This document shows, piece by piece, positions 1 through 64,000 of a stretch of DNA of 64,000 nt. The notes under the pieces are model-generated. The model worked only from the letters and a program-made list of their open reading frames with translations, was not told where the DNA came from and searched no databases. Position numbers and translations under genes: made by a program. The stretch's first letter is position 1; each line of letters starts with the position of its first letter. Origin of the DNA: a virus; the IMG/VR virus record IMGVR_UViG_3300050821_003315. The stretch is one strand, 5' to 3'.

Positions 1-1704
1 AGCGCTCTGTGCTGCAACGAGCGTCATTGTCTTCAACGTAGGCAGCGGGCTGAAGTTGCCAGCTCCTCCTCCACCGCCTCCATATGAATTAGACGCAGGA
101 TTTACACCGTTGCCTGTAGCTACGCCTCCGGTTGTGCCTGTGTATCCTACGGTGAGATTAGATGTGGCAGGAACCGCGGGTACGTTGCCGCCTGCGCCAC
201 CTGCTCCTCCTACACTGCCGGGACTTCCTGTACCACCTACGCCACCGCCACCGCCTGACGCCCCGCCGCCGGCTCCTGTAGTGGGAGGTGTAGGTGTGGG
301 GTTATACACACTGTTAGGCCAGGTTGTGGAGGTAATAGCGCTCGTTGACATCCACAGGTTAGACATTAGTCCGCTGAAGCCATTACTAGGCCCGTTAATG
401 GACGGATTAATGCCGAAGTATGTACTGTTACTATTAACCTGGACAATACTGCCGGTACCCGGAAGTGACGTAGAAGTTGTAGTTGATATTCCTGACGTAT
501 GACTACCGTTATATACGTATATACGCAAAGATGTTGCATCATAACTACAAACAATATAATTCCAGGCATTAGTGTCTAGAGCTGTAGTAAGAGTCAGAAG
601 TTGAGTGCTGTAGGTACCGCCATTAGGCCGTGAAACTTTCAAGTTAACTTGGTTGCTAGTGTTAATCCATACAGAGTAGCCAGGAGATTTCGTAGTTATA
701 GAGTAGTCAAAGGTGGACACGATAGTTCCAGCAGAGACGTTAGTGCCACTGAAGTTACCGCCAGCATCAGCATAAACCCAGCACGAGAATGTCATGCCAG
801 CCACAGATAGACTAGAGTTATTTACTCGGTAGTATGGCATTTCAGTACTACTGGGAGACAGCCAGTTCCAGGCTACGTTAGCTTGGTATAGCTGACCGAT
901 GACAGAACTGGTAGGGACTTGTGCAGGAGTAACAGGACTACTGATATTTCCTAGAGTAGTAGAGTTACTTGTACCTATCGTATTAACTTGCTGGGCGGCG
1001 GTGATACCCGTGTTATCTTGAATAGTGGTGTAGTAAGCAGGGTCGTCATCCATTATGTACCAGTATTTAGTACCCGCAGCCACAGGTGAGAAGTACGGAT
1101 TATCGTCACCTACACCATTAGTGTTGGTACCTCCAGCACCGCCTGCGTATACGGTGGTATTGGTGCTGCCAGTACCGCCAGCACCGCCCTTGCCTACGCT
1201 AGTAATGTCACCGCCTTGACCACCGTGAGCGGTTATACCACCCGACTTCCCTACACCTTGCAGGTCAAATACTGTGTTCTGACCAGTAGTTCCGGGGACG
1301 CCTGAAATGCCATTAGTACCACCATCGCCACACGTGTATGAATATTGCTGGCCGGGTACAACGGGGTAATTCTGCTCCGCAGCATATTCGCCACCGCCGC
1401 CGCCACCGCCGCCGCTAGTAGCGTTACCGCCACCGCCGCCGCCGCCGCCTCCCCAGCATTCAACTTGCACGCTAGAAAGCCCAGTAGGGCATGTCCACGT
1501 TCCGCTAGAAGGGTAGTACGCAGGACTGTAAATGTTAGTAGGAGGCGCAGCCAGGGCTATCATCTCGTAAATAACATTCGTAGTCCATACGGTAATAGGA
1601 CTCGAAGTAGACGCTATATCCGGGAGCAACGCGCTAATGCGATTATTCGCGGATTGCGCTACTGACGCGATATTAGTGGGAGTTATCTTTGGTGTGGGGG
1701 GCAT
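1..1704 (-). CDS. Glycine-rich minor tail / tail fibre protein, 3'-truncated by the window edge (not in ORF track)
   Basis: Manual translation from ATG at 1704 gives MPPTPKITPTNIASVAQSANNR...SGTWTCPTGLSSVQVECWGGGGG, the same glycine-rich module as in the 2300..8173 protein. I translated the first ~90 codons and assume the frame stays open to base 1. Confidence 0.85.
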   Translation of the reverse strand, partial: MPPTPKITPTNIASVAQSANNRISALLPDIASTSSPITVWTTNVIYEMIALAAPPTNIYSPAYYPSSGTWTCPTGLSSVQVECWGGGGGGGGGNATSGGGGGGGGEYAAEQNYPVVPGQQYSYTCGDGGTNGISGVPGTTGQNTVFDLQGVGKSGGITAHGGQGGDITSVGKGGAGGTGSTNTTVYAGGAGGTNTNGVGDDNPYFSPVAAGTKYWYIMDDDPAYYTTIQDNTGITAAQQVNTIGTSNSTTLGNISSPVTPAQVPTSSVIGQLYQANVAWNWLSPSSTEMPYYRVNNSSLSVAGMTFSCWVYADAGGNFSGTNVSAGTIVSTFDYSITTKSPGYSVWINTSNQVNLKVSRPNGGTYSTQLLTLTTALDTNAWNYIVCSYDATSLRIYVYNGSHTSGISTTTSTSLPGTGSIVQVNSNSTYFGINPSINGPSNGFSGLMSNLWMSTSAITSTTWPNSVYNPTPTPPTTGAGGGASGGGGGVGGTGSPGSVGGAGGAGGNVPAVPATSNLTVGYTGTTGGVATGNGVNPASNSYGGGGGGAGNFSPLPTLKTMTLVAAQSA

Positions 1705-1757
1705 TAGAACTTCACCCTATCCGGAATAACTACAGCCCGAGATACGTTTTCAAGAGT

Positions 1758-2303
1758 GTGAGCGAAAATTGGCAGCCTGTGCCAGGCTATGAGGGACTGT
1801 ACGAGGTCAGTGACCTGGGGCATGTCCGTTCCTTTCCGCGAGTCACGCGAAGCGGTGTAAGGGGCGGTAAAATACTAAAGCCTTACCCACGTCGCGACGG
1901 CTATCTAGAAGTCTACCTGTATAAAGAGCCTAGGCGTAAAGTTTCAAAAATTGTGCACCGCCTAGTTCTAGAAGCTTTTATAGGTCCGTGCCCTGAAGGA
2001 CACGAAGCACTTCATGGAGGTAATAGCAAGACCGATAATCGCCTCGAAAATCTGAAATGGGGAACGAGGTCCCAGAACATGGGAGAAGACCGTGTGAGAG
2101 ACAAGCAATCAAATAGAGGCGAGAGAAGTGGCCACGCGAAACTAACGTGGTCAGACGTTTGCGAGATTCGTAAACTAGTTTCCGAAGGGGAATCTCAGCA
2201 TACGCTAGCTAAGCGTTACGGTATAGCCGTACAAACCTTGAACGCTGCCGTCCTCTATAAGACCTGGAGGTATCCTCCAGCACAGTGGCGATGCCCGTGC
2301 TAA
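1758..2303 (+). CDS. NUMOD4 + HNH homing endonuclease with C-terminal HTH
   Basis: ENWQPVPGYEGLYEVSDLGHVRS (NUMOD4); VHRLVLEAF...H..NSKTDNRLENLKW (HNH). Start moved to GTG at 1758. Confidence 0.92.
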   Translation: MSENWQPVPGYEGLYEVSDLGHVRSFPRVTRSGVRGGKILKPYPRRDGYLEVYLYKEPRRKVSKIVHRLVLEAFIGPCPEGHEALHGGNSKTDNRLENLKWGTRSQNMGEDRVRDKQSNRGERSGHAKLTWSDVCEIRKLVSEGESQHTLAKRYGIAVQTLNAAVLYKTWRYPPAQWRCPC

Positions 2304-5300
2304 TACTTAACACGGTCGGTATACCATCTTGGATTATAGCGTACGCCGATATTAGGTGCGCCATAAGTGGAGTAGGCAAGGATGAAATTGTCTCCCGGTG
2401 TAAGGAAGAACGGTCCTCCTGAAAGCACAGCTGAATCCAAGACACTGACGGAACGCTCCGGACCTTGCGGGGAACCAAGCACCGGGCTGATGTCCGTATC
2501 AAAGTCAGGCTCGTCAATGTAGTAGTTTGCGTACTTACCATAGCCGGGGTTAGCGTTGTTAACATTGACTAGAACGGTCTGGCCGGTAGTATCAAGGAAA
2601 AGTATATCCATGAATCGGTCGCCGCTTTCGCTGCTAATTACGCCGTAGGTGTAGAACGGCTCCTGGTTACTGGGGTCGTACTGCTTGATAGGCAGCGGAA
2701 GGTTACCCAGTGAGATTATGCCGTTCACAATATCAGTTGCAGGTGTCACTAGCCGAGTAACTTGCATACTGTAGCCAGGGCCGCCAGCGAATTCATACTG
2801 GGTAACTGTTACAGTAATTCGCCGCGTGATATTAGTTCCGACCGAAGTCGACCAGTTGTAATTAGCCAGGAATACTGCGTAAGTACCGTTGAATTCAGCA
2901 CTGCGCCACGGTATCACAGAGGACATCGTGTATTCCCGGCCGTCTGGTGGGTCTGTGACAGGAATTGGGCTAACAGGATTGAAGGTGTCCGGCGATTCGT
3001 AACCAGGCATGTGTAGAATTAGGTTATCAAATGCTTGCAGCGGCGGCGCGTAAGTTAGCCTTACGCGGCCATTGCCTCCGGAACCACCTAGGTTGATACC
3101 ACCCACACTACTCATTGCACCAGAGCCGCCACCACCAGGGGCACCACCTTGGACGCCCGCAGACGTTGCCTGAGGACCTGTAGCGCCCTGGCCACCGCCG
3201 CCATAGCCTGCGCCTCCGGTGTCAAAACCGGGGAAGCCGTGACCCGATGAGTTCGCTGAAGCGCCACCGCCACCGCCCCACCAAGGCATTGACAAAGATA
3301 CTGCTACTGCACCGATTGCAGCGCTAGCCGTAGTGCTTGCTGTTAGCGTAGAAGCGGCTGCTGTGCCAATATTGTACTGAGCGTTAATCTGCATGTTCAT
3401 TGTGCCTGCGCCACCAGAGTTGTTGATGGCTACGTTAAGGGCACCGGTAGCAGACAGCGTAACAGCGTTACTGCCTGTGGTAAAGCCCGCGTACATGGTG
3501 AAGTCTCCGGCCTTAGTAGGCGCACCGGACGTTAGTGTCACACTAGTAGTGCCGTTAGTGGAGGCCGTACCTCCAGTATCGCAGGCTGTACAGTTAGGAA
3601 TATAGAAAGACCTTACAACATGTGCCTGGTTAACTGTATCAGAGATAGTTATAGTGCCGGGGTTGTGTGTTACAGGGGCTGTAAGTACGGTCAGGAATGC
3701 AGTTGTAGCACCGTTGCTGCCAGTTACCTGCGCAGTGTAGGTGTTACCTCCTACATCCGCAGCGGTTACAGTGCTAGTTCCGGGGCGCTCTACGAATAGA
3801 ACTATTACACCCGTATTCAGCGTCGTAAAGGTAAACCGAGGCGTTATAGTTCCTGAAGTTCCAGTAAACGTGTCGCCCGCTGTAGTAGTAGGCAGGGATA
3901 CCGTAGCTGCACCTTGATTGGCAAGCACGAACGGCAGGGAAATACCGCCCCAAGTAGTGCTGGAGGCCCACGTCATACCGTGACTTCCACGACCACTGGT
4001 GTTCGGAGGAGTAATAGTGGATGTTACTGCGCCGAATAGCGCGCCACCAGAAATAGACCAGCCTAGGTTAGTGTAAAGCTCAGCGTCGTCAGAGCCTGTG
4101 CCTGCGTTACCTGTACTGGAGACGGTCGAACTGTTGCCCCAGAAGCCCCAGTTAAATTCAGTAGTAGTAGCATCAGTATTACCGAGTGTCAAGCTAGCGG
4201 CTGTTCCAGTTCCGGTATTAGTGACGATATTTGCCGTGTTAAGTTCAATAGCGTTATTCATATACCACCAGCTAGCCGCATACTGCTGAGCTGTAGCTGA
4301 CGATATTGTCAGAACTGTCGTACCGTTTGTCACCAAGGCAGCCAGGGGCGTCGTAAAGGCGTACATGTGTCCCGTGCCTATTGCTACGTCAGCCGCTGGC
4401 TGATAGACGTTGCCCGCACTATCCGATACTGTAAGGTCGCTTACAGCAGCCGCTGCGAGGACAACTACCGCACCAATACCGTTAACCGAAGTACCCGTGG
4501 CTGTTACTGTTCCGGTACCAGTACTGTAGCTAAAGGTCGCAGCGAGCTGTCCTGAACTGGAGCTGCCCTGAGTGGCTAGACCATTATTGCCTGTAGCGTT
4601 GGAGTACGGATAACCCTGACCACCGTTGAAGTGTGTGGAGTTAGAAGAACCGGTGCCTCCTGCCGCTCCCGCTGCTGTATTGTTAGCTACGGTACTACCG
4701 CCGTGGGCGGTTACTATAGTGCTCGTTAGGCCAGATGCCCCAAAAGTGGTGTTGCTGCCGTTAACAGGAGAGCCTAGGTTCACCTGGTAAGTAAGCTTTA
4801 CTTCCCCGGTACTTCCGATGCCACCCTTGTAGTTCTTGCCGTTTGAGCTGTAGCCACCGCCACCGCCACCGCCAGGTGTAACACCAGTTCCGGGGAAGCC
4901 GGGAACACTAGCGCCTACGCCGCCATTACCACCACCATTGGTGCCTGTAGCACCAGCGCCACCCGTAAGGTGAGCACCTTGTCCTGTGTTAGTTCCTCTA
5001 ACGCCCGCAGCGCCGTTAACGCCGACACTAGTAGTCCCTGCACCAGCGGCACCACCACCGCCCGCAGACCCCGGAGAAGCGCCTCCTACGCCGCCGTTGT
5101 GGTGCGTAGTGTTAGTCGAACCGTGACCGCCCTTACCGCCACTTGCGCCACCTGTAGCCGGGGATGCGCCTCCGCTAGCACGCACGGTAACAGCATCACC
5201 TATGAACCAGGAGGCAATACCGTCTCGCGCTACTGTAGCCGCCGTGTTTGTGCCTGTGTTAGGTACGCCCGCACGTCCTACCTGAAACTGGTAGGTGTTT

Positions 5301-8173
5301 CCGGGAGTTACTGCTAGTGTTGCTTCTTTAGCGTATTCACCACCGCCGCCTCCACCGCCGCCTGCTGCTCCAGCAGCGCCGCCGCCCCAGCATTCAACCT
5401 GAATAGAGCTAACGTTTGGCGGGCACAGCCAGTGTCCAATTCCTGAAGCAGTCCACGTTTGAACGGTATTGCTTAGCTGACCACCTGAACCGCCCGCTCC
5501 GATGGAGTACGGAATCTTTGTCCCAGGTGTTACGGTAAGAGCAGGTTCCATGGCGTACTCGCCACCGCCACCGCCACCGCCAGCGTAATTAGTACCTGTA
5601 TTGTACGACGAGCCGCCGCCGCCGCCACCCCAGGCTTCAGCTTGAATACTGTAAACGCCCTGCGGTACAGTCCAGGAACCAGATTGCGTGAATTCCTGTA
5701 CTACGTTACCTGGCTGGGACGGTAGCTGAGCTTGTACGGAAATAGGTGAACGCGCCGAACCAGGAGCGCCAAATACATTGAACAGATTAGCGCGAGGTGT
5801 TCCGGGATTATTGTTGATGGTAGTGGGCAGGCCCTGCAACATGCTTAGCCACGCGTGCATCTTAATATAACCGGACGTGCCGCCACTACTGTGGTTAGTG
5901 AAGGTTACGGAGTAGCTGGATACGTTAGCATAATTGAATACATTATTACCCTGCGGAATAGGTACAGTAAGCCTGCTCCAGGTAGGAGCAGATGCGTTCT
6001 TACTCCACTTAACTCCATTAAAGGTCTTACTGAATTTAAGCTTGTTATTAGCGTTGTCTGTCAGAGTCCAGCGGAATACGATAGTGGACTTGAATGTGGG
6101 GTCATAAGCGTAGTCGTAATCATAAGCCTGACCGAACCACCACTGCAAAGAAGTAAGTCCTACAAGATTGAAACCAAGGCTAGACCGGGTGAAGGTAGCA
6201 GCAGGGTAAGGTTGTGTGACAGGACGCGGAGGCATGTAGTGAACAGCGTTACCTACGCCGCCAGGCAAGCTCACATTAGTAGCTGAAGGTGTACGGTAAG
6301 GACCAATGGGAGTAGGTCCAGCGGCTATATCATCAACGTAAACCTGGTAGTTATTGTTACCGGTTGCCGCTATTGCACCAAAATAGAAGTTTGCAGGTGC
6401 TGAACCAGGGCCATTGCCCATTAGCACATTGTTGAAAGTCTTTGATTCTTGCGGTGTGGTACTGTCACCTATATACCATGAAACTGTAGCGCTGCCACTT
6501 ACCGCCGCGTTAACTATATTGGGGCTAAGGCTCATTTCAACGCGTATCCACGTTGCCGTAGAAAGCGCTACACTCATTGCGTATTGAGCACCTGTACCTG
6601 TTACGAAGTTAAGCGTACCGCTAGGGTTAAGGAATACTCTTCCGTCGTCCTGAGTATTGGCGGCGTTATTACACTGCATCAGGCAGACCTGCGTTGCGGC
6701 TGCTGGGAGCGCCGGAAGGTAGTAGTAAGCTCGCATATATGCTGTTTGCGCTGAAAGCGTTGTTGCAATTTCCAGGTAAGCAGCGCCCGCAGATGCGCCT
6801 GAATTGCAAAGAGCAGACAGTGAACCGTGCGCAGCGTGCGCATTTGAGTAGACTGCCGTTCCGGTGCCTGAAGTGTGAGGGCTTGCGTTTGCGGTAACGT
6901 ACGGGTCCGCAGTTGTAGGTGCCAGGTTACCCGTAGAAATCGTAGTGCCACTTGTACTGGTCTCAAAGTCGTGGAACTGATAGTTAAGAGTGGACCAACG
7001 CGTGTCCCATTGCCAGTTAGTGTTTGTTCCAGCTCCGACAAAACCGTCCATAGTAACGGCTCCGGCTGATGCCTGACCATTAATGATATTGCTAGAGAAT
7101 GCTAGGTCTTTAGTGCCATCAATTCCGCTATGCCCGTAAGGCATTGCCTGGAAAGTTAGCGTCATTGTGGTGTAAGCGGTGCCTCCGCTGCCAGCCGTAG
7201 GGTCACGGTTGTAATCGAAGCCGTAAGACACGACTGTAGGCTGCGCCCTGAAGCAGTCAAATACAAGAGGCAAACCATTACTTGCGGGAGTCCATGTTAG
7301 CTTCCAAAGCTGCTGGTCGATGAGGTACATTATGTACTCTCGGGCGGCCTGCACGATTGCTTGGGAAGTTCCTTCAATAAGGATAGGTAGCGTGATAGTC
7401 CTGTTAGAGGCCCTGTAGCCAAAGGGACGTTCACCGTCTAGCAACAGTGACTCAACTACGTCAGACGTAGGCTGCGGTGCCCCTAGGTCATAGGAATTCT
7501 GGAATCCAAAGGCGACGGAGTTAGTAGAAGGAGGAGCAAGAAGTCGGAAGGTAGCGCCTACACCATTACCGTCTATTAGTTCGGGGATATCCGAAGGGAC
7601 ACCTGCGGGTCCTCCGATAAGCTCAACAATGCCACTGATAAGCAGACTGTCGTAGTTACCATCACCAACAGCTAGCGGGGTCCAGTCCCAGCCTAGAATC
7701 GCATTAGCGTTAGACTGGCTCCAAGGCTGGTAACCGTTCGCAAACGCGGCATTCTGATTAATCTCGTAATCGAGGTTGGTGTTATTAGTGTTGTAAAGTC
7801 CTGCCTGGACGACAGACAGTGTGTTAGTGGACGCAGGAGAGCCATTGAATTGGATAGTGAGTGTGGCGTAAGAAGTAGCAGCCGGTGCAGTTCCCGCTGT
7901 TGTGCTAATGGTGTACAGCGTATTAGCTGTCATTGAAGTTTGCGTAGCAGTGACAGTTCCGACCGACACGTTGGAGGAGTTGAAGTAGTTGACTGTGATA
8001 GTAACGCCGGACGCCCAGGTAGCGCTAACGCGACAAATTACCGTGAACTGATAGGTCGTAAAGCTGTCAACATAGATGGGCTGGACGTTCTCAGATACGA
8101 CAGTAGCGTTGGACCCTGACGCGTTAACAGTCAACGCATAGGGGTACTTGGTGCTACCGGTGTATACAGGCAT
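2300..8173 (-). CDS. Giant distal-tail (Dit)-like / minor tail protein with inserted carbohydrate-binding-like and glycine-rich domains
   Basis: Directly downstream of the tape measure. Dit-like N-part (ESLLLDGERPFGYRASNRTITLPILI) and C-terminus (FFLTPGDN...VRYNPRWY). Two W-x-x-P-x-x-V-x-S-I-Q-x-E-x-W-GGGG repeats. Confidence 0.75.
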   Translation of the reverse strand: MPVYTGSTKYPYALTVNASGSNATVVSENVQPIYVDSFTTYQFTVICRVSATWASGVTITVNYFNSSNVSVGTVTATQTSMTANTLYTISTTAGTAPAATSYATLTIQFNGSPASTNTLSVVQAGLYNTNNTNLDYEINQNAAFANGYQPWSQSNANAILGWDWTPLAVGDGNYDSLLISGIVELIGGPAGVPSDIPELIDGNGVGATFRLLAPPSTNSVAFGFQNSYDLGAPQPTSDVVESLLLDGERPFGYRASNRTITLPILIEGTSQAIVQAAREYIMYLIDQQLWKLTWTPASNGLPLVFDCFRAQPTVVSYGFDYNRDPTAGSGGTAYTTMTLTFQAMPYGHSGIDGTKDLAFSSNIINGQASAGAVTMDGFVGAGTNTNWQWDTRWSTLNYQFHDFETSTSGTTISTGNLAPTTADPYVTANASPHTSGTGTAVYSNAHAAHGSLSALCNSGASAGAAYLEIATTLSAQTAYMRAYYYLPALPAAATQVCLMQCNNAANTQDDGRVFLNPSGTLNFVTGTGAQYAMSVALSTATWIRVEMSLSPNIVNAAVSGSATVSWYIGDSTTPQESKTFNNVLMGNGPGSAPANFYFGAIAATGNNNYQVYVDDIAAGPTPIGPYRTPSATNVSLPGGVGNAVHYMPPRPVTQPYPAATFTRSSLGFNLVGLTSLQWWFGQAYDYDYAYDPTFKSTIVFRWTLTDNANNKLKFSKTFNGVKWSKNASAPTWSRLTVPIPQGNNVFNYANVSSYSVTFTNHSSGGTSGYIKMHAWLSMLQGLPTTINNNPGTPRANLFNVFGAPGSARSPISVQAQLPSQPGNVVQEFTQSGSWTVPQGVYSIQAEAWGGGGGGSSYNTGTNYAGGGGGGGEYAMEPALTVTPGTKIPYSIGAGGSGGQLSNTVQTWTASGIGHWLCPPNVSSIQVECWGGGAAGAAGGGGGGGGEYAKEATLAVTPGNTYQFQVGRAGVPNTGTNTAATVARDGIASWFIGDAVTVRASGGASPATGGASGGKGGHGSTNTTHHNGGVGGASPGSAGGGGAAGAGTTSVGVNGAAGVRGTNTGQGAHLTGGAGATGTNGGGNGGVGASVPGFPGTGVTPGGGGGGGYSSNGKNYKGGIGSTGEVKLTYQVNLGSPVNGSNTTFGASGLTSTIVTAHGGSTVANNTAAGAAGGTGSSNSTHFNGGQGYPYSNATGNNGLATQGSSSSGQLAATFSYSTGTGTVTATGTSVNGIGAVVVLAAAAVSDLTVSDSAGNVYQPAADVAIGTGHMYAFTTPLAALVTNGTTVLTISSATAQQYAASWWYMNNAIELNTANIVTNTGTGTAASLTLGNTDATTTEFNWGFWGNSSTVSSTGNAGTGSDDAELYTNLGWSISGGALFGAVTSTITPPNTSGRGSHGMTWASSTTWGGISLPFVLANQGAATVSLPTTTAGDTFTGTSGTITPRFTFTTLNTGVIVLFVERPGTSTVTAADVGGNTYTAQVTGSNGATTAFLTVLTAPVTHNPGTITISDTVNQAHVVRSFYIPNCTACDTGGTASTNGTTSVTLTSGAPTKAGDFTMYAGFTTGSNAVTLSATGALNVAINNSGGAGTMNMQINAQYNIGTAAASTLTASTTASAAIGAVAVSLSMPWWGGGGGASANSSGHGFPGFDTGGAGYGGGGQGATGPQATSAGVQGGAPGGGGSGAMSSVGGINLGGSGGNGRVRLTYAPPLQAFDNLILHMPGYESPDTFNPVSPIPVTDPPDGREYTMSSVIPWRSAEFNGTYAVFLANYNWSTSVGTNITRRITVTVTQYEFAGGPGYSMQVTRLVTPATDIVNGIISLGNLPLPIKQYDPSNQEPFYTYGVISSESGDRFMDILFLDTTGQTVLVNVNNANPGYGKYANYYIDEPDFDTDISPVLGSPQGPERSVSVLDSAVLSGGPFFLTPGDNFILAYSTYGAPNIGVRYNPRWYTDRVKY

Positions 8174-8209
8174 GAAAGTCCCTTCTCAATTCCTATGGCA
8201 CAGTCTAGT

Positions 8210-11200
8210 CTAACGACCGAGCTGCGTAAACCCTGACATCGCAGAATGTCCGGCACCACGTGATTGTGCTTGCGCCATTTGCTGCGGCTGCTGCCGATTA
8301 ATGGTAACTAGCTGCCCTAGCAGTTGAAGCATTGTGTTCGCCTGATACGTTGTCATACCAGGACCGCCTGCTCCTCCACCGTTAGGTGTAGTACCCGGTA
8401 GGATACGCTCAGGCCCACGCTCTCCGAAGGAATAGCGCTTACCCGAAGCACCAATACCAAACACAGGCTCAGGAATAATACCGCCCAGCGCATAACCACG
8501 ACCAGAGCCAAGGCCCATGCCGTTAGTCATCAGACGGTCACCGTACTTGTGCTTGGCGTAATTAATCGCCGCCGCGATATTAGCCATCGGGTCGTCAATA
8601 TTGCTGCTGGTCCCTGGCCAGTGGAAGGACTTGAATGTGGAAGGAATTACCTGAAGTAGTCCCTGAGAAGGGTGTCCTGCCTTGGCGTTGCTGTCCCATA
8701 GGTTTATAGCACTGGGGTTACCGGAACTTTCTGTGCTTATCTGGAATAGAACTTGGTTAAGCAGGCTCTGCGGCTCACCTTCCATAGCCAGGACCTTACT
8801 TACGTCAGGTGCCCAGCGAGTAACATTCTTGCCAAGCGCTGTGTTAACGCCCTTAATAGGCCCTGCCGCTGCGTTAGCGGCTGCTACTTGGGCCAGGATG
8901 TCAGAGTGCGTAGAACCACTTGCAGTCTTCAAAGCAGTCTTGAGCTTAGGGTTGCTAACCACGCCGGTGTAAGCGCGCATGGTCTTCAGCAGCGGGTCGT
9001 CGCCTAGAATGCCAAGGTCTGAAAGTTCCTGTGCGTCTGCCATAAGCGTCTTCAGCTTAGACGGAGCAATTAGCTTGCTCAGTCGACCGTTATCCTTGTG
9101 GTCAAGAATAGCCATCTTCTTGTCGGCAGCTTCAGCCAAGGCAAGGTAATGCTGCGCCTTAGCGATACTTCCAGTCTTAGTGTGAGTAGCGGCACGCTCA
9201 TGTGCAGCTTCTGCTAGCAGGTGCTTCCTTTGTGCCCCTGTGTGTGAGTAAGATACTTGGCTGCGGTCAACGGCAGCCTGGTGTAGCAACTTTTCCTGCT
9301 GATTCTTGCTGTACTTAGGCCGATTAGCCTCAGCCGTGAGCAAGGCCGCCTCGTGCATGAGAGCCTTCTTAGCCGCAGGCTTAATATTTGCGTGAGTAGA
9401 AGCAAACGCATCGTTATTAGCGACAGCAAGTAGCTTCTTACGCTCTGCTGCGGTGTGAGAGAATGCGTGAGCTTGTGCTGTCAGCTTATTAGCCTTATTA
9501 AGGATGCTACGGTCCTTTGCTGTTTTTGTACTGCGAGCATCAGCTTCAGACGTGAACTTATTAGCAGCCGCAATATCAGCAGCTTTCTGCGCGGCTGTGG
9601 GAGCCTTAGTAGTGGCTTGCTTCGTAGAAGCGTCTGCCAACACTAGAGCTTCGTCGTAGTAGTGCACTACCTGCTTTAGCAGATTGTTGTAGGCATTAAT
9701 ATCCTGCGCTTCAGTAGGCTTCTTCTTGAAATGAGGTGCAGGCTTATGAGCAGGTGCGTGCTTAGCCTTTGCTGCTGCCGCTGCCGCAGTCTTGCTGCCA
9801 CCAGCTCCGGCGTCGCCAACAAGGCCACCCTCTCCGAACTTGAAGGTGAAAGCTCCTACGTTGGACTGAGGTCCAGGCATTACAGCGCCGCCACCGAACT
9901 GAGCACCTGCGCCGTAACGCATAATGGTCAGGTTACCGGCCGCCTGTGCGTTGGAGAAGATAGTGCCAGAGTTAGTGCCGTAAGCGGAGAACATCTTGTT
10001 CGGGCCAACACCGAAGCCAACGTGTCCAGGCCACACTAGAACGTCGCCGGGCATAATCTGACTTGGGTTGCTTCCGACAGGGTGAGCACCGGGCAGGCTT
10101 GTGAAGGAGGATGCTGTAGGTCCGTGAGACTTACCACCACCAGTTACAGAAGACCAGGAACCGCCAGGCAATGCCAGACCCAGGTCGTGGCCCAGGACCC
10201 AGGAAGCGAACGAGGAACAGTCCCAACCCGTGGTCGGGTTGGATGCGCCACCCCAGCGGTAAGGGTGGCCTACGTAGCGCTCTGCGTCCGATAGGATGCG
10301 TGAGGAACCGGCCGCTGGGGCGCTACTTACTCCCGCAGCTCCGGGCGCAATCGGACCCATTCCCTTGAAGCCCCGCAGAGAAGCGTAAAGCTGGGTGGCC
10401 AAACCAGGGCGCGTGTCAGAAAGGTGAACGGCGGGACGCTCGAATGCACTGGACCACAAGTCACCAGCGGCAACCGGGTCGGTCATCTTCATCAACTGAC
10501 CCCACGGGCCATTTGCCTTACCGTAACCGACGATTCCGGCCATCTGCACTGCAAGGTCTCGTGAAGCATTACCAGTCGGGCCGTGGTAGCCAGCGGGCAA
10601 GCCAATGTTGTTGCCAGTCCATCCAATAAGGCCGTAACCACCAGAACCTACAGACTCCGGGTTACCCGCAGATTCACCGTAAACAACAGATGCGATACCC
10701 GCAGCCGCAGCAGCCGAAGCTCCTTGAGACATCAAGTACCGACCGATTTGGTTCAGGTTAGCCATGGCATTACCCGAAACTACTCCTCCAGGAATAGCTC
10801 CGCTGCTGCCTGCCATCATGATGGCCGACTGCACAGCCTGAATACTGGAGACTAGTTCACTGGTGACCATCGGTCCTAGCTTTGCTAGCTCGCCGCTTAG
10901 CTTAGCCGGAATAGTTAGCAGCTGACTGCCTTCAACAGGCATTTCGGCTACGTTACCGCCAGTCTGCGTGGTCAGCAGACCACCGGAACCAGCGACAGGA
11001 CTGGTCGTGGCACCTACGATACCGCCGCTAGCGAATCCGGGGATACCCTTACGCTTAGCCTGTGTTGCAAACTCGGCTGCGTGATTCTTCGGGATAACCA
11101 GTTCACCAGGCATGAGCATTGCAGGCACGGAGTCGTGATTTCCCCAACCAGGGACGCTACCGCCGCCAGCAAAGTGTGAAGGTACTAGACCACCTTGTGC

Positions 11201-14200
11201 GAGTCCAAGAGACTTCAGCACACTGCTGCCTAGGTTACCCGCAGCCTTCATGGTGTTAGCGATAGCCGCGCTAACAGTAACCTCAGCGCCAACCTTACCG
11301 CCACCATCCACGTTGGTGTGGACGTGCACGCCGTAGTTACCGGACATCCTCTTAAGGGAGTTCCACATAGCGTCGGCTTCAGTCTTGCTGTAGCCCAACT
11401 TCTGCGCCAAGGTGTTGAATGCCTGGTGAGACATCGTAGCCTTGTGCGTAATCTGGTCAAGGTACTGCTGCTGTAGCGTGCGCCACAGAGCGTCAGCCTT
11501 TACCGTGCTAACGTGCCACGCATTGCTTAGGGCATCGAACTGGCTCTTGTTACGCGAAGCCTTAGCCGTCAGCGTGTCGAAGTACTGCTGGTGCAGCATG
11601 TTCCACAAAGTGTTAGCTTCACCGGTGCTGATGTGCGCAGAACGTGCCCAGGCATCGAATGCGCTCTTGCTTACGCCAGTCTTGCCTGTAAGCGCGTCTA
11701 GGTACTGCTGGCGCATCATTGACCACAGTTGGCTAGCTGCACCTGTGTTGACACCGAACTGGTGAGCTAGCTTTTGCAGCTGACTATTGGTCACTCGCGA
11801 CTTGTTAGACAGCATGTCGAACTGCTGCTGACGGGACTGCGCCCACATTTGTGCGGCGGCGGTATTAGTAATACCGAAACCCTTGGCCAAGCGTATGAAT
11901 GCACTGTAGCTTACGTTAGCCTTGTTGGTCAGCGTGTCCAGATACTGACGGCGCAGCATGCTCCACAGTGCGTTAGCCTGAGTCCGGTTCAAGCCAAGTG
12001 TGTCAGCTAGTCGTCCGAGCTGGCTGTGAGTAATGCCCGCCTTACCCGACAACGCGTCCAGGTACTGCCGGTGCATTACGGCCCACAGTGTCTGTGCCTG
12101 AGTTCCGCTAACTCCGAACTGGTGGGCCAGGGACTGTAGCTGACCTACAGTAATGCGAGACTTGCCAGACAGCATGTCGAACTGCTGCTGGTGTGCTCGT
12201 TCCCACAAAACTACAGCACTAGAAGCTGTAACACCGAACTGGTGGGCTAGCTTCATGAACGCGCCGAGCGTGCCGGCGGCCTTGTTCTTCAGCATGTCTA
12301 GGGAACCGTCGTGGAACTTGTTCCACAGAGCGTCAGCCTGGGTCTTGCTAATGCCGAACTGCCTTGCCAGCTTCTCAAACTCAGTTCGCGTGCCAGCGGT
12401 TTGATGGAGCAGTCCCTGAAGACCGTTTTCCTTAAGCCGACCCCACAGCTTGGTAGCTTCCTGGGCACTCATTCCCATAGATTCACCGAAGTGAACCCAG
12501 GCAGCTCGCGAAGCTGTGACGCTGGTGATGTTAATCTGCGTGGCCTTAGCCACCTGAGCCATGGATAGGGCAGCGGTGCGGTTAGCAGCAGCATTAGCAT
12601 TTGTGGCAGCGTTGTTCTTGATAAGCGCGTCAGCCATCTTAGTGGCTGTAGCCTGGCTAACGCCCATCTGCTCTAGATAGGCTTCCAAGGATTGCCGTGC
12701 CATGCCAACGTTATGCGTTTGCATCAAGAATGCCTGAGCTACAGGTTGTGCAGCCTTCAACATCTGGCCCCAGCCCTGACCACCGACTTGAGAACCAGCC
12801 TTTACCCACGCGAGAGTAGCTTTAGCCAGGTTCTCAAGCTTCGGCCCCATGTTTTCCGCTGCCATGATGGCGTTGGACTCCGCTGTCAGAAGCTGTGAGT
12901 TCATGGTCTGAGAAAGCCGTGCTACGTCCTGGTTAAGGTTAGAGCTAGCAACCGTCAACAAGTTCATCTGCTTGTTAAGGTCACCAGTAGCGTTGGAGGC
13001 ATTACCTGCCCACTTGGTGATTGCCTGGAAGTCAGTAGTACTGCCTGTAAAGCCCCCAGTCTGTGCCAGAGCGCCTAGCATCGACGTAGCGCCCGGATTC
13101 CCCCGGACGCCCGGTACGTTGCCCAGCATGGCTACTGTGTCCTTAGCGGCCCTAGCAGACGCTAGATTAGCGCCCGGAGTGTTACCTGCCAGCGCAGCCT
13201 GAGTCATCAAGGAGTTCATCAGGGTCTCAGCCTGCTGAATCTGCTGTACGTAAGCAGCAAGGGAAGCAGCGCCTGCCTGAGTAACGCCACCGATTACACC
13301 GCCGCTGCCAGTGATAGGCTGGCTAGCGCTTACCTTGCCGTTAGCGAATGTGAAGGTACCGGTGTTGCCCCCAGCACCCCCTGCCGCTCCACCAGACGCG
13401 GCGGACGCGCCGGGAGGCGCTAGCGAAGTAGCTAGCGTGCCCATGCCCTGCTGGAACTGCGCGAACTGCTGTGCGCTGCCCGTAACCATCTGGATGAACT
13501 GTGAGTAAGCCTGCGTAACCTTTTGTACTTCGCCAAGCGTGTTAGAAGTACTTAGGGTCAGAGCGTTCATGGCCGAAGCAGCGCCACCGATGGCAGGGGA
13601 CATCGCCTGGAAGCCCACCAAGGTACCCTGAATCATTACCATGTCCTGCTGCCACGCACCCTTGTTACCGTGCAAAGCAGCAGTCTGGTCAGTAATCAAT
13701 TGCTTGGTGGTGATGCCAGCAGCGTTAAGCAAACCTATAGCAGCCGTCTGGCTGCCCGTCATCTTAGTGACAGCGGCAATACCGGAGTTGTACGCCTGCA
13801 TCTGGCCATTCATGGCGTCGAGGCCGGCCTTCAGGTCCTGGTAGTGCTGAAGGAGAAGTCCTGCGGACTCTCCTGCGGCACGTCCATACCTAGCCTGGAA
13901 CTGCAAGATGTTTGTAGCCTGCTGGAACGTTACATTCGTGCCCCTTAGTGCACGTCCCGCCGCAGTCTGAGTCATCGCGTAATTCATGATGGCTGCCTTA
14001 GCCACATTTACGCGGTCTGAAATCTGGTTATAGCTGTTCTTGGCCGCTGCTAGGTAATCGGCTAGCGGAGCATTTTGTGCCAAGTCTTCTTGTGTCTTGA
14101 CCCAGGACTGCGTTTCGTTGTCAACGTGGTGAATGGCCAGGTACAGCAGTCCTGCACCTACCGCAAGACCAGCCATTACGCCTAGGCCAATAGGTCCAAG

Positions 14201-16660
14201 TCCTGTGAAGGACGAGACCATGCCTAGTAGGCCCTTTCCTGCGCCCTTTGCCATACTGCCCAGGCGAGAAGTAACAGACGAACCTTCGTCTAGGGCCTTC
14301 CAAGCACCCTTAGTCTTGGTACCCATGTTACTGAAGTTACCGATAAGGGAACCCAGGCCACCGCCCAGCTTCTGGAACTTACCCCGAGTATCTTCAGATG
14401 CCGCAGCCGCATCCTTAAGGCCCGCTTCGCCTTCCTTGGTGCGGTCGCTTAGGTTAGTCATGCTGGCGGAAAGGTTAGTCGCCTCCTCTGCGCCATTCTT
14501 CAGCTTTGCGCCCGCAGCGTTAGTAGCTGAAGCTAGGTTGTTGGTGGCCTCCGCAGCCTCACGCTCAGAATCAGCGAAGTCAGCTACCTTAGAACGAGCA
14601 CTAGCAAATCCCTGAAGGAATCCTCCAAGTAGGCTCCGACCTACAGTTGCCAGCAACGTGACCAAGATACCCAGGTAAACTACCGCGCCGTGAAGCTTAA
14701 GGCCAAATCCAACAATTGCCTGGAATAGCGGTGAACCTGTGATGTCTTCAACAATCTTAAGGAATGCTGTTCCAAGACCCAGCAGGATTTCAGCGTAGTG
14801 AGGCACTACCTTACCCAGGTTACCCAAGATTCCCAGGAAGTTACCGATAGCCGTGCCCAGCTCGTAGAACATCTTCGCGCCACCGGACAAGAAGTTGCCG
14901 AAGCCGTTCTTAAGCGCCACAGTGGCACGAGCACCGAGCTTGTCTACAAGCGGATTCATCTGCTTCAGGAAGCCAACGAATGCCCCGGAGCGAGCGTTGA
15001 CCACGTTGATTGCGTCACCAAGAAGCTGCCATACCGCAGGACGAACAGCAGCCTGCATGTTGTCACTAAATAGCTTTGTCTCGCCCTTGAAGTTATTGAG
15101 AGACTTGCCTGTAGCAGCAACAGCCGTTCCCATGTTCTGGAATTGAGTTACAACCGACTTAATGTCAGGAGCTGCGGCTGCACCCCATGCTGCGAATGCG
15201 ATAGTTGCAGGTACCCACACAGCGATTACTTCAAAAATAGCGTCAGCAAGCAAGTGCCAACCGCTAACGAAGCTAAGCAGGTAAGTGTCAAGCTTATTGA
15301 ACATGCCGCCGAACAAGGTGACGTGGCCCATGCCCTTCAGGAAGCCACCTACCGCGCCAGTCATCAAGTTAATACTGTTAGTACCATCCCGGCCAGCACC
15401 TGCTACGGTGTCTCCGAATCGCCCTACTACACCTGTCAGGCCACTCATGTCAGCGAAGACGCTCTTAGTGCCCTGGTCCAGGGTGCCAAATTCGTGGGAC
15501 GCCTTATTAACGACATTCTCAAGAGTCGCGAAATTATTTAGCAGGTTGCTAAGGCTAGCGTGCGGAGACAGGTTGGACATGCGCTCCTGAATAGCTAGAA
15601 CACGCGCCATCAAATCGTCCAGGGCTACCTTAGCCTCAGAGTCACTAACGTTAGCTCGCAGGTTTAGCAGTAGCTGACGCATTCCTTCAGTCTGCGAGAC
15701 TGTCTTAACTAGGAAGTTTTCCACGTCCTGGTCATTAATATCTGCCCGTAGCTTTAGCTTTTCCTGAAGAGCATTAATTAGCGTCTCTTCGCGAGTTAGT
15801 CCTTGCAGCAGCGGATTCATATCCAGCTTGATAACTACAGGCCGCGTCATGTCCTCCATCAGGAGGTCAGCTTCCTTGCGGGCTGCGGCTAGCTTAAGCA
15901 AGAACGGAGTTACGTCTCCGTCCATAGGCATGTTCTTAAGCTGCTTTTGCAGGGTAGCTACTTGGGCAATAGATGTTGCGAACTTGCGCATCATTGATGC
16001 GTCGTCCACGTCCATCGCCATATCCTTAAGGTCGTCCTTAAGGGTGTTCGCCTCACCAATAGCCTTAGCAATCTGAGCCTGAAGCTTAGTGGCGTCTGCG
16101 CCTATGTGCAGGTTACGCAGGTCCTTGGAAAGGTCCTCGAACATACCACGAGCTTGAGCAAGCTTTGCCATCAGCGGAGCAACATCAGCATCTGCCTTGA
16201 GATTCTTAATTTGCTTTTCAAGGCCAGCGACGAATGAGCCAACCGCTCCCAGCTTCTTGAGAGCATTAGCGTCATCAATGTTAAGCTCAGCGCCGCGCAT
16301 GATAGCTGCCTTGAGCTTGTCCAGATAACCCTGCATCACAGCGACCTGACGGTCAGCCTGAGACATGTCCATATTAAACTTAACGGAGGGACGACCTAGC
16401 GCCTTTACGGCAGTTTCAAAGCGTGCTAGTTCGGCTACGGCTTCGGTCGTAACGAACTGGAGGCGCATTGCAGGATTAGCGGCCTTTACGGTAGCCATAA
16501 TCTTGGCTACGGCGCTGTCTACTTGCTTAGTATTAGCGCCAATGTTAAGTTCGGGACGCAATCCTGCCATCTGCGCGCGAATCTTCGCGTCAAGCTGAGA
16601 CCGGAAAGCGTCTGTAATCGGGACAACAGCAACACCGGCTTCACCGAGTATCCGGGTCAC
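8210..16660 (-). CDS. Tape measure protein with C-terminal lysozyme-like, NlpC/P60 and SLT transglycosylase domains
   Basis: 2816 aa, Ala-rich helical protein after the tail chaperone. Motifs YGESAGNP...[8 protein letters not shown], YRWGG...WDCSSF...GHVG and [31 protein letters not shown]. Confidence 0.95.
   Translation of the reverse strand: [2816 protein letters not shown]
11360..12480 (-). repeat. About 9 tandem 40-aa (120 bp) repeats within the tape measure
   Basis: LW....QQYLD.L..K....F..LA..FG unit; DNA motif -actgc- recurs near 11461, 11581, 11701, 11821, 12061 and 12181, with a degenerate copy (-actga-) at 11941. Confidence 0.9.
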
Positions 16661-16692
16661 TATACACCTCCGGGCGGGAATTTAACGTCTAT

Positions 16693-17052
16693 TTACAGTA
16701 TCACAGGGTCCAATGCCAGAGTTAGGAAAGGATATCTCCTGTGCATTTGAATAGCTGGGCGCTCCAAGAATATGGAAGGGTTTGCCAAAGCATTAACCCC
16801 AGCGAAAGGTTTGCCCGCATCATCGTAACCCCACACGGAGTGCACTGATGCGCGTGTAGTACCCGGAGGCCGCACAGCATTAGACCTAGCTGTCCAGTAA
16901 TTCCGGCCCTTCATGACGGGTGCGGCAGCCTTTGCGATAATTGTCATACGCTGGCTCATGTCATACATGTAGCGGCCCACAGGACCATCAGCCTCAGAAA
17001 GGAGAAATTCAATAGCCGCATCGTCAAGCTTTAGCGATACAAAATCCGCCAT
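16693..17052 (-). CDS. HK97 gp10-like neck/tail-completion protein
   Basis: Start ATG 17052 after AAGGAGG; AKAAAPV...GTTRASV...RYPFLTLAL pattern typical of the gp10 family. Confidence 0.6.
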   Translation of the reverse strand: MADFVSLKLDDAAIEFLLSEADGPVGRYMYDMSQRMTIIAKAAAPVMKGRNYWTARSNAVRPPGTTRASVHSVWGYDDAGKPFAGVNALANPSIFLERPAIQMHRRYPFLTLALDPVIL

Positions 17053-17068
17053 TGAATTCCTCCTTTTC

Positions 17069-17473
17069 TTATGAGCGTCCGGACCCCATGAAGTTTCCGG
17101 GAATTTCTTCATCCTTGTCAGCGTACATCCACGCGTTATTCATCATAGCCTGCATTTGCGGGCTGACTTCAACGTTTTCCGTATCAATACCCTGAACCTT
17201 TTGCCAGTGCTGTAGAGCCTGACGGGCTTCCTCTTCCTTGTCCGTCTCCATGCCTATCTTCTCAAGCATGACCATGTACTCGTCACCTTCAACAAGATGG
17301 CCACACTCATTACGGAAGTTATCTTGGATAATGCTGAATACTATGTTGCAGACTTCGCGCGGCGTGAACGAGGCGACGCCTTTACCGTGCTTACGGAGGA
17401 GTTCTCCGTCGATTCTGCGGAAGTTGACGGCGGTGTATCCGAGGAAGAACCGGGCCGCTCGGTAGGGTTTCCC
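17069..17473 (-). CDS. -1 frameshift extension of the tail assembly chaperone (gpGT-like)
   Basis: Slippery heptamer GGGAAAC at 17473..17467. The -1 frame (PYRAARFFLGYTAVNFRRIDGELL...) is open and joins ORF 17069..17275. Confidence 0.85.
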   Translation of the reverse strand, partial: GKPYRAARFFLGYTAVNFRRIDGELLRKHGKGVASFTPREVCNIVFSIIQDNFRNECGHLVEGDEYMVMLEKIGMETDKEEEARQALQHWQKVQGIDTENVEVSPQMQAMMNNAWMYADKDEEIPGNFMGSGRS

Positions 17474-17826
17474 GTAATAGCCTCCATGCAGACATTCACG
17501 AAGTCCAGGACTTCTTCTGCATCCGACTTAATGCGAGTAGCGTGCTTAACCCAGGCAGGGAATTCAGGGGCGTCAACCATGTCCTGGAGGATTGCCCACA
17601 TCGCGCCCATAGCGCCCGAGTCGTCTGTGCTAAGGTCAGCAGCGGCTGCCCAGCGCATGAGGGGAATGATGCCGATTTCGTCGGCAAGCCTATACTCCAC
17701 GCCGTCAAATTCAACGAACTTGGAACCATCGCGTGCAAACGCGGCAGGCTTGCCCTTAGCTCGCGCTTCCTTTTCAGCGGACGCAAGCTGAAGTTGAGTA
17801 AGCTCGTTCTCTTCCGTAGAAGCCAC
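17341..17826 (-). CDS. Tail assembly chaperone (gpG-like)
   Basis: Lies between the major tail and tape measure genes; contains slippery G GGA AAC. Confidence 0.85.
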   Translation of the reverse strand: MASTEENELTQLQLASAEKEARAKGKPAAFARDGSKFVEFDGVEYRLADEIGIIPLMRWAAAADLSTDDSGAMGAMWAILQDMVDAPEFPAWVKHATRIKSDAEEVLDFVNVCMEAITGNPTERPGSSSDTPPSTSAESTENSSVSTVKASPRSRRAKSAT

Positions 17827-17935
17827 TTTAATTTCTCCGAATCATGAAGTACTGGACGTGTCACAGCTTAGTCGGTAGTAGGCTGTTCGTGTCACAATCG
17901 GAGAAGAATTCTGCAAAGCTATTTCGTGGGTGACT

Positions 17936-17980
17936 AAATACAGCCCCAGAGTCGTGTGGCGCGACTCTGGGGCTGTTTGT
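17936..17980 (-). terminator. Intrinsic terminator after major tail gene
   Basis: 14-bp perfect inverted repeat cagccccagagtcg / cgactctggggctg followed by TATTT on the minus strand. Confidence 0.8.
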
Positions 17981-17987
17981 CTCAGGA

Positions 17988-18422
17988 TTAGGTACCGGAA
18001 ACGCCAGATACCGGGTAACGCTGTACGATGGACGCGGCATTCCAGGTGGACTTCATGGTCACAGCCGCTGCCACGCCGCCAGTTACGGCGAAGTCAGGCA
18101 GGATGGTACCGAAGAAGTACTGACCAGGGTTAGCGCCCTGAACACCGATGGTGCTCGGGTACAGGTAGAAGTTACGCGGCTGACCGTCCTTCGCAGCAAT
18201 GTAGGTCTGCGCGGTTGCGGTGTCGTAGAAGCCGCTGAAGTCACCAGAAGCGTCCGGAAGACCGGATACCCAGATGAGGTTGGAGTCGCCAAGTGCCGTC
18301 ACATCGACCTTGGCAACAGTGAAGTTAATTGTCCAGTCGGACACAAATGCCATGGGAGATGCAGCATCGGCGGGGTTTACACCGAGGTACACAATCCCAT
18401 TTCGGCCGTGAATACGCGACAC
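17988..18422 (-). CDS. Major tail (tube) protein
   Basis: SRIHGRNGIVY...DWTINF...VDVTALGD...SGLPDASGDFSGFYD, a tail-tube signature; biased codon usage; terminator downstream. Confidence 0.88.
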   Translation of the reverse strand: MSRIHGRNGIVYLGVNPADAASPMAFVSDWTINFTVAKVDVTALGDSNLIWVSGLPDASGDFSGFYDTATAQTYIAAKDGQPRNFYLYPSTIGVQGANPGQYFFGTILPDFAVTGGVAAAVTMKSTWNAASIVQRYPVSGVSGT

Positions 18423-18535
18423 GGGGTCACCCTCTCGTAACTAGGTACGTTCAGATGGGCCTCGTGAGCATCCGGCGGACACGGCTCCCTCAGATTTAAG
18501 GGTAAGGGAAAAACTCTCCTCGCGCTACCCCAATT

Positions 18536-18697
18536 CTACAAGCGACCCGGCTTAGCTTGACTTTCTTTATCTTGAGTAACCTTAGAAATACCCTCTAGGT
18601 AGCTTTCAGCACATTCTTGAGAGCAAAGGTCCACCTCTTCGTGGACCCCTCGCCAATAAGTGCCGCACTGAGCGCACTCAAGCCAGTCCTTGTGCAT
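18536..18697 (-). CDS. 53-aa Cys-rich (CxxC...CSxxC) putative zinc-binding protein (below ORF-track cutoff)
   Basis: MHKDWLECAQCGTYW...DLCSQECAESYL; TAATG coupling to the upstream gene. Confidence 0.6.
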   Translation of the reverse strand: MHKDWLECAQCGTYWRGVHEEVDLCSQECAESYLEGISKVTQDKESQAKPGRL

Positions 18698-19779
18698 TAG
18701 AAGAAGCCTAGATTATCCATTTCGTTCATCAGCCACTGCCCGTGAGCATCAAAATTCCGGTCAGCAATAGCTTCTCGCGCCTGGTTGCCCAACCCTACTC
18801 GCCTGTCTTCGTCAGCCAGTAGCCAGCGGAGCTTTTCTGTGGCGTCATCAGGGGTTGTGAAGGTAGGCAGGAACGGGAAAGTCTCGTCGCTTTCAGCCCT
18901 AGGGTCACGCAGGAACGGTAGTCCGCAAGCGGCCATTTCTACTTCCCTAGGACCCATGGCCCAGCCATCGTAGTTGTTGTGGCTTTCCCCTTCACGACGA
19001 TAAAGGTTAATTCCTGCACGAGAACCCCGGTATACCCGAGCTGTCTCCGCGTTCTCCACACAGTGGTCAGGGTCGTGGCTCAAGAATTTCCTCAAGGGTG
19101 ACTCAGAATCCATGGTGTCCCAGGCACTACCGCCTAGAGCTACATCCATGCCTGTGAAGTCCATGCGCTCCAGAAACTTAATCCTTGAGGGGAATGCGGT
19201 TCCCACAAAAGCGAAGTCAGACGGGTCCTCGTGCGCCTCGCCAGCGGGCTGCGGATAGTGAACAAGAGGGTGGTAGGCGTGAGGAACATAGTAAGCGGGG
19301 GCTTCCAGAGTCCGCCACTCGGCCAAGTTCATGGGGTCATTGACGAGGTTAAGGTCAGCGAATTGTCCTCGGAGATATTGTTCTCCGTCTTGGTAGGGCG
19401 ACTCCGTGTGAATCAATACTACCTTGCGGCCTCGTAGGCGCATTAGCTCGAACATGCCAGCCGTCGTGTAAAAAGCTGACACGAATATCATGACATCAGG
19501 CATGAAGGTCCACACCGCGTGAGAAAGACCCTGCATGGTTAGCAGCATTGCCTGCTCGTTGTCCAGCGCTGTCTTCACTCTAAACTGGTCACAAGTAGGA
19601 CACGGCCTCTGGTAGTCCCAATCACGAAGCTGAGCCTGCGCATAGAACGACAAGCGGTCATTAGTGTTGTAAGTCGCTACGACCGCCCCTTGACGTTCTA
19701 GGCCATACTTCCAGCCATTGAAAACGTCAGCTACGGAAAAGTCTGGCCCAGGATGAACCAGTAGAATACGCGGTGCCAC
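18697..19779 (-). CDS. CgeB/YkvP-like glycosyltransferase (GT-B fold)
   Basis: DFAFVGT...R...YRGSRAGINLYR...MGPREVEMAACG, a CgeB-type C-terminal domain. Confidence 0.85.
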   Translation of the reverse strand: MAPRILLVHPGPDFSVADVFNGWKYGLERQGAVVATYNTNDRLSFYAQAQLRDWDYQRPCPTCDQFRVKTALDNEQAMLLTMQGLSHAVWTFMPDVMIFVSAFYTTAGMFELMRLRGRKVVLIHTESPYQDGEQYLRGQFADLNLVNDPMNLAEWRTLEAPAYYVPHAYHPLVHYPQPAGEAHEDPSDFAFVGTAFPSRIKFLERMDFTGMDVALGGSAWDTMDSESPLRKFLSHDPDHCVENAETARVYRGSRAGINLYRREGESHNNYDGWAMGPREVEMAACGLPFLRDPRAESDETFPFLPTFTTPDDATEKLRWLLADEDRRVGLGNQAREAIADRNFDAHGQWLMNEMDNLGFF

Positions 19780-19795
19780 TATCCGCTACCTCTCT

Positions 19796-20254
19796 TTACG
19801 CCATTATCTGAACTTCAAGGCGAGCACCGAAGTACTCCACACCACCGTAGGGAAGCCTACCATAATGCCCGACTTGAATAGGCACAGTGCTCATAACTAT
19901 GCCGCCTAGCGTGGGGTCCATCTGAATGGCCATAGGTACGGAAATCTGGTCAGCCGCAGTACCTAGGTCAAGAAAAGCGTCCAGTTGCTGCTGCTCGCGG
20001 TCAGCCGTTGAGCTGTCTGACACCAGAATTAGTACGCAAAGATTAACACAAACGCCAAATTGCATTTGCCCAAGGTCGTTGAAGGTGTCAGCAAAGGTAT
20101 CGCCGTACTTGATGTAGGGACTGCCAGGCAGAATTAGTGCTACAGGCCCTACTCCCTGGTCCAGTGGTTCAGCTTGCGCTCGTAGCTGCGGGTTTACGCA
20201 GTACGTCTGAATCTGGTTAGCTAGCGCTTGGCGGATTTGAGTCAGTGTTGCCAC
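19796..20254 (-). CDS. Tail terminator-like protein
   Basis: MATLTQIRQALANQI...DPTLGG...YGGVEYFGARLEVQI pattern; position in the neck module; GTG at 20254 after GGAGAGGAG. Confidence 0.7.
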   Translation of the reverse strand: MATLTQIRQALANQIQTYCVNPQLRAQAEPLDQGVGPVALILPGSPYIKYGDTFADTFNDLGQMQFGVCVNLCVLILVSDSSTADREQQQLDAFLDLGTAADQISVPMAIQMDPTLGGIVMSTVPIQVGHYGRLPYGGVEYFGARLEVQIMA

Positions 20255-20780
20255 GTTGTATCTCCTCTCCAAGTACTGCTGTCATAGGTGCGGGTGGCGC
20301 AGTGGCTATAGCTGATTTAACGTTAATGGCGCGCAAGATAGCGTGAACATCACTTTGCAGGTCTTCAAGCAAAGCCGTGGCTTCTTTAATCTGCGCTGTC
20401 ATATCGTTGTTCTCAGTAAGAAGCTCGTCCATCTTAGAAGTTTCCGTGTAATGCGCGATAGATTGTTCTGCGGCTACACGGTCAGCTCTCTTAGCTGCGA
20501 TAAGGATTAGTGCTCCTTGCAGGCCAGCCATCATGGATAGTGACAAGTTCAGTAGGATGTAAGGGTAGTGGTCAAATCCGCCATGAAGCACGACGGTGTT
20601 CAACAGCATCCATATTGCCATGAACCCTAGGAAACTGCCAACGAAAGCCCAGGAGCCAAAGGCGTTACGCATAATGTCAGCAGCGCGTTCACCGAAGGTT
20701 AGCTGGTTGTCAGTGCGCACATGAGGGTGCATTCTCCACAGCCCCCGTCCGGTGTAAATACCTTTACCATCGCTACTCAT
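20217..20780 (-). CDS. DUF1003-family membrane protein
   Basis: TFGERAAD...FGSWAF...FDHYPYILLNLSLS...LQGALIL signature. Confidence 0.88.
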   Translation of the reverse strand: MSSDGKGIYTGRGLWRMHPHVRTDNQLTFGERAADIMRNAFGSWAFVGSFLGFMAIWMLLNTVVLHGGFDHYPYILLNLSLSMMAGLQGALILIAAKRADRVAAEQSIAHYTETSKMDELLTENNDMTAQIKEATALLEDLQSDVHAILRAINVKSAIATAPPAPMTAVLGEEIQRGNTDSNPPSAS

Positions 20781-21006
20781 ACTCTGCCTCGTCAGTACCA
20801 TTCACCATGATGGCCAGGAACCACGACTTAACCATGTCGTAAGCTCGGTGCTCCGGAAAACCAGCATCCTGCAACTTGTGATAAAACGTGGCCAGGGCAA
20901 CGCACGTGGAGTCCTGAGGGTCCATCTCACCCATAATGCCCGCCATCAGGTTCTCGGCAATCTGGTTGACTTCCTCAGGGCTTAGCTCGTTGTCGTCATC
21001 TGCCAT
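20773..21006 (-). CDS. Hypothetical protein
   Basis: Acidic ORF overlapping both neighbours. Confidence 0.6.
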   Translation of the reverse strand: MADDDNELSPEEVNQIAENLMAGIMGEMDPQDSTCVALATFYHKLQDAGFPEHRAYDMVKSWFLAIMVNGTDEAEYE

Positions 21007-21881
21007 TTCAATGCCCAAGCTTCCTCTACGTGGTCAGGTACAGGGTAAGATTCACCCCAGGAAGCCATCTTACCATCAGGTAGCAATAGCGCTACATGGT
21101 CGCCGTTGTCGGTAGGAAACGAGATAAGCAGTGCTCCTTCAAGGGGTTCGCCTATTTCCAGCTGTGTATGAGTCTCAAGCTTAACGTTATCCCAAAGCTC
21201 GCCGGACGTAGCGGCTTCCAGAGTTTGCTCAACGTCTTCCCCGCCACCCGCAGCGTGAAGCATCCACACTTGTTCATCCGTTAGGCGCAATCCTGTACTA
21301 ATCCACAGGTGGTTAGCTATGGCGACCGCTATACAGCAGTCATACTTTTCGTCATTGCCTGCGGTAATCCACGGGCCTTCGGACTTCTTGACGCCCACGG
21401 CAGTCTTAGGGCTTGACGGCACTGCGGCTGCTGCGTTAGCTCCTGCCGCTATCTGAGCCGCAGACCTAGCTTTTGTGCGTGCATAGAACGCAGCACTCCC
21501 TGTCTGCCGCTGCATGCTCTTAGACAACCCCCCACGCTTTCCCTGAGCAGCACTGGCATTAATAGCCATAGAACGTACTGCGGCTTTATTAGCCGCTGCT
21601 CTTTCAGCGCTAGCAAATTGGGCAGCGCTTAGACGACCGCCTACTACTTGAGTTCCGGCATTACCTTGAACAGATGCAGGCTGAGGTGCTGTGCCTGGCG
21701 GAAAAGGAGCTACCTTACCGACTTGTTGCCCTAGCTGTTGCAAGAACTTACGATTGGCAGCCTGGTTGTAAGCTTTCATTTGGGACGTGCTGTAGGCAGG
21801 TAGCGCATTAGGCGCTTTTTGCGCAGCAGTCTTCTTAGGCGCAACGAAAGGAGTCTTGGATACTCCTGCTTTAGCTGCCAC
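20982..21881 (-). CDS. Hypothetical protein: basic low-complexity N-terminus plus possible papain-like C-terminal domain
   Basis: Ala/Lys/Gln-rich first ~165 aa, then GNDEKYDCCIAVAIAN...GDHVALL...ASWG. Confidence 0.55.
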   Translation of the reverse strand: MAAKAGVSKTPFVAPKKTAAQKAPNALPAYSTSQMKAYNQAANRKFLQQLGQQVGKVAPFPPGTAPQPASVQGNAGTQVVGGRLSAAQFASAERAAANKAAVRSMAINASAAQGKRGGLSKSMQRQTGSAAFYARTKARSAAQIAAGANAAAAVPSSPKTAVGVKKSEGPWITAGNDEKYDCCIAVAIANHLWISTGLRLTDEQVWMLHAAGGGEDVEQTLEAATSGELWDNVKLETHTQLEIGEPLEGALLISFPTDNGDHVALLLPDGKMASWGESYPVPDHVEEAWALKWQMTTTS

Positions 21882-22135
21882 TAGTCCTCCAAGTGCACGG
21901 TTTCGGGTCCCGAACTGGCAAAGCCGAACGGCATACGAGCTGGTAGCTCATTAACTCCTGCGTGCTCAAAGGGAGGGTAGGCCCGTTCTGCACTAGCGTG
22001 AGGCACTGAATGCGGGTCATGAGCCAAATGCTCTACCTCTTCGCCTTCCTCAAGCTCAACCTCCTCGTCTTCTACCTTTCGGTACGCGGAAGCCATCTCA
22101 AAACGCCGACCAAACATCTCAAGGACGATATGCAT
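21881..22135 (-). CDS. Hypothetical acidic protein
   Basis: ORF coupled to the downstream gene. Confidence 0.55.
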   Translation of the reverse strand: MHIVLEMFGRRFEMASAYRKVEDEEVELEEGEEVEHLAHDPHSVPHASAERAYPPFEHAGVNELPARMPFGFASSGPETVHLED

Positions 22136-22144
22136 GGCCTAATC

Positions 22145-23149
22145 CTACATCCCAACCTTGCGATTACTTCGGATATACGGTCGCAAAAGTTCCACAATCC
22201 AAGAGTTAGAACCAGCCTTGGCTATGCCCAGGTCAGAGACGCCTAGGACACCAAAGGTGGCATCCTTTAGCTTGAAGTATTCAGCCGATAGCATAAGGCA
22301 CGCCTGAGAAATAGCTGGCGGAATGACCGGCCATCCCCACACGCCTGTTACTTTAACTCGGTCCAGATGCGTGAAAGGCCAAATGAACGGGAAGAACTGA
22401 CCGCCGGCGGGAGCACCCTGACTTCCAATCAACACCTGCACCTGGCGATAAGGACGTGGTACACCGAGATAGTTTGAGTTGTACAACTCAAAGCCACGAC
22501 GTAGCTGGTAGTTAACGTTCTGTGTCCAAGAAGTCTCAAACACTCCATCGCCATCGTAGTCTAGCGCAAGAGCACTGACACTTACTATGGGGTCAATGTC
22601 TAGCAACCAGATATCACTAGGTGCGAATGTGCGACTTTCCGTAATCTGGTAGAAGTGCTGAGCGCAGTACTCGTTAATCCAGTTTGTCGCTGCTTGGATA
22701 GCTGTGGTCATCTCATAGTCGCTAGCAGTATCAGTTATGCTGAGGCGCGACTTTAGCTCGTCTAGGCCACAATACCACTGGACCTGAGAAGTACCTGATT
22801 CACTGCTGTAAGGCAGGATTCGGAAGGTATCTGCTTGTACTGTCGTGCCGCCTGGGCCTCCTGTACTTCCCACACCAATCCACATGGCGGACCAAAGGCC
22901 CGTAGGCACAGGATTAGGTGAGTACAGCACTGAGGCTTGCAAGTTGAACTGGTACTGGCCTGTGGCCACTTTACTAATGATGTTGCGGCCTGAGCCACCT
23001 GTGTACGTGTAGCTGGTTTGCAGTCCTTGAGGGTCTGTCGTAACGAGCTGAATAGTTCCAGGGTCTACAGGACTACCACTAGGGTCAGTAAAAGTTATGG
23101 TGATAGGCACCACTGACCCGGACAGGTCATAGTAAACCGCACTTGTCAC
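22145..23149 (-). CDS. Head-to-tail adaptor (gp6/gp15-like) with N-terminal beta-rich extension
   Basis: YCGLDELKSRL...AATNWINEYC...VTGVWGWPVIPPAISQACL...LLRPY adaptor signature. Confidence 0.85.
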   Translation of the reverse strand: MTSAVYYDLSGSVVPITITFTDPSGSPVDPGTIQLVTTDPQGLQTSYTYTGGSGRNIISKVATGQYQFNLQASVLYSPNPVPTGLWSAMWIGVGSTGGPGGTTVQADTFRILPYSSESGTSQVQWYCGLDELKSRLSITDTASDYEMTTAIQAATNWINEYCAQHFYQITESRTFAPSDIWLLDIDPIVSVSALALDYDGDGVFETSWTQNVNYQLRRGFELYNSNYLGVPRPYRQVQVLIGSQGAPAGGQFFPFIWPFTHLDRVKVTGVWGWPVIPPAISQACLMLSAEYFKLKDATFGVLGVSDLGIAKAGSNSWIVELLRPYIRSNRKVGM

Positions 23150-23188
23150 GATGCCTCCTCGTAGCTTTTCTCCTACTCAGAATACACC

Positions 23189-23225
23189 AAAAGCCCTCGG
23201 CCCAGGAGAATCCTGAGCGGAGGGC
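23189..23225 (-). terminator. Intrinsic terminator
   Basis: Minus strand GCCCTC CG CTCAGGA TTC TCCTGGG CC GAGGGC TTTT. Confidence 0.6.
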
Positions 23226-23323
23226 CTATGGCGAGATTTAAAGACCACCTCCTAGGGCGCAGTGATTACTTTTCACAGCTACCACCTCCTCGCCTAGGAG
23301 CTTTCCTTGATGACTTCAGCTTA

Positions 23324-23515
23324 TCAGTGCACTCGCCACATCATTACACATCGGCGCAAAATTGCATCTGTTACGTATAGTCCTAGCGGATGCTGCGTTC
23401 TGCCAAGAGCTTCAGAGACTTGACGCCTGAAATCCGGGAAGCTTTCGTGCTCAATGATATCCAGCCAGCAACGTAGCTCTTCCTGAGACAGCGGCACCCG
23501 CTCTGAAGGACTCAT
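23324..23515 (-). CDS. Hypothetical protein
   Basis: ORF in tandem with neighbours. Confidence 0.45.
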   Translation of the reverse strand: MSPSERVPLSQEELRCWLDIIEHESFPDFRRQVSEALGRTQHPLGLYVTDAILRRCVMMWRVH

Positions 23516-23517
23516 GC

Positions 23518-24054
23518 TTAGCCTACTTTCGCCAGCTCAAGGTCACGCTTCCACAACGACCCTGGAGTCACAAAGCCCGTCCAGCGCTTGTCTGTGAACA
23601 CCTCCACGCCCAGCTTAAGGTAGAAGTCATCAGCAATTTGAGAGCAAATCATATGCCCTGTGTCTGCGATGAAGTGCTCCAAGCCCGGAATCGGCAGGTG
23701 CAACCTGTGAGCAACAAGCGCGTCATAGTCCAGAAAGGAGTACTTAATGCCCTTGTACGTAGCTCCCAGTTTTACGACTGTATCAGTCCAGCCAGGAGTT
23801 GCTGGCTTGCTTCCCAGTAGGTCATAAATGTGCTCACACCAGTAGACGCTGGCGGGCCTGTAGTGCAGTGGCACAATCCTGGCACCGCCTGGTTCAGCTT
23901 CTAGTATCTGACCATTACCTAGGGACACAAAGGCATGCTCAAATAGGCTGAAGCCGTCTCCGTTAAGAAACTGGCCTAGGCGTATGCCTGCACCAACACT
24001 TCCAGAGATTTGCGTCAACCCGATGAGTCCGGGAGCCGGGAAAATGTCGTTCAT
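23518..24054 (-). CDS. Permuted papain-like (YiiX/YaeF, NlpC/P60 superfamily) enzyme
   Basis: His before Cys: FEHAFV...ILEAEPGG...YSFLDY...HMICSQIAD. Confidence 0.75.
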   Translation of the reverse strand: MNDIFPAPGLIGLTQISGSVGAGIRLGQFLNGDGFSLFEHAFVSLGNGQILEAEPGGARIVPLHYRPASVYWCEHIYDLLGSKPATPGWTDTVVKLGATYKGIKYSFLDYDALVAHRLHLPIPGLEHFIADTGHMICSQIADDFYLKLGVEVFTDKRWTGFVTPGSLWKRDLELAKVG

Positions 24055-24079
24055 GCACTCATTGTAAGCGCTTAATCAG

Positions 24080-24610
24080 CTAGTGGATAATCACGCCTGT
24101 GATAATGCTAGCCATAGCTACCAGGAAGGAGATAATTGTCGCTATGAGTAGAAGATTCTCCCGCCTAGTACGGCCTGTTACAGCGTTTGCGACATTACCG
24201 CCTTGAGTTACGTCCAGGCGGCTGCTAAGCCGGAGTTCGAGGTCAGCTATGTGCTTAGAAGTCTCTTCTACTTTCTGCACAAGATATTTTTGCGCTTCAT
24301 CGTACTCACCACGAGGCAAGAAAGTTCGTGCTTGGTCACTAAGCTGACCACGGAACTCATTAACAGACTCAAATCGCTTTTCCGCTGCTGTTTCTGCCTT
24401 GGTAGTGGCTTGTTTTGATGCCTCAAGAGCAGCACTAACTGCTTTTTCGGCAGCCTCAAAGGCAGTACTCATAGCCTCTTGATTAGATGCCTGACGTTCA
24501 TCCAGCAAACGCATCATGTCAGCACGGGCTTGAGCATTAAACCTGTCAGCAGCGTCTATCTTTTCGGCAAGTCGGGCAAGCTCTATTGCGCAGTTATAGT
24601 TATCGCACAC
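24080..24610 (-). CDS. Coiled-coil protein with C-terminal transmembrane helix
   Basis: AEKRFESVNEFRGQLSDQ coiled coil; LLLIATIISFLVAMASIITGVII TM segment. Confidence 0.75.
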   Translation of the reverse strand: MCDNYNCAIELARLAEKIDAADRFNAQARADMMRLLDERQASNQEAMSTAFEAAEKAVSAALEASKQATTKAETAAEKRFESVNEFRGQLSDQARTFLPRGEYDEAQKYLVQKVEETSKHIADLELRLSSRLDVTQGGNVANAVTGRTRRENLLLIATIISFLVAMASIITGVIIH

Positions 24611-24634
24611 ACGTCTAGAGTACGCGAAATAGCT

Positions 24635-25159
24635 TTACTTAACAGTGTACAAAACAGATGACCCTACAGTACGTAGTCCTTCAGGGAACAGCGCATCTAG
24701 AGCCGGCTTAACATCAGGACAGCAGCAGTATTCGTGGTAATCGTGGAACATGATAGTTCCACCCGGCTTCAGCAACGGTAGTGAATTGCGAGCGTCTGCG
24801 GTAACTCCGTCAAAAGCATGCTCACCGTCAATGAATATGAAATCGAACTTGTCAGTAAGCTGCGGTAGCATAACGGTAGAGTCACCCTCCACCACGGTAA
24901 CCTTATCCCTTATACCTTGCTCAATCACATTATTATCCCACTGAGGGTAGCTGCATATGGGCGGGAATAGGTCTACTGATGTTACGTGAGCGGCTGTGCT
25001 AGCAAGAACTGAAGTAGAGAAACCGTAAGCTACTCCTACTTCCATAACGTTCTTGCCCGTAGCTTGCGTACGGAGTTCTTCCGCTTCTTCGTCCAGCAGG
25101 GACGTAAAAATTCCACGATTACCAGGAATCGGGCTGATGTCACGCCATGGCAGGTGCAT
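24635..25159 (-). CDS. Class I SAM-dependent O-methyltransferase (Methyltransf_24-like)
   Basis: VMEVGVAYGFS; FDFIFIDGEH; LKPGGTIMFHDY. Confidence 0.9.
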   Translation of the reverse strand: MHLPWRDISPIPGNRGIFTSLLDEEAEELRTQATGKNVMEVGVAYGFSTSVLASTAAHVTSVDLFPPICSYPQWDNNVIEQGIRDKVTVVEGDSTVMLPQLTDKFDFIFIDGEHAFDGVTADARNSLPLLKPGGTIMFHDYHEYCCCPDVKPALDALFPEGLRTVGSSVLYTVK

Positions 25160-25160
25160 T

Positions 25161-25883
25161 TTAGATATCTCCAGCTAGTTTGGCCCAGTAACGTTCGCCT
25201 GACAAGTGTTCTGCCCAGAACCTTCGCCAGTCGGTAGTGCGTAGACAGTTCCCTCCAGAGTTAGCGACCGCATAACCGGTAGCTGCTTCTATTGGTGAAT
25301 TGCCGCTATTTAGGAGAGGAAAACTTACGCGCTGAAACAGGTCAGTAGTGCAGAAGAATGCTCCTCCGTACTTAAGAGTAGCATTGTAGTACTCACCAGG
25401 CATATCTTCTTGATAGTTGTCCCACCAAGGTGCGCCGCTGCCTATCGCGTAAGCTATGCCGTTAACTATAACATTAGGTCCACTAGTGCTGCCCCCACCA
25501 CTTGCCGATATCTTGTCTAGTCGATGCGGCACTAGATAATTACTGCCCCGTACAACGCTTAGAACACCTGAGTCGTAGTTAAGTAGCTGGTCAGCTTCGG
25601 TGACGTAAACGTGCGTGTATTCCGTGTCCAACCCCAGTTTTTGTGCTTCGGTATTTACTAGGGCCGGGATGTGCCAAGGGTTTTCGTAGTGCACGCGGAT
25701 TATACTGACACTCAGAGCTTCTACGTCCGCTGCGTCTTCTTCACGACCTACTCCCACGTACAGTTCGTCAACAAAGTCCAGAGCATTTTCTACTGTACGA
25801 CGCAAGTACTCAATGCGTTCAGGGGAATTTGTACACTCGGGGCTAGAACCTGCGTAGTAAGGGATTATCCCTACAACTTTCAC
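25161..25883 (-). CDS. Putative GT-A fold glycosyltransferase
   Basis: N-terminal GIIPYY...YLRRTV, VYVTEADQ (DxD-like) and late EHLSG; located in the glyco cluster. Confidence 0.55.
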   Translation of the reverse strand: MKVVGIIPYYAGSSPECTNSPERIEYLRRTVENALDFVDELYVGVGREEDAADVEALSVSIIRVHYENPWHIPALVNTEAQKLGLDTEYTHVYVTEADQLLNYDSGVLSVVRGSNYLVPHRLDKISASGGGSTSGPNVIVNGIAYAIGSGAPWWDNYQEDMPGEYYNATLKYGGAFFCTTDLFQRVSFPLLNSGNSPIEAATGYAVANSGGNCLRTTDWRRFWAEHLSGERYWAKLAGDI

Positions 25884-26542
25884 TCAAGAATCCTCTGACG
25901 CGGACTGTCTGGGTTCGGAGCATCCCTGTACGCCTGGCAAGTAACGTGAGGGTAATGCTTCCAGGTAATACCGTGCGCCATCCAGCGCTGTGCAATATCC
26001 CAATCAATAGTGTCCTGTCCTTCATCTCGCCAATTTACTCGCTCCAGAATTGCTTTGCGGTGAGCTATAGCTGAAGTTGAGATGCCGGAGTATGTAGGTG
26101 GGTCTGTGCCTGAGATGTTAGGGTTGCCTGGGTCGTAAATCATAATTCGCGAATAGGAGAAGCCTGCTTGTGGGTCTTGCTTGAGCATAGCCATGAGAGC
26201 TGACAGGTGATTAGGCAAGTACTCATCGTCGTCGTCCAAGTACGCTACGAAATCTCCTTTAGCTCGCCGTATTCCTTCTAGTCTTGCAAAGTGACCCCAA
26301 CGTGAATTGTCATGATGAGCCGGAAGTTCTGCGTACTCCAACTCGTAGTCTGAATACAGGAAAGCTTTACTGCTTGCCTTGAATAGGCTTCGCAATTCGG
26401 GGTTAGGACCGTCCGCTACGACAACATGCTGAATAGGGCGGTACTCCTGCAAAGCTACGGACAATACTGCCCGTAGCACAGATGCGTCTCTATGCCAGGT
26501 AGGCGTAACTACCGTGATGAGGTCAGCCATTCCTGGTACCAC
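25880..26542 (-). CDS. Family 2 glycosyltransferase
   Basis: ITVVTPTW; VVVADG; AKGDFVAYLDDDDEYLPNHL. Confidence 0.93.
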   Translation of the reverse strand: MVPGMADLITVVTPTWHRDASVLRAVLSVALQEYRPIQHVVVADGPNPELRSLFKASSKAFLYSDYELEYAELPAHHDNSRWGHFARLEGIRRAKGDFVAYLDDDDEYLPNHLSALMAMLKQDPQAGFSYSRIMIYDPGNPNISGTDPPTYSGISTSAIAHRKAILERVNWRDEGQDTIDWDIAQRWMAHGITWKHYPHVTCQAYRDAPNPDSPRQRILE

Positions 26543-27354
26543 TCAATAGTTTCCGTCGCCTTATACGGCCATAGGTTGTTGCACACAGGCTTAGTGGCTA
26601 CTACTACAGCATCCCTCGGCTCCCCACTGCGTCCCGCCACCGTGGTGATAGTTGATGAGGATGTAGGAATCTTCGACAGAATGTCTTGCGCGACCTGGTC
26701 TACGGAAATAGGCACTCCGTTACCTGCTTCTACCACAGTGCCGTAAGGTCCCGCCAGAGCATCTACAAGCGCTACGGCCACGTCATCCACGTAAACGGTA
26801 TCAATTAGCTGCTCACCGGTCCCGCACAGCTCCAGCGGCATGTTAGTTAGTGCCCGCGTCGCGAAGGTGGGGAAGAACTTGTGAACGCTGGCAGTGCCGT
26901 GTGGCGGCCCTACCGGCTGACCTGGCCCATACACGTGATACGCACGCAGGATAGTTACTTCGTGACCAAGCCACTGTGCTCGGGCAAGACCTAGGTCTTC
27001 CGCGCAAGCCTTGGTTAGCGCGTATGGATTAGGCTGGCCTTTATGCCCGGTCCCTACCTGAACTACCGGAATGCCGACTTCAGAAGCGACATCATAAACG
27101 TTGATGGCACCGATGATGTTAACTTCCGCCGCCTTGGCTTCATGGCCGAATAGTTCAGGGGTGCCTAGCATACCAGCCAGGTTGATGATGCCTTGAACGT
27201 CGGTCAATCGCACGATTTCCCGTAGAGCACTGACATCACGGATGTCAGATGAAGGAAGGTCATACGGGATTGCGGTCATGCCGCGCGCAGCTAGCTCATT
27301 GCAAGTAGGCTTCCCGATAAAGCCACTGCTGCCAGTAACGAGAATGTTAGTCAC
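26509..27354 (-). CDS. NAD-dependent nucleotide-sugar epimerase/dehydratase/reductase (extended SDR)
   Basis: ILVTGSSGFIG; PYALTK (YxxxK); VYGPGQ. Confidence 0.92.
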   Translation of the reverse strand: MTNILVTGSSGFIGKPTCNELAARGMTAIPYDLPSSDIRDVSALREIVRLTDVQGIINLAGMLGTPELFGHEAKAAEVNIIGAINVYDVASEVGIPVVQVGTGHKGQPNPYALTKACAEDLGLARAQWLGHEVTILRAYHVYGPGQPVGPPHGTASVHKFFPTFATRALTNMPLELCGTGEQLIDTVYVDDVAVALVDALAGPYGTVVEAGNGVPISVDQVAQDILSKIPTSSSTITTVAGRSGEPRDAVVVATKPVCNNLWPYKATETIEWYQEWLTSSR

Positions 27355-27378
27355 GACTGAAATTCTACCTTATCCACG

Positions 27379-27945
27379 TTAGGGCTTAATCCATGCGCCG
27401 CGCCTGATTTCCCAGTCATCAATGACTATGGGCCAGTTACCCGGTGGGTGAAGTTCCCAGGCACCGCCTGCTAGGATTGCTCCTGACTTCATGTTCTTGT
27501 GAATCATCTCTTCGAGCGCACGCTCTGACGGGATGTCACGGAACGGTCGGTACAGCCAGATGATGTCGTAGTCCTGATACAGGCCAGGAACTTCTAGCGC
27601 GTCTTGAACTAGGATGTCACCTGTCTTCCACTTGCGCGCTTCAGCCGCCATGTCCGCGTCAACTTCAACGCCGTCTGCATCAAGGCCGAACACCTCACTA
27701 GCCAGTGCTACTTTAGTGCCGATGCCACAACCTACGTCAAGAAATGTGAAGCCCTCGGTATAGGTGATGCATTCTGCCAGCATTGCAATGAAGTTAGATG
27801 GCTGGAAGGGCATCCACGGCAGGTACTTGTCGTCGTGACGGTTACCGTGAGTTAGCCACTCAGGCTCCATCTCTTCTACCTGCTGCATGAGACGCCTAAT
27901 ACGCCATGGTCGTGACTCTTCTAGGTCACCGTTTACCAGCCGCAT
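27379..27945 (-). CDS. Class I SAM-dependent methyltransferase
   Basis: FLDVGCGIG; GVEVD; IIWLYRPF. Confidence 0.88.
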   Translation of the reverse strand: MRLVNGDLEESRPWRIRRLMQQVEEMEPEWLTHGNRHDDKYLPWMPFQPSNFIAMLAECITYTEGFTFLDVGCGIGTKVALASEVFGLDADGVEVDADMAAEARKWKTGDILVQDALEVPGLYQDYDIIWLYRPFRDIPSERALEEMIHKNMKSGAILAGGAWELHPPGNWPIVIDDWEIRRGAWIKP

Positions 27946-28088
27946 TAGGCACCCAGCTCATCGTCAGGAATATCGCTGTAGGGCAGCGTTGACTGAAGGG
28001 CCTCTTCTACGCCAGTGAAGTCTTCTTCCGACTCTCCACCTCGGATTTCAGGCTTGGGCTTTACCTTGTTATCAGGATTCTCACACAT
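27945..28088 (-). CDS. 47-aa acidic hypothetical protein (below cutoff)
   Basis: MCENPDNKVKPK...DDELGA; TAATG coupling; TAGGCT -10 box 7 nt upstream. Confidence 0.5.
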   Translation of the reverse strand: MCENPDNKVKPKPEIRGGESEEDFTGVEEALQSTLPYSDIPDDELGA

Positions 28089-28112
28089 GTTTGCGAGCCT
28101 ACCGGGACACCG

Positions 28113-29156
28113 CTAATCAAGCAATAGCCATTCAGGATTATTTACCGTCCAGCTAATGGTGCGCTTCAGGCTCTCTTCGAAAGGCACAGGCGGTTCCCAG
28201 CCTAGTTTTTGTAGCTTTGAAGCGTCTAGGCCGTAATGCGCATCATGTCCCGGTCTAATTGTGTGGGCGTCCACTAGCCTGTACTTCAGTTCGTACCCCG
28301 CATAATCAGCTATCAGTGAAGCCATCTTAAGGTTGGAAAGCCGAGTTTCTGTCGCTACGTTATAGCGGTCTGGCCGACCGGAACGAACGTGCCCTAGGCT
28401 ACCTTGCGCCCAGTGCGGATACATGCCTAGCTTGTTACGCTCTAGCAAAAAGGTGATAGCGTGTGCCAGATTACGCGCATGCAGATAGTGCCTAGAGCCT
28501 GTAGGGTCTACGACAGGTTCATTAGTGGTGTGGATAGGTACCTCTTCACCCGCCATCAGGCTCTTAACGACAAATGGCACAAACTTTTCGGCGTCCTGTC
28601 GCTCACCAATCATGTTCATGCAGTTAAGGAGAATCAGCGGAACGCCGTACGTACGCCAGTAAGAGATGCAAATAGCTTCCTGCGCTGCCTTACTGGCCGA
28701 GTAAGGATTGGAGGGGATAGCGGGTGCCCACTCGGATACGCCTTTAACGCTACGACGCGTGACAGGTCCATACACCTCATCGGTGCTCACCCACACGACA
28801 GCCTTAGGCTTTATCTTTCGTGCCAGCTCCATAGTCTGTAGCGCTACGTTAACGTTGTTTTGGACAAACGGTACAGGGTCATCGATAGACCTGTCTACGT
28901 GGCTCTCTGAGGCGTACGCGATGATGTAGTCAATCTCAGGAAGAGCGTGCATCCAAGGGTAGTTCAGGTCATGAACTATTATTTTCGTGCGCCTGTAGTA
29001 ATCAATACGGTCTTCTAGTACTTGGGTGATACGACTTTCCAAGCCTTTGTGCTCGAAACTGTCTGTAGCGATTACTTCAGCATCCGTACTAGCTAGCACG
29101 TGCTCCAAGAAGTGGTGACCGGCGAAGCCTCCGGCACCTGTAACTAGGTATCTCAT
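28113..29156 (-). CDS. rmlB: dTDP-glucose 4,6-dehydratase
   Basis: LVTGAGGFAG; ASESHVDRSI; VSTDEVYG; PSNPYSASKAA; RPGHDAHY. Confidence 0.9.
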   Translation of the reverse strand: MRYLVTGAGGFAGHHFLEHVLASTDAEVIATDSFEHKGLESRITQVLEDRIDYYRRTKIIVHDLNYPWMHALPEIDYIIAYASESHVDRSIDDPVPFVQNNVNVALQTMELARKIKPKAVVWVSTDEVYGPVTRRSVKGVSEWAPAIPSNPYSASKAAQEAICISYWRTYGVPLILLNCMNMIGERQDAEKFVPFVVKSLMAGEEVPIHTTNEPVVDPTGSRHYLHARNLAHAITFLLERNKLGMYPHWAQGSLGHVRSGRPDRYNVATETRLSNLKMASLIADYAGYELKYRLVDAHTIRPGHDAHYGLDASKLQKLGWEPPVPFEESLKRTISWTVNNPEWLLLD

Positions 29157-29746
29157 TAGCCCTTCTTCCTCAAGCACGCCATGCCGTAAATGTAGCGCAA
29201 TTCAACTACACTATTCACGTCCCCTGCGGATATTTTCTTAGCCCCTTGGTCGGTAAGGTCTTTTTCAGGTTTGAGGTCAGTAATAAAGTCCTTAGCCAGG
29301 TCTACCATACTAGTACCTGCGTAACTAGGGAAGTGCGGATTGTCTACAAGCCCCACAGCCCAGTCTTCTAGTACGTACCAACCTCCGGGCCGCACTACAG
29401 GCCACAGTAGTCGGTACGTTTCCTTGGAGAGCATTCCGTAATGCGAGGCATCATCAATTACCAGGTCGTATCCGTCATTGGAGTAAAACAGCACTCTAGC
29501 GGCTAGAGCTGGGTCACACTGGTCCGTTATTAGAACAGGAATGTCTTGAGGCCACAGTGGCTTATGTGTAGCAGAAATTTCTACCCCACAGATAATGGCC
29601 TCAGGAAACCACTCTTTCCACATCCTCAAGGAATCGCCGCAGTACACTCCTACTTCTAGTATTCGCGGAGCAGGTGCAGCGGAAGCTAGCAGTTCTTTAT
29701 AAGTAGACGCGTAATTAAGTGTTTCTTTATCAGTCTTAACGCCCAT
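29156..29746 (-). CDS. Sugar O-methyltransferase-like (class I SAM)
   Basis: ILEVGVYCGDSLRMWKEWFP; DLVIDDASH; PGGWYVLEDW. Confidence 0.85.
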   Translation of the reverse strand: MGVKTDKETLNYASTYKELLASAAPAPRILEVGVYCGDSLRMWKEWFPEAIICGVEISATHKPLWPQDIPVLITDQCDPALAARVLFYSNDGYDLVIDDASHYGMLSKETYRLLWPVVRPGGWYVLEDWAVGLVDNPHFPSYAGTSMVDLAKDFITDLKPEKDLTDQGAKKISAGDVNSVVELRYIYGMACLRKKG

Positions 29747-30906
29747 TAGGCACCTTCGCGAACCGGACTGAAGGCCCGTACTACACCCGTAATCTTGTCC
29801 ACATCGTCCCAGGCTAGGTCAGGGTACAGCGGCAAGGTAACTAGCTCGCGCCATACCTTTTCTGTGACAGGCAAATTCCGCGCGTTCGGGAAAACGCCCT
29901 TGTAATATGTGATGGGCTTGTAGTGAACGCCCGCTGATACGCCGTGAGCCAGCATGTGGTCAATGAACCTGTCGCGATTCGTGGCGTTAATGCGCACTGT
30001 CATCAGGTGGTTCGATTCATACGGGCTAAAGTCTTCTCGCATCTTAAGCCAGCTTAGGCCGTCAAAACCAGCCTTGTACTGCTTGAGAATCTGGAAGCGA
30101 GCATCGTTCATTTCGTTCAATCGCGATAGTTGAACACGGCCCAGTGCTGCGGCGATGTCGTTAAGGTGAGCTTTCTCGCCGTCAACCGGAATATCGTAAT
30201 CCCAGTTATACCCCTTCTTATTGTCCCGCTCCCACGTAGACCGGTCAATTCCACACCAGCGTAGTGGCTTGAGCTTGGCGTAAGCCAGAGGGTCAGTGGT
30301 GGTTACCATCCCGCCGTCCCCCACAGCAAGGTTCTTTACGGCCTGGAATGACCACGCTGCTGCGTGGCCCACAGTTCCCGCTAGCCGCGTGCCTGCGGCA
30401 TGCGCGCAGTCCTCGATAACCGTAATGCCCTCCGGAAGGGCCGGAGGGAGCGATACGCGCCCTGCGTACCACACGGGGACAATCGCCTTAGGGGCGTCCT
30501 TGCGGCGGGCTGTGGCGCTCTCTAGCGTGTTCAGGGCATCATCCCAGTCAAGGCACATCGTAGTCTCGTCAATATCAGCGAAAACTACCTTGTTCTGGGC
30601 GTGCAACATCGCCTGACCTGTAGATACGAACGTGAGTGCAGGCACTACAACTGTACCCTTCTCAACTCCCAGTGAACGAGCAGCCAATTCTAGTGCGGAA
30701 GTACAGGAATTAACTCCGACCGCGTAGGGAGAAGTAGAGAACTGGTGCCTCGTGCCCGCCGCGTGTGCCTGAACTCGCAAGTACTCTGCAAAGTCCTTTT
30801 CGAAAGCTTCCACTTCCGGACCTAGTGCCCACCAACCGGACTTAAGGACGCGGGTTACCGCTTCAATTTCCCGGTCAGTTACTGACGGCTTGAACAGAGG
30901 TATCAT
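29746..30906 (-). CDS. DegT/DnrJ/EryC1/StrS PLP-dependent sugar aminotransferase
   Basis: VNSCTSALELA; IEDCAHA; WSFQAVKNLAVGDGGM (PLP Lys); LVTLPLYP. Confidence 0.95.
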   Translation of the reverse strand: MIPLFKPSVTDREIEAVTRVLKSGWWALGPEVEAFEKDFAEYLRVQAHAAGTRHQFSTSPYAVGVNSCTSALELAARSLGVEKGTVVVPALTFVSTGQAMLHAQNKVVFADIDETTMCLDWDDALNTLESATARRKDAPKAIVPVWYAGRVSLPPALPEGITVIEDCAHAAGTRLAGTVGHAAAWSFQAVKNLAVGDGGMVTTTDPLAYAKLKPLRWCGIDRSTWERDNKKGYNWDYDIPVDGEKAHLNDIAAALGRVQLSRLNEMNDARFQILKQYKAGFDGLSWLKMREDFSPYESNHLMTVRINATNRDRFIDHMLAHGVSAGVHYKPITYYKGVFPNARNLPVTEKVWRELVTLPLYPDLAWDDVDKITGVVRAFSPVREGA

Positions 30907-31370
30907 GATGTAATCATTTCTGTGTAGGGCAGGTAACGGTGCATGGAAACCATTCCGGGGCGCGGCCTTACGGACACTGTGCGGTTAAAGCCGTTCTTCC
31001 GGTAGAACTCAATGGCCTTATCATTGTCTTGCTTAACGTACAAGAAGAAGTCACCAGGCCCGTAAGCTTTCATGAGCATATTAAGTGCTTGCGACATCAA
31101 ACCTGTACGTGCATATTCTTTGGCCCCGAGCATCACGCGTTGGATTTCGCGCGTATCTGAGCGGATACCGATGGTACCCACAGGAAGAACATCGTCTATG
31201 ATAACTGCATACATGTGGTCCGAAGGGTCCACAATGTAGCTGTCAAACCACTCCTGTTGCATATTACGAGAGATAGGTTGTGTATCTCCGAAGAAATCAG
31301 CGTTCGCATTGCGCCATACTCGAACCACCTCTAGCAGGGCATAGTGCAACTTCTCTAGCTGTACGTCCAT
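30903..31370 (-). CDS. GNAT N-acetyltransferase (PseH-like amino-sugar acetylase)
   Basis: VRVWRN...QQEWF; YARTGLMSQA; NDKAIEFYRKNGF. Confidence 0.85.
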   Translation of the reverse strand: MDVQLEKLHYALLEVVRVWRNANADFFGDTQPISRNMQQEWFDSYIVDPSDHMYAVIIDDVLPVGTIGIRSDTREIQRVMLGAKEYARTGLMSQALNMLMKAYGPGDFFLYVKQDNDKAIEFYRKNGFNRTVSVRPRPGMVSMHRYLPYTEMITS

Positions 31371-32104
31371 TACGCCTTACTCCAAGTAGATACAGGTGTG
31401 AAGCGATGAATAGCTAGCGTTCGGTAGATTGGCTGGAAAGTGTACTTTTCCGCTAGTTTCAGAAGAAACAGGCCGTCAGAGTGACGAGCTACGTCTCCCT
31501 CGAAAGTCTCCGGGAATCTAGGCTTCTCAAGCTGCTCCAAGCATTCCTTGCGATAAATAACCTGGCCGCCATCAATGTACCCATCTATGTTCCAGTTGGT
31601 GGAGTCCTTGCCGCGCGTACCATTAGCTGGAATCATGAAGATAGGCATGCCTTTAACCACACGATGGTCCACCGCGCGGATTCCTTTGAGACCGAACCAA
31701 GCTACTGCCCAGTCTTCGTGGTCGTTAATGTGCTCCGCACAAACCTCAAAGCAGTCTTCCATGAGTAGGTCATCGTCACTAAGGTAAAAAATCCACTTAC
31801 CGTTAGCCTCAGGGTGGTATACGTTAAGTAGCCAGGACGGGACGTACTTAGTCTTCCTGATTTCCTTAGGAACAGTCATCTCCTCATAGTGAAACCGAGG
31901 GTCGGTGAGGATTTCAGGCATGCGCTGCTTGAGCAAGGGACGCGTCGTGGTGTCGGTGCTGTTCTCGATAATCCAGCACTCCCAATCCTGAAACGTCTGG
32001 TTCAGGACGCTCTGAATAGCTTGAACAGCATACGGTCCCTTGTTATGGGACAGCAAGAAGCAGGAGAACAAGGGTGACGTACTCTTACTCACAAGCTCAC
32101 ACAT
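31370..32104 (-). CDS. Family 2 glycosyltransferase (SpsA-like)
   Basis: AIQSVLNQTFQDWE; GKWIFYLSDDDL; IDGGQVIYRK. Confidence 0.9.
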   Translation of the reverse strand: MCELVSKSTSPLFSCFLLSHNKGPYAVQAIQSVLNQTFQDWECWIIENSTDTTTRPLLKQRMPEILTDPRFHYEEMTVPKEIRKTKYVPSWLLNVYHPEANGKWIFYLSDDDLLMEDCFEVCAEHINDHEDWAVAWFGLKGIRAVDHRVVKGMPIFMIPANGTRGKDSTNWNIDGYIDGGQVIYRKECLEQLEKPRFPETFEGDVARHSDGLFLLKLAEKYTFQPIYRTLAIHRFTPVSTWSKA

Positions 32105-33152
32105 TTCTTCCGAAAGTCCAGTTGGCTGGATACAGCTTACTGTATGCGTGTTCCCACCGCGTCCAGTGCTCATCGATAGTGTGCTGTGCCGCAGTGGCCT
32201 TGCCGGCTTCTCCCATCTTGTGTCGCAAGTCATTGTCGCTTGCAAGATTAGACAGGACCTCTAGCCATTCGTGGTCACGCTTAACCAAGAAGCCGTTCTC
32301 ACCGTGGACCACTAGTTCGTTGTACGGAGCGCAGTCACTAGCGACCACCGGAATGCCGCGCGCCATGTACTCCAGAGCTTTAATATAGCTCTTGGACTTA
32401 GCAAACTCGGTATCGATTAGCGGGCAAATCCCGATATCAAAGTCGATGCTCTTGTAGTAGAGGTCTGGCTCATCAGTCACCTTAATCCACGGCTCGTGAA
32501 AAGCACGGTCTCGGGCAACTTTGAAGCTAGGCCGAAAGTCTACACCACCTAGGTAAAGGTCCCACTCCGGGAAACGCTTCAGGAAGCGCCTCACCGAGGG
32601 TGTGGCAAGATGCACATCACGTCCGTGCGAAGCACCCCCTACCCAGCCGACCCGAGGGCGCTTACGCTCAGTACGGGACTGCTTAAGAACGTATGCAGGG
32701 ATAAGGTTTTGCAGTACTACAGTGTTCGGATTGAACTCATCATGAATAGCTTTAAGGCGGTCTGTAGATACGGTGACAAGGTCTGATACTTCACAAGCAG
32801 CTACAACAGCTTCGCGTACGTCAATACGCTGATAGTGCTGGAAGGCTTGCCAGTTTTCTTGTGTTACGTTAAACAGGTCGTCATCGTTCTCGTATACGAG
32901 TCGACTGAACGGAGTGCGTCCCCTGCGCCACACACTAAGACCGTCGTACTTGTTGATTCGCTGCCCTACTACAAGGTCGAAGCCTGAGAAGTTACGAGTA
33001 AGCTCGAACCCCTCTGTTTCGTCGTAAGGCGTGCGCTCGTTGTGAGCTGTAACGAAGGTCACGTCATACCCGTGCTTACGGAACTCTAGCAGAGGCTGGA
33101 TGACTCTGTACCAAGCACAACCGGAGCTGTCATGTATAGCCAATATTCGCAT
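32097..33152 (-). CDS. GT-B (family 4-like) glycosyltransferase
   Basis: SGCAWYRVIQP; YENDDDLF; DIGICPL...KSYIKALEYMARGIPVVASD. Confidence 0.9.
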   Translation of the reverse strand: MRILAIHDSSGCAWYRVIQPLLEFRKHGYDVTFVTAHNERTPYDETEGFELTRNFSGFDLVVGQRINKYDGLSVWRRGRTPFSRLVYENDDDLFNVTQENWQAFQHYQRIDVREAVVAACEVSDLVTVSTDRLKAIHDEFNPNTVVLQNLIPAYVLKQSRTERKRPRVGWVGGASHGRDVHLATPSVRRFLKRFPEWDLYLGGVDFRPSFKVARDRAFHEPWIKVTDEPDLYYKSIDFDIGICPLIDTEFAKSKSYIKALEYMARGIPVVASDCAPYNELVVHGENGFLVKRDHEWLEVLSNLASDNDLRHKMGEAGKATAAQHTIDEHWTRWEHAYSKLYPANWTFGRNV

Positions 33153-33161
33153 GGGGGTAGT

Positions 33162-33359
33162 CTACCGCACCCACCACATGCACTCTTCCTTTGCGGCTGA
33201 AAAAGCTTCACCCCACGTGCGCCGTTCCCCTGATGCTCCGATATCTCCGTAGTGGTCGTGAGCATTGACTACTAGCCGCCACACCCAGTACTCATTCTCT
33301 TTGCGTATCTGAATGCGAATTCTAGATGCTGACCCGTAGCCTGCACGCCAAGGGGACAT
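33162..33359 (-). CDS. Hypothetical protein
   Basis: ORF packed in operon. Confidence 0.5.
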   Translation of the reverse strand: MSPWRAGYGSASRIRIQIRKENEYWVWRLVVNAHDHYGDIGASGERRTWGEAFSAAKEECMWWVR

Positions 33360-33360
33360 T

Positions 33361-33816
33361 TTAACCAGCGCCTCCAGGAAGGAAAACGGTCACCAAGCTA
33401 CCCACAGCTATGATGATGGCAAACAACAGGACAGTACTGCCTACAGAAAGCACGGTTATCTTCTTGCCGCGAGCCTTAGCTCGAATCCAGCCTACGAACA
33501 CCGCGATTACGAATGAGATGACAATCATTAGCACGAACGCAGGTGTACCGCGCATGAACGCAAAGGGAAGAGCGGGTAGGATTGCTCCGATACCTGTAGC
33601 AGCGCCCATAATTGCAGAAGCTGAGAAACCGTTATCACTGTCTGACATGAATTCACTGCCACCCATAGACAGGGCTGAGGTTATAGCTCCCGATACGGCA
33701 GTCAGGAATATGAGGTCTTGGTGTCCAAGAAGGTAAAGTATTACTCCCAGGAGGGACATCATGCCATCGGCCAAACCAAATATGGTAGGCCGGAAGTGGT
33801 CCTGGAAGCGGCTCAT
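33361..33816 (-). CDS. VIT1/CCC1-family Fe/Mn transporter-like membrane protein
   Basis: RPTIFGLADGMMS; ALSMGGSEFMS; GAILPALPF. Confidence 0.82.
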   Translation of the reverse strand: MSRFQDHFRPTIFGLADGMMSLLGVILYLLGHQDLIFLTAVSGAITSALSMGGSEFMSDSDNGFSASAIMGAATGIGAILPALPFAFMRGTPAFVLMIVISFVIAVFVGWIRAKARGKKITVLSVGSTVLLFAIIIAVGSLVTVFLPGGAG

Positions 33817-34061
33817 TAGCGGAGGAACCCCTCCGACAGTACACGCCATTCACCGGTCTCGTTTACCCAGACCGCCACACTGTGGCAGCCTGGGCATTCG
33901 ATTGACGGTACTGGGTACTGGGTGCGGGGCAGGAGAACCCACCCGATGTTACTGGAAGCGAAGGTCACTATTTCCGTGCGCACACTGCCATTACGGCAAC
34001 GATGCGCGAAGCTCGTGCCCTCTATGCGCGATAGTGCCCTCGCGGTAGCGTCGATACTCAC
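33816..34061 (-). CDS. Hypothetical protein with HxC/CxxC
   Basis: FAHRC...PSIECPGCH. Confidence 0.55.
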   Translation of the reverse strand: MSIDATARALSRIEGTSFAHRCRNGSVRTEIVTFASSNIGWVLLPRTQYPVPSIECPGCHSVAVWVNETGEWRVLSEGFLR

Positions 34062-34080
34062 GGGGCATCAATCTCTAGAC

Positions 34081-34329
34081 CTAGGTCTGCTTCCAAGGGC
34101 CAGGGCCGTCCGGGAATCCGCCAGTTGCGTCTCCGTTAGCGCCCGCTGCACCTGAGCAGTGGTCTACCTTGACCCACTTATTGGCGGCAGAATCATTCTG
34201 TCGCGCATCAGTTGCGTCGTAGTGATACTCGTTTAGCTCGTGGTCAGGCGTGCCCATGCACACATCCGGGCCGTCTTCTAGGTGGTCGTGCTCCATTGGG
34301 TGCTCAGTAGGACCCCAGTTGCTAGCCAT
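34081..34329 (-). CDS. Hypothetical acidic protein
   Basis: ATG 34329 after GGAAGGA; overlaps upstream stop. Confidence 0.6.
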   Translation of the reverse strand: MASNWGPTEHPMEHDHLEDGPDVCMGTPDHELNEYHYDATDARQNDSAANKWVKVDHCSGAAGANGDATGGFPDGPGPWKQT

Positions 34330-34585
34330 TGGTGCATTCCTTCCATTCAAGAGTAGGCGCGGCATAGTCACTGCCCCGTCCAGCACGCTCCATTACTGTA
34401 GCGCGTGGGTCGTGTGTTACAGGAGTGTCCTGAATGCCAGGGTCGTCTTGCTCTTCCTTGGCGGGCAACGGGTCTACCGGTTCACTGCCCGGTGCCTTCA
34501 TGGACCACTTTTCAGCTTCAGTGTTAACAGTATTACCGGCTGCCATGGAACTTCCCGCGACTAGCGAGTGCTCAGCCATCGGCAT
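34322..34585 (-). CDS. Hypothetical acidic protein
   Basis: ATG 34585 downstream of GAAGGA. Confidence 0.55.
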   Translation of the reverse strand: MPMAEHSLVAGSSMAAGNTVNTEAEKWSMKAPGSEPVDPLPAKEEQDDPGIQDTPVTHDPRATVMERAGRGSDYAAPTLEWKECTNG

Positions 34586-34589
34586 GTTG

Positions 34590-34808
34590 CTAAGGTCCTT
34601 CACCTGTGTTCGCCTCCTCAGGCGGCTCGCCAGTATCTTGGTCATCAGGAACGGCGTCATCATCGGCACCGTCAGGAACAACGTCCTCGTCCGGGTCTTC
34701 TGGCGGTATGCCTGTTACGAGAACGTCATCCTTTATCAAGCTGCTCTGGGCACGCGGGCTACCGTAAACCGGCATCGATGCCCAGGGCACGCTTGACAAA
34801 TCTCTCAT
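34590..34808 (-). CDS. Hypothetical very acidic protein
   Basis: D/E/P-rich, 72 aa. Confidence 0.6.
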   Translation of the reverse strand: MRDLSSVPWASMPVYGSPRAQSSLIKDDVLVTGIPPEDPDEDVVPDGADDDAVPDDQDTGEPPEEANTGEGP

Positions 34809-34818
34809 CAGCTAAGCC

Positions 34819-35358
34819 TTACGGCTTTACCGCACGTCCGCCACGCAGAGTACGGCCAGAGCCTGCACCTGTGCTGGTCGGGCGGTTGCCCTCAAGACCG
34901 GGAAGGGTGGGTCCGCCTGCGTAGCCGTCAGTGTTGGCCTGGGACCAATCGCCCATGCCGTCCACGTGACCCTGTGCAGTTGCCTCACGGAAAGGTCCGC
35001 CATCAAGGTAACCGGGAGGCGTGTAGGTAACACTGTCACCACCAGCTGCGTTAACTACGCCCTGAGTACCAGGCGAGCCAGTTTCAGCTGTGTCGTTCGG
35101 ACCAAGACCGGAGAAGTCTTCGTCAAGCTGACCAGGCATGTTGGTGGCATCAGCCGATGCGTCAGTCGCACTAGAACCAGCAGTACCGGGAGCACCGGTA
35201 CCCTGAGGCAATGCAACACCGAATAGGTCAGCGGGGTACTGACCGGGCTGGTCGGTAACATCCTCGCCGCCACCGCGACCAGCGCGGCCAACTATCTGCT
35301 CACGGGCAGGCACCGTGGTCGAAGCCAGCGCCTGACCTTCCTTAGGGTTAACAGCCAT
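34819..35358 (-). CDS. Gly/Asp/Thr-rich low-complexity protein
   Basis: RBS GAAAGGTG; codon bias like the capsid gene. Confidence 0.75.
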   Translation of the reverse strand: MAVNPKEGQALASTTVPAREQIVGRAGRGGGEDVTDQPGQYPADLFGVALPQGTGAPGTAGSSATDASADATNMPGQLDEDFSGLGPNDTAETGSPGTQGVVNAAGGDSVTYTPPGYLDGGPFREATAQGHVDGMGDWSQANTDGYAGGPTLPGLEGNRPTSTGAGSGRTLRGGRAVKP

Positions 35359-35405
35359 TTTTATTACACCTTTCGTTACGGTGCCGTCTTATTCAGTGTA
35401 AGCCA

Positions 35406-35903
35406 TTAAAGGCGTCCACCATAGCGGCTCTGTAGGTCTGCCTTGGTCAAAGATGATGCATCATCAGCATCGTGTCCCTGAGATACCGCATAAGTAACCC
35501 AGTCTGCCTTGGAAGCGTAGGGAGCAGGCTTCGTAACTTCCTCAACTGCTTCGTCTGCTGTGTCTTCTTCAGCCACAACTTCCTCGGTAGGCTCCTCGAC
35601 GTTTTCCTCAACTACAGGCTCTACATCTGCGGATACTTTAGGTGAAGAAACAGGCTGACCACCATGGTATTCGCGCTCAATTGGCTCATCGAGAGGAACT
35701 ACCTCAGAATCAACCTTCGGCTGGGAAAGGTTAGCTGCTTCCTCGTCAGAGGTGTACACAGCTTCTTTAATGCGGGTTAGTGCTTCGCCTTCCCACTCGG
35801 GAACGCTAAAAGGCTCACCAGGCGTCGGCCACTCACGGTTGTCATAACGCGAGCCATTGCGCTGGCTGATGAGCTTAATCCATACACGACGCTCGTCGCT
35901 CAT
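35406..35903 (-). CDS. Capsid-adjacent protein with C-terminal helix-extension-helix-like motif
   Basis: PAPYASKADWVTYAV...LTKADLQSRYG, a motif I recognise downstream of actinophage capsid genes. Confidence 0.7.
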   Translation of the reverse strand: MSDERRVWIKLISQRNGSRYDNREWPTPGEPFSVPEWEGEALTRIKEAVYTSDEEAANLSQPKVDSEVVPLDEPIEREYHGGQPVSSPKVSADVEPVVEENVEEPTEEVVAEEDTADEAVEEVTKPAPYASKADWVTYAVSQGHDADDASSLTKADLQSRYGGRL

Positions 35904-35926
35904 TTTCTCTCCTAAGTGTTGACGAT

Positions 35927-35965
35927 GAAAAAGCCGGTAGCCGATAACCGGCTACCGGCTTTTTC
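35927..35965. terminator. Bidirectional intrinsic terminator after capsid gene
   Basis: gaaaaagccggtagccg ataac cggctaccggctttttc. Confidence 0.9.
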
Positions 35966-35980
35966 TCAAGGTCCCGCAGG

Positions 35981-37258
35981 TTAGCTTGCGCCACCCTTGA
36001 ACATCTTGATAGCGTTGGTGTCTACCAGTGTACCGTCACCACGGAGTAGTGCACGGAAGGTCACTAGGTCAGAACCGAACGCGAAGTCGTCGCTACGCTC
36101 GAATCGCACTCCACCGACAAGGCGGATGAAGTACTGAGCGAAGTCACCGAAAGCGATGGACAGCGCGCTCGTGCCGATTGCCGGCATGTACGGGTCTGCA
36201 ACTAGGGGCTTGCCCAGAAGCAGGTCCGGTGCGCCGAGAACCGCAGAGGGCTCCCAGACCGGGCGACCGTTGTTGTCGGTCAGCTTACGGAAGCTGCCCA
36301 CGGTCTTGTCAGCAGCGAGCCAGTAGCAGCTACGGGACTGACGGTAAGGAGCGATAACGGAGTACTCCATGTCAACCAGGTTGGCGTATGTTGCGCCACC
36401 GGTTGCCACGCCGTTACCGGAGATAGCGGAGGTCAGGCCACCCGTGACAGCCGGGGTTGCGCCCGCGAGGGACGTAAGACCACCGGAGATGCCGTTGGTG
36501 CCGTTAACCAGGGAGGTACCGAAGGAGTTACCAAGTGCACGACCAGCGCTCATTGCGAGGTAGCCGAGCAGGTCAACCGCAGTGTCGTCAATCAGTTCGC
36601 GAGCGACCTGAATCAGGACACCGAACTTCTGCGCACCCAGAGTGGTGAGCGTGAAGGTCGGGTCAGCGGTCGGAAGGCTTGCGTTCTGACCAGCGGACGT
36701 TGCCGTGGTGTGAGTCAGAGCCTTCGGAATCTGGAGGGTCTCGCCACCACCAGTGTTAAGGACCGTAGGTCCACACTGCATGATGCCGGAAACTTCAATC
36801 AGGTACGCAATGAGCTGGTCGTAGAAGTCAGTCGGGATGATACCGGAAGCGTTAGTTCCAGCACCCGCGCCTGCCGTGGTCAGAACACGGTAGTTAACCG
36901 GTCCTGCTGCCTGACGGCGAACTTCGAAGACAGACTTGCTGCCCTCTTCGCCACGTGCCCAACGGCGCAGCTCTTCTACGTACTGCGTGCCGCCCGCCTG
37001 CTGCGTGCTGCGCTCTGCCTTACGGCCACTCAGCTCGTCGTAAGCGTCGTCGGCCTCCTTGGCGCGCTTCTCAGTGTCGAGAACAGCCTTGAGGCGAGTG
37101 TCAATGTTGCCAAGCTCCTCCTGAAGAGCCTCCCACTTACCCTGCTCGTCCGGGGTAAAAGAGCGGTTCTCCTCAGCAGCGCTTTCTGCAATGCCCTTGG
37201 CCTCGTTCCAGACGTTCATACGCCGGTCACGGAGCCGCTTTGCGACTTCAGATGCCAC
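35981..37258 (-). CDS. Major capsid protein, HK97 fold
   Basis: Coiled-coil delta domain; ARELIDD; KLTDNNGRPVW; LLGKPLV; FGDFAQY. Start GTG 37258 after AGAAAGG. Confidence 0.96.
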   Translation of the reverse strand: MASEVAKRLRDRRMNVWNEAKGIAESAAEENRSFTPDEQGKWEALQEELGNIDTRLKAVLDTEKRAKEADDAYDELSGRKAERSTQQAGGTQYVEELRRWARGEEGSKSVFEVRRQAAGPVNYRVLTTAGAGAGTNASGIIPTDFYDQLIAYLIEVSGIMQCGPTVLNTGGGETLQIPKALTHTTATSAGQNASLPTADPTFTLTTLGAQKFGVLIQVARELIDDTAVDLLGYLAMSAGRALGNSFGTSLVNGTNGISGGLTSLAGATPAVTGGLTSAISGNGVATGGATYANLVDMEYSVIAPYRQSRSCYWLAADKTVGSFRKLTDNNGRPVWEPSAVLGAPDLLLGKPLVADPYMPAIGTSALSIAFGDFAQYFIRLVGGVRFERSDDFAFGSDLVTFRALLRGDGTLVDTNAIKMFKGGAS

Positions 37259-37395
37259 TAGCTTAACCTTTCTAGGTTTTAACTGGCACCGGCTCCGTCT
37301 ACCCAGATGGCGAGTATGGCCACGGCATGTCACTATCCATAATACAGATGGACGGCGTATTGACAATACCTAATCGTGAAACTAGGTGTATTTTT

Positions 37396-38031
37396 CTAAA
37401 GTTCCGGAGGTGAGAACGTCACAAGTACGTTCTTTTCTGGGTCAACGGGGACCGAAGGGTGGTAGTGAACTGTAAGAGCGTCAACAGACGCGTACTTAAC
37501 GCCCGCCTTAAGCCACGACAACACCAGTTCCCAGTCTTCGGCAGGATGTGCAGGACCCCAAGAGGCCGTATCAAGAAGTTCCCGGCGATGCATAAGCATA
37601 GATGTCTGAACACGACCGTGCGCGGGAGGTCCGTCCCCTATACGTACAGTCCCTTTAGTCATGTGCACTTCTGCTCGCGTGTAAGCAAATTGTGCTTCTT
37701 CATCTTCTAGTAGCGCAGATATTAGTACCTGAAGATGATTAGGCTCCCAGAGGTCGTCGTCGTCCAGGTAAGCGATGAAATCTCCGCGAGCTATATTCAA
37801 TCCGTAAGGACGAGCATGATGTCCCCAATGTTTCTCGGAATCATGCTGTGTTAGTTCCACGTAGCGCACGCTGTCTGGCCAGTTGTACTGACTTAGCATT
37901 AGGTCAGGTCCGTCTGAAATAATGATGTGCTCATGAGGCACCTGTTGCGCTTGAACTGTAGGCAAACACTTATGCAGCAGCGTGTCATGCCGTTGCCACG
38001 TCGGGGTTATCACGGATACTAGGGGCCTCAT
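37396..38031 (-). CDS. Family 2 glycosyltransferase
   Basis: VSVITPTW; ARGDFIAYLDDDDLWEPNHL; paralogue of 25880..26542. Confidence 0.93.
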   Translation of the reverse strand: MRPLVSVITPTWQRHDTLLHKCLPTVQAQQVPHEHIIISDGPDLMLSQYNWPDSVRYVELTQHDSEKHWGHHARPYGLNIARGDFIAYLDDDDLWEPNHLQVLISALLEDEEAQFAYTRAEVHMTKGTVRIGDGPPAHGRVQTSMLMHRRELLDTASWGPAHPAEDWELVLSWLKAGVKYASVDALTVHYHPSVPVDPEKNVLVTFSPPEL

Positions 38032-38042
38032 GAGCAAATCCT

Positions 38043-38333
38043 CTAACAAGTAGCGGCGTTAGCGACAATCATCCAGCAAAGAATATCTACTGTGTAACTG
38101 TTTCCGCCACTTTGATTAGCTACCGAAGCTTGAAAACGCCACTTCGTGGCATCCGTAGGGTGCGGACCATCTGCTGACATGAAGGCGCTTCCACTACCCA
38201 GTTCAGAAGACGTAATCTGAATACCGGACGACACAACTATAGTGTTAGCAGGGATGTCTACGTCCACAATTGAAGACGATGTGATAGTGGCGGTCTGGGT
38301 TACGGTCTGGATACCGAGGCCAATATCTGCCAT
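38043..38333 (-). CDS. Small beta-rich hypothetical protein (possible virion component)
   Basis: Thr/Ser/Val-rich, 96 aa, between protease and capsid. Confidence 0.55.
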   Translation of the reverse strand: MADIGLGIQTVTQTATITSSSIVDVDIPANTIVVSSGIQITSSELGSGSAFMSADGPHPTDATKWRFQASVANQSGGNSYTVDILCWMIVANAATC

Positions 38334-38345
38334 GTTAAACTCCAA

Positions 38346-38379
38346 AGGCTAGGTTACGGTTTTTACCGTAACCTAGCCT
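38346..38379 (-). terminator. Hairpin / probable terminator after protease gene
   Basis: aggctaggttacggt tttt accgtaacctagcct perfect inverted repeat. Confidence 0.7.
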
Positions 38380-38398
38380 ATCAGAAGTTAAAACTTCC

Positions 38399-39451
38399 TT
38401 AGAAGTCTTCGCCTGCCCACGGGTCACGCATGTTCTCTAGGGCCGCAAGCATAGCCTGAGCACCGGACATACGCGGCTTCTGGGACCGCTTCTCGCCACC
38501 GTCCATCTTGCTAATCTTCGGGCCGTAAGAACGGTCAGAGCGCTTGAAGAACTCAACCGCACGACCCTCGTCTAGGTAAGAACGAACTTCGTCGGTGTCA
38601 GCCTGGACCCACTGCGCCAGGGACTCAAGGGCACCTGCCATTGCCCGCTCCTGCATCATGGAACGAGAGCCAGCAGTTGCGTCCGGGTAAGCCGGGTCGA
38701 GAACGGGTGCAACGTCCACCAGTTCAACGGAGTGCAGAGTACGCAGCGGGTAGTTGTACTCGCTCAGGCCCCACTCGTCACCACCGGGGTAAACCCGGAA
38801 TGCGAAGGAGCTGTGGCGAACGTCTCCACGCTGAACATACTCAAGAACATCCGCCCGAGAGTTCGGCGGGATAACGTCGTACAGGAGGCCCTGTCCATCG
38901 AGGTGCAGCTCAAGGGTCCGCGCATGCGTGGTGCCCAGAAGCTGGTCGTCCTTGTGGTTGTAGCGGCAGACAACGTTCGGCCAGCCGTTAGCCTTGGACT
39001 CATCGAAAGCAGTAGAGCGAACCTGCTCGTGGAAGCCGCCCAGCTTGCGAGACATCTTGTTGAAGACGCTTGCATAACCGTAAATGTGCTTCGCGTTGGG
39101 GTCACCAAAGGCAGCAGAGCTACGGATTTCCGGGGGGAACTGAACGAAACGACGCTCAGGAGATGCCGCGTAGTCAGTGATATCGTCACCGAATAGCGAA
39201 CGCTGGTGGCCGTCAACGGTAACACCGAACTTACGGCAGGCCGCAAGAATCTTCGGCATGGCCTTCTTGCCATACTCGGATTGCGGGGCACGGGCCAGAG
39301 CGTTACGGGCGTGAGCCGCATCGTGAACCGGAAAATGCCGGTAGCCGCGAGGTGTGGTCTTCCCAGTGGAGTCCTTGCGGCCCCCTGGCTCAATGTAAGC
39401 GAAAGCGGAGTCAGGAAGGTTGTTCTCTTCCTGGGTACCAAGAACAGCCAT
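38399..39451 (-). CDS. HK97-family prohead protease with N-terminal accessory domain
   Basis: GYASVFN...YNH...GLLYD...SSFAF...ELVDVAPVLDPAYPD; N-terminal LPDSAFAY...FPVHDAAHARNALAR domain. Confidence 0.95.
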   Translation of the reverse strand: MAVLGTQEENNLPDSAFAYIEPGGRKDSTGKTTPRGYRHFPVHDAAHARNALARAPQSEYGKKAMPKILAACRKFGVTVDGHQRSLFGDDITDYAASPERRFVQFPPEIRSSAAFGDPNAKHIYGYASVFNKMSRKLGGFHEQVRSTAFDESKANGWPNVVCRYNHKDDQLLGTTHARTLELHLDGQGLLYDVIPPNSRADVLEYVQRGDVRHSSFAFRVYPGGDEWGLSEYNYPLRTLHSVELVDVAPVLDPAYPDATAGSRSMMQERAMAGALESLAQWVQADTDEVRSYLDEGRAVEFFKRSDRSYGPKISKMDGGEKRSQKPRMSGAQAMLAALENMRDPWAGEDF

Positions 39452-39552
39452 TTAACTGACCCTTTCCTTAGGCTGCCAGACAGGGTTCTGCTGACCCTCT
39501 TCATCATAATGGTAGGTTATACAAGGCCGCTGGACAATACTCATTTTACGTG

Positions 39553-41100
39553 CTATCCAATACGGTCTAGAACAAGGTCCTTGACTTTGCTCTGTTGGCG
39601 GGAAGCTACTAGCGGGTCTTGGGGAATCCAAGGCCCTACATATTCAGGGTGCTTATCCAGTATTACAGCACGTTCTGATATACGTCGTAGCTGTACTTCA
39701 GCCTCTGTGCTACCACGGTTAGTGGCACTTACCAGGCTTGCATAGTACGAACCTGCATCTTGCACCTGAGGTGGTTTTGGCTGCATAAGGTTCGGGTGCT
39801 CCTTGGCATATTGCTCAAGGCGCGTTGCCGCAATGTCCATTTCGAACTCTACGGAACTCAAGATTGACTTCGGAATGACACCTGCGCGAGCTGCCATTTC
39901 CTGCATCAAGGCGAGGGGCAGTGCCTCTTCGCCAATCTTCTTCGGAAGCGGCGGCAAGTCCATTAGCTCACGAATCTCGTCAGCCGTGCGGACACCAATC
40001 TGGCGCTCCTGAACGTACATTTCCATACGCGTCTTCGGGTCTGTGTCCAGCAACGCGTCAGTGTAGAACTTAGTGAAGCGCTTCTTGGGCAAGCAGTTGA
40101 AGAATGCGTACTCCATTCGCTTAAGCCACGGGCGCAAAGCCTCGATAATCTGCAATGCATCCTGAGACTGGCTGCTGTAATGCAGCCCGCCAGCCGGAAG
40201 TCCTCCAACACGAGCCGCAGGCACGTTGTACACAGCAGCTATTTGCGTGGCGGAAAGCTGCATGGCCTCAATGAACTGGGCTTCATTCGGCGGAACGGTA
40301 ATGGGCTTGTAGTCCCAGTCCCGGCCAACTACAAGAGGCTCACGACGACGCTGTGTACGAACAAGCTGGTCACGAACTTCATCAGCCTGGGCTTTGTCAA
40401 TCTCAATTTCAGAGTTCTTGAACACGCCCGGAGGGAAACCGCCGCCCATGAACCAGTCAGTACCATACTTTTGCGTCATCTTCCCTGTGAGGATAGTGTC
40501 CGCGAATGCACGCAAAGGAGAGATACCCTCGATACGTCCTGCGATGGGAACAGCCTTTAGATGGAACAGTTCGTGCTGCCAATTGTCAATCTGACGGCCG
40601 TAGAGGAAGACACGAGCGCGAAGAGGGTTCCAGGGCTGCTGTTCGTCATCTTCTACGTAAATGTCGTCAGGCGGAATCCATTCAATGCCTGTGGGATATT
40701 CGTAGTCATCCCTGTTCGTAATGAAGCCCCACGCGTTGCCCTGGAGCAGCAACGACACCATACAGGTAGCAATCCAGTCGAACGGAGTGCCTACTTGCGA
40801 GGGCTGGTCAAACAGGGTCGGTCCCATCCATCGGCTGTGTCGCCAGTCTCCGTTATTGTCCCGGTAGTTCTGGTACACGCGAATGGGCAGGCTGGCAGCA
40901 TTGTCAGACAGCAGCTTAATGGCAGAGTAAAGGGCCGGCAGGCCCATAGCGTCGTCTACACCATAAAACTGGCGTGTAGGGTGCACTGGGCCACCGGCGT
41001 CAAAACGCCAGTACGGATTATCCCAAGGACGCCACGGCACGCCACCAATGACGCGCTGCTCTTCGTCCCGGAAGCTCCGGAGATTTTCTAGATAGCCCAT
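39553..41100 (-). CDS. Portal protein, HK97 family
   Basis: LLLQGNAW; GISPL; EAQFIE...QIAAVYNVPA; TADEIRELMDLPPL. Confidence 0.95.
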   Translation of the reverse strand: MGYLENLRSFRDEEQRVIGGVPWRPWDNPYWRFDAGGPVHPTRQFYGVDDAMGLPALYSAIKLLSDNAASLPIRVYQNYRDNNGDWRHSRWMGPTLFDQPSQVGTPFDWIATCMVSLLLQGNAWGFITNRDDYEYPTGIEWIPPDDIYVEDDEQQPWNPLRARVFLYGRQIDNWQHELFHLKAVPIAGRIEGISPLRAFADTILTGKMTQKYGTDWFMGGGFPPGVFKNSEIEIDKAQADEVRDQLVRTQRRREPLVVGRDWDYKPITVPPNEAQFIEAMQLSATQIAAVYNVPAARVGGLPAGGLHYSSQSQDALQIIEALRPWLKRMEYAFFNCLPKKRFTKFYTDALLDTDPKTRMEMYVQERQIGVRTADEIRELMDLPPLPKKIGEEALPLALMQEMAARAGVIPKSILSSVEFEMDIAATRLEQYAKEHPNLMQPKPPQVQDAGSYYASLVSATNRGSTEAEVQLRRISERAVILDKHPEYVGPWIPQDPLVASRQQSKVKDLVLDRIG

Positions 41101-41124
41101 GCATATCAGAGTACAGGCATTTTA

Positions 41125-41460
41125 CTACTGAATAAAGGTTCCTGGGAAGGTTCCGGGAGAACTGTTAGGCGGAATTGCGTGAGGAGGGCCTGTCGGGGCT
41201 TGCAAATCAGCTTTCTTAACGCTCTTTATTCCAGCACCTTTACAAAAACCGTACGCCAAAGCAGTCCAGCAGTTAAGGCCAACTCTAGTTATCAGGCCAA
41301 TACCCCAGCCCACGGCTGTTACGGCCTTGAGAACACTTACGGATATTACGCCTGCTACCCAGCCAATTACTGACAGCGTGCCGAGCGCTGCGGTGGCGGC
41401 TACTCGCTTAGGACGAGCATGAACCACCTTGTCCTGGATTTCGGCTACTGTAGTCGTCAT
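41125..41460 (-). CDS. Hypothetical membrane protein
   Basis: Hydrophobic helices; between terminase and portal. Confidence 0.65.
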   Translation of the reverse strand: MTTTVAEIQDKVVHARPKRVAATAALGTLSVIGWVAGVISVSVLKAVTAVGWGIGLITRVGLNCWTALAYGFCKGAGIKSVKKADLQAPTGPPHAIPPNSSPGTFPGTFIQ

Positions 41461-41738
41461 TAAGCCACTGCTCCTCTCAGCGGTGCAGGCACGAACATGC
41501 CGTGATACCTCTCTACATCAGTACGCTGACTTAGCCACCACGCTCCGGCTTCTCGAATTTCGGTAGCTAGTTCTCGGTACATTTGCGCGGAATCATCATA
41601 ACCAAGTAGGACTTCAGACTGCGCAACACGCTCACAGCAAAGTGCCGCTTCGTGAGTCCGCTGCTGAAGGTACCAATGCTCGTTACCCTCCGCTGGACCT
41701 TTAACGCTTGCGTCAGAATCCATCCATAGTTGCGACAT
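41460..41738 (-). CDS. Hypothetical protein
   Basis: Translationally coupled ORF. Confidence 0.55.
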   Translation of the reverse strand: MSQLWMDSDASVKGPAEGNEHWYLQQRTHEAALCCERVAQSEVLLGYDDSAQMYRELATEIREAGAWWLSQRTDVERYHGMFVPAPLRGAVA

Positions 41739-41952
41739 GCTTTTTGTGCCCTTTCTTCATTGCCGTCAAGCATACAGCGACACTGCCTGCACTGATTAGC
41801 AAGAAGCCGTACTGATGCGTGACTATATCGTAGTACGTCCAAGGGACTTGAACGGCAATACTAAGACAGCCTGCTACACACGAATGGCCTCGCAAGGCGA
41901 ATGCCAAAATCAGTACGTTCAAGGCACCGAGGATGAAAGACCAGATAATCAT
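41713..41952 (-). CDS. Small 3-TM membrane protein
   Basis: QVPWTYY..VTHQYGFL hydrophobic pattern. Confidence 0.6.
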   Translation of the reverse strand: MIIWSFILGALNVLILAFALRGHSCVAGCLSIAVQVPWTYYDIVTHQYGFLLISAGSVAVCLTAMKKGHKKHVATMDGF

Positions 41953-43637
41953 TACGCAATTGACTTCATTACGTCGTAGCTACGGCGCTTCTGGTGCAAG
42001 CCCCATGCAGCCAAAGTTGCGGAAGTTACGGGGGAGATATCACAGTTACTGTTGGTGCGCGACCACGCTTTACCGCCGTCACCCGTTGTACGTGTGTCAG
42101 CACTGCCCATAGCTTTCCAGATAGCAGAACCATTCGGGCTATTTTCACCTAGGTGAACTATCTGCTTTTCTTTTACCGAGTTCCGGAAGTGAGCAAACGC
42201 CGCAGCTTCGTGTGTAGGTCCTGCCACCATGACTTCGATGCCGTTGGCGATGGCTTCGTCCTTGAGGTCCGCAGCGGCTCCGGTGGACGGTATGGCTATA
42301 GCCGCAGGGCGGTGAGTCTTGATTAGCTCCTTGAGCCGTGGGATAGCCCAGGCGGTCCCCTGACGGTAGCAGTCAGCGGGCATCTCGATAACCGTGACTT
42401 CCTTGCGACCGTCCTTCATGAGCCACGCTGCGGTGATTGTGGCGGCGTTACCGTCCGGCTCTACGTCCAGGCCGAACACGATAGGCTTGGTAGCTCCACC
42501 GGGGTCGGCGCAGGTACGTTCACGCCAGGAGTCTTCGCTTATCACGAGCCAGGGTGACTCGGCTACAGGCCACTCTCCGACGCCTAGTCGCTCTCGGTCA
42601 AAGCCGACAGGAGCCATGCCCTTGAATTCAACGTTGTTCGTGAAGTCGTAACTAAGTCGCTTACCGAAAGCAGGGTTAGCCTTGGCCCAGTTCCGTGGGT
42701 CATCACGGTCGTCATGCCTATTGCACACAATGTAGTGGTTAGCCTTACGGCCTCGCTGCTCATCTCGCGGGCACGTTGCAAGGTGCGGGTCAATACTCCA
42801 GTCTGCACCAAACAAAGACTTCTCGTCGTGCTCAATACGGCGGTGAATTTTAGCTAGCTGGTAGGAGTCCTTCATACCCGAAGAACCCATGTAGAACATC
42901 TGTGAGTTAGGCACCGAGGACATCGTAGGCACAGAGGCTTCTACTTGCTCTTCAGTAAGAATCATTGCCTCGTCGTATACCAGGCAGTTACAGGTAAAAC
43001 CACGGCCGGCTGAGCGAGAACGCGCCAGGAACTTCAGTTCAGGAGCAACGTCACGGTAAACATACTTCTTGTCAGACCCCATGATTAGGGAACGACGACG
43101 TATTAGCTTGATACCCTCTTCACCGTGAGAGGTTCGTACCTCTTTGACACGGCGGGAAAGGCTGGCGTTACCTTCAATCGTGCGCCGTACGCGCTCGAAA
43201 TGCACACGGGAAGTCTTGAATTCGTGAGCCGTGTGGATAATCATCTCTTCTTTAAGTACGAAGAGTCCTGCCAGCTCTCGTACTTCTAGGATGGTGCCCT
43301 TGCCATTCTGGCGTGTGCAGATAACACACGCCTCCATGGCGGCCCACTTACCGTTCGGCTTAACTCCGTTAGCCTCGGTTATACACCATTCTTGCCACTC
43401 GTCTAGTTCATACCCAATACCTCGACTCCAGTCGAGCATGTCTCGGGAAACGTATTCGCCGCACCCGATGGTTGGATAGTTAGGATTAGCACATGAGTGA
43501 CAACCATCTTGCTTAGTTCGGTGCCTAGGTGGGGCTGTCCACAATCTTGGCCGTTGCGCGCCAATAAGCTCATCGACGCCAATGGTCGTGCCATCGGGCA
43601 GTTCGATGAGCTCTTCTTCACAATAGGGGCTAGCCAC
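41952..43637 (-). CDS. terL: Terminase large subunit
   Basis: Walker A TRQNGKG; HTAHEFKTS; Walker B LVYDEA; nuclease FGLDV and DISPV. Confidence 0.96.
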   Translation of the reverse strand: MASPYCEEELIELPDGTTIGVDELIGAQRPRLWTAPPRHRTKQDGCHSCANPNYPTIGCGEYVSRDMLDWSRGIGYELDEWQEWCITEANGVKPNGKWAAMEACVICTRQNGKGTILEVRELAGLFVLKEEMIIHTAHEFKTSRVHFERVRRTIEGNASLSRRVKEVRTSHGEEGIKLIRRRSLIMGSDKKYVYRDVAPELKFLARSRSAGRGFTCNCLVYDEAMILTEEQVEASVPTMSSVPNSQMFYMGSSGMKDSYQLAKIHRRIEHDEKSLFGADWSIDPHLATCPRDEQRGRKANHYIVCNRHDDRDDPRNWAKANPAFGKRLSYDFTNNVEFKGMAPVGFDRERLGVGEWPVAESPWLVISEDSWRERTCADPGGATKPIVFGLDVEPDGNAATITAAWLMKDGRKEVTVIEMPADCYRQGTAWAIPRLKELIKTHRPAAIAIPSTGAAADLKDEAIANGIEVMVAGPTHEAAAFAHFRNSVKEKQIVHLGENSPNGSAIWKAMGSADTRTTGDGGKAWSRTNSNCDISPVTSATLAAWGLHQKRRSYDVMKSIA

Positions 43638-43646
43638 GCCCCCAGT

Positions 43647-43937
43647 TTACTTAAGGTTACGCGGAATGTCTGTACTAAAAGGGGTTTCAATACCCTCTTC
43701 GCTAACCAGCTGACCAACCATTTCGCCAGCTTCAAAGTCAGTCCAGCCAGCATCGGTCATAATGCGGGTATATGTTCCGGCCTTAGCCATGCTCTGAACT
43801 TGCTCCGGACGAGCCATGACGCGTACAACGTGAATCTTGCCATCACGAACGTACCGAATTAGCTGACGGTGAGGAAGCAAGCCCGCCGCAGGCACACGGT
43901 AGGCTTCAGTAGTAAGGGCCTTGGGAAGTTCACTCAT
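43647..43937 (-). CDS. Hypothetical protein
   Basis: Leaderless -10 TAAGCT upstream. Confidence 0.6.
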   Translation of the reverse strand: MSELPKALTTEAYRVPAAGLLPHRQLIRYVRDGKIHVVRVMARPEQVQSMAKAGTYTRIMTDAGWTDFEAGEMVGQLVSEEGIETPFSTDIPRNLK

Positions 43938-44119
43938 GCCTTGCAGCTTACCACTACTTGCGATATCGCTGGCGCAATACCCATTCCTCGAACTCCCTAA
44001 CAGCTCCGCGCGCTATAGGGTGCGCGTCTGGGTCACAGTACGAGCAACCCTCTACGCCACGCTTTGCATAGTACAACACCATTTCCCACTGTTCTTCGCT
44101 AAGAGCGTACTTGTCAGGT

Positions 44120-44416
44120 TTACGGAACATCGGGCCTCCGAAGTCGCGTTACTGTACGGCCTAGTCGCTCATCAAATCCTTCTACAGCACAGAACGTACC
44201 TTCAATAATGCGGTTGAACGCCCAGTTAGCTTCCGACTTGCACCGTTCTACGGATGGTGTCATCCCGCCATTAACTGGCTCATCGCCTTTAAGCAACTTC
44301 CAGTACCACAATTCTGGGTCAACATCGGAAGCTGCTAGCTGCCACCAGATAACTTTGTACTCGTAGTTAATGCGCCACTCTCCACTACGGCTACCTTCAG
44401 GAATACGGTAGCTCAA
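44120..44416 (-). CDS. Hypothetical protein
   Basis: RBS GGAGGAGG upstream of TTG. Confidence 0.55.
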   Translation of the reverse strand: MSYRIPEGSRSGEWRINYEYKVIWWQLAASDVDPELWYWKLLKGDEPVNGGMTPSVERCKSEANWAFNRIIEGTFCAVEGFDERLGRTVTRLRRPDVP

Positions 44417-44924
44417 GGAATTCCTCCTCCGTCATAGCACAATCAGCGTCACGGTAGCACTTAACCGTCACCCATCCGGTCTTCTGCGTTTCCATATACT
44501 CGACCTTAACGTACTTATGGAAGTGCCGCCACGTGGCCATCACGTCAGGGAAGCTCAACAACAAAATGCCGATAGTGTCTTGATACCAACCGGTTGGGCG
44601 GCGGTCTATATCCGCTAGTTCCGGTGCGGTGTTTTCTTCCTTGTTAAACTTAGTCTTAAGCTGGGCAATAGCGTGTGGTGTGCGCCCTAGTATTTCCCCC
44701 AGCAGCTTTGTGCTTTCCCCCCTGTTTTCCCTGACGAACGCAATGTCCTCAGGTGTCCAGGCCAGTCCCTTACCTCGTCTAATAGACGGTGCAATCTGCC
44801 AGCGTCTCGCTTCGATAGCGCTCTTAGTTCGCCCTAGCTTGTCGGCTAGTACAGAGGTCTCCAAGCTAGGGTTGTCTTTAATTATCTGAATTTCTTCTTC
44901 TGTCCAAGGTCTGCCTACGGGCAT
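44397..44924 (-). CDS. Tandem Myb/SANT-like HTH DNA-binding protein
   Basis: Two WT.E(E/D)I...N...L...LGRT..AI repeats. Confidence 0.75.
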   Translation of the reverse strand: MPVGRPWTEEEIQIIKDNPSLETSVLADKLGRTKSAIEARRWQIAPSIRRGKGLAWTPEDIAFVRENRGESTKLLGEILGRTPHAIAQLKTKFNKEENTAPELADIDRRPTGWYQDTIGILLLSFPDVMATWRHFHKYVKVEYMETQKTGWVTVKCYRDADCAMTEEEFLELPYS

Positions 44925-45196
44925 TAATTAATCGCCTTAATCGTAGTACGCGTACGGTGCGGAATCCTGCTGTACTGTGCAAACAAAATGATAGGGTCGT
45001 ATTGTTCAGGTATAACGCCAAACAAATGTGCGGTAAGCGTGCCCCATGAAACGATAGTTATTACGCGTCCGATAGGCTTTCGTGATGCATCATTAAATAC
45101 TTCACTCATAGTGATGTGGTCGAAAGCTTCAGCCGCTAGTACTACCAATCCAACTGCTACCCAGCCACGCCAGCCAGCCTTGCCAGGGATTTTCAT
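44924..45196 (-). CDS. Small membrane protein of actinophage type
   Basis: GWVAV...TMSE...LTAHLFGVIPEQYDP. Confidence 0.6.
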   Translation of the reverse strand: MKIPGKAGWRGWVAVGLVVLAAEAFDHITMSEVFNDASRKPIGRVITIVSWGTLTAHLFGVIPEQYDPIILFAQYSRIPHRTRTTIKAIN

Positions 45197-46035
45197 CGCA
45201 CGTGCTCCCTCATGTGCTCTAGGGCCGACATTAGCCCGGTTTCCATAAAAGCCTCTCTCCAGCCAGCATAGGTGTCTTCTGGATTGAGGCCCGTTATTTC
45301 GGTGAAAAGCTCATCAACAATCTCGCGCGGCTTAGGTGGCGTAGGCTCATACCTAATCTCAGGGCCAGTGTACTCACTCCATACACACGTCCATTGCAAG
45401 TATTCGTAGCCGAGCTGTTCACACAGCTGTTCAATCTCGTTATCAGCTTGCGTAATGGCGTCATTAAGTCCAGGAGCTTCAGGTCGGCCGTATTTAAGGT
45501 CTGAACACAGCGCCTTAATCATGTGCTCGCGCTCTATTATCAGCTTGCGGTACCTGACGTGAGGACCATCGATTACGGGTGACCCGTAAACCTCTTGATA
45601 AGTTCGCGCTTCCCACGAATCCAAGGGTTTAGCCCCGGTAGTGCGCGTACTGCCCCCAAAATACCGGGCATTCCAGGCAGGGTCAGCACACAACGGAGGA
45701 TGGAGGCCGCTGGGAACGCAGTCAGTGTCCGTCAGAGCGCTGGGATATGTCGGTATGTACTCAGGTTCGGCACTGCCAAGCGCAGTAACTTCTACTGCGC
45801 CCATGCGATGAGGTGGAATGCTGTGTAGCATTGTAATCTGCTTGTCTAGATACTCTAGGTACTCATACACGTTCTTATAAGTACTTAGCTCGTTAGACGG
45901 TACAGCGCTAGCGCGCGCCTGAAAGCTGTCCAAGGTGTTCTTGAGCGTGCGCCACACCTCTAGCCGCTTGTCGCGGAGCGCTTGTATCTCGCGGGTGCGC
46001 AGTTCGTCCCTGAGTCGGCTGCTAACGGCGTCCAT
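45193..46035 (-). CDS. Hypothetical protein
   Basis: 280-aa ORF in operon. Confidence 0.65.
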   Translation of the reverse strand: MDAVSSRLRDELRTREIQALRDKRLEVWRTLKNTLDSFQARASAVPSNELSTYKNVYEYLEYLDKQITMLHSIPPHRMGAVEVTALGSAEPEYIPTYPSALTDTDCVPSGLHPPLCADPAWNARYFGGSTRTTGAKPLDSWEARTYQEVYGSPVIDGPHVRYRKLIIEREHMIKALCSDLKYGRPEAPGLNDAITQADNEIEQLCEQLGYEYLQWTCVWSEYTGPEIRYEPTPPKPREIVDELFTEITGLNPEDTYAGWREAFMETGLMSALEHMREHVR

Positions 46036-46069
46036 GCGGAGGTTAACACTCCTTGGGCGTTGGGTATTC

Positions 46070-46348
46070 CTACGCGGCTGCCAGGGCTACGCGCACCTCT
46101 TGCCAGGGGAACTTGCCGATGTTGACGCGTTCTATGTCAGCCATCAGCTCTCGTGCGCGCTGTGGTCGGGGATGGTTGTCCGCCATCCGGTATGCTAGCT
46201 CAGGGTTGACCTCTACATGCATGCCTGTGAACTGAGGAGTAAGCGCGCCGTAGTAGCCGAAGCCGGGAACACGTCGACCCCACAGGCCAAGGCTCCAGGA
46301 CTCGTCACTGACGTTGTACTTCTGCATCATGTTAGCGGGCGTAGTCAC
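46070..46348 (-). CDS. Hypothetical protein
   Basis: RBS GGGAGG upstream. Confidence 0.6.
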   Translation of the reverse strand: MTTPANMMQKYNVSDESWSLGLWGRRVPGFGYYGALTPQFTGMHVEVNPELAYRMADNHPRPQRARELMADIERVNIGKFPWQEVRVALAAA

Positions 46349-46489
46349 TTTGCCTCCCGAATCGACTGAATCTTGTCCACGTAACCTGCACGCATCATGA
46401 TACTAGCAAGGTTACGAGCTTCTACTTCTGATGACGCCTTAACTATACTCACTATGTAGAATGTCTTTAGCGGCTCAGGTTCCGGCTTA

Positions 46490-46912
46490 CTAACGGTCAC
46501 GGTCTTCGTCATACCTGAACCGTTCCTCTCGGCGCTTGGCCATCAGGTCAGTCTCGTCCTCATCACCCAACGGTGGGTACAAGGCCCTCAACTGCATATA
46601 GCTCTGCCTTATTTCCTTGATGAACGGGGCCACGTCCCGCGCTGCTACCTCACCCATGTCTAGCTGACGAGCCATGTACAGCATCGACTGTGCTAGAGAA
46701 CCCTCGCGTACCTCAGGAGGAAACTCGTCCAGGTTTGACAGTACTGAGGTCACCATAGGGCCGCTATCAGGCGGTAGTTCCTCGGCTATCTGACCGCACT
46801 GCTGGCATACGTACATGCCCTTACGCACAGCGTACATAGGCTCTCCGGTGATGACGGGTGCGCCACACTTACCGCAAGAGCCGTCTCGCTTAGCCTCAAA
46901 CCATGAACCCAT
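46490..46912 (-). CDS. Probable terminase small subunit with N-terminal Zn ribbon
   Basis: CxxC...CxxC, then LAQSMLYMARQLD...KEIRQSYMQL...DLMAKRREER as in actinophage TerS. Confidence 0.65.
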   Translation of the reverse strand: MGSWFEAKRDGSCGKCGAPVITGEPMYAVRKGMYVCQQCGQIAEELPPDSGPMVTSVLSNLDEFPPEVREGSLAQSMLYMARQLDMGEVAARDVAPFIKEIRQSYMQLRALYPPLGDEDETDLMAKRREERFRYDEDRDR

Positions 46913-47048
46913 TTACTTCACCCGCTTCTTATGAACCTTCTCGTTAATGATAAGGCTAATAGCGGATTCAGATACTTCAAAGGCACGTGCTATCGAAGCT
47001 TGACTGTAGCCAATCTTTTTAAGCAAGCGAATGTGCTGAACATCCAGG

Positions 47049-47393
47049 TCAGAAAGCTTCTTGACGGGCACGCCTATTACCTATCTCAGTAAGGAACTCC
47101 CCAATCCAGTCTCCGGTCAAATACAGTCTAGTCCATTCAAGGTTAACGCTGCCCAAGGACGTGTAAACACGATAATCACCGTAACAGCCGTTAGGCAAGA
47201 AATCAGTAACTTTATCTGACCCTAGCTGCTCGAATACCGTCTTCTCAAAATCGCTAAACGGCACGTTCTCTAGATAACACTCAACGTAGTTGTGAGTCAT
47301 GCCTATAGCCATTCCGTCATCCCAGACAGTCTGAACGGGACGGTTAACGTTGTAGCTAACGCTCCGTGAAAGCCACTCCTGAGGGACTGACAT
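47049..47393 (-). CDS. Hypothetical protein
   Basis: RBS AGGAG upstream. Confidence 0.6.
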   Translation of the reverse strand: MSVPQEWLSRSVSYNVNRPVQTVWDDGMAIGMTHNYVECYLENVPFSDFEKTVFEQLGSDKVTDFLPNGCYGDYRVYTSLGSVNLEWTRLYLTGDWIGEFLTEIGNRRARQEAF

Positions 47394-47606
47394 ACTACTC
47401 CTAGGGAAGTGCGGACACTGTCCCCGTAAGTCTATAGCTGAGCTGGGCGTGTGCGTTCCGCGAGAATTTTCCCGAGCATGTCGTACAGCTCGAAAGCGTC
47501 AGCCTCCGTCAGGTGCCACGGGTGGTTCTGCGGGTGCCGCAGGATGACCTTGACAGGGGGGTAAATCGGCTCAGGCTCGCTCACGGTGATGGTGAACGGA
47601 TTTCCG

Positions 47607-47810
47607 TTACTTACCAACGCAGTTTTCTCCACTTCCGCAGTCAGAGCACAGCACGCCATCACCGCTCGGTGACGTTGTGAGGTATGCACCCTCATGGATG
47701 CTACCACCACAACTCTCACACGAAAGGTAGGGGTGTGCCACGCGCCAGGAACTCACAAGCTCATGGTACCCTCGGAATACCTCGCAGGCTCTAGTTGTTG
47801 GAGTAGTCAT
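47607..47810 (-). CDS. Small CxxC...CxxC protein
   Basis: LSCESC...LCSDC. Confidence 0.4.
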   Translation of the reverse strand: MTTPTTRACEVFRGYHELVSSWRVAHPYLSCESCGGSIHEGAYLTTSPSGDGVLCSDCGSGENCVGK

Positions 47811-48318
47811 GCCAGAATCTGTGCACCACCCTGCCCACTACGGTGGGGAAGACAATCCGTACGAAGCTATTAAAGTAATTGAAGCCTGGGAACTAGGCTT
47901 CTGCCTAGGCAATACGGTTAAGTATATTTCGCGGGCAGGGAAGAAAGACCCCGAGGCTGTGCTGCAAGATTTGGAGAAGGCTTCCTGGTACCTCAAACGC
48001 GAAATTGAGAATCGCAAGAAAGAACCGGAGGCTGCTATAGGTGTCAAAGACGTGGGTGTTCGCGCGGTGTATGTTCAATATAAGCCCGGAGGCGGGGACC
48101 TTTTCACAGAGAAGCTAGCGTCAATTCAAATCGCAGGCAGTGACCTCGCGCAAACAGTAGCTGACTGTGCCGCCAAGCAAATGAACCTGTCAGGAAAATA
48201 CACGCTAGTTCTTTTGCATAAAGGACGCGCTACGCCTTATGCGCCACACTCAATCATGAAGTATTCATGGGGTTATCTTGATGACGGTGCGGAACTTAAG
48301 CTGGTGAAAGATGTCTGA
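47809..48318 (+). CDS. DUF3310 (SaV / T7 gp1.7 nucleotide-kinase-like) domain protein
   Basis: VHHPAHY...EAIKVIE...FCLGNTVKYISRAGKK...DLEKASWYL. Confidence 0.9.
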   Translation: MPESVHHPAHYGGEDNPYEAIKVIEAWELGFCLGNTVKYISRAGKKDPEAVLQDLEKASWYLKREIENRKKEPEAAIGVKDVGVRAVYVQYKPGGGDLFTEKLASIQIAGSDLAQTVADCAAKQMNLSGKYTLVLLHKGRATPYAPHSIMKYSWGYLDDGAELKLVKDV

Positions 48319-48907
48319 TTACGTAACTCACGATTCTGGCTCCATGAGCGAGTATGAAGATGGCATGCGCCGAGACGACACCACAGGCAAGCCGATGTTC
48401 TCGCTTATGTTCCCCAAGGGTGTTCCCTACGAGGAACAAATGATTACGCGCTTGGCAGCGCTGTATGCTCGCGGAGCAGAGAAATACGGAGCCAGGAACC
48501 ACGAGAAGTCTTCTACTGAAGAATCCCTGGCACATCACGAGGATGCATTCCTTCGTCACGTTTTTAAGTTCCTCACGGGGGTAGAAGATGGTGAGGACCA
48601 TGGCGCAGCAGTGCTGTGGAATGCAATTGCCATTGATTTGACGCGGCGTAATATCAAGGCAAAGCAAGAACAACACGCTGCATCCCAAGAGTTTCCGCTG
48701 TCAGATAGTGACACGGTAGAAGAAGCCTACAAAAAGATGGTGGACGCCTATGCAGCACAATCCGGTATAGCTACGGGACTCCTAGCCCCTTCGCTGCACG
48801 ATTGGTGGTTCAATCCTAGTACGGGTCACTGGGAGCGCGTAAGGCATAAGGCTTTCTGTGCATCAAAAAATAACTACAAGTCAGCAACGTGTGACTGTAA
48901 GGAGTGA
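48311..48907 (+). CDS. dATP/dGTP diphosphohydrolase-like (DUF5664) protein
   Basis: GMRRDDTTGKP...GAEKYGARN...AFLRH...EDHGAAVLWN. Confidence 0.8.
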   Translation: MSDYVTHDSGSMSEYEDGMRRDDTTGKPMFSLMFPKGVPYEEQMITRLAALYARGAEKYGARNHEKSSTEESLAHHEDAFLRHVFKFLTGVEDGEDHGAAVLWNAIAIDLTRRNIKAKQEQHAASQEFPLSDSDTVEEAYKKMVDAYAAQSGIATGLLAPSLHDWWFNPSTGHWERVRHKAFCASKNNYKSATCDCKE

Positions 48908-48910
48908 GTC

Positions 48911-49084
48911 ATGGCCATGAAGGACGAGTTCGAGAAGCTGCGTTACGCTGCTGACCTACTTAAGTCAGGTACACCTGTGGAGAAACAAGCAGCCCTAGAG
49001 CACGTTGAGCATATTTTGCGCACTAGTACAAGCACTACGTTGCTAACTGAAGCTAAGCGCATAAAGCGCCGGGAGGTTAAGTGA
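48911..49084 (+). CDS. 57-aa hypothetical protein (below cutoff)
   Basis: RBS AAGGAG; GTGA overlap with next gene. Confidence 0.55.
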   Translation: MAMKDEFEKLRYAADLLKSGTPVEKQAALEHVEHILRTSTSTTLLTEAKRIKRREVK

Positions 49085-49503
49085 ATCTAGGTTTCACAGG
49101 CACCCGAAATGGCATGACACGAGAGCAAATGCAAACCCTTCAGCGCATAGTCCAGGCTATAGCGCCAGCTAGGTTTCATCACGGTGCCTGTGTTGGCGCT
49201 GACGAACAAGCTGTAGTAGCCGTGAGGTATTTCTTGCCTCCGGAAGGTGTCGTAGCGTATCCACCTGATGACGACAAGCTAATTTCTCCTGAAGCTATCA
49301 GGTTGTCTGGTGTCGTACGCCCTCCGGAGCCATACCTGAAGCGGAATATGGCTATCGTCAGAGCGTCCTGGGTCCTGGTGGCCACACCGGAACAATCTGA
49401 AGAGCAGATGCGTTCTGGTACTTGGACGACAATTCGTTACGGGCGAGCAGCGAAGCACCCTGTGTTCATCATCCGACCCAACGGTCTCATAGAGGTTCAG
49501 TGA
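49081..49503 (+). CDS. SLOG (DprA/YspA-like) nucleotide-binding protein
   Basis: GFTGTR; HHGACVGAD; YLKRNMAIV; RSGTWTTIRY. Confidence 0.8.
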   Translation: MNLGFTGTRNGMTREQMQTLQRIVQAIAPARFHHGACVGADEQAVVAVRYFLPPEGVVAYPPDDDKLISPEAIRLSGVVRPPEPYLKRNMAIVRASWVLVATPEQSEEQMRSGTWTTIRYGRAAKHPVFIIRPNGLIEVQ

Positions 49504-49931
49504 AAATCTATCTAGCCAATAAGATGGCAGGGCTTCCGGAGTTTAACTTCCCGTGGTTCGACGCTGCGGCAACTTCGTTGCGCAGCATTCCTTTGGTTAC
49601 GGAAGTATTCAATCCGGCTGAAGAGGACCGTAAGTACGGTTTCGACGCGAAGGGTCTGGCAGGTAACGAGGATGAGGCTATAGCGCGCGGATTCGACCGT
49701 AGGCGCACTCTAGGACTGGACTGGGCCTGGATTGCGGCTAACAGTGATGGGTGCGCTGTAGGTCCCGATTGGCACCGCTCAATGGGTACTAAGTCTGAGA
49801 TAGCGTGCCATCAAGCGCTCGGACTTCCTGTGTGGCTATTCACGGAATTCATCCAAAACTGGGATACCTCTAACCTTTATGAGCTAGTTATTCCGGAGCT
49901 AATTACTCTGGGTAGTACACTGGTTACATGA
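49500..49931 (+). CDS. DUF4406 / nucleoside 2-deoxyribosyltransferase-like protein
   Basis: KIYLANKMAGLPEFNFPWF...VFNPAE...WHRSMGTKSE. Confidence 0.82.
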   Translation: MKIYLANKMAGLPEFNFPWFDAAATSLRSIPLVTEVFNPAEEDRKYGFDAKGLAGNEDEAIARGFDRRRTLGLDWAWIAANSDGCAVGPDWHRSMGTKSEIACHQALGLPVWLFTEFIQNWDTSNLYELVIPELITLGSTLVT

Positions 49932-50494
49932 TTATTCCCGGACTAGCTCTAGCAGCAAGCATGTTTAATCCGACAGGCTGGGAGGGTTACTCCTGGCCTG
50001 TCAGCACATCCAAGGTTTCAGCCCAGTTCACGATACCCACTGTGCGGCCCCCAAACGGCGCTGTAGCGTTCTGGGCGGGTCTTGGCAAGGGGAACCCAGG
50101 CATCCAGCAGGACGGCGTTGAGTGTGCCGAACTGAACGGTTTCGGCGGGTGCAGTCCGTGGTATGAGATGTGGCCAGCCGCAGCTCAGGCACTTCCGGGC
50201 ACCGTAAAGGCCGGCGACCACATGAAGTTCTCTGTAGCGCACACAGGTGACGATTACGTCCTGCAAGTGTTTGACCTTACACGGCACTGGACTGACACCG
50301 TACACACGGAATACGGTTCACACGAGAACAGCGGAGAAGCCATTGCTGAGGCGTTTGGGCAACCTCTACCGGGCTTCACGGCAGCATCCTTCACCCACAC
50401 ATCCGGGGTGCTCCAGCAGCTTTATAAGTTCCCGTTCTCCGGAACGTCCATAATCAAGGACTCGTCCACGTCGTTTACAGTTCACAAGCTTTAA
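49928..50494 (+). CDS. Secreted G1-family glutamic peptidase (eqolisin-like)
   Basis: Hydrophobic N-terminus; WEGY; VSAQFTIP; FWAGLG; IQQDG (catalytic Q); WYEMWP; SGEAIAE (catalytic E). Confidence 0.8.
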   Translation: MIIPGLALAASMFNPTGWEGYSWPVSTSKVSAQFTIPTVRPPNGAVAFWAGLGKGNPGIQQDGVECAELNGFGGCSPWYEMWPAAAQALPGTVKAGDHMKFSVAHTGDDYVLQVFDLTRHWTDTVHTEYGSHENSGEAIAEAFGQPLPGFTAASFTHTSGVLQQLYKFPFSGTSIIKDSSTSFTVHKL

Positions 50495-50495
50495 A

Positions 50496-50576
50496 TGGAC
50501 TAGCAGGGAATCGAACCCTGGTGCTACTAGCTTCCGACGTTGCGGCTTTATCTAGCAGACGAGACCAACCTAGCCC
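50496..50576 (-). ncRNA. 81-nt tmRNA tRNA-like-domain (TLD)-only RNA with G3.U70 alanine identity
   Basis: GGGCTAG / CTAGTCC-A acceptor; stemless D loop GTTGGTCTCGT; helix CTGCTAG/CTAGTAG; 3-nt connector CAC; T arm CAGGG TTCGATT CCCTG. Confidence 0.65.
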
Positions 50577-50611
50577 AAGTTCAAGTGTAACTCAATCAGT
50601 GATAAGCGAAG

Positions 50612-50680
50612 TGCCCTCGCCCGGAGTCGAACCGGGTAGCCAAGCTTAGGAGGCTCGGCGCTGCGTCCGTCAGCGGGGGC
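50612..50680 (-). tRNA. tRNA-Arg(CCT), compact 69-nt form
   Basis: CCGAGC CTCCTAA GCTTGG; T loop TTCGACT. Confidence 0.75.
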
Positions 50681-50684
50681 AAAG

Positions 50685-50757
50685 AGGGGCATGTGGGAGT
50701 CGAACCCACGACTTCCGGGTTGCAGCCGGAATCCCGAAAACCATCGAGACATGCCCC
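50685..50757 (-). tRNA. tRNA-Cys(GCA)
   Basis: TCCGG CTGCAAC CCGGA; U73. Confidence 0.88.
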
Positions 50758-50758
50758 A

Positions 50759-50830
50759 TGGTGCTTCTATCCGGAGTCGAACCGGACAACCAACCTTCGG
50801 AGGGTCGGCGGAAGTTCCCCTACTAGAAGC
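50759..50830 (-). tRNA. tRNA-Arg(CCG), compact form, CCA encoded
   Basis: CCGACC CTCCGAA GGTTGG. Confidence 0.75.
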
Positions 50831-50834
50831 ACAG

Positions 50835-50910
50835 TGACCCCACAGGGATTTGAACCCTGAAAACTCCTGCTTGAAAGGCAGGTGACTTTAACCAATTTGT
50901 CCATGGGGCC
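50835..50910 (-). tRNA. tRNA-Glu(TTC)
   Basis: CCTGC CTTTCAA GCAGG. Confidence 0.92.
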
Positions 50911-50941
50911 TTGCAACTACAGTGTACACGGTTGCGCGCAG

Positions 50942-51015
50942 TGACCCTACAGGGACTTGAACCCTGAAACTCCACCTTGAGAGGGTGGCGACTTTACCTA
51001 TTTGTCTATAGGGCC
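50942..51015 (-). tRNA. tRNA-Glu(CTC)
   Basis: CCACC CTCTCAA GGTGG. Confidence 0.93.
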
Positions 51016-51018
51016 ATA

Positions 51019-51330
51019 CTAAATTTCTGCACCTGATTCAGGATAAGGACCTACTAGGTCATTTGAATCAAGAACAGGGTCTAGGAACTTGGCTATGATA
51101 GCTAGCCTGCTCCAGGTTATGAGGAATTTTCGTCCCGCGTAGTCTCCGTCAGAAACATTAATGCTGAGTCCTGACGGAAGTATCGCGCAATCTTCTTTCT
51201 TGAAGGACATATTATCTAGTTCGCGGGAGTGAGTTACAATTCGGATGCGAGTTACATCCTCATCGTTCCACCACGGAGGGTACAAGTAGGCGTTAGCCAA
51301 ATCGTTTTCCCTAATTACTCCGCGAGACAT
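51019..51330 (-). CDS. Hypothetical protein inside tRNA array
   Basis: RBS GGAGG and TAAGCT -10 upstream. Confidence 0.6.
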   Translation of the reverse strand: MSRGVIRENDLANAYLYPPWWNDEDVTRIRIVTHSRELDNMSFKKEDCAILPSGLSINVSDGDYAGRKFLITWSRLAIIAKFLDPVLDSNDLVGPYPESGAEI

Positions 51331-51365
51331 AAGCTGCTACCTCCAAGGTTTCAGCTTATCACGTT

Positions 51366-51437
51366 TGGCGCGGCACCAGGGAGTCTAACCCTGCCTAGGA
51401 ATTTAGAAGATTCCCGCCCGAATACGTCGGCTGCCGC
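51366..51437 (-). tRNA. tRNA-Arg(TCT), compact form with TTAGACT T loop, CCA encoded
   Basis: GGGAAT CTTCTAA ATTCCT; D arm CCGA CGTAT TCGG. Confidence 0.7.
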
Positions 51438-51441
51438 GTAG

Positions 51442-51514
51442 TGCCTCCCCAGAGACTCGAACTCTGATACACGGGGTAAAAGCCCGTTGTCCTACGCTAT
51501 TGAACGAAGGAGGC
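51442..51514 (-). tRNA. tRNA-Lys(TTT)
   Basis: ACGGG CTTTTAC CCCGT. Confidence 0.9.
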
Positions 51515-51518
51515 AAAG

Positions 51519-51590
51519 TAGGGTCGCAGGGAATTGAACCCTGTTAGCATGTGTATAAGACATGCGTCCTAACCAGTGAACGACGACCCC
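51519..51590 (-). tRNA. tRNA-Ile(TAT)
   Basis: CATGT CTTATAC ACATG. Confidence 0.88.
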
Positions 51591-51591
51591 G

Positions 51592-51665
51592 TAGCTCACC
51601 TGGGAATTGAACCCAGCACGTCTATCTTATCAGGATAGTTCCACCCACCAGGTGGACTGTGAGCC
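51592..51665 (-). tRNA. tRNA-Ile(GAT)
   Basis: CTATC CTGATAA GATAG; extended D stem. Confidence 0.85.
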
Positions 51666-51669
51666 AAAG

Positions 51670-51750
51670 CGGAAGATTGAGGTGCCGACCCCCGCACCTT
51701 TCGGTGCATCCGGGTTCAAACCGGATTGCCAGGCCGCTGGCTAACCTTCC
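51670..51750 (-). tRNA. tRNA-Ser(TGA), atypical T arm
   Basis: TCCGG TTTGAAC CCGGA; variable arm GCACC GAAA GGTGC; T loop GTCGGCA. Confidence 0.7.
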
Positions 51751-51823
51751 ACGATGTCGCTTTTGTTCAGCCAAGCTGACGGCACGGCAGGGTGCCCTGA
51801 ACGCGATAGTGACCATCGCAGCG

Positions 51824-51907
51824 CGGAAGACAGAGTACTCGAAACCCAGTCCTGACGGACCCATCTGCTTTCGAAACAGCGCCCGCAGCCTTACGGGTTT
51901 ATCTTCC
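51824..51907 (-). tRNA. tRNA-Ser(CGA)
   Basis: CTGT TTCGAAA GCAG; long variable arm; G73. Confidence 0.8.
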
Positions 51908-51911
51908 AACG

Positions 51912-51996
51912 CGGAGAGCGGAGAACTCGAATCCCAGCGCCTTACGACGCCCAGCTCGTTTCCAGCGAGTGCCCAGCCCTGCCAGGTTCACTCTCC
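51912..51996 (-). tRNA. tRNA-Ser(GGA)
   Basis: CTCG CTGGAAA CGAG; long variable arm; G73. Confidence 0.83.
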
Positions 51997-52007
51997 ATGT
52001 TACTGCG

Positions 52008-52082
52008 TAGCCGCCGTGGGACTCGAACCCACAACCTCAGGCACCTAAAGCCTGCGCCTCTGCCAAATTGGGCTAGGCGGCC
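52008..52082 (-). tRNA. tRNA-Leu(TAG), short variable loop
   Basis: CAGGC TTTAGGT GCCTG. Confidence 0.9.
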
Positions 52083-52152
52083 ATACTGCCCCGTTAATCC
52101 TCATCATACAGGCCCTGTACACAGGCTGAGGTGCGTGGAGGCTTACGCAGTG

Positions 52153-52237
52153 CGGAAGATTGAGAACTCGAATCCCAGTGCATCTCTACACCGCACTCGT
52201 TAGCAGCGAGGCCCAGAACCTATCTGGTTAATCTTCC
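52153..52237 (-). tRNA. tRNA-Ser(GCT)
   Basis: CTCG CTGCTAA CGAG; long variable arm. Confidence 0.83.
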
Positions 52238-52246
52238 AAGGGGGTT

Positions 52247-52319
52247 TCTGTGACGGACTTAAAGGCTTTATCCTACAGCGTACTCGCTGCCCGGACGCCT
52301 AAACCGGGACTTCCACAGA
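52247..52319 (-). ncRNA. Circularly permuted tRNA-like RNA (T arm - closed acceptor - D arm)
   Basis: TCTGTG GAAGT CCCGG TTTAGGCGT CCGGG CAGCG AGTA CGCTG TA GGAT AAAGCCTTTAA GTCC GT CACAGA. Confidence 0.55.
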
Positions 52320-52322
52320 CCG

Positions 52323-52397
52323 TGCCGCTCCGGGGATTCGAACCCCGAACATCTGGCTTCTGAGGCCAGCGCCTCTACCTAATTGGACTAGAGCGGC
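52323..52397 (-). tRNA. tRNA-Leu(CAG), short variable loop
   Basis: CTGGC CTCAGAA GCCAG. Confidence 0.92.
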
Positions 52398-52416
52398 ATA
52401 AGCTCTTTCGAGCCAG

Positions 52417-52488
52417 AGTGGATGACGGGATTCGAACCCGCAACCATCACCTTGGCAAGGTGATACGCTACCGTTGCGCCACATCCAC
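52417..52488 (-). tRNA. tRNA-Gly(GCC)
   Basis: TCACC TTGCCAA GGTGA. Confidence 0.95.
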
Positions 52489-52506
52489 ATAGTGCTTTTC
52501 GCACAG

Positions 52507-52579
52507 AGCCTTGACCGAGATTCGAACTCGGGACCTCATCCGTACCAAGGATGTGCTCTTCCGCTGGAGCTATCAAGGC
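52507..52579 (-). tRNA. tRNA-Thr(GGT)
   Basis: CATCC TTGGTAC GGATG. Confidence 0.94.
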
Positions 52580-52583
52580 AAAG

Positions 52584-52654
52584 CTGCGGTACAAGGATTC
52601 GAACCTCGATAGACGGGACCAAAACCCGTCGTCCTGCCGTTAGACGATACCGCA
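52584..52654 (-). tRNA. tRNA-Gln(TTG)
   Basis: ACGGG TTTTGGT CCCGT; U1-A72. Confidence 0.93.
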
Positions 52655-52667
52655 TTAACGTACTACG

Positions 52668-52739
52668 AGCCTCGTGCAGGATTTGAACCCGCGACCTTCG
52701 CCTTACAAGGGCACTGCTCTTCCACTGAGCTAACGAGGC
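52668..52739 (-). tRNA. tRNA-Thr(TGT)
   Basis: GCC CTTGTAA GGC. Confidence 0.9.
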
Positions 52740-52751
52740 ATTGTTACTGCG

Positions 52752-52836
52752 TGCGCGAAGAGGGACTTGAACCCTCACGACTCTTCCGAGTCACTGGACT
52801 CTCATTCCAGCGTGTCTGCCATTTCACCATCCGCGC
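52752..52836 (-). tRNA. tRNA-Leu(GAG), long variable arm
   Basis: CTGGA ATGAGAG TCCAG. Confidence 0.92.
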
Positions 52837-52855
52837 ATAGTTCCTTTCGGAACAG

Positions 52856-52923
52856 AGCCTCATCGGAGAATTGAACTCCGCGACATCCCCGTACGAAGGG
52901 GCTGTGTACCCAGTACATGAGGC
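52856..52923 (-). tRNA. tRNA-Thr(CGT), compact 68-nt form
   Basis: CCCC TTCGTAC GGGG; D arm GTAC TGG GTAC directly after the acceptor strand. Confidence 0.7.
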
Positions 52924-52927
52924 AAAG

Positions 52928-52998
52928 CTCCGGGGCAGAGATTCGAACTCCAATTAATAGGTTCAGAGCCTATCGTCCTGCCGTTAGACGACCCCGGA
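52928..52998 (-). tRNA. tRNA-Gln(CTG)
   Basis: ATAGG CTCTGAA CCTAT. Confidence 0.93.
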
Positions 52999-53015
52999 AT
53001 AGCGCTTTCGCGCAG

Positions 53016-53093
53016 TGCCGAATGAGGGAATCGAACCCCCGGTGCCAAAGGCAACAGTTTTACAGACTGCTTCCACTCCACGTGGTATCCGGC
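53016..53093 (-). tRNA. tRNA-Tyr(GTA), shortened D arm
   Basis: GCAGT CTGTAAA ACTGT; variable arm GCC TTT GGC. Confidence 0.82.
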
Positions 53094-53094
53094 A

Positions 53095-53170
53095 TGGTGT
53101 GACCGCTGGGAATTGAACCCAGATGGCTAGTTTCACAAACTAGCGTGTTAACCATTACACCACGGTCACC
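53095..53170 (-). tRNA. tRNA-His(GTG), CCA encoded
   Basis: CTAGT TTGTGAA ACTAG. Confidence 0.92.
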
Positions 53171-53171
53171 G

Positions 53172-53243
53172 TAGGCGATGAGGGATTCGAACCCCCGACT
53201 TTCTCTTTGTAAGAGAGATGCTCTTCCACTGAACTAATCGCCC
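53172..53243 (-). tRNA. tRNA-Val(TAC)
   Basis: TCTCT CTTACAA AGAGA. Confidence 0.95.
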
Positions 53244-53262
53244 ATAGCGCATTTCTGCGCAG

Positions 53263-53336
53263 TGCACTAGGAGGGATTCGAACCCCCAAGTCTCTTGATT
53301 CGTAGTCAAGTGCATTATCCGTTTTGCTACTAGTGC
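53263..53336 (-). tRNA. tRNA-Arg(ACG), canonical
   Basis: CTTGA CTACGAA TCAAG. Confidence 0.93.
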
Positions 53337-53337
53337 G

Positions 53338-53412
53338 CGACCCTAACGGGATTTGAACCCGTAACCTCCGCCGTGACAGGGCGGTGCTCTGACCAAGTTG
53401 AGCTATAGAGCC
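53338..53412 (-). tRNA. tRNA-Asp(GTC)
   Basis: CCGCC CTGTCAC GGCGG. Confidence 0.96.
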
Positions 53413-53431
53413 ATATCCTCTTGCGAGGAAG

Positions 53432-53503
53432 CTCCTGTGATAGGATTCGAACCTATAACCAAGCGGTTAACAGCCGCCTACTCTGCCGTTGAGCTACACA
53501 GGA
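53432..53503 (-). tRNA. tRNA-Asn(GTT)
   Basis: GGCGG CTGTTAA CCGCT. Confidence 0.95.
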
Positions 53504-53540
53504 TTAGCGCTTTCGCGCGGGTACACCTTAAGTATACCAG

Positions 53541-53611
53541 TACCTAGGGAGGGAATCGAACCCTCGTGTCTGGCTTATGAGACCAGTGTTCTTCCATTGA
53601 ACTACCCAGGC
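53541..53611 (-). tRNA. tRNA-Met(CAT), elongator (Ile2 not excluded)
   Basis: CTGGT CTCATAA GCCAG. Confidence 0.88.
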
Positions 53612-53614
53612 AAG

Positions 53615-53691
53615 TGGGGGCGCGTCCCGGATTTGAACCGGGGTTCTCCAGATTATGGGCCTGGCGAGATACCGAACTTCTCCAACGCGCA
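53615..53691 (-). tRNA. Initiator-like tRNA(CAT), atypical
   Basis: U1xC72 mismatch; fMet-like D arm GGAGAAGTTCGGTATCTCG; CCAGG CCCATAA TCTGG. Confidence 0.75.
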
Positions 53692-53692
53692 G

Positions 53693-53767
53693 TGCCCGAC
53701 CGGGGACTCGAACCCCGAACATCCGGTGTTTGAAACCGGCGACTCTACCTAATTGGCCTAGTCGGGC
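53693..53767 (-). tRNA. tRNA-Leu(CAA), short variable loop
   Basis: CCGGT TTCAAAC ACCGG. Confidence 0.92.
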
Positions 53768-53774
53768 AAACCTT

Positions 53775-53975
53775 CTAAAAGTGTCCCACAATCCTCCAGA
53801 TAGTCTGACTGTGGTAACGCTCGCAACGCAAGAACCAGTAACTGTGATACACAGCCCTTGTACCGAGTCGCGAACAGGAAGTGTTCGGAGCCGGGTGAGA
53901 CTGCGATGCTAGGGCTGAACCGCTGCCCAGTGCTATCGCTGCAATCGTGAACAAGGCTACAAGTAGTTTCTTCAT
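53775..53975 (-). CDS. Small secreted protein inside tRNA array
   Basis: MKKLLVALFTIAAIALGSGSALA signal peptide; two Cys; TAAACT -10 box 6 nt upstream (leaderless). Confidence 0.75.
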   Translation of the reverse strand: MKKLLVALFTIAAIALGSGSALASQSHPAPNTSCSRLGTRAVYHSYWFLRCERYHSQTIWRIVGHF

Positions 53976-53991
53976 GATTACAGTTTAGCAG

Positions 53992-54063
53992 TACCCCGCC
54001 AGGGATTCGAACCCTGACAACGCTGGGTAAGAGCCAGCTGCACTACCGTTATGCTAACGGGGC
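53992..54063 (-). tRNA. tRNA-Lys(CTT)
   Basis: GCTGG CTCTTAC CCAGC. Confidence 0.94.
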
Positions 54064-54067
54064 AAAG

Positions 54068-54139
54068 AGCGAGTGACGGGATTCGAACCCGCAGTGCCAC
54101 TTTGGAAGAGTGGGAGTTTAACCATTAACCAACACTCGC
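54068..54139 (-). tRNA. tRNA-Gly(TCC)
   Basis: CCACT CTTCCAA AGTGG. Confidence 0.9.
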
Positions 54140-54156
54140 ATAGCGCTTTCGCGCAG

Positions 54157-54228
54157 TGGCTCCCAGAAGACTTGAACTTCTTTATCTTGGGCTTCAACCA
54201 AGTGCTCTACCATATGAGCTAGAGAGCC
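54157..54228 (-). tRNA. tRNA-Phe(GAA)
   Basis: CTTGG TTGAAGC CCAAG. Confidence 0.9.
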
Positions 54229-54247
54229 ATAACCCTTTATAGGGCAG

Positions 54248-54318
54248 TCGGGATGCGGAGAATCGAACTCCGTCTGCATGCTCCCAAAGCATGCGCGCTA
54301 CCAGTACGCTACACCCCG
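54248..54318 (-). tRNA. tRNA-Pro(TGG)
   Basis: CATGC TTTGGGA GCATG. Confidence 0.93.
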
Positions 54319-54380
54319 TGGAGCCCGGTTTATTTTGGTTGCTCCGGAAATCACGGCAACTCGTTCATCATTGAACTACG

Positions 54381-54455
54381 TCAGAGTGGTGGGATTCGAA
54401 CCCACGACCTCCTGCATCCCGAGCAGGCACGCTAACCAAGCTGCGCTACACCCTG
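54381..54455 (-). tRNA. tRNA-Pro(GGG)
   Basis: CCTGC TCGGGAT GCAGG (C33). Confidence 0.9.
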
Positions 54456-54484
54456 ATACAGCCACCGCTTGCAATCAGTGGCCT

Positions 54485-54577
54485 AAGTTACATTCGCCGC
54501 TCTGCCATTAAGCTACAGTGCCGTGGGAGCTACCCTTGCACTGACCGGAGTCGAACCGGCACCTGTTTCTGTAACTT
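54485..54577 (-). ncRNA. YrlA-type bacterial Y RNA (permuted tRNA mimic)
   Basis: AAGTTACA...T arm GCCGG TTCGACT CCGGT - CAGTGC/GCACTG closed acceptor - TA - D arm GCTT AATGGCA GAGC - GGCGAATG motif - TGTAACTT closing stem. Confidence 0.75.
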
Positions 54578-54579
54578 TG

Positions 54580-54654
54580 TCTGGACGGGAGGATTTGAAC
54601 CTCCGACCTCCGCAATCCGAATGCGGCACGCTGACCAAGCTGCGCTACGCCCAG
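54580..54654 (-). tRNA. tRNA-Pro(CGG)
   Basis: CCGCA TTCGGAT TGCGG. Confidence 0.93.
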
Positions 54655-54740
54655 TTAAAGCACGGTGTGCTATGCTCCCTACACCATCCTGCCCCTGTTG
54701 GGACGGGTGCCGATTCCAACGGCGACCTCCGTGAACTAAC
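54655..54740 (-). ncRNA. Circularly permuted tRNA-like RNA
   Basis: CACGG AGGTC GCCG TTGGAAT CGGC A CCCGTCCC AACA GGGGCAGG A TG GTGT AGGGAGCATA GCAC A CCGTG. Confidence 0.65.
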
Positions 54741-54836
54741 GCCGGGTATGCTCCCTCCATACAACACCGGGCAACTCCACGCACTCTCATGCGCTTCACC
54801 GTCACCCAGGCAGGATTCGAACCTGCGCCTCCCAGC
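54741..54836 (-). ncRNA. Circularly permuted tRNA-like RNA with extended acceptor hairpin
   Basis: GCTGG GAGGC GCAGG TTCGAAT CCTGC CTGGGTGAC...GCGCAT GAGA GTGCGT...GTTGCCCGG TGTT GTATG GAGGGAG CATAC CCGGC. Confidence 0.65.
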
Positions 54837-54839
54837 AAG

Positions 54840-54914
54840 TGGACCATGTCGGATTCGAACCGACAACCTTCACCGTGCAAAGGTGTTGCTCTACCAGATT
54901 GGAGCTAATGGCCC
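54840..54914 (-). tRNA. tRNA-Ala(TGC)
   Basis: CACC TTTGCAC GGTG; G3.U70. Confidence 0.94.
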
Positions 54915-54995
54915 ATGGTGACCTGAACAAGGAAATGCGTCTAGCTATTCCCGGAAGCCGGGATTCTAGGCACACGCCCCTATTCAGGTCATCTT

Positions 54996-55047
54996 GCTTA
55001 TCACTGTTGAGTTATCAAATAACAGGACACTCGCCGTAGCGAAGTCC
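54996..55047 (-). promoter_or_regulatory. rrn-type boxB hairpin + boxA antitermination element
   Basis: GGAC TTCGC TACG GCGA GT GTCC hairpin then TGTTATTTGATAACTCAACAGTG, resembling the actinobacterial rrn leader boxA. Confidence 0.65.
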
Positions 55048-55050
55048 GTG

Positions 55051-55121
55051 CAGGCCACCAGAGAGTCGAACTCTGTCTAAGAGGGTTGGAGCCTCGTGTG
55101 CTTCCGGTACACCAGTGACCT
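55051..55121 (-). tRNA. tRNA-Trp(CCA)
   Basis: GAGG CTCCAAC CCTC; G73. Confidence 0.9.
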
Positions 55122-55162
55122 ATACTTTTTTCTTATTTAGTTGTTTTGCGCTTGTACCCTCT

Positions 55163-55202
55163 AACAACGAAGACCGCCTCCGGTTTATTCCGGGGCGGTC
55201 TC
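55163..55202 (-). terminator. Intrinsic terminator / attenuator hairpin upstream of tRNA array
   Basis: GAGACCGCCCCGG AATAAA CCGGAGGCGGTC TTCGTTGTT. Confidence 0.7.
55166..55191 (-). promoter_or_regulatory. SigR/SigH-type ECF promoter (GGAAT-N18-GTT)
   Basis: GGAAT at 55191..55187 and GTT at 55168..55166, with exactly 18 nt between. Confidence 0.5.
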
Positions 55203-55224
55203 TCGATTTTCCGAGATTGTGCCC

Positions 55225-55332
55225 CTAACCAGGGTTACCCAGCTTCGGCATGCTGAAGGCAGCGCGGATGACCCGCTGGCAGTGCCAGTAGGCTCGTCCG
55301 GTGCCGCTCAGTGCGGAGGTCTTCGTCATCAT
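55225..55332 (-). CDS. 35-aa leaderless upstream ORF (putative leader peptide)
   Basis: MMTKTSALSGTGRAYWHCQRVIRAAFSMPKLGNPG; extended -10 TGG-TAAGGT ends 6 nt before the ATG. Confidence 0.6.
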   Translation of the reverse strand: MMTKTSALSGTGRAYWHCQRVIRAAFSMPKLGNPG

Positions 55333-55387
55333 GCTTCTACCTTACCACGCTCTCCGAGTGCTCAAACCATCTTGAGCAAAAATCTTG

Positions 55388-55579
55388 TCAGAAGTTGTAC
55401 GGGTCGTTCAGGTACTGCTGGATGACAGTGTAGATGCCGGGGTCGTCGCCCTTAATCTGGGCGGGTTGCCCGTTCATGTCTACCATCACGTCGTAAGTAC
55501 CCGGACCCTTGTTGTCCAGCTTAACTATCTGTGCTTTACGAAGCACGTCTTTAAGTGCTTCTAGTGCTTCCGTCCTCAT
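55388..55579 (-). CDS. Hypothetical protein
   Basis: ORF in operon. Confidence 0.6.
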   Translation of the reverse strand: MRTEALEALKDVLRKAQIVKLDNKGPGTYDVMVDMNGQPAQIKGDDPGIYTVIQQYLNDPYNF

Positions 55580-55581
55580 GA

Positions 55582-55842
55582 TTAGTACTGCGGGAGTTGC
55601 GCTACAGGCATCGCTATGCCCGGAAGCAGCGGCATTGTCGAGACGGGAGCGTACAGCGTCCCTAGCTGGTCGCGCAGCGCTGCCAGGAGTCCGGGGTTAC
55701 CCCGCCAGTTGAAAGGCATACCGTCTTGAGCCAGCGGCTGTGCTGTGGCCCACAGGGCCTCGTCCAGCGTCATCCACAGGTCGCGAGCGTCCTGGTCGGA
55801 CAGAGTGAGACTTACTGTGGACTTGCGCGTGATTTCTACCAT
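55582..55842 (-). CDS. Hypothetical protein
   Basis: ORF in operon. Confidence 0.6.
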   Translation of the reverse strand: MVEITRKSTVSLTLSDQDARDLWMTLDEALWATAQPLAQDGMPFNWRGNPGLLAALRDQLGTLYAPVSTMPLLPGIAMPVAQLPQY

Positions 55843-55847
55843 GTCCC

Positions 55848-56417
55848 CTACCTATCCCACGAGTCGGTCTTGTCGTAGTCCAACGTCCACATGGCATGAG
55901 CTATTCCCGCGCCCTTGATGGCCCTCATGCAGCCACCACACGGCTCACCACTCACCCGCTGGCGATTGAATGCCCGACCGTCACGAAGTTCGTATGTAAT
56001 AGCCGTAATATAAATCGAGGCACCTTCGCACTTATCACGGTCGGCGTACAGGAGTGCATTTAGCTCAGCATGTACGGCGATACACGACCCTGCGCCAGTG
56101 TCATAGCTGGAACCGGGTTCCACCGAAGACTTGCACGGCCATCCGATAGTATTGCACGTGCCACAGCCTTTTGAATCAAAGTCATTATGGTTGCTGTACA
56201 AGACCTTGTAGTGCTGACCGCGCGGGCAGTCTCCCTCAAGGCAAGAACCTTCACCCGAGGGCGCTCCGTTGTAGCCCGTCGCGACAATGCGGTTATCCTT
56301 CGCGATGACAGCCCCGACGTTGCGCCGCGTGCAGTCCGCTCGCTCGCTGACAGTCTCAGCCAGGTCGAGAAAGTACTCAGGCCAGTCAGGCCGCTTCCAG
56401 AATTTCCACGTCGTCAT
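55848..56417 (-). CDS. dCMP deaminase
   Basis: RADCTRRNVGAVI...ATGYNG; VHAELNAL; PCGGC. Confidence 0.93.
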   Translation of the reverse strand: MTTWKFWKRPDWPEYFLDLAETVSERADCTRRNVGAVIAKDNRIVATGYNGAPSGEGSCLEGDCPRGQHYKVLYSNHNDFDSKGCGTCNTIGWPCKSSVEPGSSYDTGAGSCIAVHAELNALLYADRDKCEGASIYITAITYELRDGRAFNRQRVSGEPCGGCMRAIKGAGIAHAMWTLDYDKTDSWDR

Positions 56418-56468
56418 TACCCCTCCAACACCCAGTGCGTTTCGCTTATTCCGGCTAGCCTTTTATAC

Positions 56469-57239
56469 ATGATTCTGTATAAGATATTCACGATAGTAAT
56501 CGGGCTTATAGCCGGACTGTTCATGCTCCCTGCGCCTGCGGCTATAGCTTCTACTGCGCCGAACCAGAAGTGCCCGCCGAACGGGACTAACTGGTCATCT
56601 AGCGAGCAGTGGACTACTCGGTCGTTCACGGGAACTGATGGCAGCACGTATTCCCTTAACGCTAATCAATGGGGAACAGATAGTTCCGACAAGTTCACTA
56701 TGTTCACTACGACCACTAAGGGAGAGTGGGGCTTTTGCGCTAACTCTAACCCTAATGGTGGCTGGCCTTACGCTAACGAGGAAAAAGACTACAACGGTAA
56801 GTCTGTAAGCTCTATTAAGACGCTTGTCAGCACTTACGGTTTTAGCGTTCCCAGTAACTACGGTCAGTGGAATGTAGCCTACGACATCGGCATCAACGGC
56901 GAAGTAGCTAACGGTGCTCACGAGGTAATGTTCTGGGTGTACACACATGGGCAGAGCACAGGCAGTACGCCAGAAGGAACCATCACCGTCGATGGTCAGA
57001 AGTGGGACCTGTCTGGTTGCACAACTTGCAGGCGTGTTGACCTCGTACTACCGAAGAACAGTACGTCAGGCACTCTTCACATAGCGGATTTGCTTCATGC
57101 GCTTCAAAAGGATTCTCGCACACGAGGCACAGTTCCACCGAGCGCACAGCTTTACGGCGTACAATTCGGGTCGGAAGTGCACGGTACGCAAGGTCACACA
57201 CTAACATTTCTCTACCAGAAGTACACGCTTACTCCCTAA
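56469..57239 (+). CDS. Secreted GH12 glycoside hydrolase (endo-beta-glucanase-like)
   Basis: Signal peptide from ATG 56469; NANQWG; WNVAYDI; HEVMFW (nucleophile E); VQFGSEV (acid/base E). Confidence 0.82.
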   Translation: MILYKIFTIVIGLIAGLFMLPAPAAIASTAPNQKCPPNGTNWSSSEQWTTRSFTGTDGSTYSLNANQWGTDSSDKFTMFTTTTKGEWGFCANSNPNGGWPYANEEKDYNGKSVSSIKTLVSTYGFSVPSNYGQWNVAYDIGINGEVANGAHEVMFWVYTHGQSTGSTPEGTITVDGQKWDLSGCTTCRRVDLVLPKNSTSGTLHIADLLHALQKDSRTRGTVPPSAQLYGVQFGSEVHGTQGHTLTFLYQKYTLTP

Positions 57240-57493
57240 ACGCGCTGCCAGTTTGTGATTAGCGTCCCACAAGGGATGTGATTCACGGCCTTATCCTGAA
57301 AGTACGGCAGGCATTCATAGCATACGAAACGGGGCCGTGTTGACCTATTACACGTATCACAATTCACGATAACGCGAGCTACGGAGGGGTTACCGCAAAC
57401 GGTAACCCCTTCCTCGTCGTATAGCTCACAAGGCGGCGCACCCTCTAGGTCAATACCCTCAAGAAAATGCACTAGGGAAGTAGCGTCAGCCAT
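57236..57493 (-). CDS. Cys-rich hypothetical protein
   Basis: Multiple CxxC motifs. Confidence 0.6.
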   Translation of the reverse strand: MADATSLVHFLEGIDLEGAPPCELYDEEGVTVCGNPSVARVIVNCDTCNRSTRPRFVCYECLPYFQDKAVNHIPCGTLITNWQRV

Positions 57494-57496
57494 CTT

Positions 57497-57757
57497 TTAG
57501 TCCTTAAGCCACGTGTTGTTACTACGGCGGATACTAGTAAACATGCTAGCTGGTACCTTGTGTCCCGCGTAGCAGTGCAACTTAAGGTGCTGGTCGATGA
57601 ACTTGCAGTAGTGGAACACCGGGTCGGGTTCTACCTTCTTGCCGTTCTCATCTTCAGGAACGAACTTGCATCCGACGCACTGTAGCACCTTGGAGGTGTT
57701 CTGAACGACTTCCAACAAGTAAACATCGGACTTTTCCCCGCACAGAACGTAGGTCAT
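57497..57757 (-). CDS. Hypothetical protein (CxxC, HxxxH)
   Basis: SDVY...CVGC...HLKLH...GHKVP. Confidence 0.6.
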   Translation of the reverse strand: MTYVLCGEKSDVYLLEVVQNTSKVLQCVGCKFVPEDENGKKVEPDPVFHYCKFIDQHLKLHCYAGHKVPASMFTSIRRSNNTWLKD

Positions 57758-58011
57758 GAACTCACCTGGTGCTTCGTAACGCGAACGCTATCACCTTCGC
57801 AACTGTAAGTGGCAAAGAAAATCCAGCCATCATCCAGCATGCTCTGAGTAAGCTCATAAACTTCGATATTTTCGGGGCAGTGGCGACTACCTGTTTTAAG
57901 CTCTCTATCGGCATACTCGATAGCGTCTATTGCGTCAGCGAACACTTTAATATCCGGGTCGGCGTGTCGGTCTTGAACTAGCACCACGTAAACGTCAATC
58001 ATTCTTCCCAC
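57754..58011 (-). CDS. Hypothetical protein
   Basis: ORF downstream of rtcB. Confidence 0.6.
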   Translation of the reverse strand: MGRMIDVYVVLVQDRHADPDIKVFADAIDAIEYADRELKTGSRHCPENIEVYELTQSMLDDGWIFFATYSCEGDSVRVTKHQVSS

Positions 58012-58020
58012 CCTTACGTT

Positions 58021-59205
58021 CTAGCCCTTATAATTAAAAACCTGCTGGATTTCAGTAACTACTTCGCACAAGTCAGCTTGGTCGGCCATGACACCGTGGA
58101 TGTCCTTGTACGCCAAGGGGGCCTCGTCTATGAGCGCATCAACGCGGTCAGCGTTCCAAGTTATTCCCGCGCGAGCCATGTGAGCGACAAACGAATCGCG
58201 GTCGAGTTCACGCTTTGCCCTGGAACGACTCATCTTGCGGCCGGCTCCGTGAGAGCTGCTGTTGAAAGACTCCGCGCTGCCCAGGCCACGAGTGATGAAC
58301 GTGCTCGTACCCATAGAGCCAGGGACTACACCTAGGTCACCTACATCAGCCTTAATGGCTCCCTTACGGGTAATCCACAACTCCTTGTCGCCATGAGTCT
58401 CGCGTGCGGTGTAGTTGTGGTGGCAGTTGATGACTTCAACGATACCATCATCAATAGTTTCCCACACCTCAGGCATGCCTACAACCTCGAACAAGGACTT
58501 CAGCAAGGCATCGTTCATCGCCTGACGGTTACCGTAAGCGTAATTCTGTGCCCACACAAGGTCGCGCATGTACTCCTGGAACTCAGGTGTACCTTCAAGG
58601 AAGTAAGCCAGGTCAGGGTCTTCGAGGCTAACTGAAAGTTGCTTCATCAGCCCCTTTGCCTTTTTAATGTGGCCACTGGCTAGCTGGTTGCCGATGCCAC
58701 GACTTCCCGAGTGAAGTACCGTCCACACGAATCCGTTAGGGTCGAGTCCCACCTCAACGAAGTGGTTTCCGGAACCTAGCGACCCGAACTGAGAGCACAG
58801 CGTGTGCTCTTGAGCTGATGTTAGGTCCAGCGACTCCCACTCAGGAATCTTGCTAAGGTCAATGTTATCGTTAGCGTGCCCCGCGCCTACACCTGCCGGG
58901 ATTCGCTGCTCAATCAGCGACATCAGCGGGCTAAGGTCATCGGGCAAGTCGTGTGCCGTGTAGCCTGTTTCGGTTGCAATCATGCCACAGCCGATGTCCA
59001 CCCCTACCGCAGCAGGGATGATTGCCCCGTTGGTCGGGATTACCGAGCCTACGGTAGCGCCCATACCGATGTGAGCATCGGGCATCAGGGCAACATGGCC
59101 CTCCACGAACGGCAAACGGGACGCGCGAGCAGCCTGCTCAAGCGTGTCACCTTCGATGTCTGTTGCCCAGTAGAGCAACCGGTTCTTCCCGTACTGCTGC
59201 GGCAT
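58021..59205 (-). CDS. rtcB: RtcB RNA ligase
   Basis: MPDAHIG; VGVDIGCGM; GSGNHFVE; LHSGSRG; CHHNY; RKGA; HGAGR; DEAPLAYK. Confidence 0.97.
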   Translation of the reverse strand: MPQQYGKNRLLYWATDIEGDTLEQAARASRLPFVEGHVALMPDAHIGMGATVGSVIPTNGAIIPAAVGVDIGCGMIATETGYTAHDLPDDLSPLMSLIEQRIPAGVGAGHANDNIDLSKIPEWESLDLTSAQEHTLCSQFGSLGSGNHFVEVGLDPNGFVWTVLHSGSRGIGNQLASGHIKKAKGLMKQLSVSLEDPDLAYFLEGTPEFQEYMRDLVWAQNYAYGNRQAMNDALLKSLFEVVGMPEVWETIDDGIVEVINCHHNYTARETHGDKELWITRKGAIKADVGDLGVVPGSMGTSTFITRGLGSAESFNSSSHGAGRKMSRSRAKRELDRDSFVAHMARAGITWNADRVDALIDEAPLAYKDIHGVMADQADLCEVVTEIQQVFNYKG

Positions 59206-59392
59206 GGGTACCTCTTTTTCTTGCTGTTATCGCCTAGGGGTCGCCTCACCCCTCACAACACAGCATGGTGGCCAACTATTCCCGCTACGAATAACTGTCT
59301 ATAGCTTCTGAACTTGCTAGGCCCTTTCTTTAGTACACGCATAACCTGTACGCTAAGGTGAGTACACTGCCGCGTGCCTTGAGAGGTTCCCT

Positions 59393-60403
59393 ATGACTAC
59401 CGCGTACAACAACCCGCTTCGTGCTTGTAATCCTGTGCCCGGTCGCATTGACCAAGGCGTTGACTACACTTGCAGTGGCCCGGCATACGCACTAGGTCCG
59501 TCTATCATTACGGTAGCTACAGCTAACTCCGGTTGGCCTGGCGGCGGTGCAGTTGTAGGAAAGCTAACTAGCGGACCTCTCGCAGGACACTCCTGGTACA
59601 TCACCGAAGACATCGCACCCGCCGTTAGCGTAGGGGACAGTGTAACTTCTAACACCATTGTCGGTTACATAGGCACTAATGGTGCTCCTGGCCCGTGGAT
59701 TGAAACCGGATGGGCCGCAGTAGGTGGCGGCGACGGCACCTTGGCTACTCAGCGCGGAGATGCTGACCCTAACACGGGCACTGGTGAGTGGTCCACCGCA
59801 GAAGGTTACGACTACTCCAAACTGCTTGCTTACCTAGGCTGCGCCCCTGGGTTCCTTTCCACTAGTCCGCACGGCTCAAACCCGTTCGACAGCGTAGCCC
59901 TAATGCGCGGCGGTAACGGCAAGCCCACCAACGTAGTTCTCCAGCCCGGTTCTTCGGGTCCCGATGTAGTCTTTTTGCAGCAAGACCTGAACACCTGGCA
60001 CGCCAGTCCTGTACTCACTACTGACGGAAGTTTCGGGCCTAACACTGAAGCAGCTCTTAAGGCGTGGGAGACAGCTCACCATATGAGGGCTACAGGCAAA
60101 ACTGACAGCTACCGATGGACACTTCTGAATCACAAGCCGACAGACCCGCTGCCAGCACCGGGAAGCCTTGTTGACACGCTAAATGGTCTACTAGTCACAC
60201 TAGCTTGGGGGCCTGCTTACGCCCTTCAGTATCACGTGCAGGTTATGCACTACCACGGCAGCAGTGTATTCGGTACACCAGTACTAGATGAGGTTGTCAG
60301 TGTGCAAAGCGTGACTAACCTTACGCTGCCCGGTGGTGGCCAGTACGCATGGCGTGTGCAAGCCGTCCCTAACGGTACGTGGTCTCACTGGAAGGTGTTC
60401 TAA
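59393..60403 (+). CDS. Cell-wall-binding protein: degenerate M23-like domain + PG_binding_1 + FN3-like domain
   Basis: RIDQGVDY...VSVGDSV...IVG...WIETGW; LQPGSSGPDVVFLQ...DGSFGPNTEAALKAWE; YAWRVQAV. Confidence 0.7.
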   Translation: MTTAYNNPLRACNPVPGRIDQGVDYTCSGPAYALGPSIITVATANSGWPGGGAVVGKLTSGPLAGHSWYITEDIAPAVSVGDSVTSNTIVGYIGTNGAPGPWIETGWAAVGGGDGTLATQRGDADPNTGTGEWSTAEGYDYSKLLAYLGCAPGFLSTSPHGSNPFDSVALMRGGNGKPTNVVLQPGSSGPDVVFLQQDLNTWHASPVLTTDGSFGPNTEAALKAWETAHHMRATGKTDSYRWTLLNHKPTDPLPAPGSLVDTLNGLLVTLAWGPAYALQYHVQVMHYHGSSVFGTPVLDEVVSVQSVTNLTLPGGGQYAWRVQAVPNGTWSHWKVF

Positions 60404-60563
60404 TCCCAGGCCATAAGCGGGTTGTCCAGTGTAACGTGCTTCAGCAGTGTGTCGTATGCTTCACGGTCTCCGCTGTTCACGAACTTTTCACGCGCATAAA
60501 ACCAGTCCAGCGTGCCTGAATCCATGCACATAGGGTTGAGAAGGAACGGTGATGAGTAAGTGC

Positions 60564-60785
60564 TTACTTGTCTTCGAGTTCGCAACCGTGCTCCTCATCT
60601 GGGCAGCAGAAGTGGAAGTCTCGTAGTGTACGCGTAGTCTTGCACATCGACCAGAAGTGCCCCTGATGACTATTCCCGGTATGATGCCCGCAACGAGCGC
60701 ACACTAGGCAACGACACTGCCCGTTAAACATCGTAGGTGCACCGCCGTACTGCACAGCATCACACTCAGAAAGCATCAGTAACAT
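60564..60785 (-). CDS. Cys/His-rich small protein
   Basis: CRCLVCARCGHH...HFCCP. Confidence 0.55.
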   Translation of the reverse strand: MLLMLSECDAVQYGGAPTMFNGQCRCLVCARCGHHTGNSHQGHFWSMCKTTRTLRDFHFCCPDEEHGCELEDK

Positions 60786-60921
60786 TCCTTCAGAAACTCA
60801 TCTATCTCATCAAGCAGGTCAAGCTTCGCCAGGAGGTCCACGTCTCGCGGGGTACCGTCAAGCATGCTCCGTAGTTCAGACCGCTTGTCGTTCAGAAAAC
60901 CGATGAGGTCCTTAAACAGGC

Positions 60922-61263
60922 TCATAGTGCCGCAATCGCGGACTTTGCCTCAGCAATCTGAACTGGAACTTCCTCATACTTGTCGTAACGAGTAGGGGTG
61001 TAACGACCAGCAAACACGTCTAGCAGCTCGTAAGCCCGGTTCTTGTCAACCGGGCCTAGAAGGTCGTCTCGGCTTGTGAACGTCTCGAACGGAGACGGGC
61101 ATGAGCAGCCCCGGTCTTCGCCGTAGTACAACTCACCTGTAGCGATGTCCTGCCAGAACACGAGCATGTCGAACTCGTAGCTCAGGTACGGGTTTACCTG
61201 GGTTACAGTCTTCAGCCCGAACTTCTCCGGCTCCATGTATACGTCTGCTTCGTTCCATCCCAT
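60922..61263 (-). CDS. Conserved actinophage hypothetical protein
   Basis: SYEFD...DRGCSCPSPFE; leaderless TAGGCT -10 before ATG 61263. Confidence 0.7.
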   Translation of the reverse strand: MGWNEADVYMEPEKFGLKTVTQVNPYLSYEFDMLVFWQDIATGELYYGEDRGCSCPSPFETFTSRDDLLGPVDKNRAYELLDVFAGRYTPTRYDKYEEVPVQIAEAKSAIAAL

Positions 61264-61326
61264 GCCAGACAGCCTACCACCTGTGGTAGAGTTGCCCTGA
61301 CAGTCACCTGGAGAAGGGAATGTAAG

Positions 61327-61812
61327 ATGCGCTGGATGATTTGGCCCCGGCAGTACGGCAAGACGCATCAGATACTTAAGTGGTGGGCGGAAGACCCGGA
61401 GAACCGAGTAGTCCTATGCCAAAACGAAGAAATCGCTCGTCATCACCGCCGTACAGCCCTAGAAACTATTGTCGGAACGTTCCCTAATCGGTGGGTGCCT
61501 GACAATCCACTACACGTATCTAGTGCTTTTATTCAATTCACTCGTGCCAACATCATGTCTTACAGGAGCTGGCGTAACGCATCACGCGGTCGCACAAGTC
61601 AGCAAATAGCCCTAGACGGTGACACGCTAGTAATCCGCGCCTTGGAAGACACTTTCTGTCATGGCACACACGAACTCGCGATAATAGCCGAAGCAGGCCG
61701 CAATGAAGAGCCGGACCCGTGTATCGAAAATCAGGCGAGTATTCGTCACGAAGAAATCCGTCAGCAATACGGGCATATACACCCGGGAGGCTGGGACCCC
61801 GGCGTTTGCTAA
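61327..61812 (+). CDS. Small P-loop protein resembling a terminase ATPase fragment
   Basis: N-terminal WPRQYGKT. Confidence 0.55.
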   Translation: MRWMIWPRQYGKTHQILKWWAEDPENRVVLCQNEEIARHHRRTALETIVGTFPNRWVPDNPLHVSSAFIQFTRANIMSYRSWRNASRGRTSQQIALDGDTLVIRALEDTFCHGTHELAIIAEAGRNEEPDPCIENQASIRHEEIRQQYGHIHPGGWDPGVC

Positions 61813-62121
61813 TTACTTATCGCTCTTGCTCTGCTTAGCAGCCTTTAGCCGCTCCCATTCGGCCACGGCCTCGCCTGACGCCTGGACAACTTCCGGGTGC
61901 ACGTGGCCGTGGCCTATTTTTTCGCCCGGATGCTGCCAGCGCTTAACGCTGTTGATTGCGGTAGCAATCGCCTGAGACTCATCCATGCCGTTACGCTGGA
62001 GTGCAGCGGCAATGTTCTCAACGTAGTCGGGTAGGTGCTCGACGGGGTGAGTCCGCTTCCACAACGGAGCCGGACCTAGTTCGGTATGCGTACTTGCTAG
62101 ACGCTCAGTTTCTTCACTCAT
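61813..62121 (-). CDS. Hypothetical protein of actinophage type
   Basis: LPDYVENIA.AL...ESQAIATAINSVKRW...AVAEWERLK. Confidence 0.7.
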   Translation of the reverse strand: MSEETERLASTHTELGPAPLWKRTHPVEHLPDYVENIAAALQRNGMDESQAIATAINSVKRWQHPGEKIGHGHVHPEVVQASGEAVAEWERLKAAKQSKSDK

Positions 62122-62125
62122 GCTT

Positions 62126-62401
62126 CTACGCTAGCAAGTTTTCGGGCGGTATGGTGCCCTTGGCCAGCGACCACATACTAAGCCTAACGTGATACCTAAG
62201 CCAGAAAGCGTCTCCGTTATGCGTAGCGAAAGACACGAATCTACTCTCGTACGAATCCGCGTTGTGTATCTCGATTGACCTCAGGATAAGGTGCTGAGCT
62301 ACTTCCCACTCCAGTCCTAGCTTGCCAAGAGCGTGAAAAGCCTGGTTCTGTGTTAGGTAGGCTGCGCCACCTAGTAGTTTGTCGAAGCTCATTCCTACCA
62401 T
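62126..62401 (-). CDS. Hypothetical protein
   Basis: ORF in operon. Confidence 0.5.
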   Translation of the reverse strand: MVGMSFDKLLGGAAYLTQNQAFHALGKLGLEWEVAQHLILRSIEIHNADSYESRFVSFATHNGDAFWLRYHVRLSMWSLAKGTIPPENLLA

Positions 62402-62402
62402 T

Positions 62403-62747
62403 CTAGAACATCAGGCGGCTGACTCCAGGGGGCAGGTAGTCTTCCACGCGTACAGGGTCAGGTTCTGTCATGGACGGCGGGTCTTGTGCTCGCATGCGAG
62501 TAACTATCTGGGCGCTAGACTCGTTCATGTAAGCAATGAAAGCTTCCAGCTTGGTGTGACCCCACGTGTGGTGCGTAATCTTCCACACGCTAGGTTCTGT
62601 CTCTTCCTTAACCAGGCAATAGAACATCTCGCCTAGCGCCGGCACAGTGACCTTTCTAAACTCTATACGGTTGTTTCCCTGCGTATAGAACTCTTCCTTC
62701 GAATCGTCCCAGCGTCCTTCGAACAGAAAGGTAGGCTCGTTAGTCAC
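62403..62747 (-). CDS. Hypothetical protein
   Basis: RBS GAAGGAG. Confidence 0.6.
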   Translation of the reverse strand: MTNEPTFLFEGRWDDSKEEFYTQGNNRIEFRKVTVPALGEMFYCLVKEETEPSVWKITHHTWGHTKLEAFIAYMNESSAQIVTRMRAQDPPSMTEPDPVRVEDYLPPGVSRLMF

Positions 62748-63058
62748 GGTACTCCTTCGGAGGAAGCTCAGCCAGTGGTACTAGATACGGCCTAATCCTA
62801 GCAGCATGCTGTTCCCCGTGCGGACACGCGGTAATGAACCTGCTGTTTTCACTGTTGGTGGCGAATCGGTGCAATCGCATAGCGTTACCTTCAGCCTCAC
62901 CGTACATCTGCACAAAATCGATACGATACACGAACTGCTTCAAATCAGGAATGCCTAGTCCTTCAAGCCAAGCCCAGCGTTCAGGAGTAACCGGTGCTTC
63001 CCACGTGAACAGTTCTTCTGCCACGTCGTCTTCTGTCAGAAACTTCAAATCGCTCATG
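62740..63058 (-). CDS. Hypothetical protein
   Basis: Start at MSDLKF (approximately 63058) after a TAAGCT -10 box. Confidence 0.55.
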
Positions 63059-63118
63059 GGCGCAAGCTTAGCCGTTATGGTAAGTTTGAGCAAACACGCT
63101 AACACACAGGAGTTAAAA

Positions 63119-63751
63119 ATGAACACATACGAGGTAACCTACCAGGCTATTAGTCCGTCTTTTCGTAACACCGAAATCGAAGTACCTGCGGACAAGGCGA
63201 CTGAGATTCGAGAAGAACTCGCCAAGTCTCTTAAGGCACGACAGCCTGTGGTTTACGGCCGAGATTGGTATTACGATTCAGTAGCGGTCAAGGACACCAT
63301 GATTGTAGAGGGCGACCATTACTCCGTAAGCAACAACGGAACGGCGCACTTCTACGAGGGCCAGAGCACAGCTCCTAGCACTTCCGTCCTAAACGTAATC
63401 CACGTACGCAAGCTGCCGACCAGTGAGCCTCTTCCTCTGCATCTTGTATCGCAAATGTCTTCTGCCACAGGCACAGTCCCCTCCACGACTATGAAGGCTG
63501 TAGCCCAGGAGATGAATAAGGCCGTAGCCAAAGCAGCCGAAGACACCAGCTCTAAGAAGCTGACGTGGGCGCAGGCACGAAAAGAATTTGAAGACCTGCT
63601 TAATATACTGTCCACCAATCCTGCGTGGAAGCGCATGATGTTCCAGGTTTGTGTTGCTAAGGGCAGCGAGCGAATCGAACTACGCCCTGCATACCCAACG
63701 ACTGGCGATTACGCCAACGTAAAAGCTCCTAAATACGAATCAGAGCGCTAA
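63119..63751 (+). CDS. Hypothetical protein
   Basis: ATG 63119 after CAGGAG; the upstream part of the tracked ORF overlaps a minus-strand gene. Confidence 0.65.
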   Translation: MNTYEVTYQAISPSFRNTEIEVPADKATEIREELAKSLKARQPVVYGRDWYYDSVAVKDTMIVEGDHYSVSNNGTAHFYEGQSTAPSTSVLNVIHVRKLPTSEPLPLHLVSQMSSATGTVPSTTMKAVAQEMNKAVAKAAEDTSSKKLTWAQARKEFEDLLNILSTNPAWKRMMFQVCVAKGSERIELRPAYPTTGDYANVKAPKYESER

Positions 63752-63760
63752 AAAGCTCTT

Positions 63761-63834
63761 AAAACCACCAGAAACTGCTCAGAACTGCGAAATCACACAA
63801 TTTTGCACCGTCTGAGCAGTTTTTTGGTGTTTTT
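63761..63834. repeat. Long imperfect inverted repeat in AT-rich non-coding region
   Basis: aaaaccaccagaaactgctcaga ... tctgagcagttttttggtgttttt. Confidence 0.75.
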
Positions 63835-64000
63835 AACATAAAACCCAGTAAAATCAGCGTTTTTTGAGTGTGATATCACATTTTTGTGTTCACAACTTTT
63901 GGCTTTTTAAACGTGGGGAGAGAATTGCGTCAAACCACCGTCCCGCGTAGCTGTCCCATAAAAAAACCGACCATGGCTGACGGTAGTCGACCATCCTCAT

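Follow-up and report, generated by a model that had tools for sequence, protein, structure and literature searches.

The window, by which we mean the whole 64-kb stretch of DNA analysed, corresponds, in reverse complement, to bases 1-63933 of an IMG/VR virus record of 163.5 kb (IMGVR_UViG_3300050821_003315), derived from an uncultured soil phage. Its G+C content is about 53%, and its terminase is closest to those of Rhodococcus, Arthrobacter and Mycobacterium phages (30-34% identity). Reading along the minus strand, the gene of the RtcB RNA ligase and several small genes are followed by a dCMP deaminase, two short ORFs, a leader region and, directly beyond it, an array of 35 tRNA genes. The leader, all of whose features are on the minus strand, consists of a conserved non-coding block, a small ORF, a small hairpin (H2) and a strong GC hairpin (T) that overlaps a predicted promoter motif of the SigH/SigR type (P2); a second such motif (P3) lies within the head of the array (Table 1). 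A short ORF with competing hairpins had been noted upstream of the tRNA array in a sequence-only reading of the same DNA; the arrangement is real and conserved in four lineages.

Table 1 Features of the leader and its surroundings, in window coordinates and in minus-strand order.
Feature	Position	Strand	Remarks
rtcB (RtcB RNA ligase)	59205-58021	minus	followed by several small genes
dCMP deaminase	56417-55848	minus	downstream of rtcB
86-aa ORF, then 63-aa ORF	63-aa ORF, 55579-55388	minus	between dCMP deaminase and leader
Conserved non-coding block before small ORF	55333-55382	minus	homology with relatives starts at T run; gene neighbours differ
-10-like box TGGTAAGGT	55347-55339 (TGG 55347-55345; TAAGGT 55344-55339)	minus	ends 6 nt before ATG at 55332
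Small ORF	55225-55332	minus	ATG 55332; 35 codons, MMTKTSALSGTGRAYWHCQRVIRAAFSMPKLGNPG, then stop TAG 55227-55225
Imperfect in-ORF hairpin, apex CUGGC-ACU-GCCAG	55265-55300	minus	consensus fold of four lineages
GGGGC overlapping UAG stop	55221-55225	minus	shares 55225 with the stop; proposed antiterminator 5' strand; invariant in four lineages
H2, TCTCG-GAAAAT-CGAGA	55201-55216	minus	stem kept with different sequences
Strong GC hairpin T	55170-55202 (core 55200-55172)	minus	~-24 kcal/mol, then UUCGUUGUU
GCCCC, shared switch segment	55196-55192	minus	in 5' arm of T
P2, SigH/SigR-type motif	55166-55191	minus	GGAATA 55191-55186, N17, GTT 55168-55166
Conserved ACAAGCGCAAAAC	55143-55155	minus	between P2 and tRNA-Trp; nearly invariant in four lineages
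tRNA-Trp(CCA)	55050-55121	minus	first of the 35-tRNA array; sole tRNA between P2 and P3
P3, second SigH-type motif	54926-54951	minus	directly before tRNA-Ala
35 tRNA genes	tRNA-Trp 55121-55050 to 50611	minus	directly beyond leader region
GGAATA-N17-GTT sites of the window	1723, 46070, 47774, 54951, 55191, 55907, 56452, 59282		

The four lineages with the leader are the window, L040, L043 and L046. L040 stands for one IMG/VR contig (L002/L005/L040), to which two metagenome contigs found with the dCMP deaminase (L006/L007) are identical here; its leader is 97% identical to that of the window, while the neighbouring coding DNA is 82-89% identical and lacks one gene. L043/L044 and L046 are more divergent lineages from Logan assemblies, reached via a protein search with the dCMP deaminase. 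Neighbouring proteins are 68-93% identical among the four lineages and the leader arrangement is kept, with a common order in all of them: rtcB, then the deaminase, the leader, tRNA-Trp, tRNA-Ala, three tRNA-Pro, and onward. A mosaic boundary is visible at window 55382-55392, where homology of the tRNA module with L040, L043 and L046 sets in abruptly at the T run ahead of the leader. Of the four lineages, the window and L046 have the 63-aa upstream gene, and L040 and L043 do not.

Cultured phages, searched by megablast and blastn with the leader and by tblastn with the peptide, gave nothing meaningful. Exact and degenerate leader DNA patterns recovered only one relative contig among the IMG/VR contigs, and the DNA pattern of the leader core has no match in species-representative genomes. 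Searches of the IMG/VR contigs with the 63-aa ORF, RtcB and terminase proteins returned nothing beyond that one known relative; the 86-aa and 63-aa neighbour proteins led to no other relatives, and five further deaminase contigs (L047, L048, L049/L050, L051 and L052) are without the leader. Within the databases searched, the leader element is confined to a small clade. One of the five, L047 (Logan SRR21778115), belongs to a distant phage and has its tRNA array immediately upstream of the dCMP deaminase, not downstream (583-3699); the order is Val, Arg, Val, His, Tyr, Arg, Cys, Arg-CCT, the head of the array being off the contig.

The small ORF of the window is composed as described before: 35 codons, of which 27 are distinct, and 18 amino acids, with neither Asp nor Glu. 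The L046 peptide does have a Glu. ORF lengths are 35, 35, 35 and 34 codons in the window, L040, L043 and L046, respectively, and the ATG, the frame and the UAG stop are kept throughout. The peptide has a core, ALSGTG(R/L)AYWHCQ(R/Q)VI, and a tail, MPKxGNPG, that runs up to the stop. The only indel in the ORF is an in-frame 3-nt deletion in L046; six codons vary synonymously only, among them Ser-27, with an AGC/TCC switch, and the final three variable ones, which lie in the GGN AAC CCN GGN ahead of the stop and change at the wobble position alone. Because of the wobble-only changes in the tail, the switch between serine codon families and the in-frame deletion, the ORF is probably translated.

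The sequence-only reading expected relatives to keep the position of the ORF and not its sequence, and saw in its codon diversity the mark of a possible general tRNA-starvation attenuator. Neither point is supported. With 23 of the 35 residues invariant in the four lineages and only synonymous variation in the tail, the peptide sequence itself appears to matter, which points to a peptide-specific role. As for the diversity, random 35-codon ORFs drawn from the phage codon usage reach at least 18 amino acids with P = 0.105 and at least 27 codons with P = 0.29, so that it lies within random expectation. We found no codon run of a regulatory kind in the ORF; its one Trp codon is invariant. The peptide has no family match in Pfam, NCBIfam, PHROGs or the ESM Atlas, nor in a profile search of 1.8 billion proteins, apart from a single profile match, P0125, a 196-aa protein made of ~23-aa repeats (...GAGTARAVWCCSIVFRRAF...). 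We rejected it as a homologue: P0125 is probably a spurious frame that runs through a tandem repeat, and its likeness to the peptide is likely accidental.

The ORF core is conserved beyond its amino acids. Twelve degenerate codons within the stretch 8-22 do not differ between any of the four lineages, and the core shows no synonymous change at all. For rtcB and the deaminase, 43-57% of conserved-residue codons are identical among the window, L043 and L046; the chance of twelve invariant codons is ~6e-7, a conservative estimate. Such a core points to an added constraint at the RNA or DNA level. Two candidates for it were discarded: a second gene overlapping the ORF in antisense or in an alternative frame, since L046 interrupts the antisense frame, and pairing of the leader with another site of the phage genome, where matches are at chance level only. 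The consensus fold of the four lineages predicts an imperfect hairpin inside the ORF; two substitutions fit its pairing and two break it, and its structural support is weak.

Upstream of the ORF, the -10 box reported 6 nt before the ATG is present as TGGTAAGGT, and all four lineages have a TANNNT at this distance of 6 nt from the ATG, despite a 2-nt indel in L046. The box could be a sigma-A-type promoter of a leaderless mRNA. Equally, the same bases (A[A/G]GGT, ~7 nt ahead of the ATG) could act as a weak ribosome-binding site on read-through transcripts; SigH-type promoters lie upstream and would also transcribe through the region of the small ORF. The 12-nt string GTAGAAGCATGA around the ORF start recurs at window 62121-62132 (minus strand), where it marks the start of a 102-aa ORF, 12 nt past the stop of the previous gene. 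The recurrence raises the possibility that GTAGAAGC belongs to a translation-initiation context and not to a promoter. An inverted repeat upstream of the -10-like box, TGCTCAA-N6-TTGAGCA, was considered as an operator and rejected, one arm being lost in L043 and the other altered in L046.

At the 3' end of the ORF, the stop codon overlaps a GGGGC, as had been observed. UAG-GGGC and CCGCCCCGG, which would each need to take part in two alternative pairings, are invariant in the four lineages, and the bases just 3' of GGGGC vary. The hairpin that follows, H2, was also correctly recognized: its pairing is kept in the four lineages, with the stems UCUCG/CGAGA in the window, CCUCGA/UCGAGG in L043 and, in a shifted register, CUCAG/CUGAG in L046.

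The pairing proposed between GGGGC and GCCCC, in the 5' arm of T, is recovered in predicted folds of RNA made before the 3' arm of T, where it encloses H2; these folds are of naked RNA up to the T loop, for the four lineages. The GGGGC:GCCCC register is that of the window, L040 and L046, and in L043 the G-rich region pairs with the 5' arm of T differently. The antiterminator bases are invariant and hence show no covariation, and their 5 bp stand against ~-24 kcal/mol for T: with the 3' arm of T added, T wins. As T dominates once complete, any switch would have to be kinetic, as in classical attenuators. The hairpin CCCT-GGTT-AGGG, thought to sequester GGGGC, is indeed found at 55234-55223, but its pairing amounts to only 3-4 bp and weakens in L046; it follows from the conserved NPG codons. 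Compared with shuffled sequences, the fold of the 186-nt RNA has a z-score of -3.5 in the window and -5.0 in L040. A long-range pairing of the ORF 5' end with the 3' arm of T was rejected: it is partly kept in L043 and has three pairs broken in L046.

Hairpin T ranks in the top 0.1% of 44-nt windows of the genome for stability. All 11 of its pairs are formed in each of the four lineages, and basal pairs change on both sides, from A-U/G-C/A-U in the window to G-C/A-U/G-C in L043; the covarying part of T lies outside the overlap segment. Because pairing is kept through compensatory changes, the comparison identifies both H2 and T as real RNA-level features. T begins 27-30 nt past the stop and can still fold, because this distance exceeds the reach of a terminating ribosome (~12-15 nt, an estimate rather than a computed value).

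As to the description of T as a terminator, the hairpin is stable and conserved, but its U tract is poor compared with the clear terminators of this phage. Where the latter have five or six U right after the stem, T is followed by UUCGUUGUU (UCGUUGUAA in L046), read in the window as TTCGTTGTT. Part of the tail is constrained by the -10 element of P2, and the promoter that overlaps T can account for some of the hairpin's invariance. Judged by its predicted fold and its tail, T is a candidate for a leaky intrinsic terminator or an RNA 3' stabiliser; its termination could be weak or conditional, or absent altogether. As a strong-terminator reference, the window contains a perfect bidirectional intrinsic terminator at ~35932-35960, with a 13-bp stem flanked by runs rich in U on either strand. 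When 48000-58000 was scanned permissively against Rfam, this stretch gave nothing but tRNAs and noise, and no T-box, riboswitch or leader-RNA match.

P2 is interlocked with T. Its GGAATA occupies the top of the stem and the loop, its GTT lies in the 'U tract', and the repeat of T spans the -35 to -10 interval; the start predicted for it (~55160-55156) falls downstream of T. In the four lineages the GGAATA is kept, with spacings of 17, 17, 17 and 16. P3 keeps GGAATAGCT and GTT in the four lineages around a 17-nt spacer that varies: conserved elements with a variable spacer are the signature of a true promoter. The published actinobacterial SigH/SigR/SigE-type consensus is (G/T)GGAATA, 16-19 nt, (C/T)GTTGAA (PMC3489674). 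Like these ECF promoters, the phage has GGAATA-N17-(C/T)GTT(G) in T and before tRNA-Ala, enriched genome-wide; it differs from them in that the motif is predicted to drive phage genes in general, and a start codon frequently follows exactly 9 nt after the GTT.

The window has 8 exact GGAATA-N17-GTT sites, against 0.29 expected, and genome-wide there are 27 sites at N17 and 4-5 at a spacing one base shorter or longer. The 27 sites point toward genes; at least 11 have an ATG or GTG exactly 9 nt after the GTT, a placement that suggests widespread leaderless mRNAs. In the region of the window studied here, these promoters punctuate the genome every 0.3-3 kb. The idea that they are habitually placed in hairpins was dropped, since P2 is the only one of the 27 copies to lie in a strong hairpin. 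So was that of a sigma factor of the phage's own reading the motif, as neither the Sigma70_r2 nor the Sigma70_r4_2 domain was detected in the phage.

Transcripts from P2 and P3 would begin past T, and the hairpin can therefore act only on transcription that arrives from upstream. To say that ribosome stalling would switch on the array is therefore an overstatement: predicted promoters in T and before tRNA-Ala allow the array to be transcribed independently of the hairpin. As in the window, tRNA-Trp comes first in the arrays of L040, L043 and L046. Right after it, at window 55040-55015 (minus strand), we observe a hairpin (GGACUUCGC...GCGAGUGUCC) and then UGUUAUUUG; in L043 and L046 this place is taken by another sequence able to form a hairpin. 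Combined with P2 and P3, the hairpin of the window gives tRNA-Trp the look of a small unit of its own.

In its layout the leader resembles the trpL, hisL and pheL attenuators: a short ORF is followed by a hairpin and a U-rich tract, a segment at the end of the ORF is predicted to pair with the 5' arm of the candidate terminator, and the 1:2 / 2:3 / 3:4 topology can be drawn. Unlike them, it has no regulatory codon run and its peptide sequence is conserved; it precedes phage tRNAs and not biosynthetic genes, its hairpin overlaps an independent promoter, and its U tract is weak. A likeness to the arrest leaders TnaC, SecM and ApdA may presumably be drawn as well, in the conserved short peptide with an invariant Trp and a C-terminal Pro/Gly motif by the stop, and in its position upstream of what we take to be a transcription decision point. 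It differs from these in that the leader peptide has no known arrest motif.

Leaderless short ORFs are known as attenuators in mycobacteria, with polycysteine sORFs as an example (bioRxiv 10.1101/834739), and uORF attenuation controls whiB7/wblC in actinobacteria (PMC13236596). Shared with these are the actinobacterial-type setting, a candidate leaderless short ORF placed first on the transcript, and ribosome stalling proposed to change the downstream RNA structure. Elements of the whiB7 type respond to general translation stress, and in this they resemble the model discussed below. In contrast, there is no sequence relationship and no cysteine tract here, and the polycysteine sORFs free the next gene's ribosome-binding site (bioRxiv 10.1101/834739), which is inapplicable to tRNA genes. 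On terminators near genes, one study describes repression of a terminator within a few bp of the gene end and an efficiency that rises with distance from the gene (PMC4824070). Ribosome-mediated attenuation and leaderless sORF regulators are already known; for a candidate of this kind before a phage tRNA array, our literature search found no description.

We favour a translation-sensitive leaky terminator at the head of the tRNA-array module, a plausible but unproven reading to which we assign a probability of about 0.4. It is ranked first because it is the sole reading that makes use of every conserved piece, namely the invariant stop-overlapping G-rich segment, H2, T and the fixed 27-30-nt distance between the stop and T; the case for attenuation draws on just four lineages. 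The module would comprise, in order, an upstream control block, the 34-35-codon ORF, H2, and T with a weak U tract overlapping P2, the predicted promoter of tRNA-Trp. Pairing of the G-rich segment at the stop with the 5' arm of T, which H2 would draw close to each other, would block T. A ribosome keeping pace with RNA polymerase would, on reaching the stop, cover this segment; T would then form and end transcription arriving from upstream, be it from the putative sigma-A promoter at the ORF or from the SigH-type promoters of the rtcB-to-dCMP-deaminase genes. If translation of the ORF were slow, stalled or absent, the antiterminator would form first, with read-through into tRNA-Trp and the array.

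Such a device would sense the general status of translation and not single tRNAs. The conserved peptide suggests a further, peptide-specific step, for instance slow termination at the GNPG-stop or stalling at the one Trp codon, which is invariant. P2 and P3, which start past T, would provide a second input to the array beyond the reach of attenuation: because the array has predicted promoters of its own, attenuation would be at most one input. A more definite version, where stalling at the Trp codon, at the GNPG-stop or anywhere under host tRNA depletion or defence cleavage causes read-through into the array, and the phage thereby boosts its supply of tRNAs just as translation in the host fails, is in our judgement unlikely.

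Nearly as likely as the leaky terminator, and equally tentative, is ordinary punctuation: the small gene would end the upstream operon and T would be a plain terminator or 3' stabiliser, overlapped by chance by an array promoter, with no sensing by ribosomes. As a stabiliser, T would protect the upstream mRNA after an RNase P/RNase E cut at tRNA-Trp. Compact terminator-promoter junctions are common in phages, and the dense spacing of SigH-type promoters in the region fits this explanation; so does a peptide conserved as a protein, as expected of a working micropeptide, and so does the thermodynamic dominance of complete T over every alternative fold. Punctuation explains neither why the structure of H2 is conserved, nor why GGGGC at the stop does not vary, nor why the ORF core lacks synonymous change, and the poor U tract speaks against a simple efficient terminator.

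Three other explanations are less likely than these two. Transcription from the -10-like box could end at T and release a structured RNA of ~170 nt, a dual-function small RNA that encodes the peptide and acts in trans, for which liberated attenuator RNAs such as rnTrpL offer a precedent (PMC6614838). The strong predicted fold and the nucleotide invariance of the ORF core beyond coding needs agree with this, but no complementary target above chance occurs in the phage genome, the pairing of the 5' end with the 3' arm of T that would close the fold is broken in L046, and there is no Rfam match; we regard it as quite improbable. Slimmer still is the chance that the inverted repeat of T is a DNA palindrome for a dimeric regulator of P2 and not an RNA hairpin. 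G-U pairs at the base of the stem and beside the H2 loop fit RNA and not a palindrome, H2 and the stop-proximal GGGGC fall outside any operator, and none of the 26 other promoter copies has such a repeat. In favour of the palindrome, the extent of the repeat coincides exactly with the -35 to -10 interval of P2, and symmetric changes in half-sites would also resemble covariation. Finally, the ORF could be an untranslated chance frame in a structured non-coding leader: its variable columns are spread near-evenly over codon positions (8/10/11), and it has no homologue in protein databases. Against it stand the frame, start and stop kept in four lineages, an indel that preserves the frame, and three successive wobble-only codons before the stop together with the AGC/TCC serine switch, and we give it the lowest chance of all.

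The roles commonly proposed for large tRNA arrays of phages are support of late translation and replacement of host tRNAs lost to defence nucleases or host shut-off; to our knowledge, little has been described of how their expression is controlled. If the leaky terminator is indeed translation-sensitive, it would be the first case known to us of ribosome-sensed control of phage tRNA supply, and attenuation, so far a matter of amino-acid and antibiotic sensing, would then reach tRNA genes too. Should the ordinary explanation hold, there would still be a conserved micropeptide and a clear terminator-like hairpin fused to an ECF-type promoter, as well as a usable promoter map for an uncultured actinophage clade. 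We also observe that the 35-tRNA array sits next to the gene of the RtcB RNA ligase.
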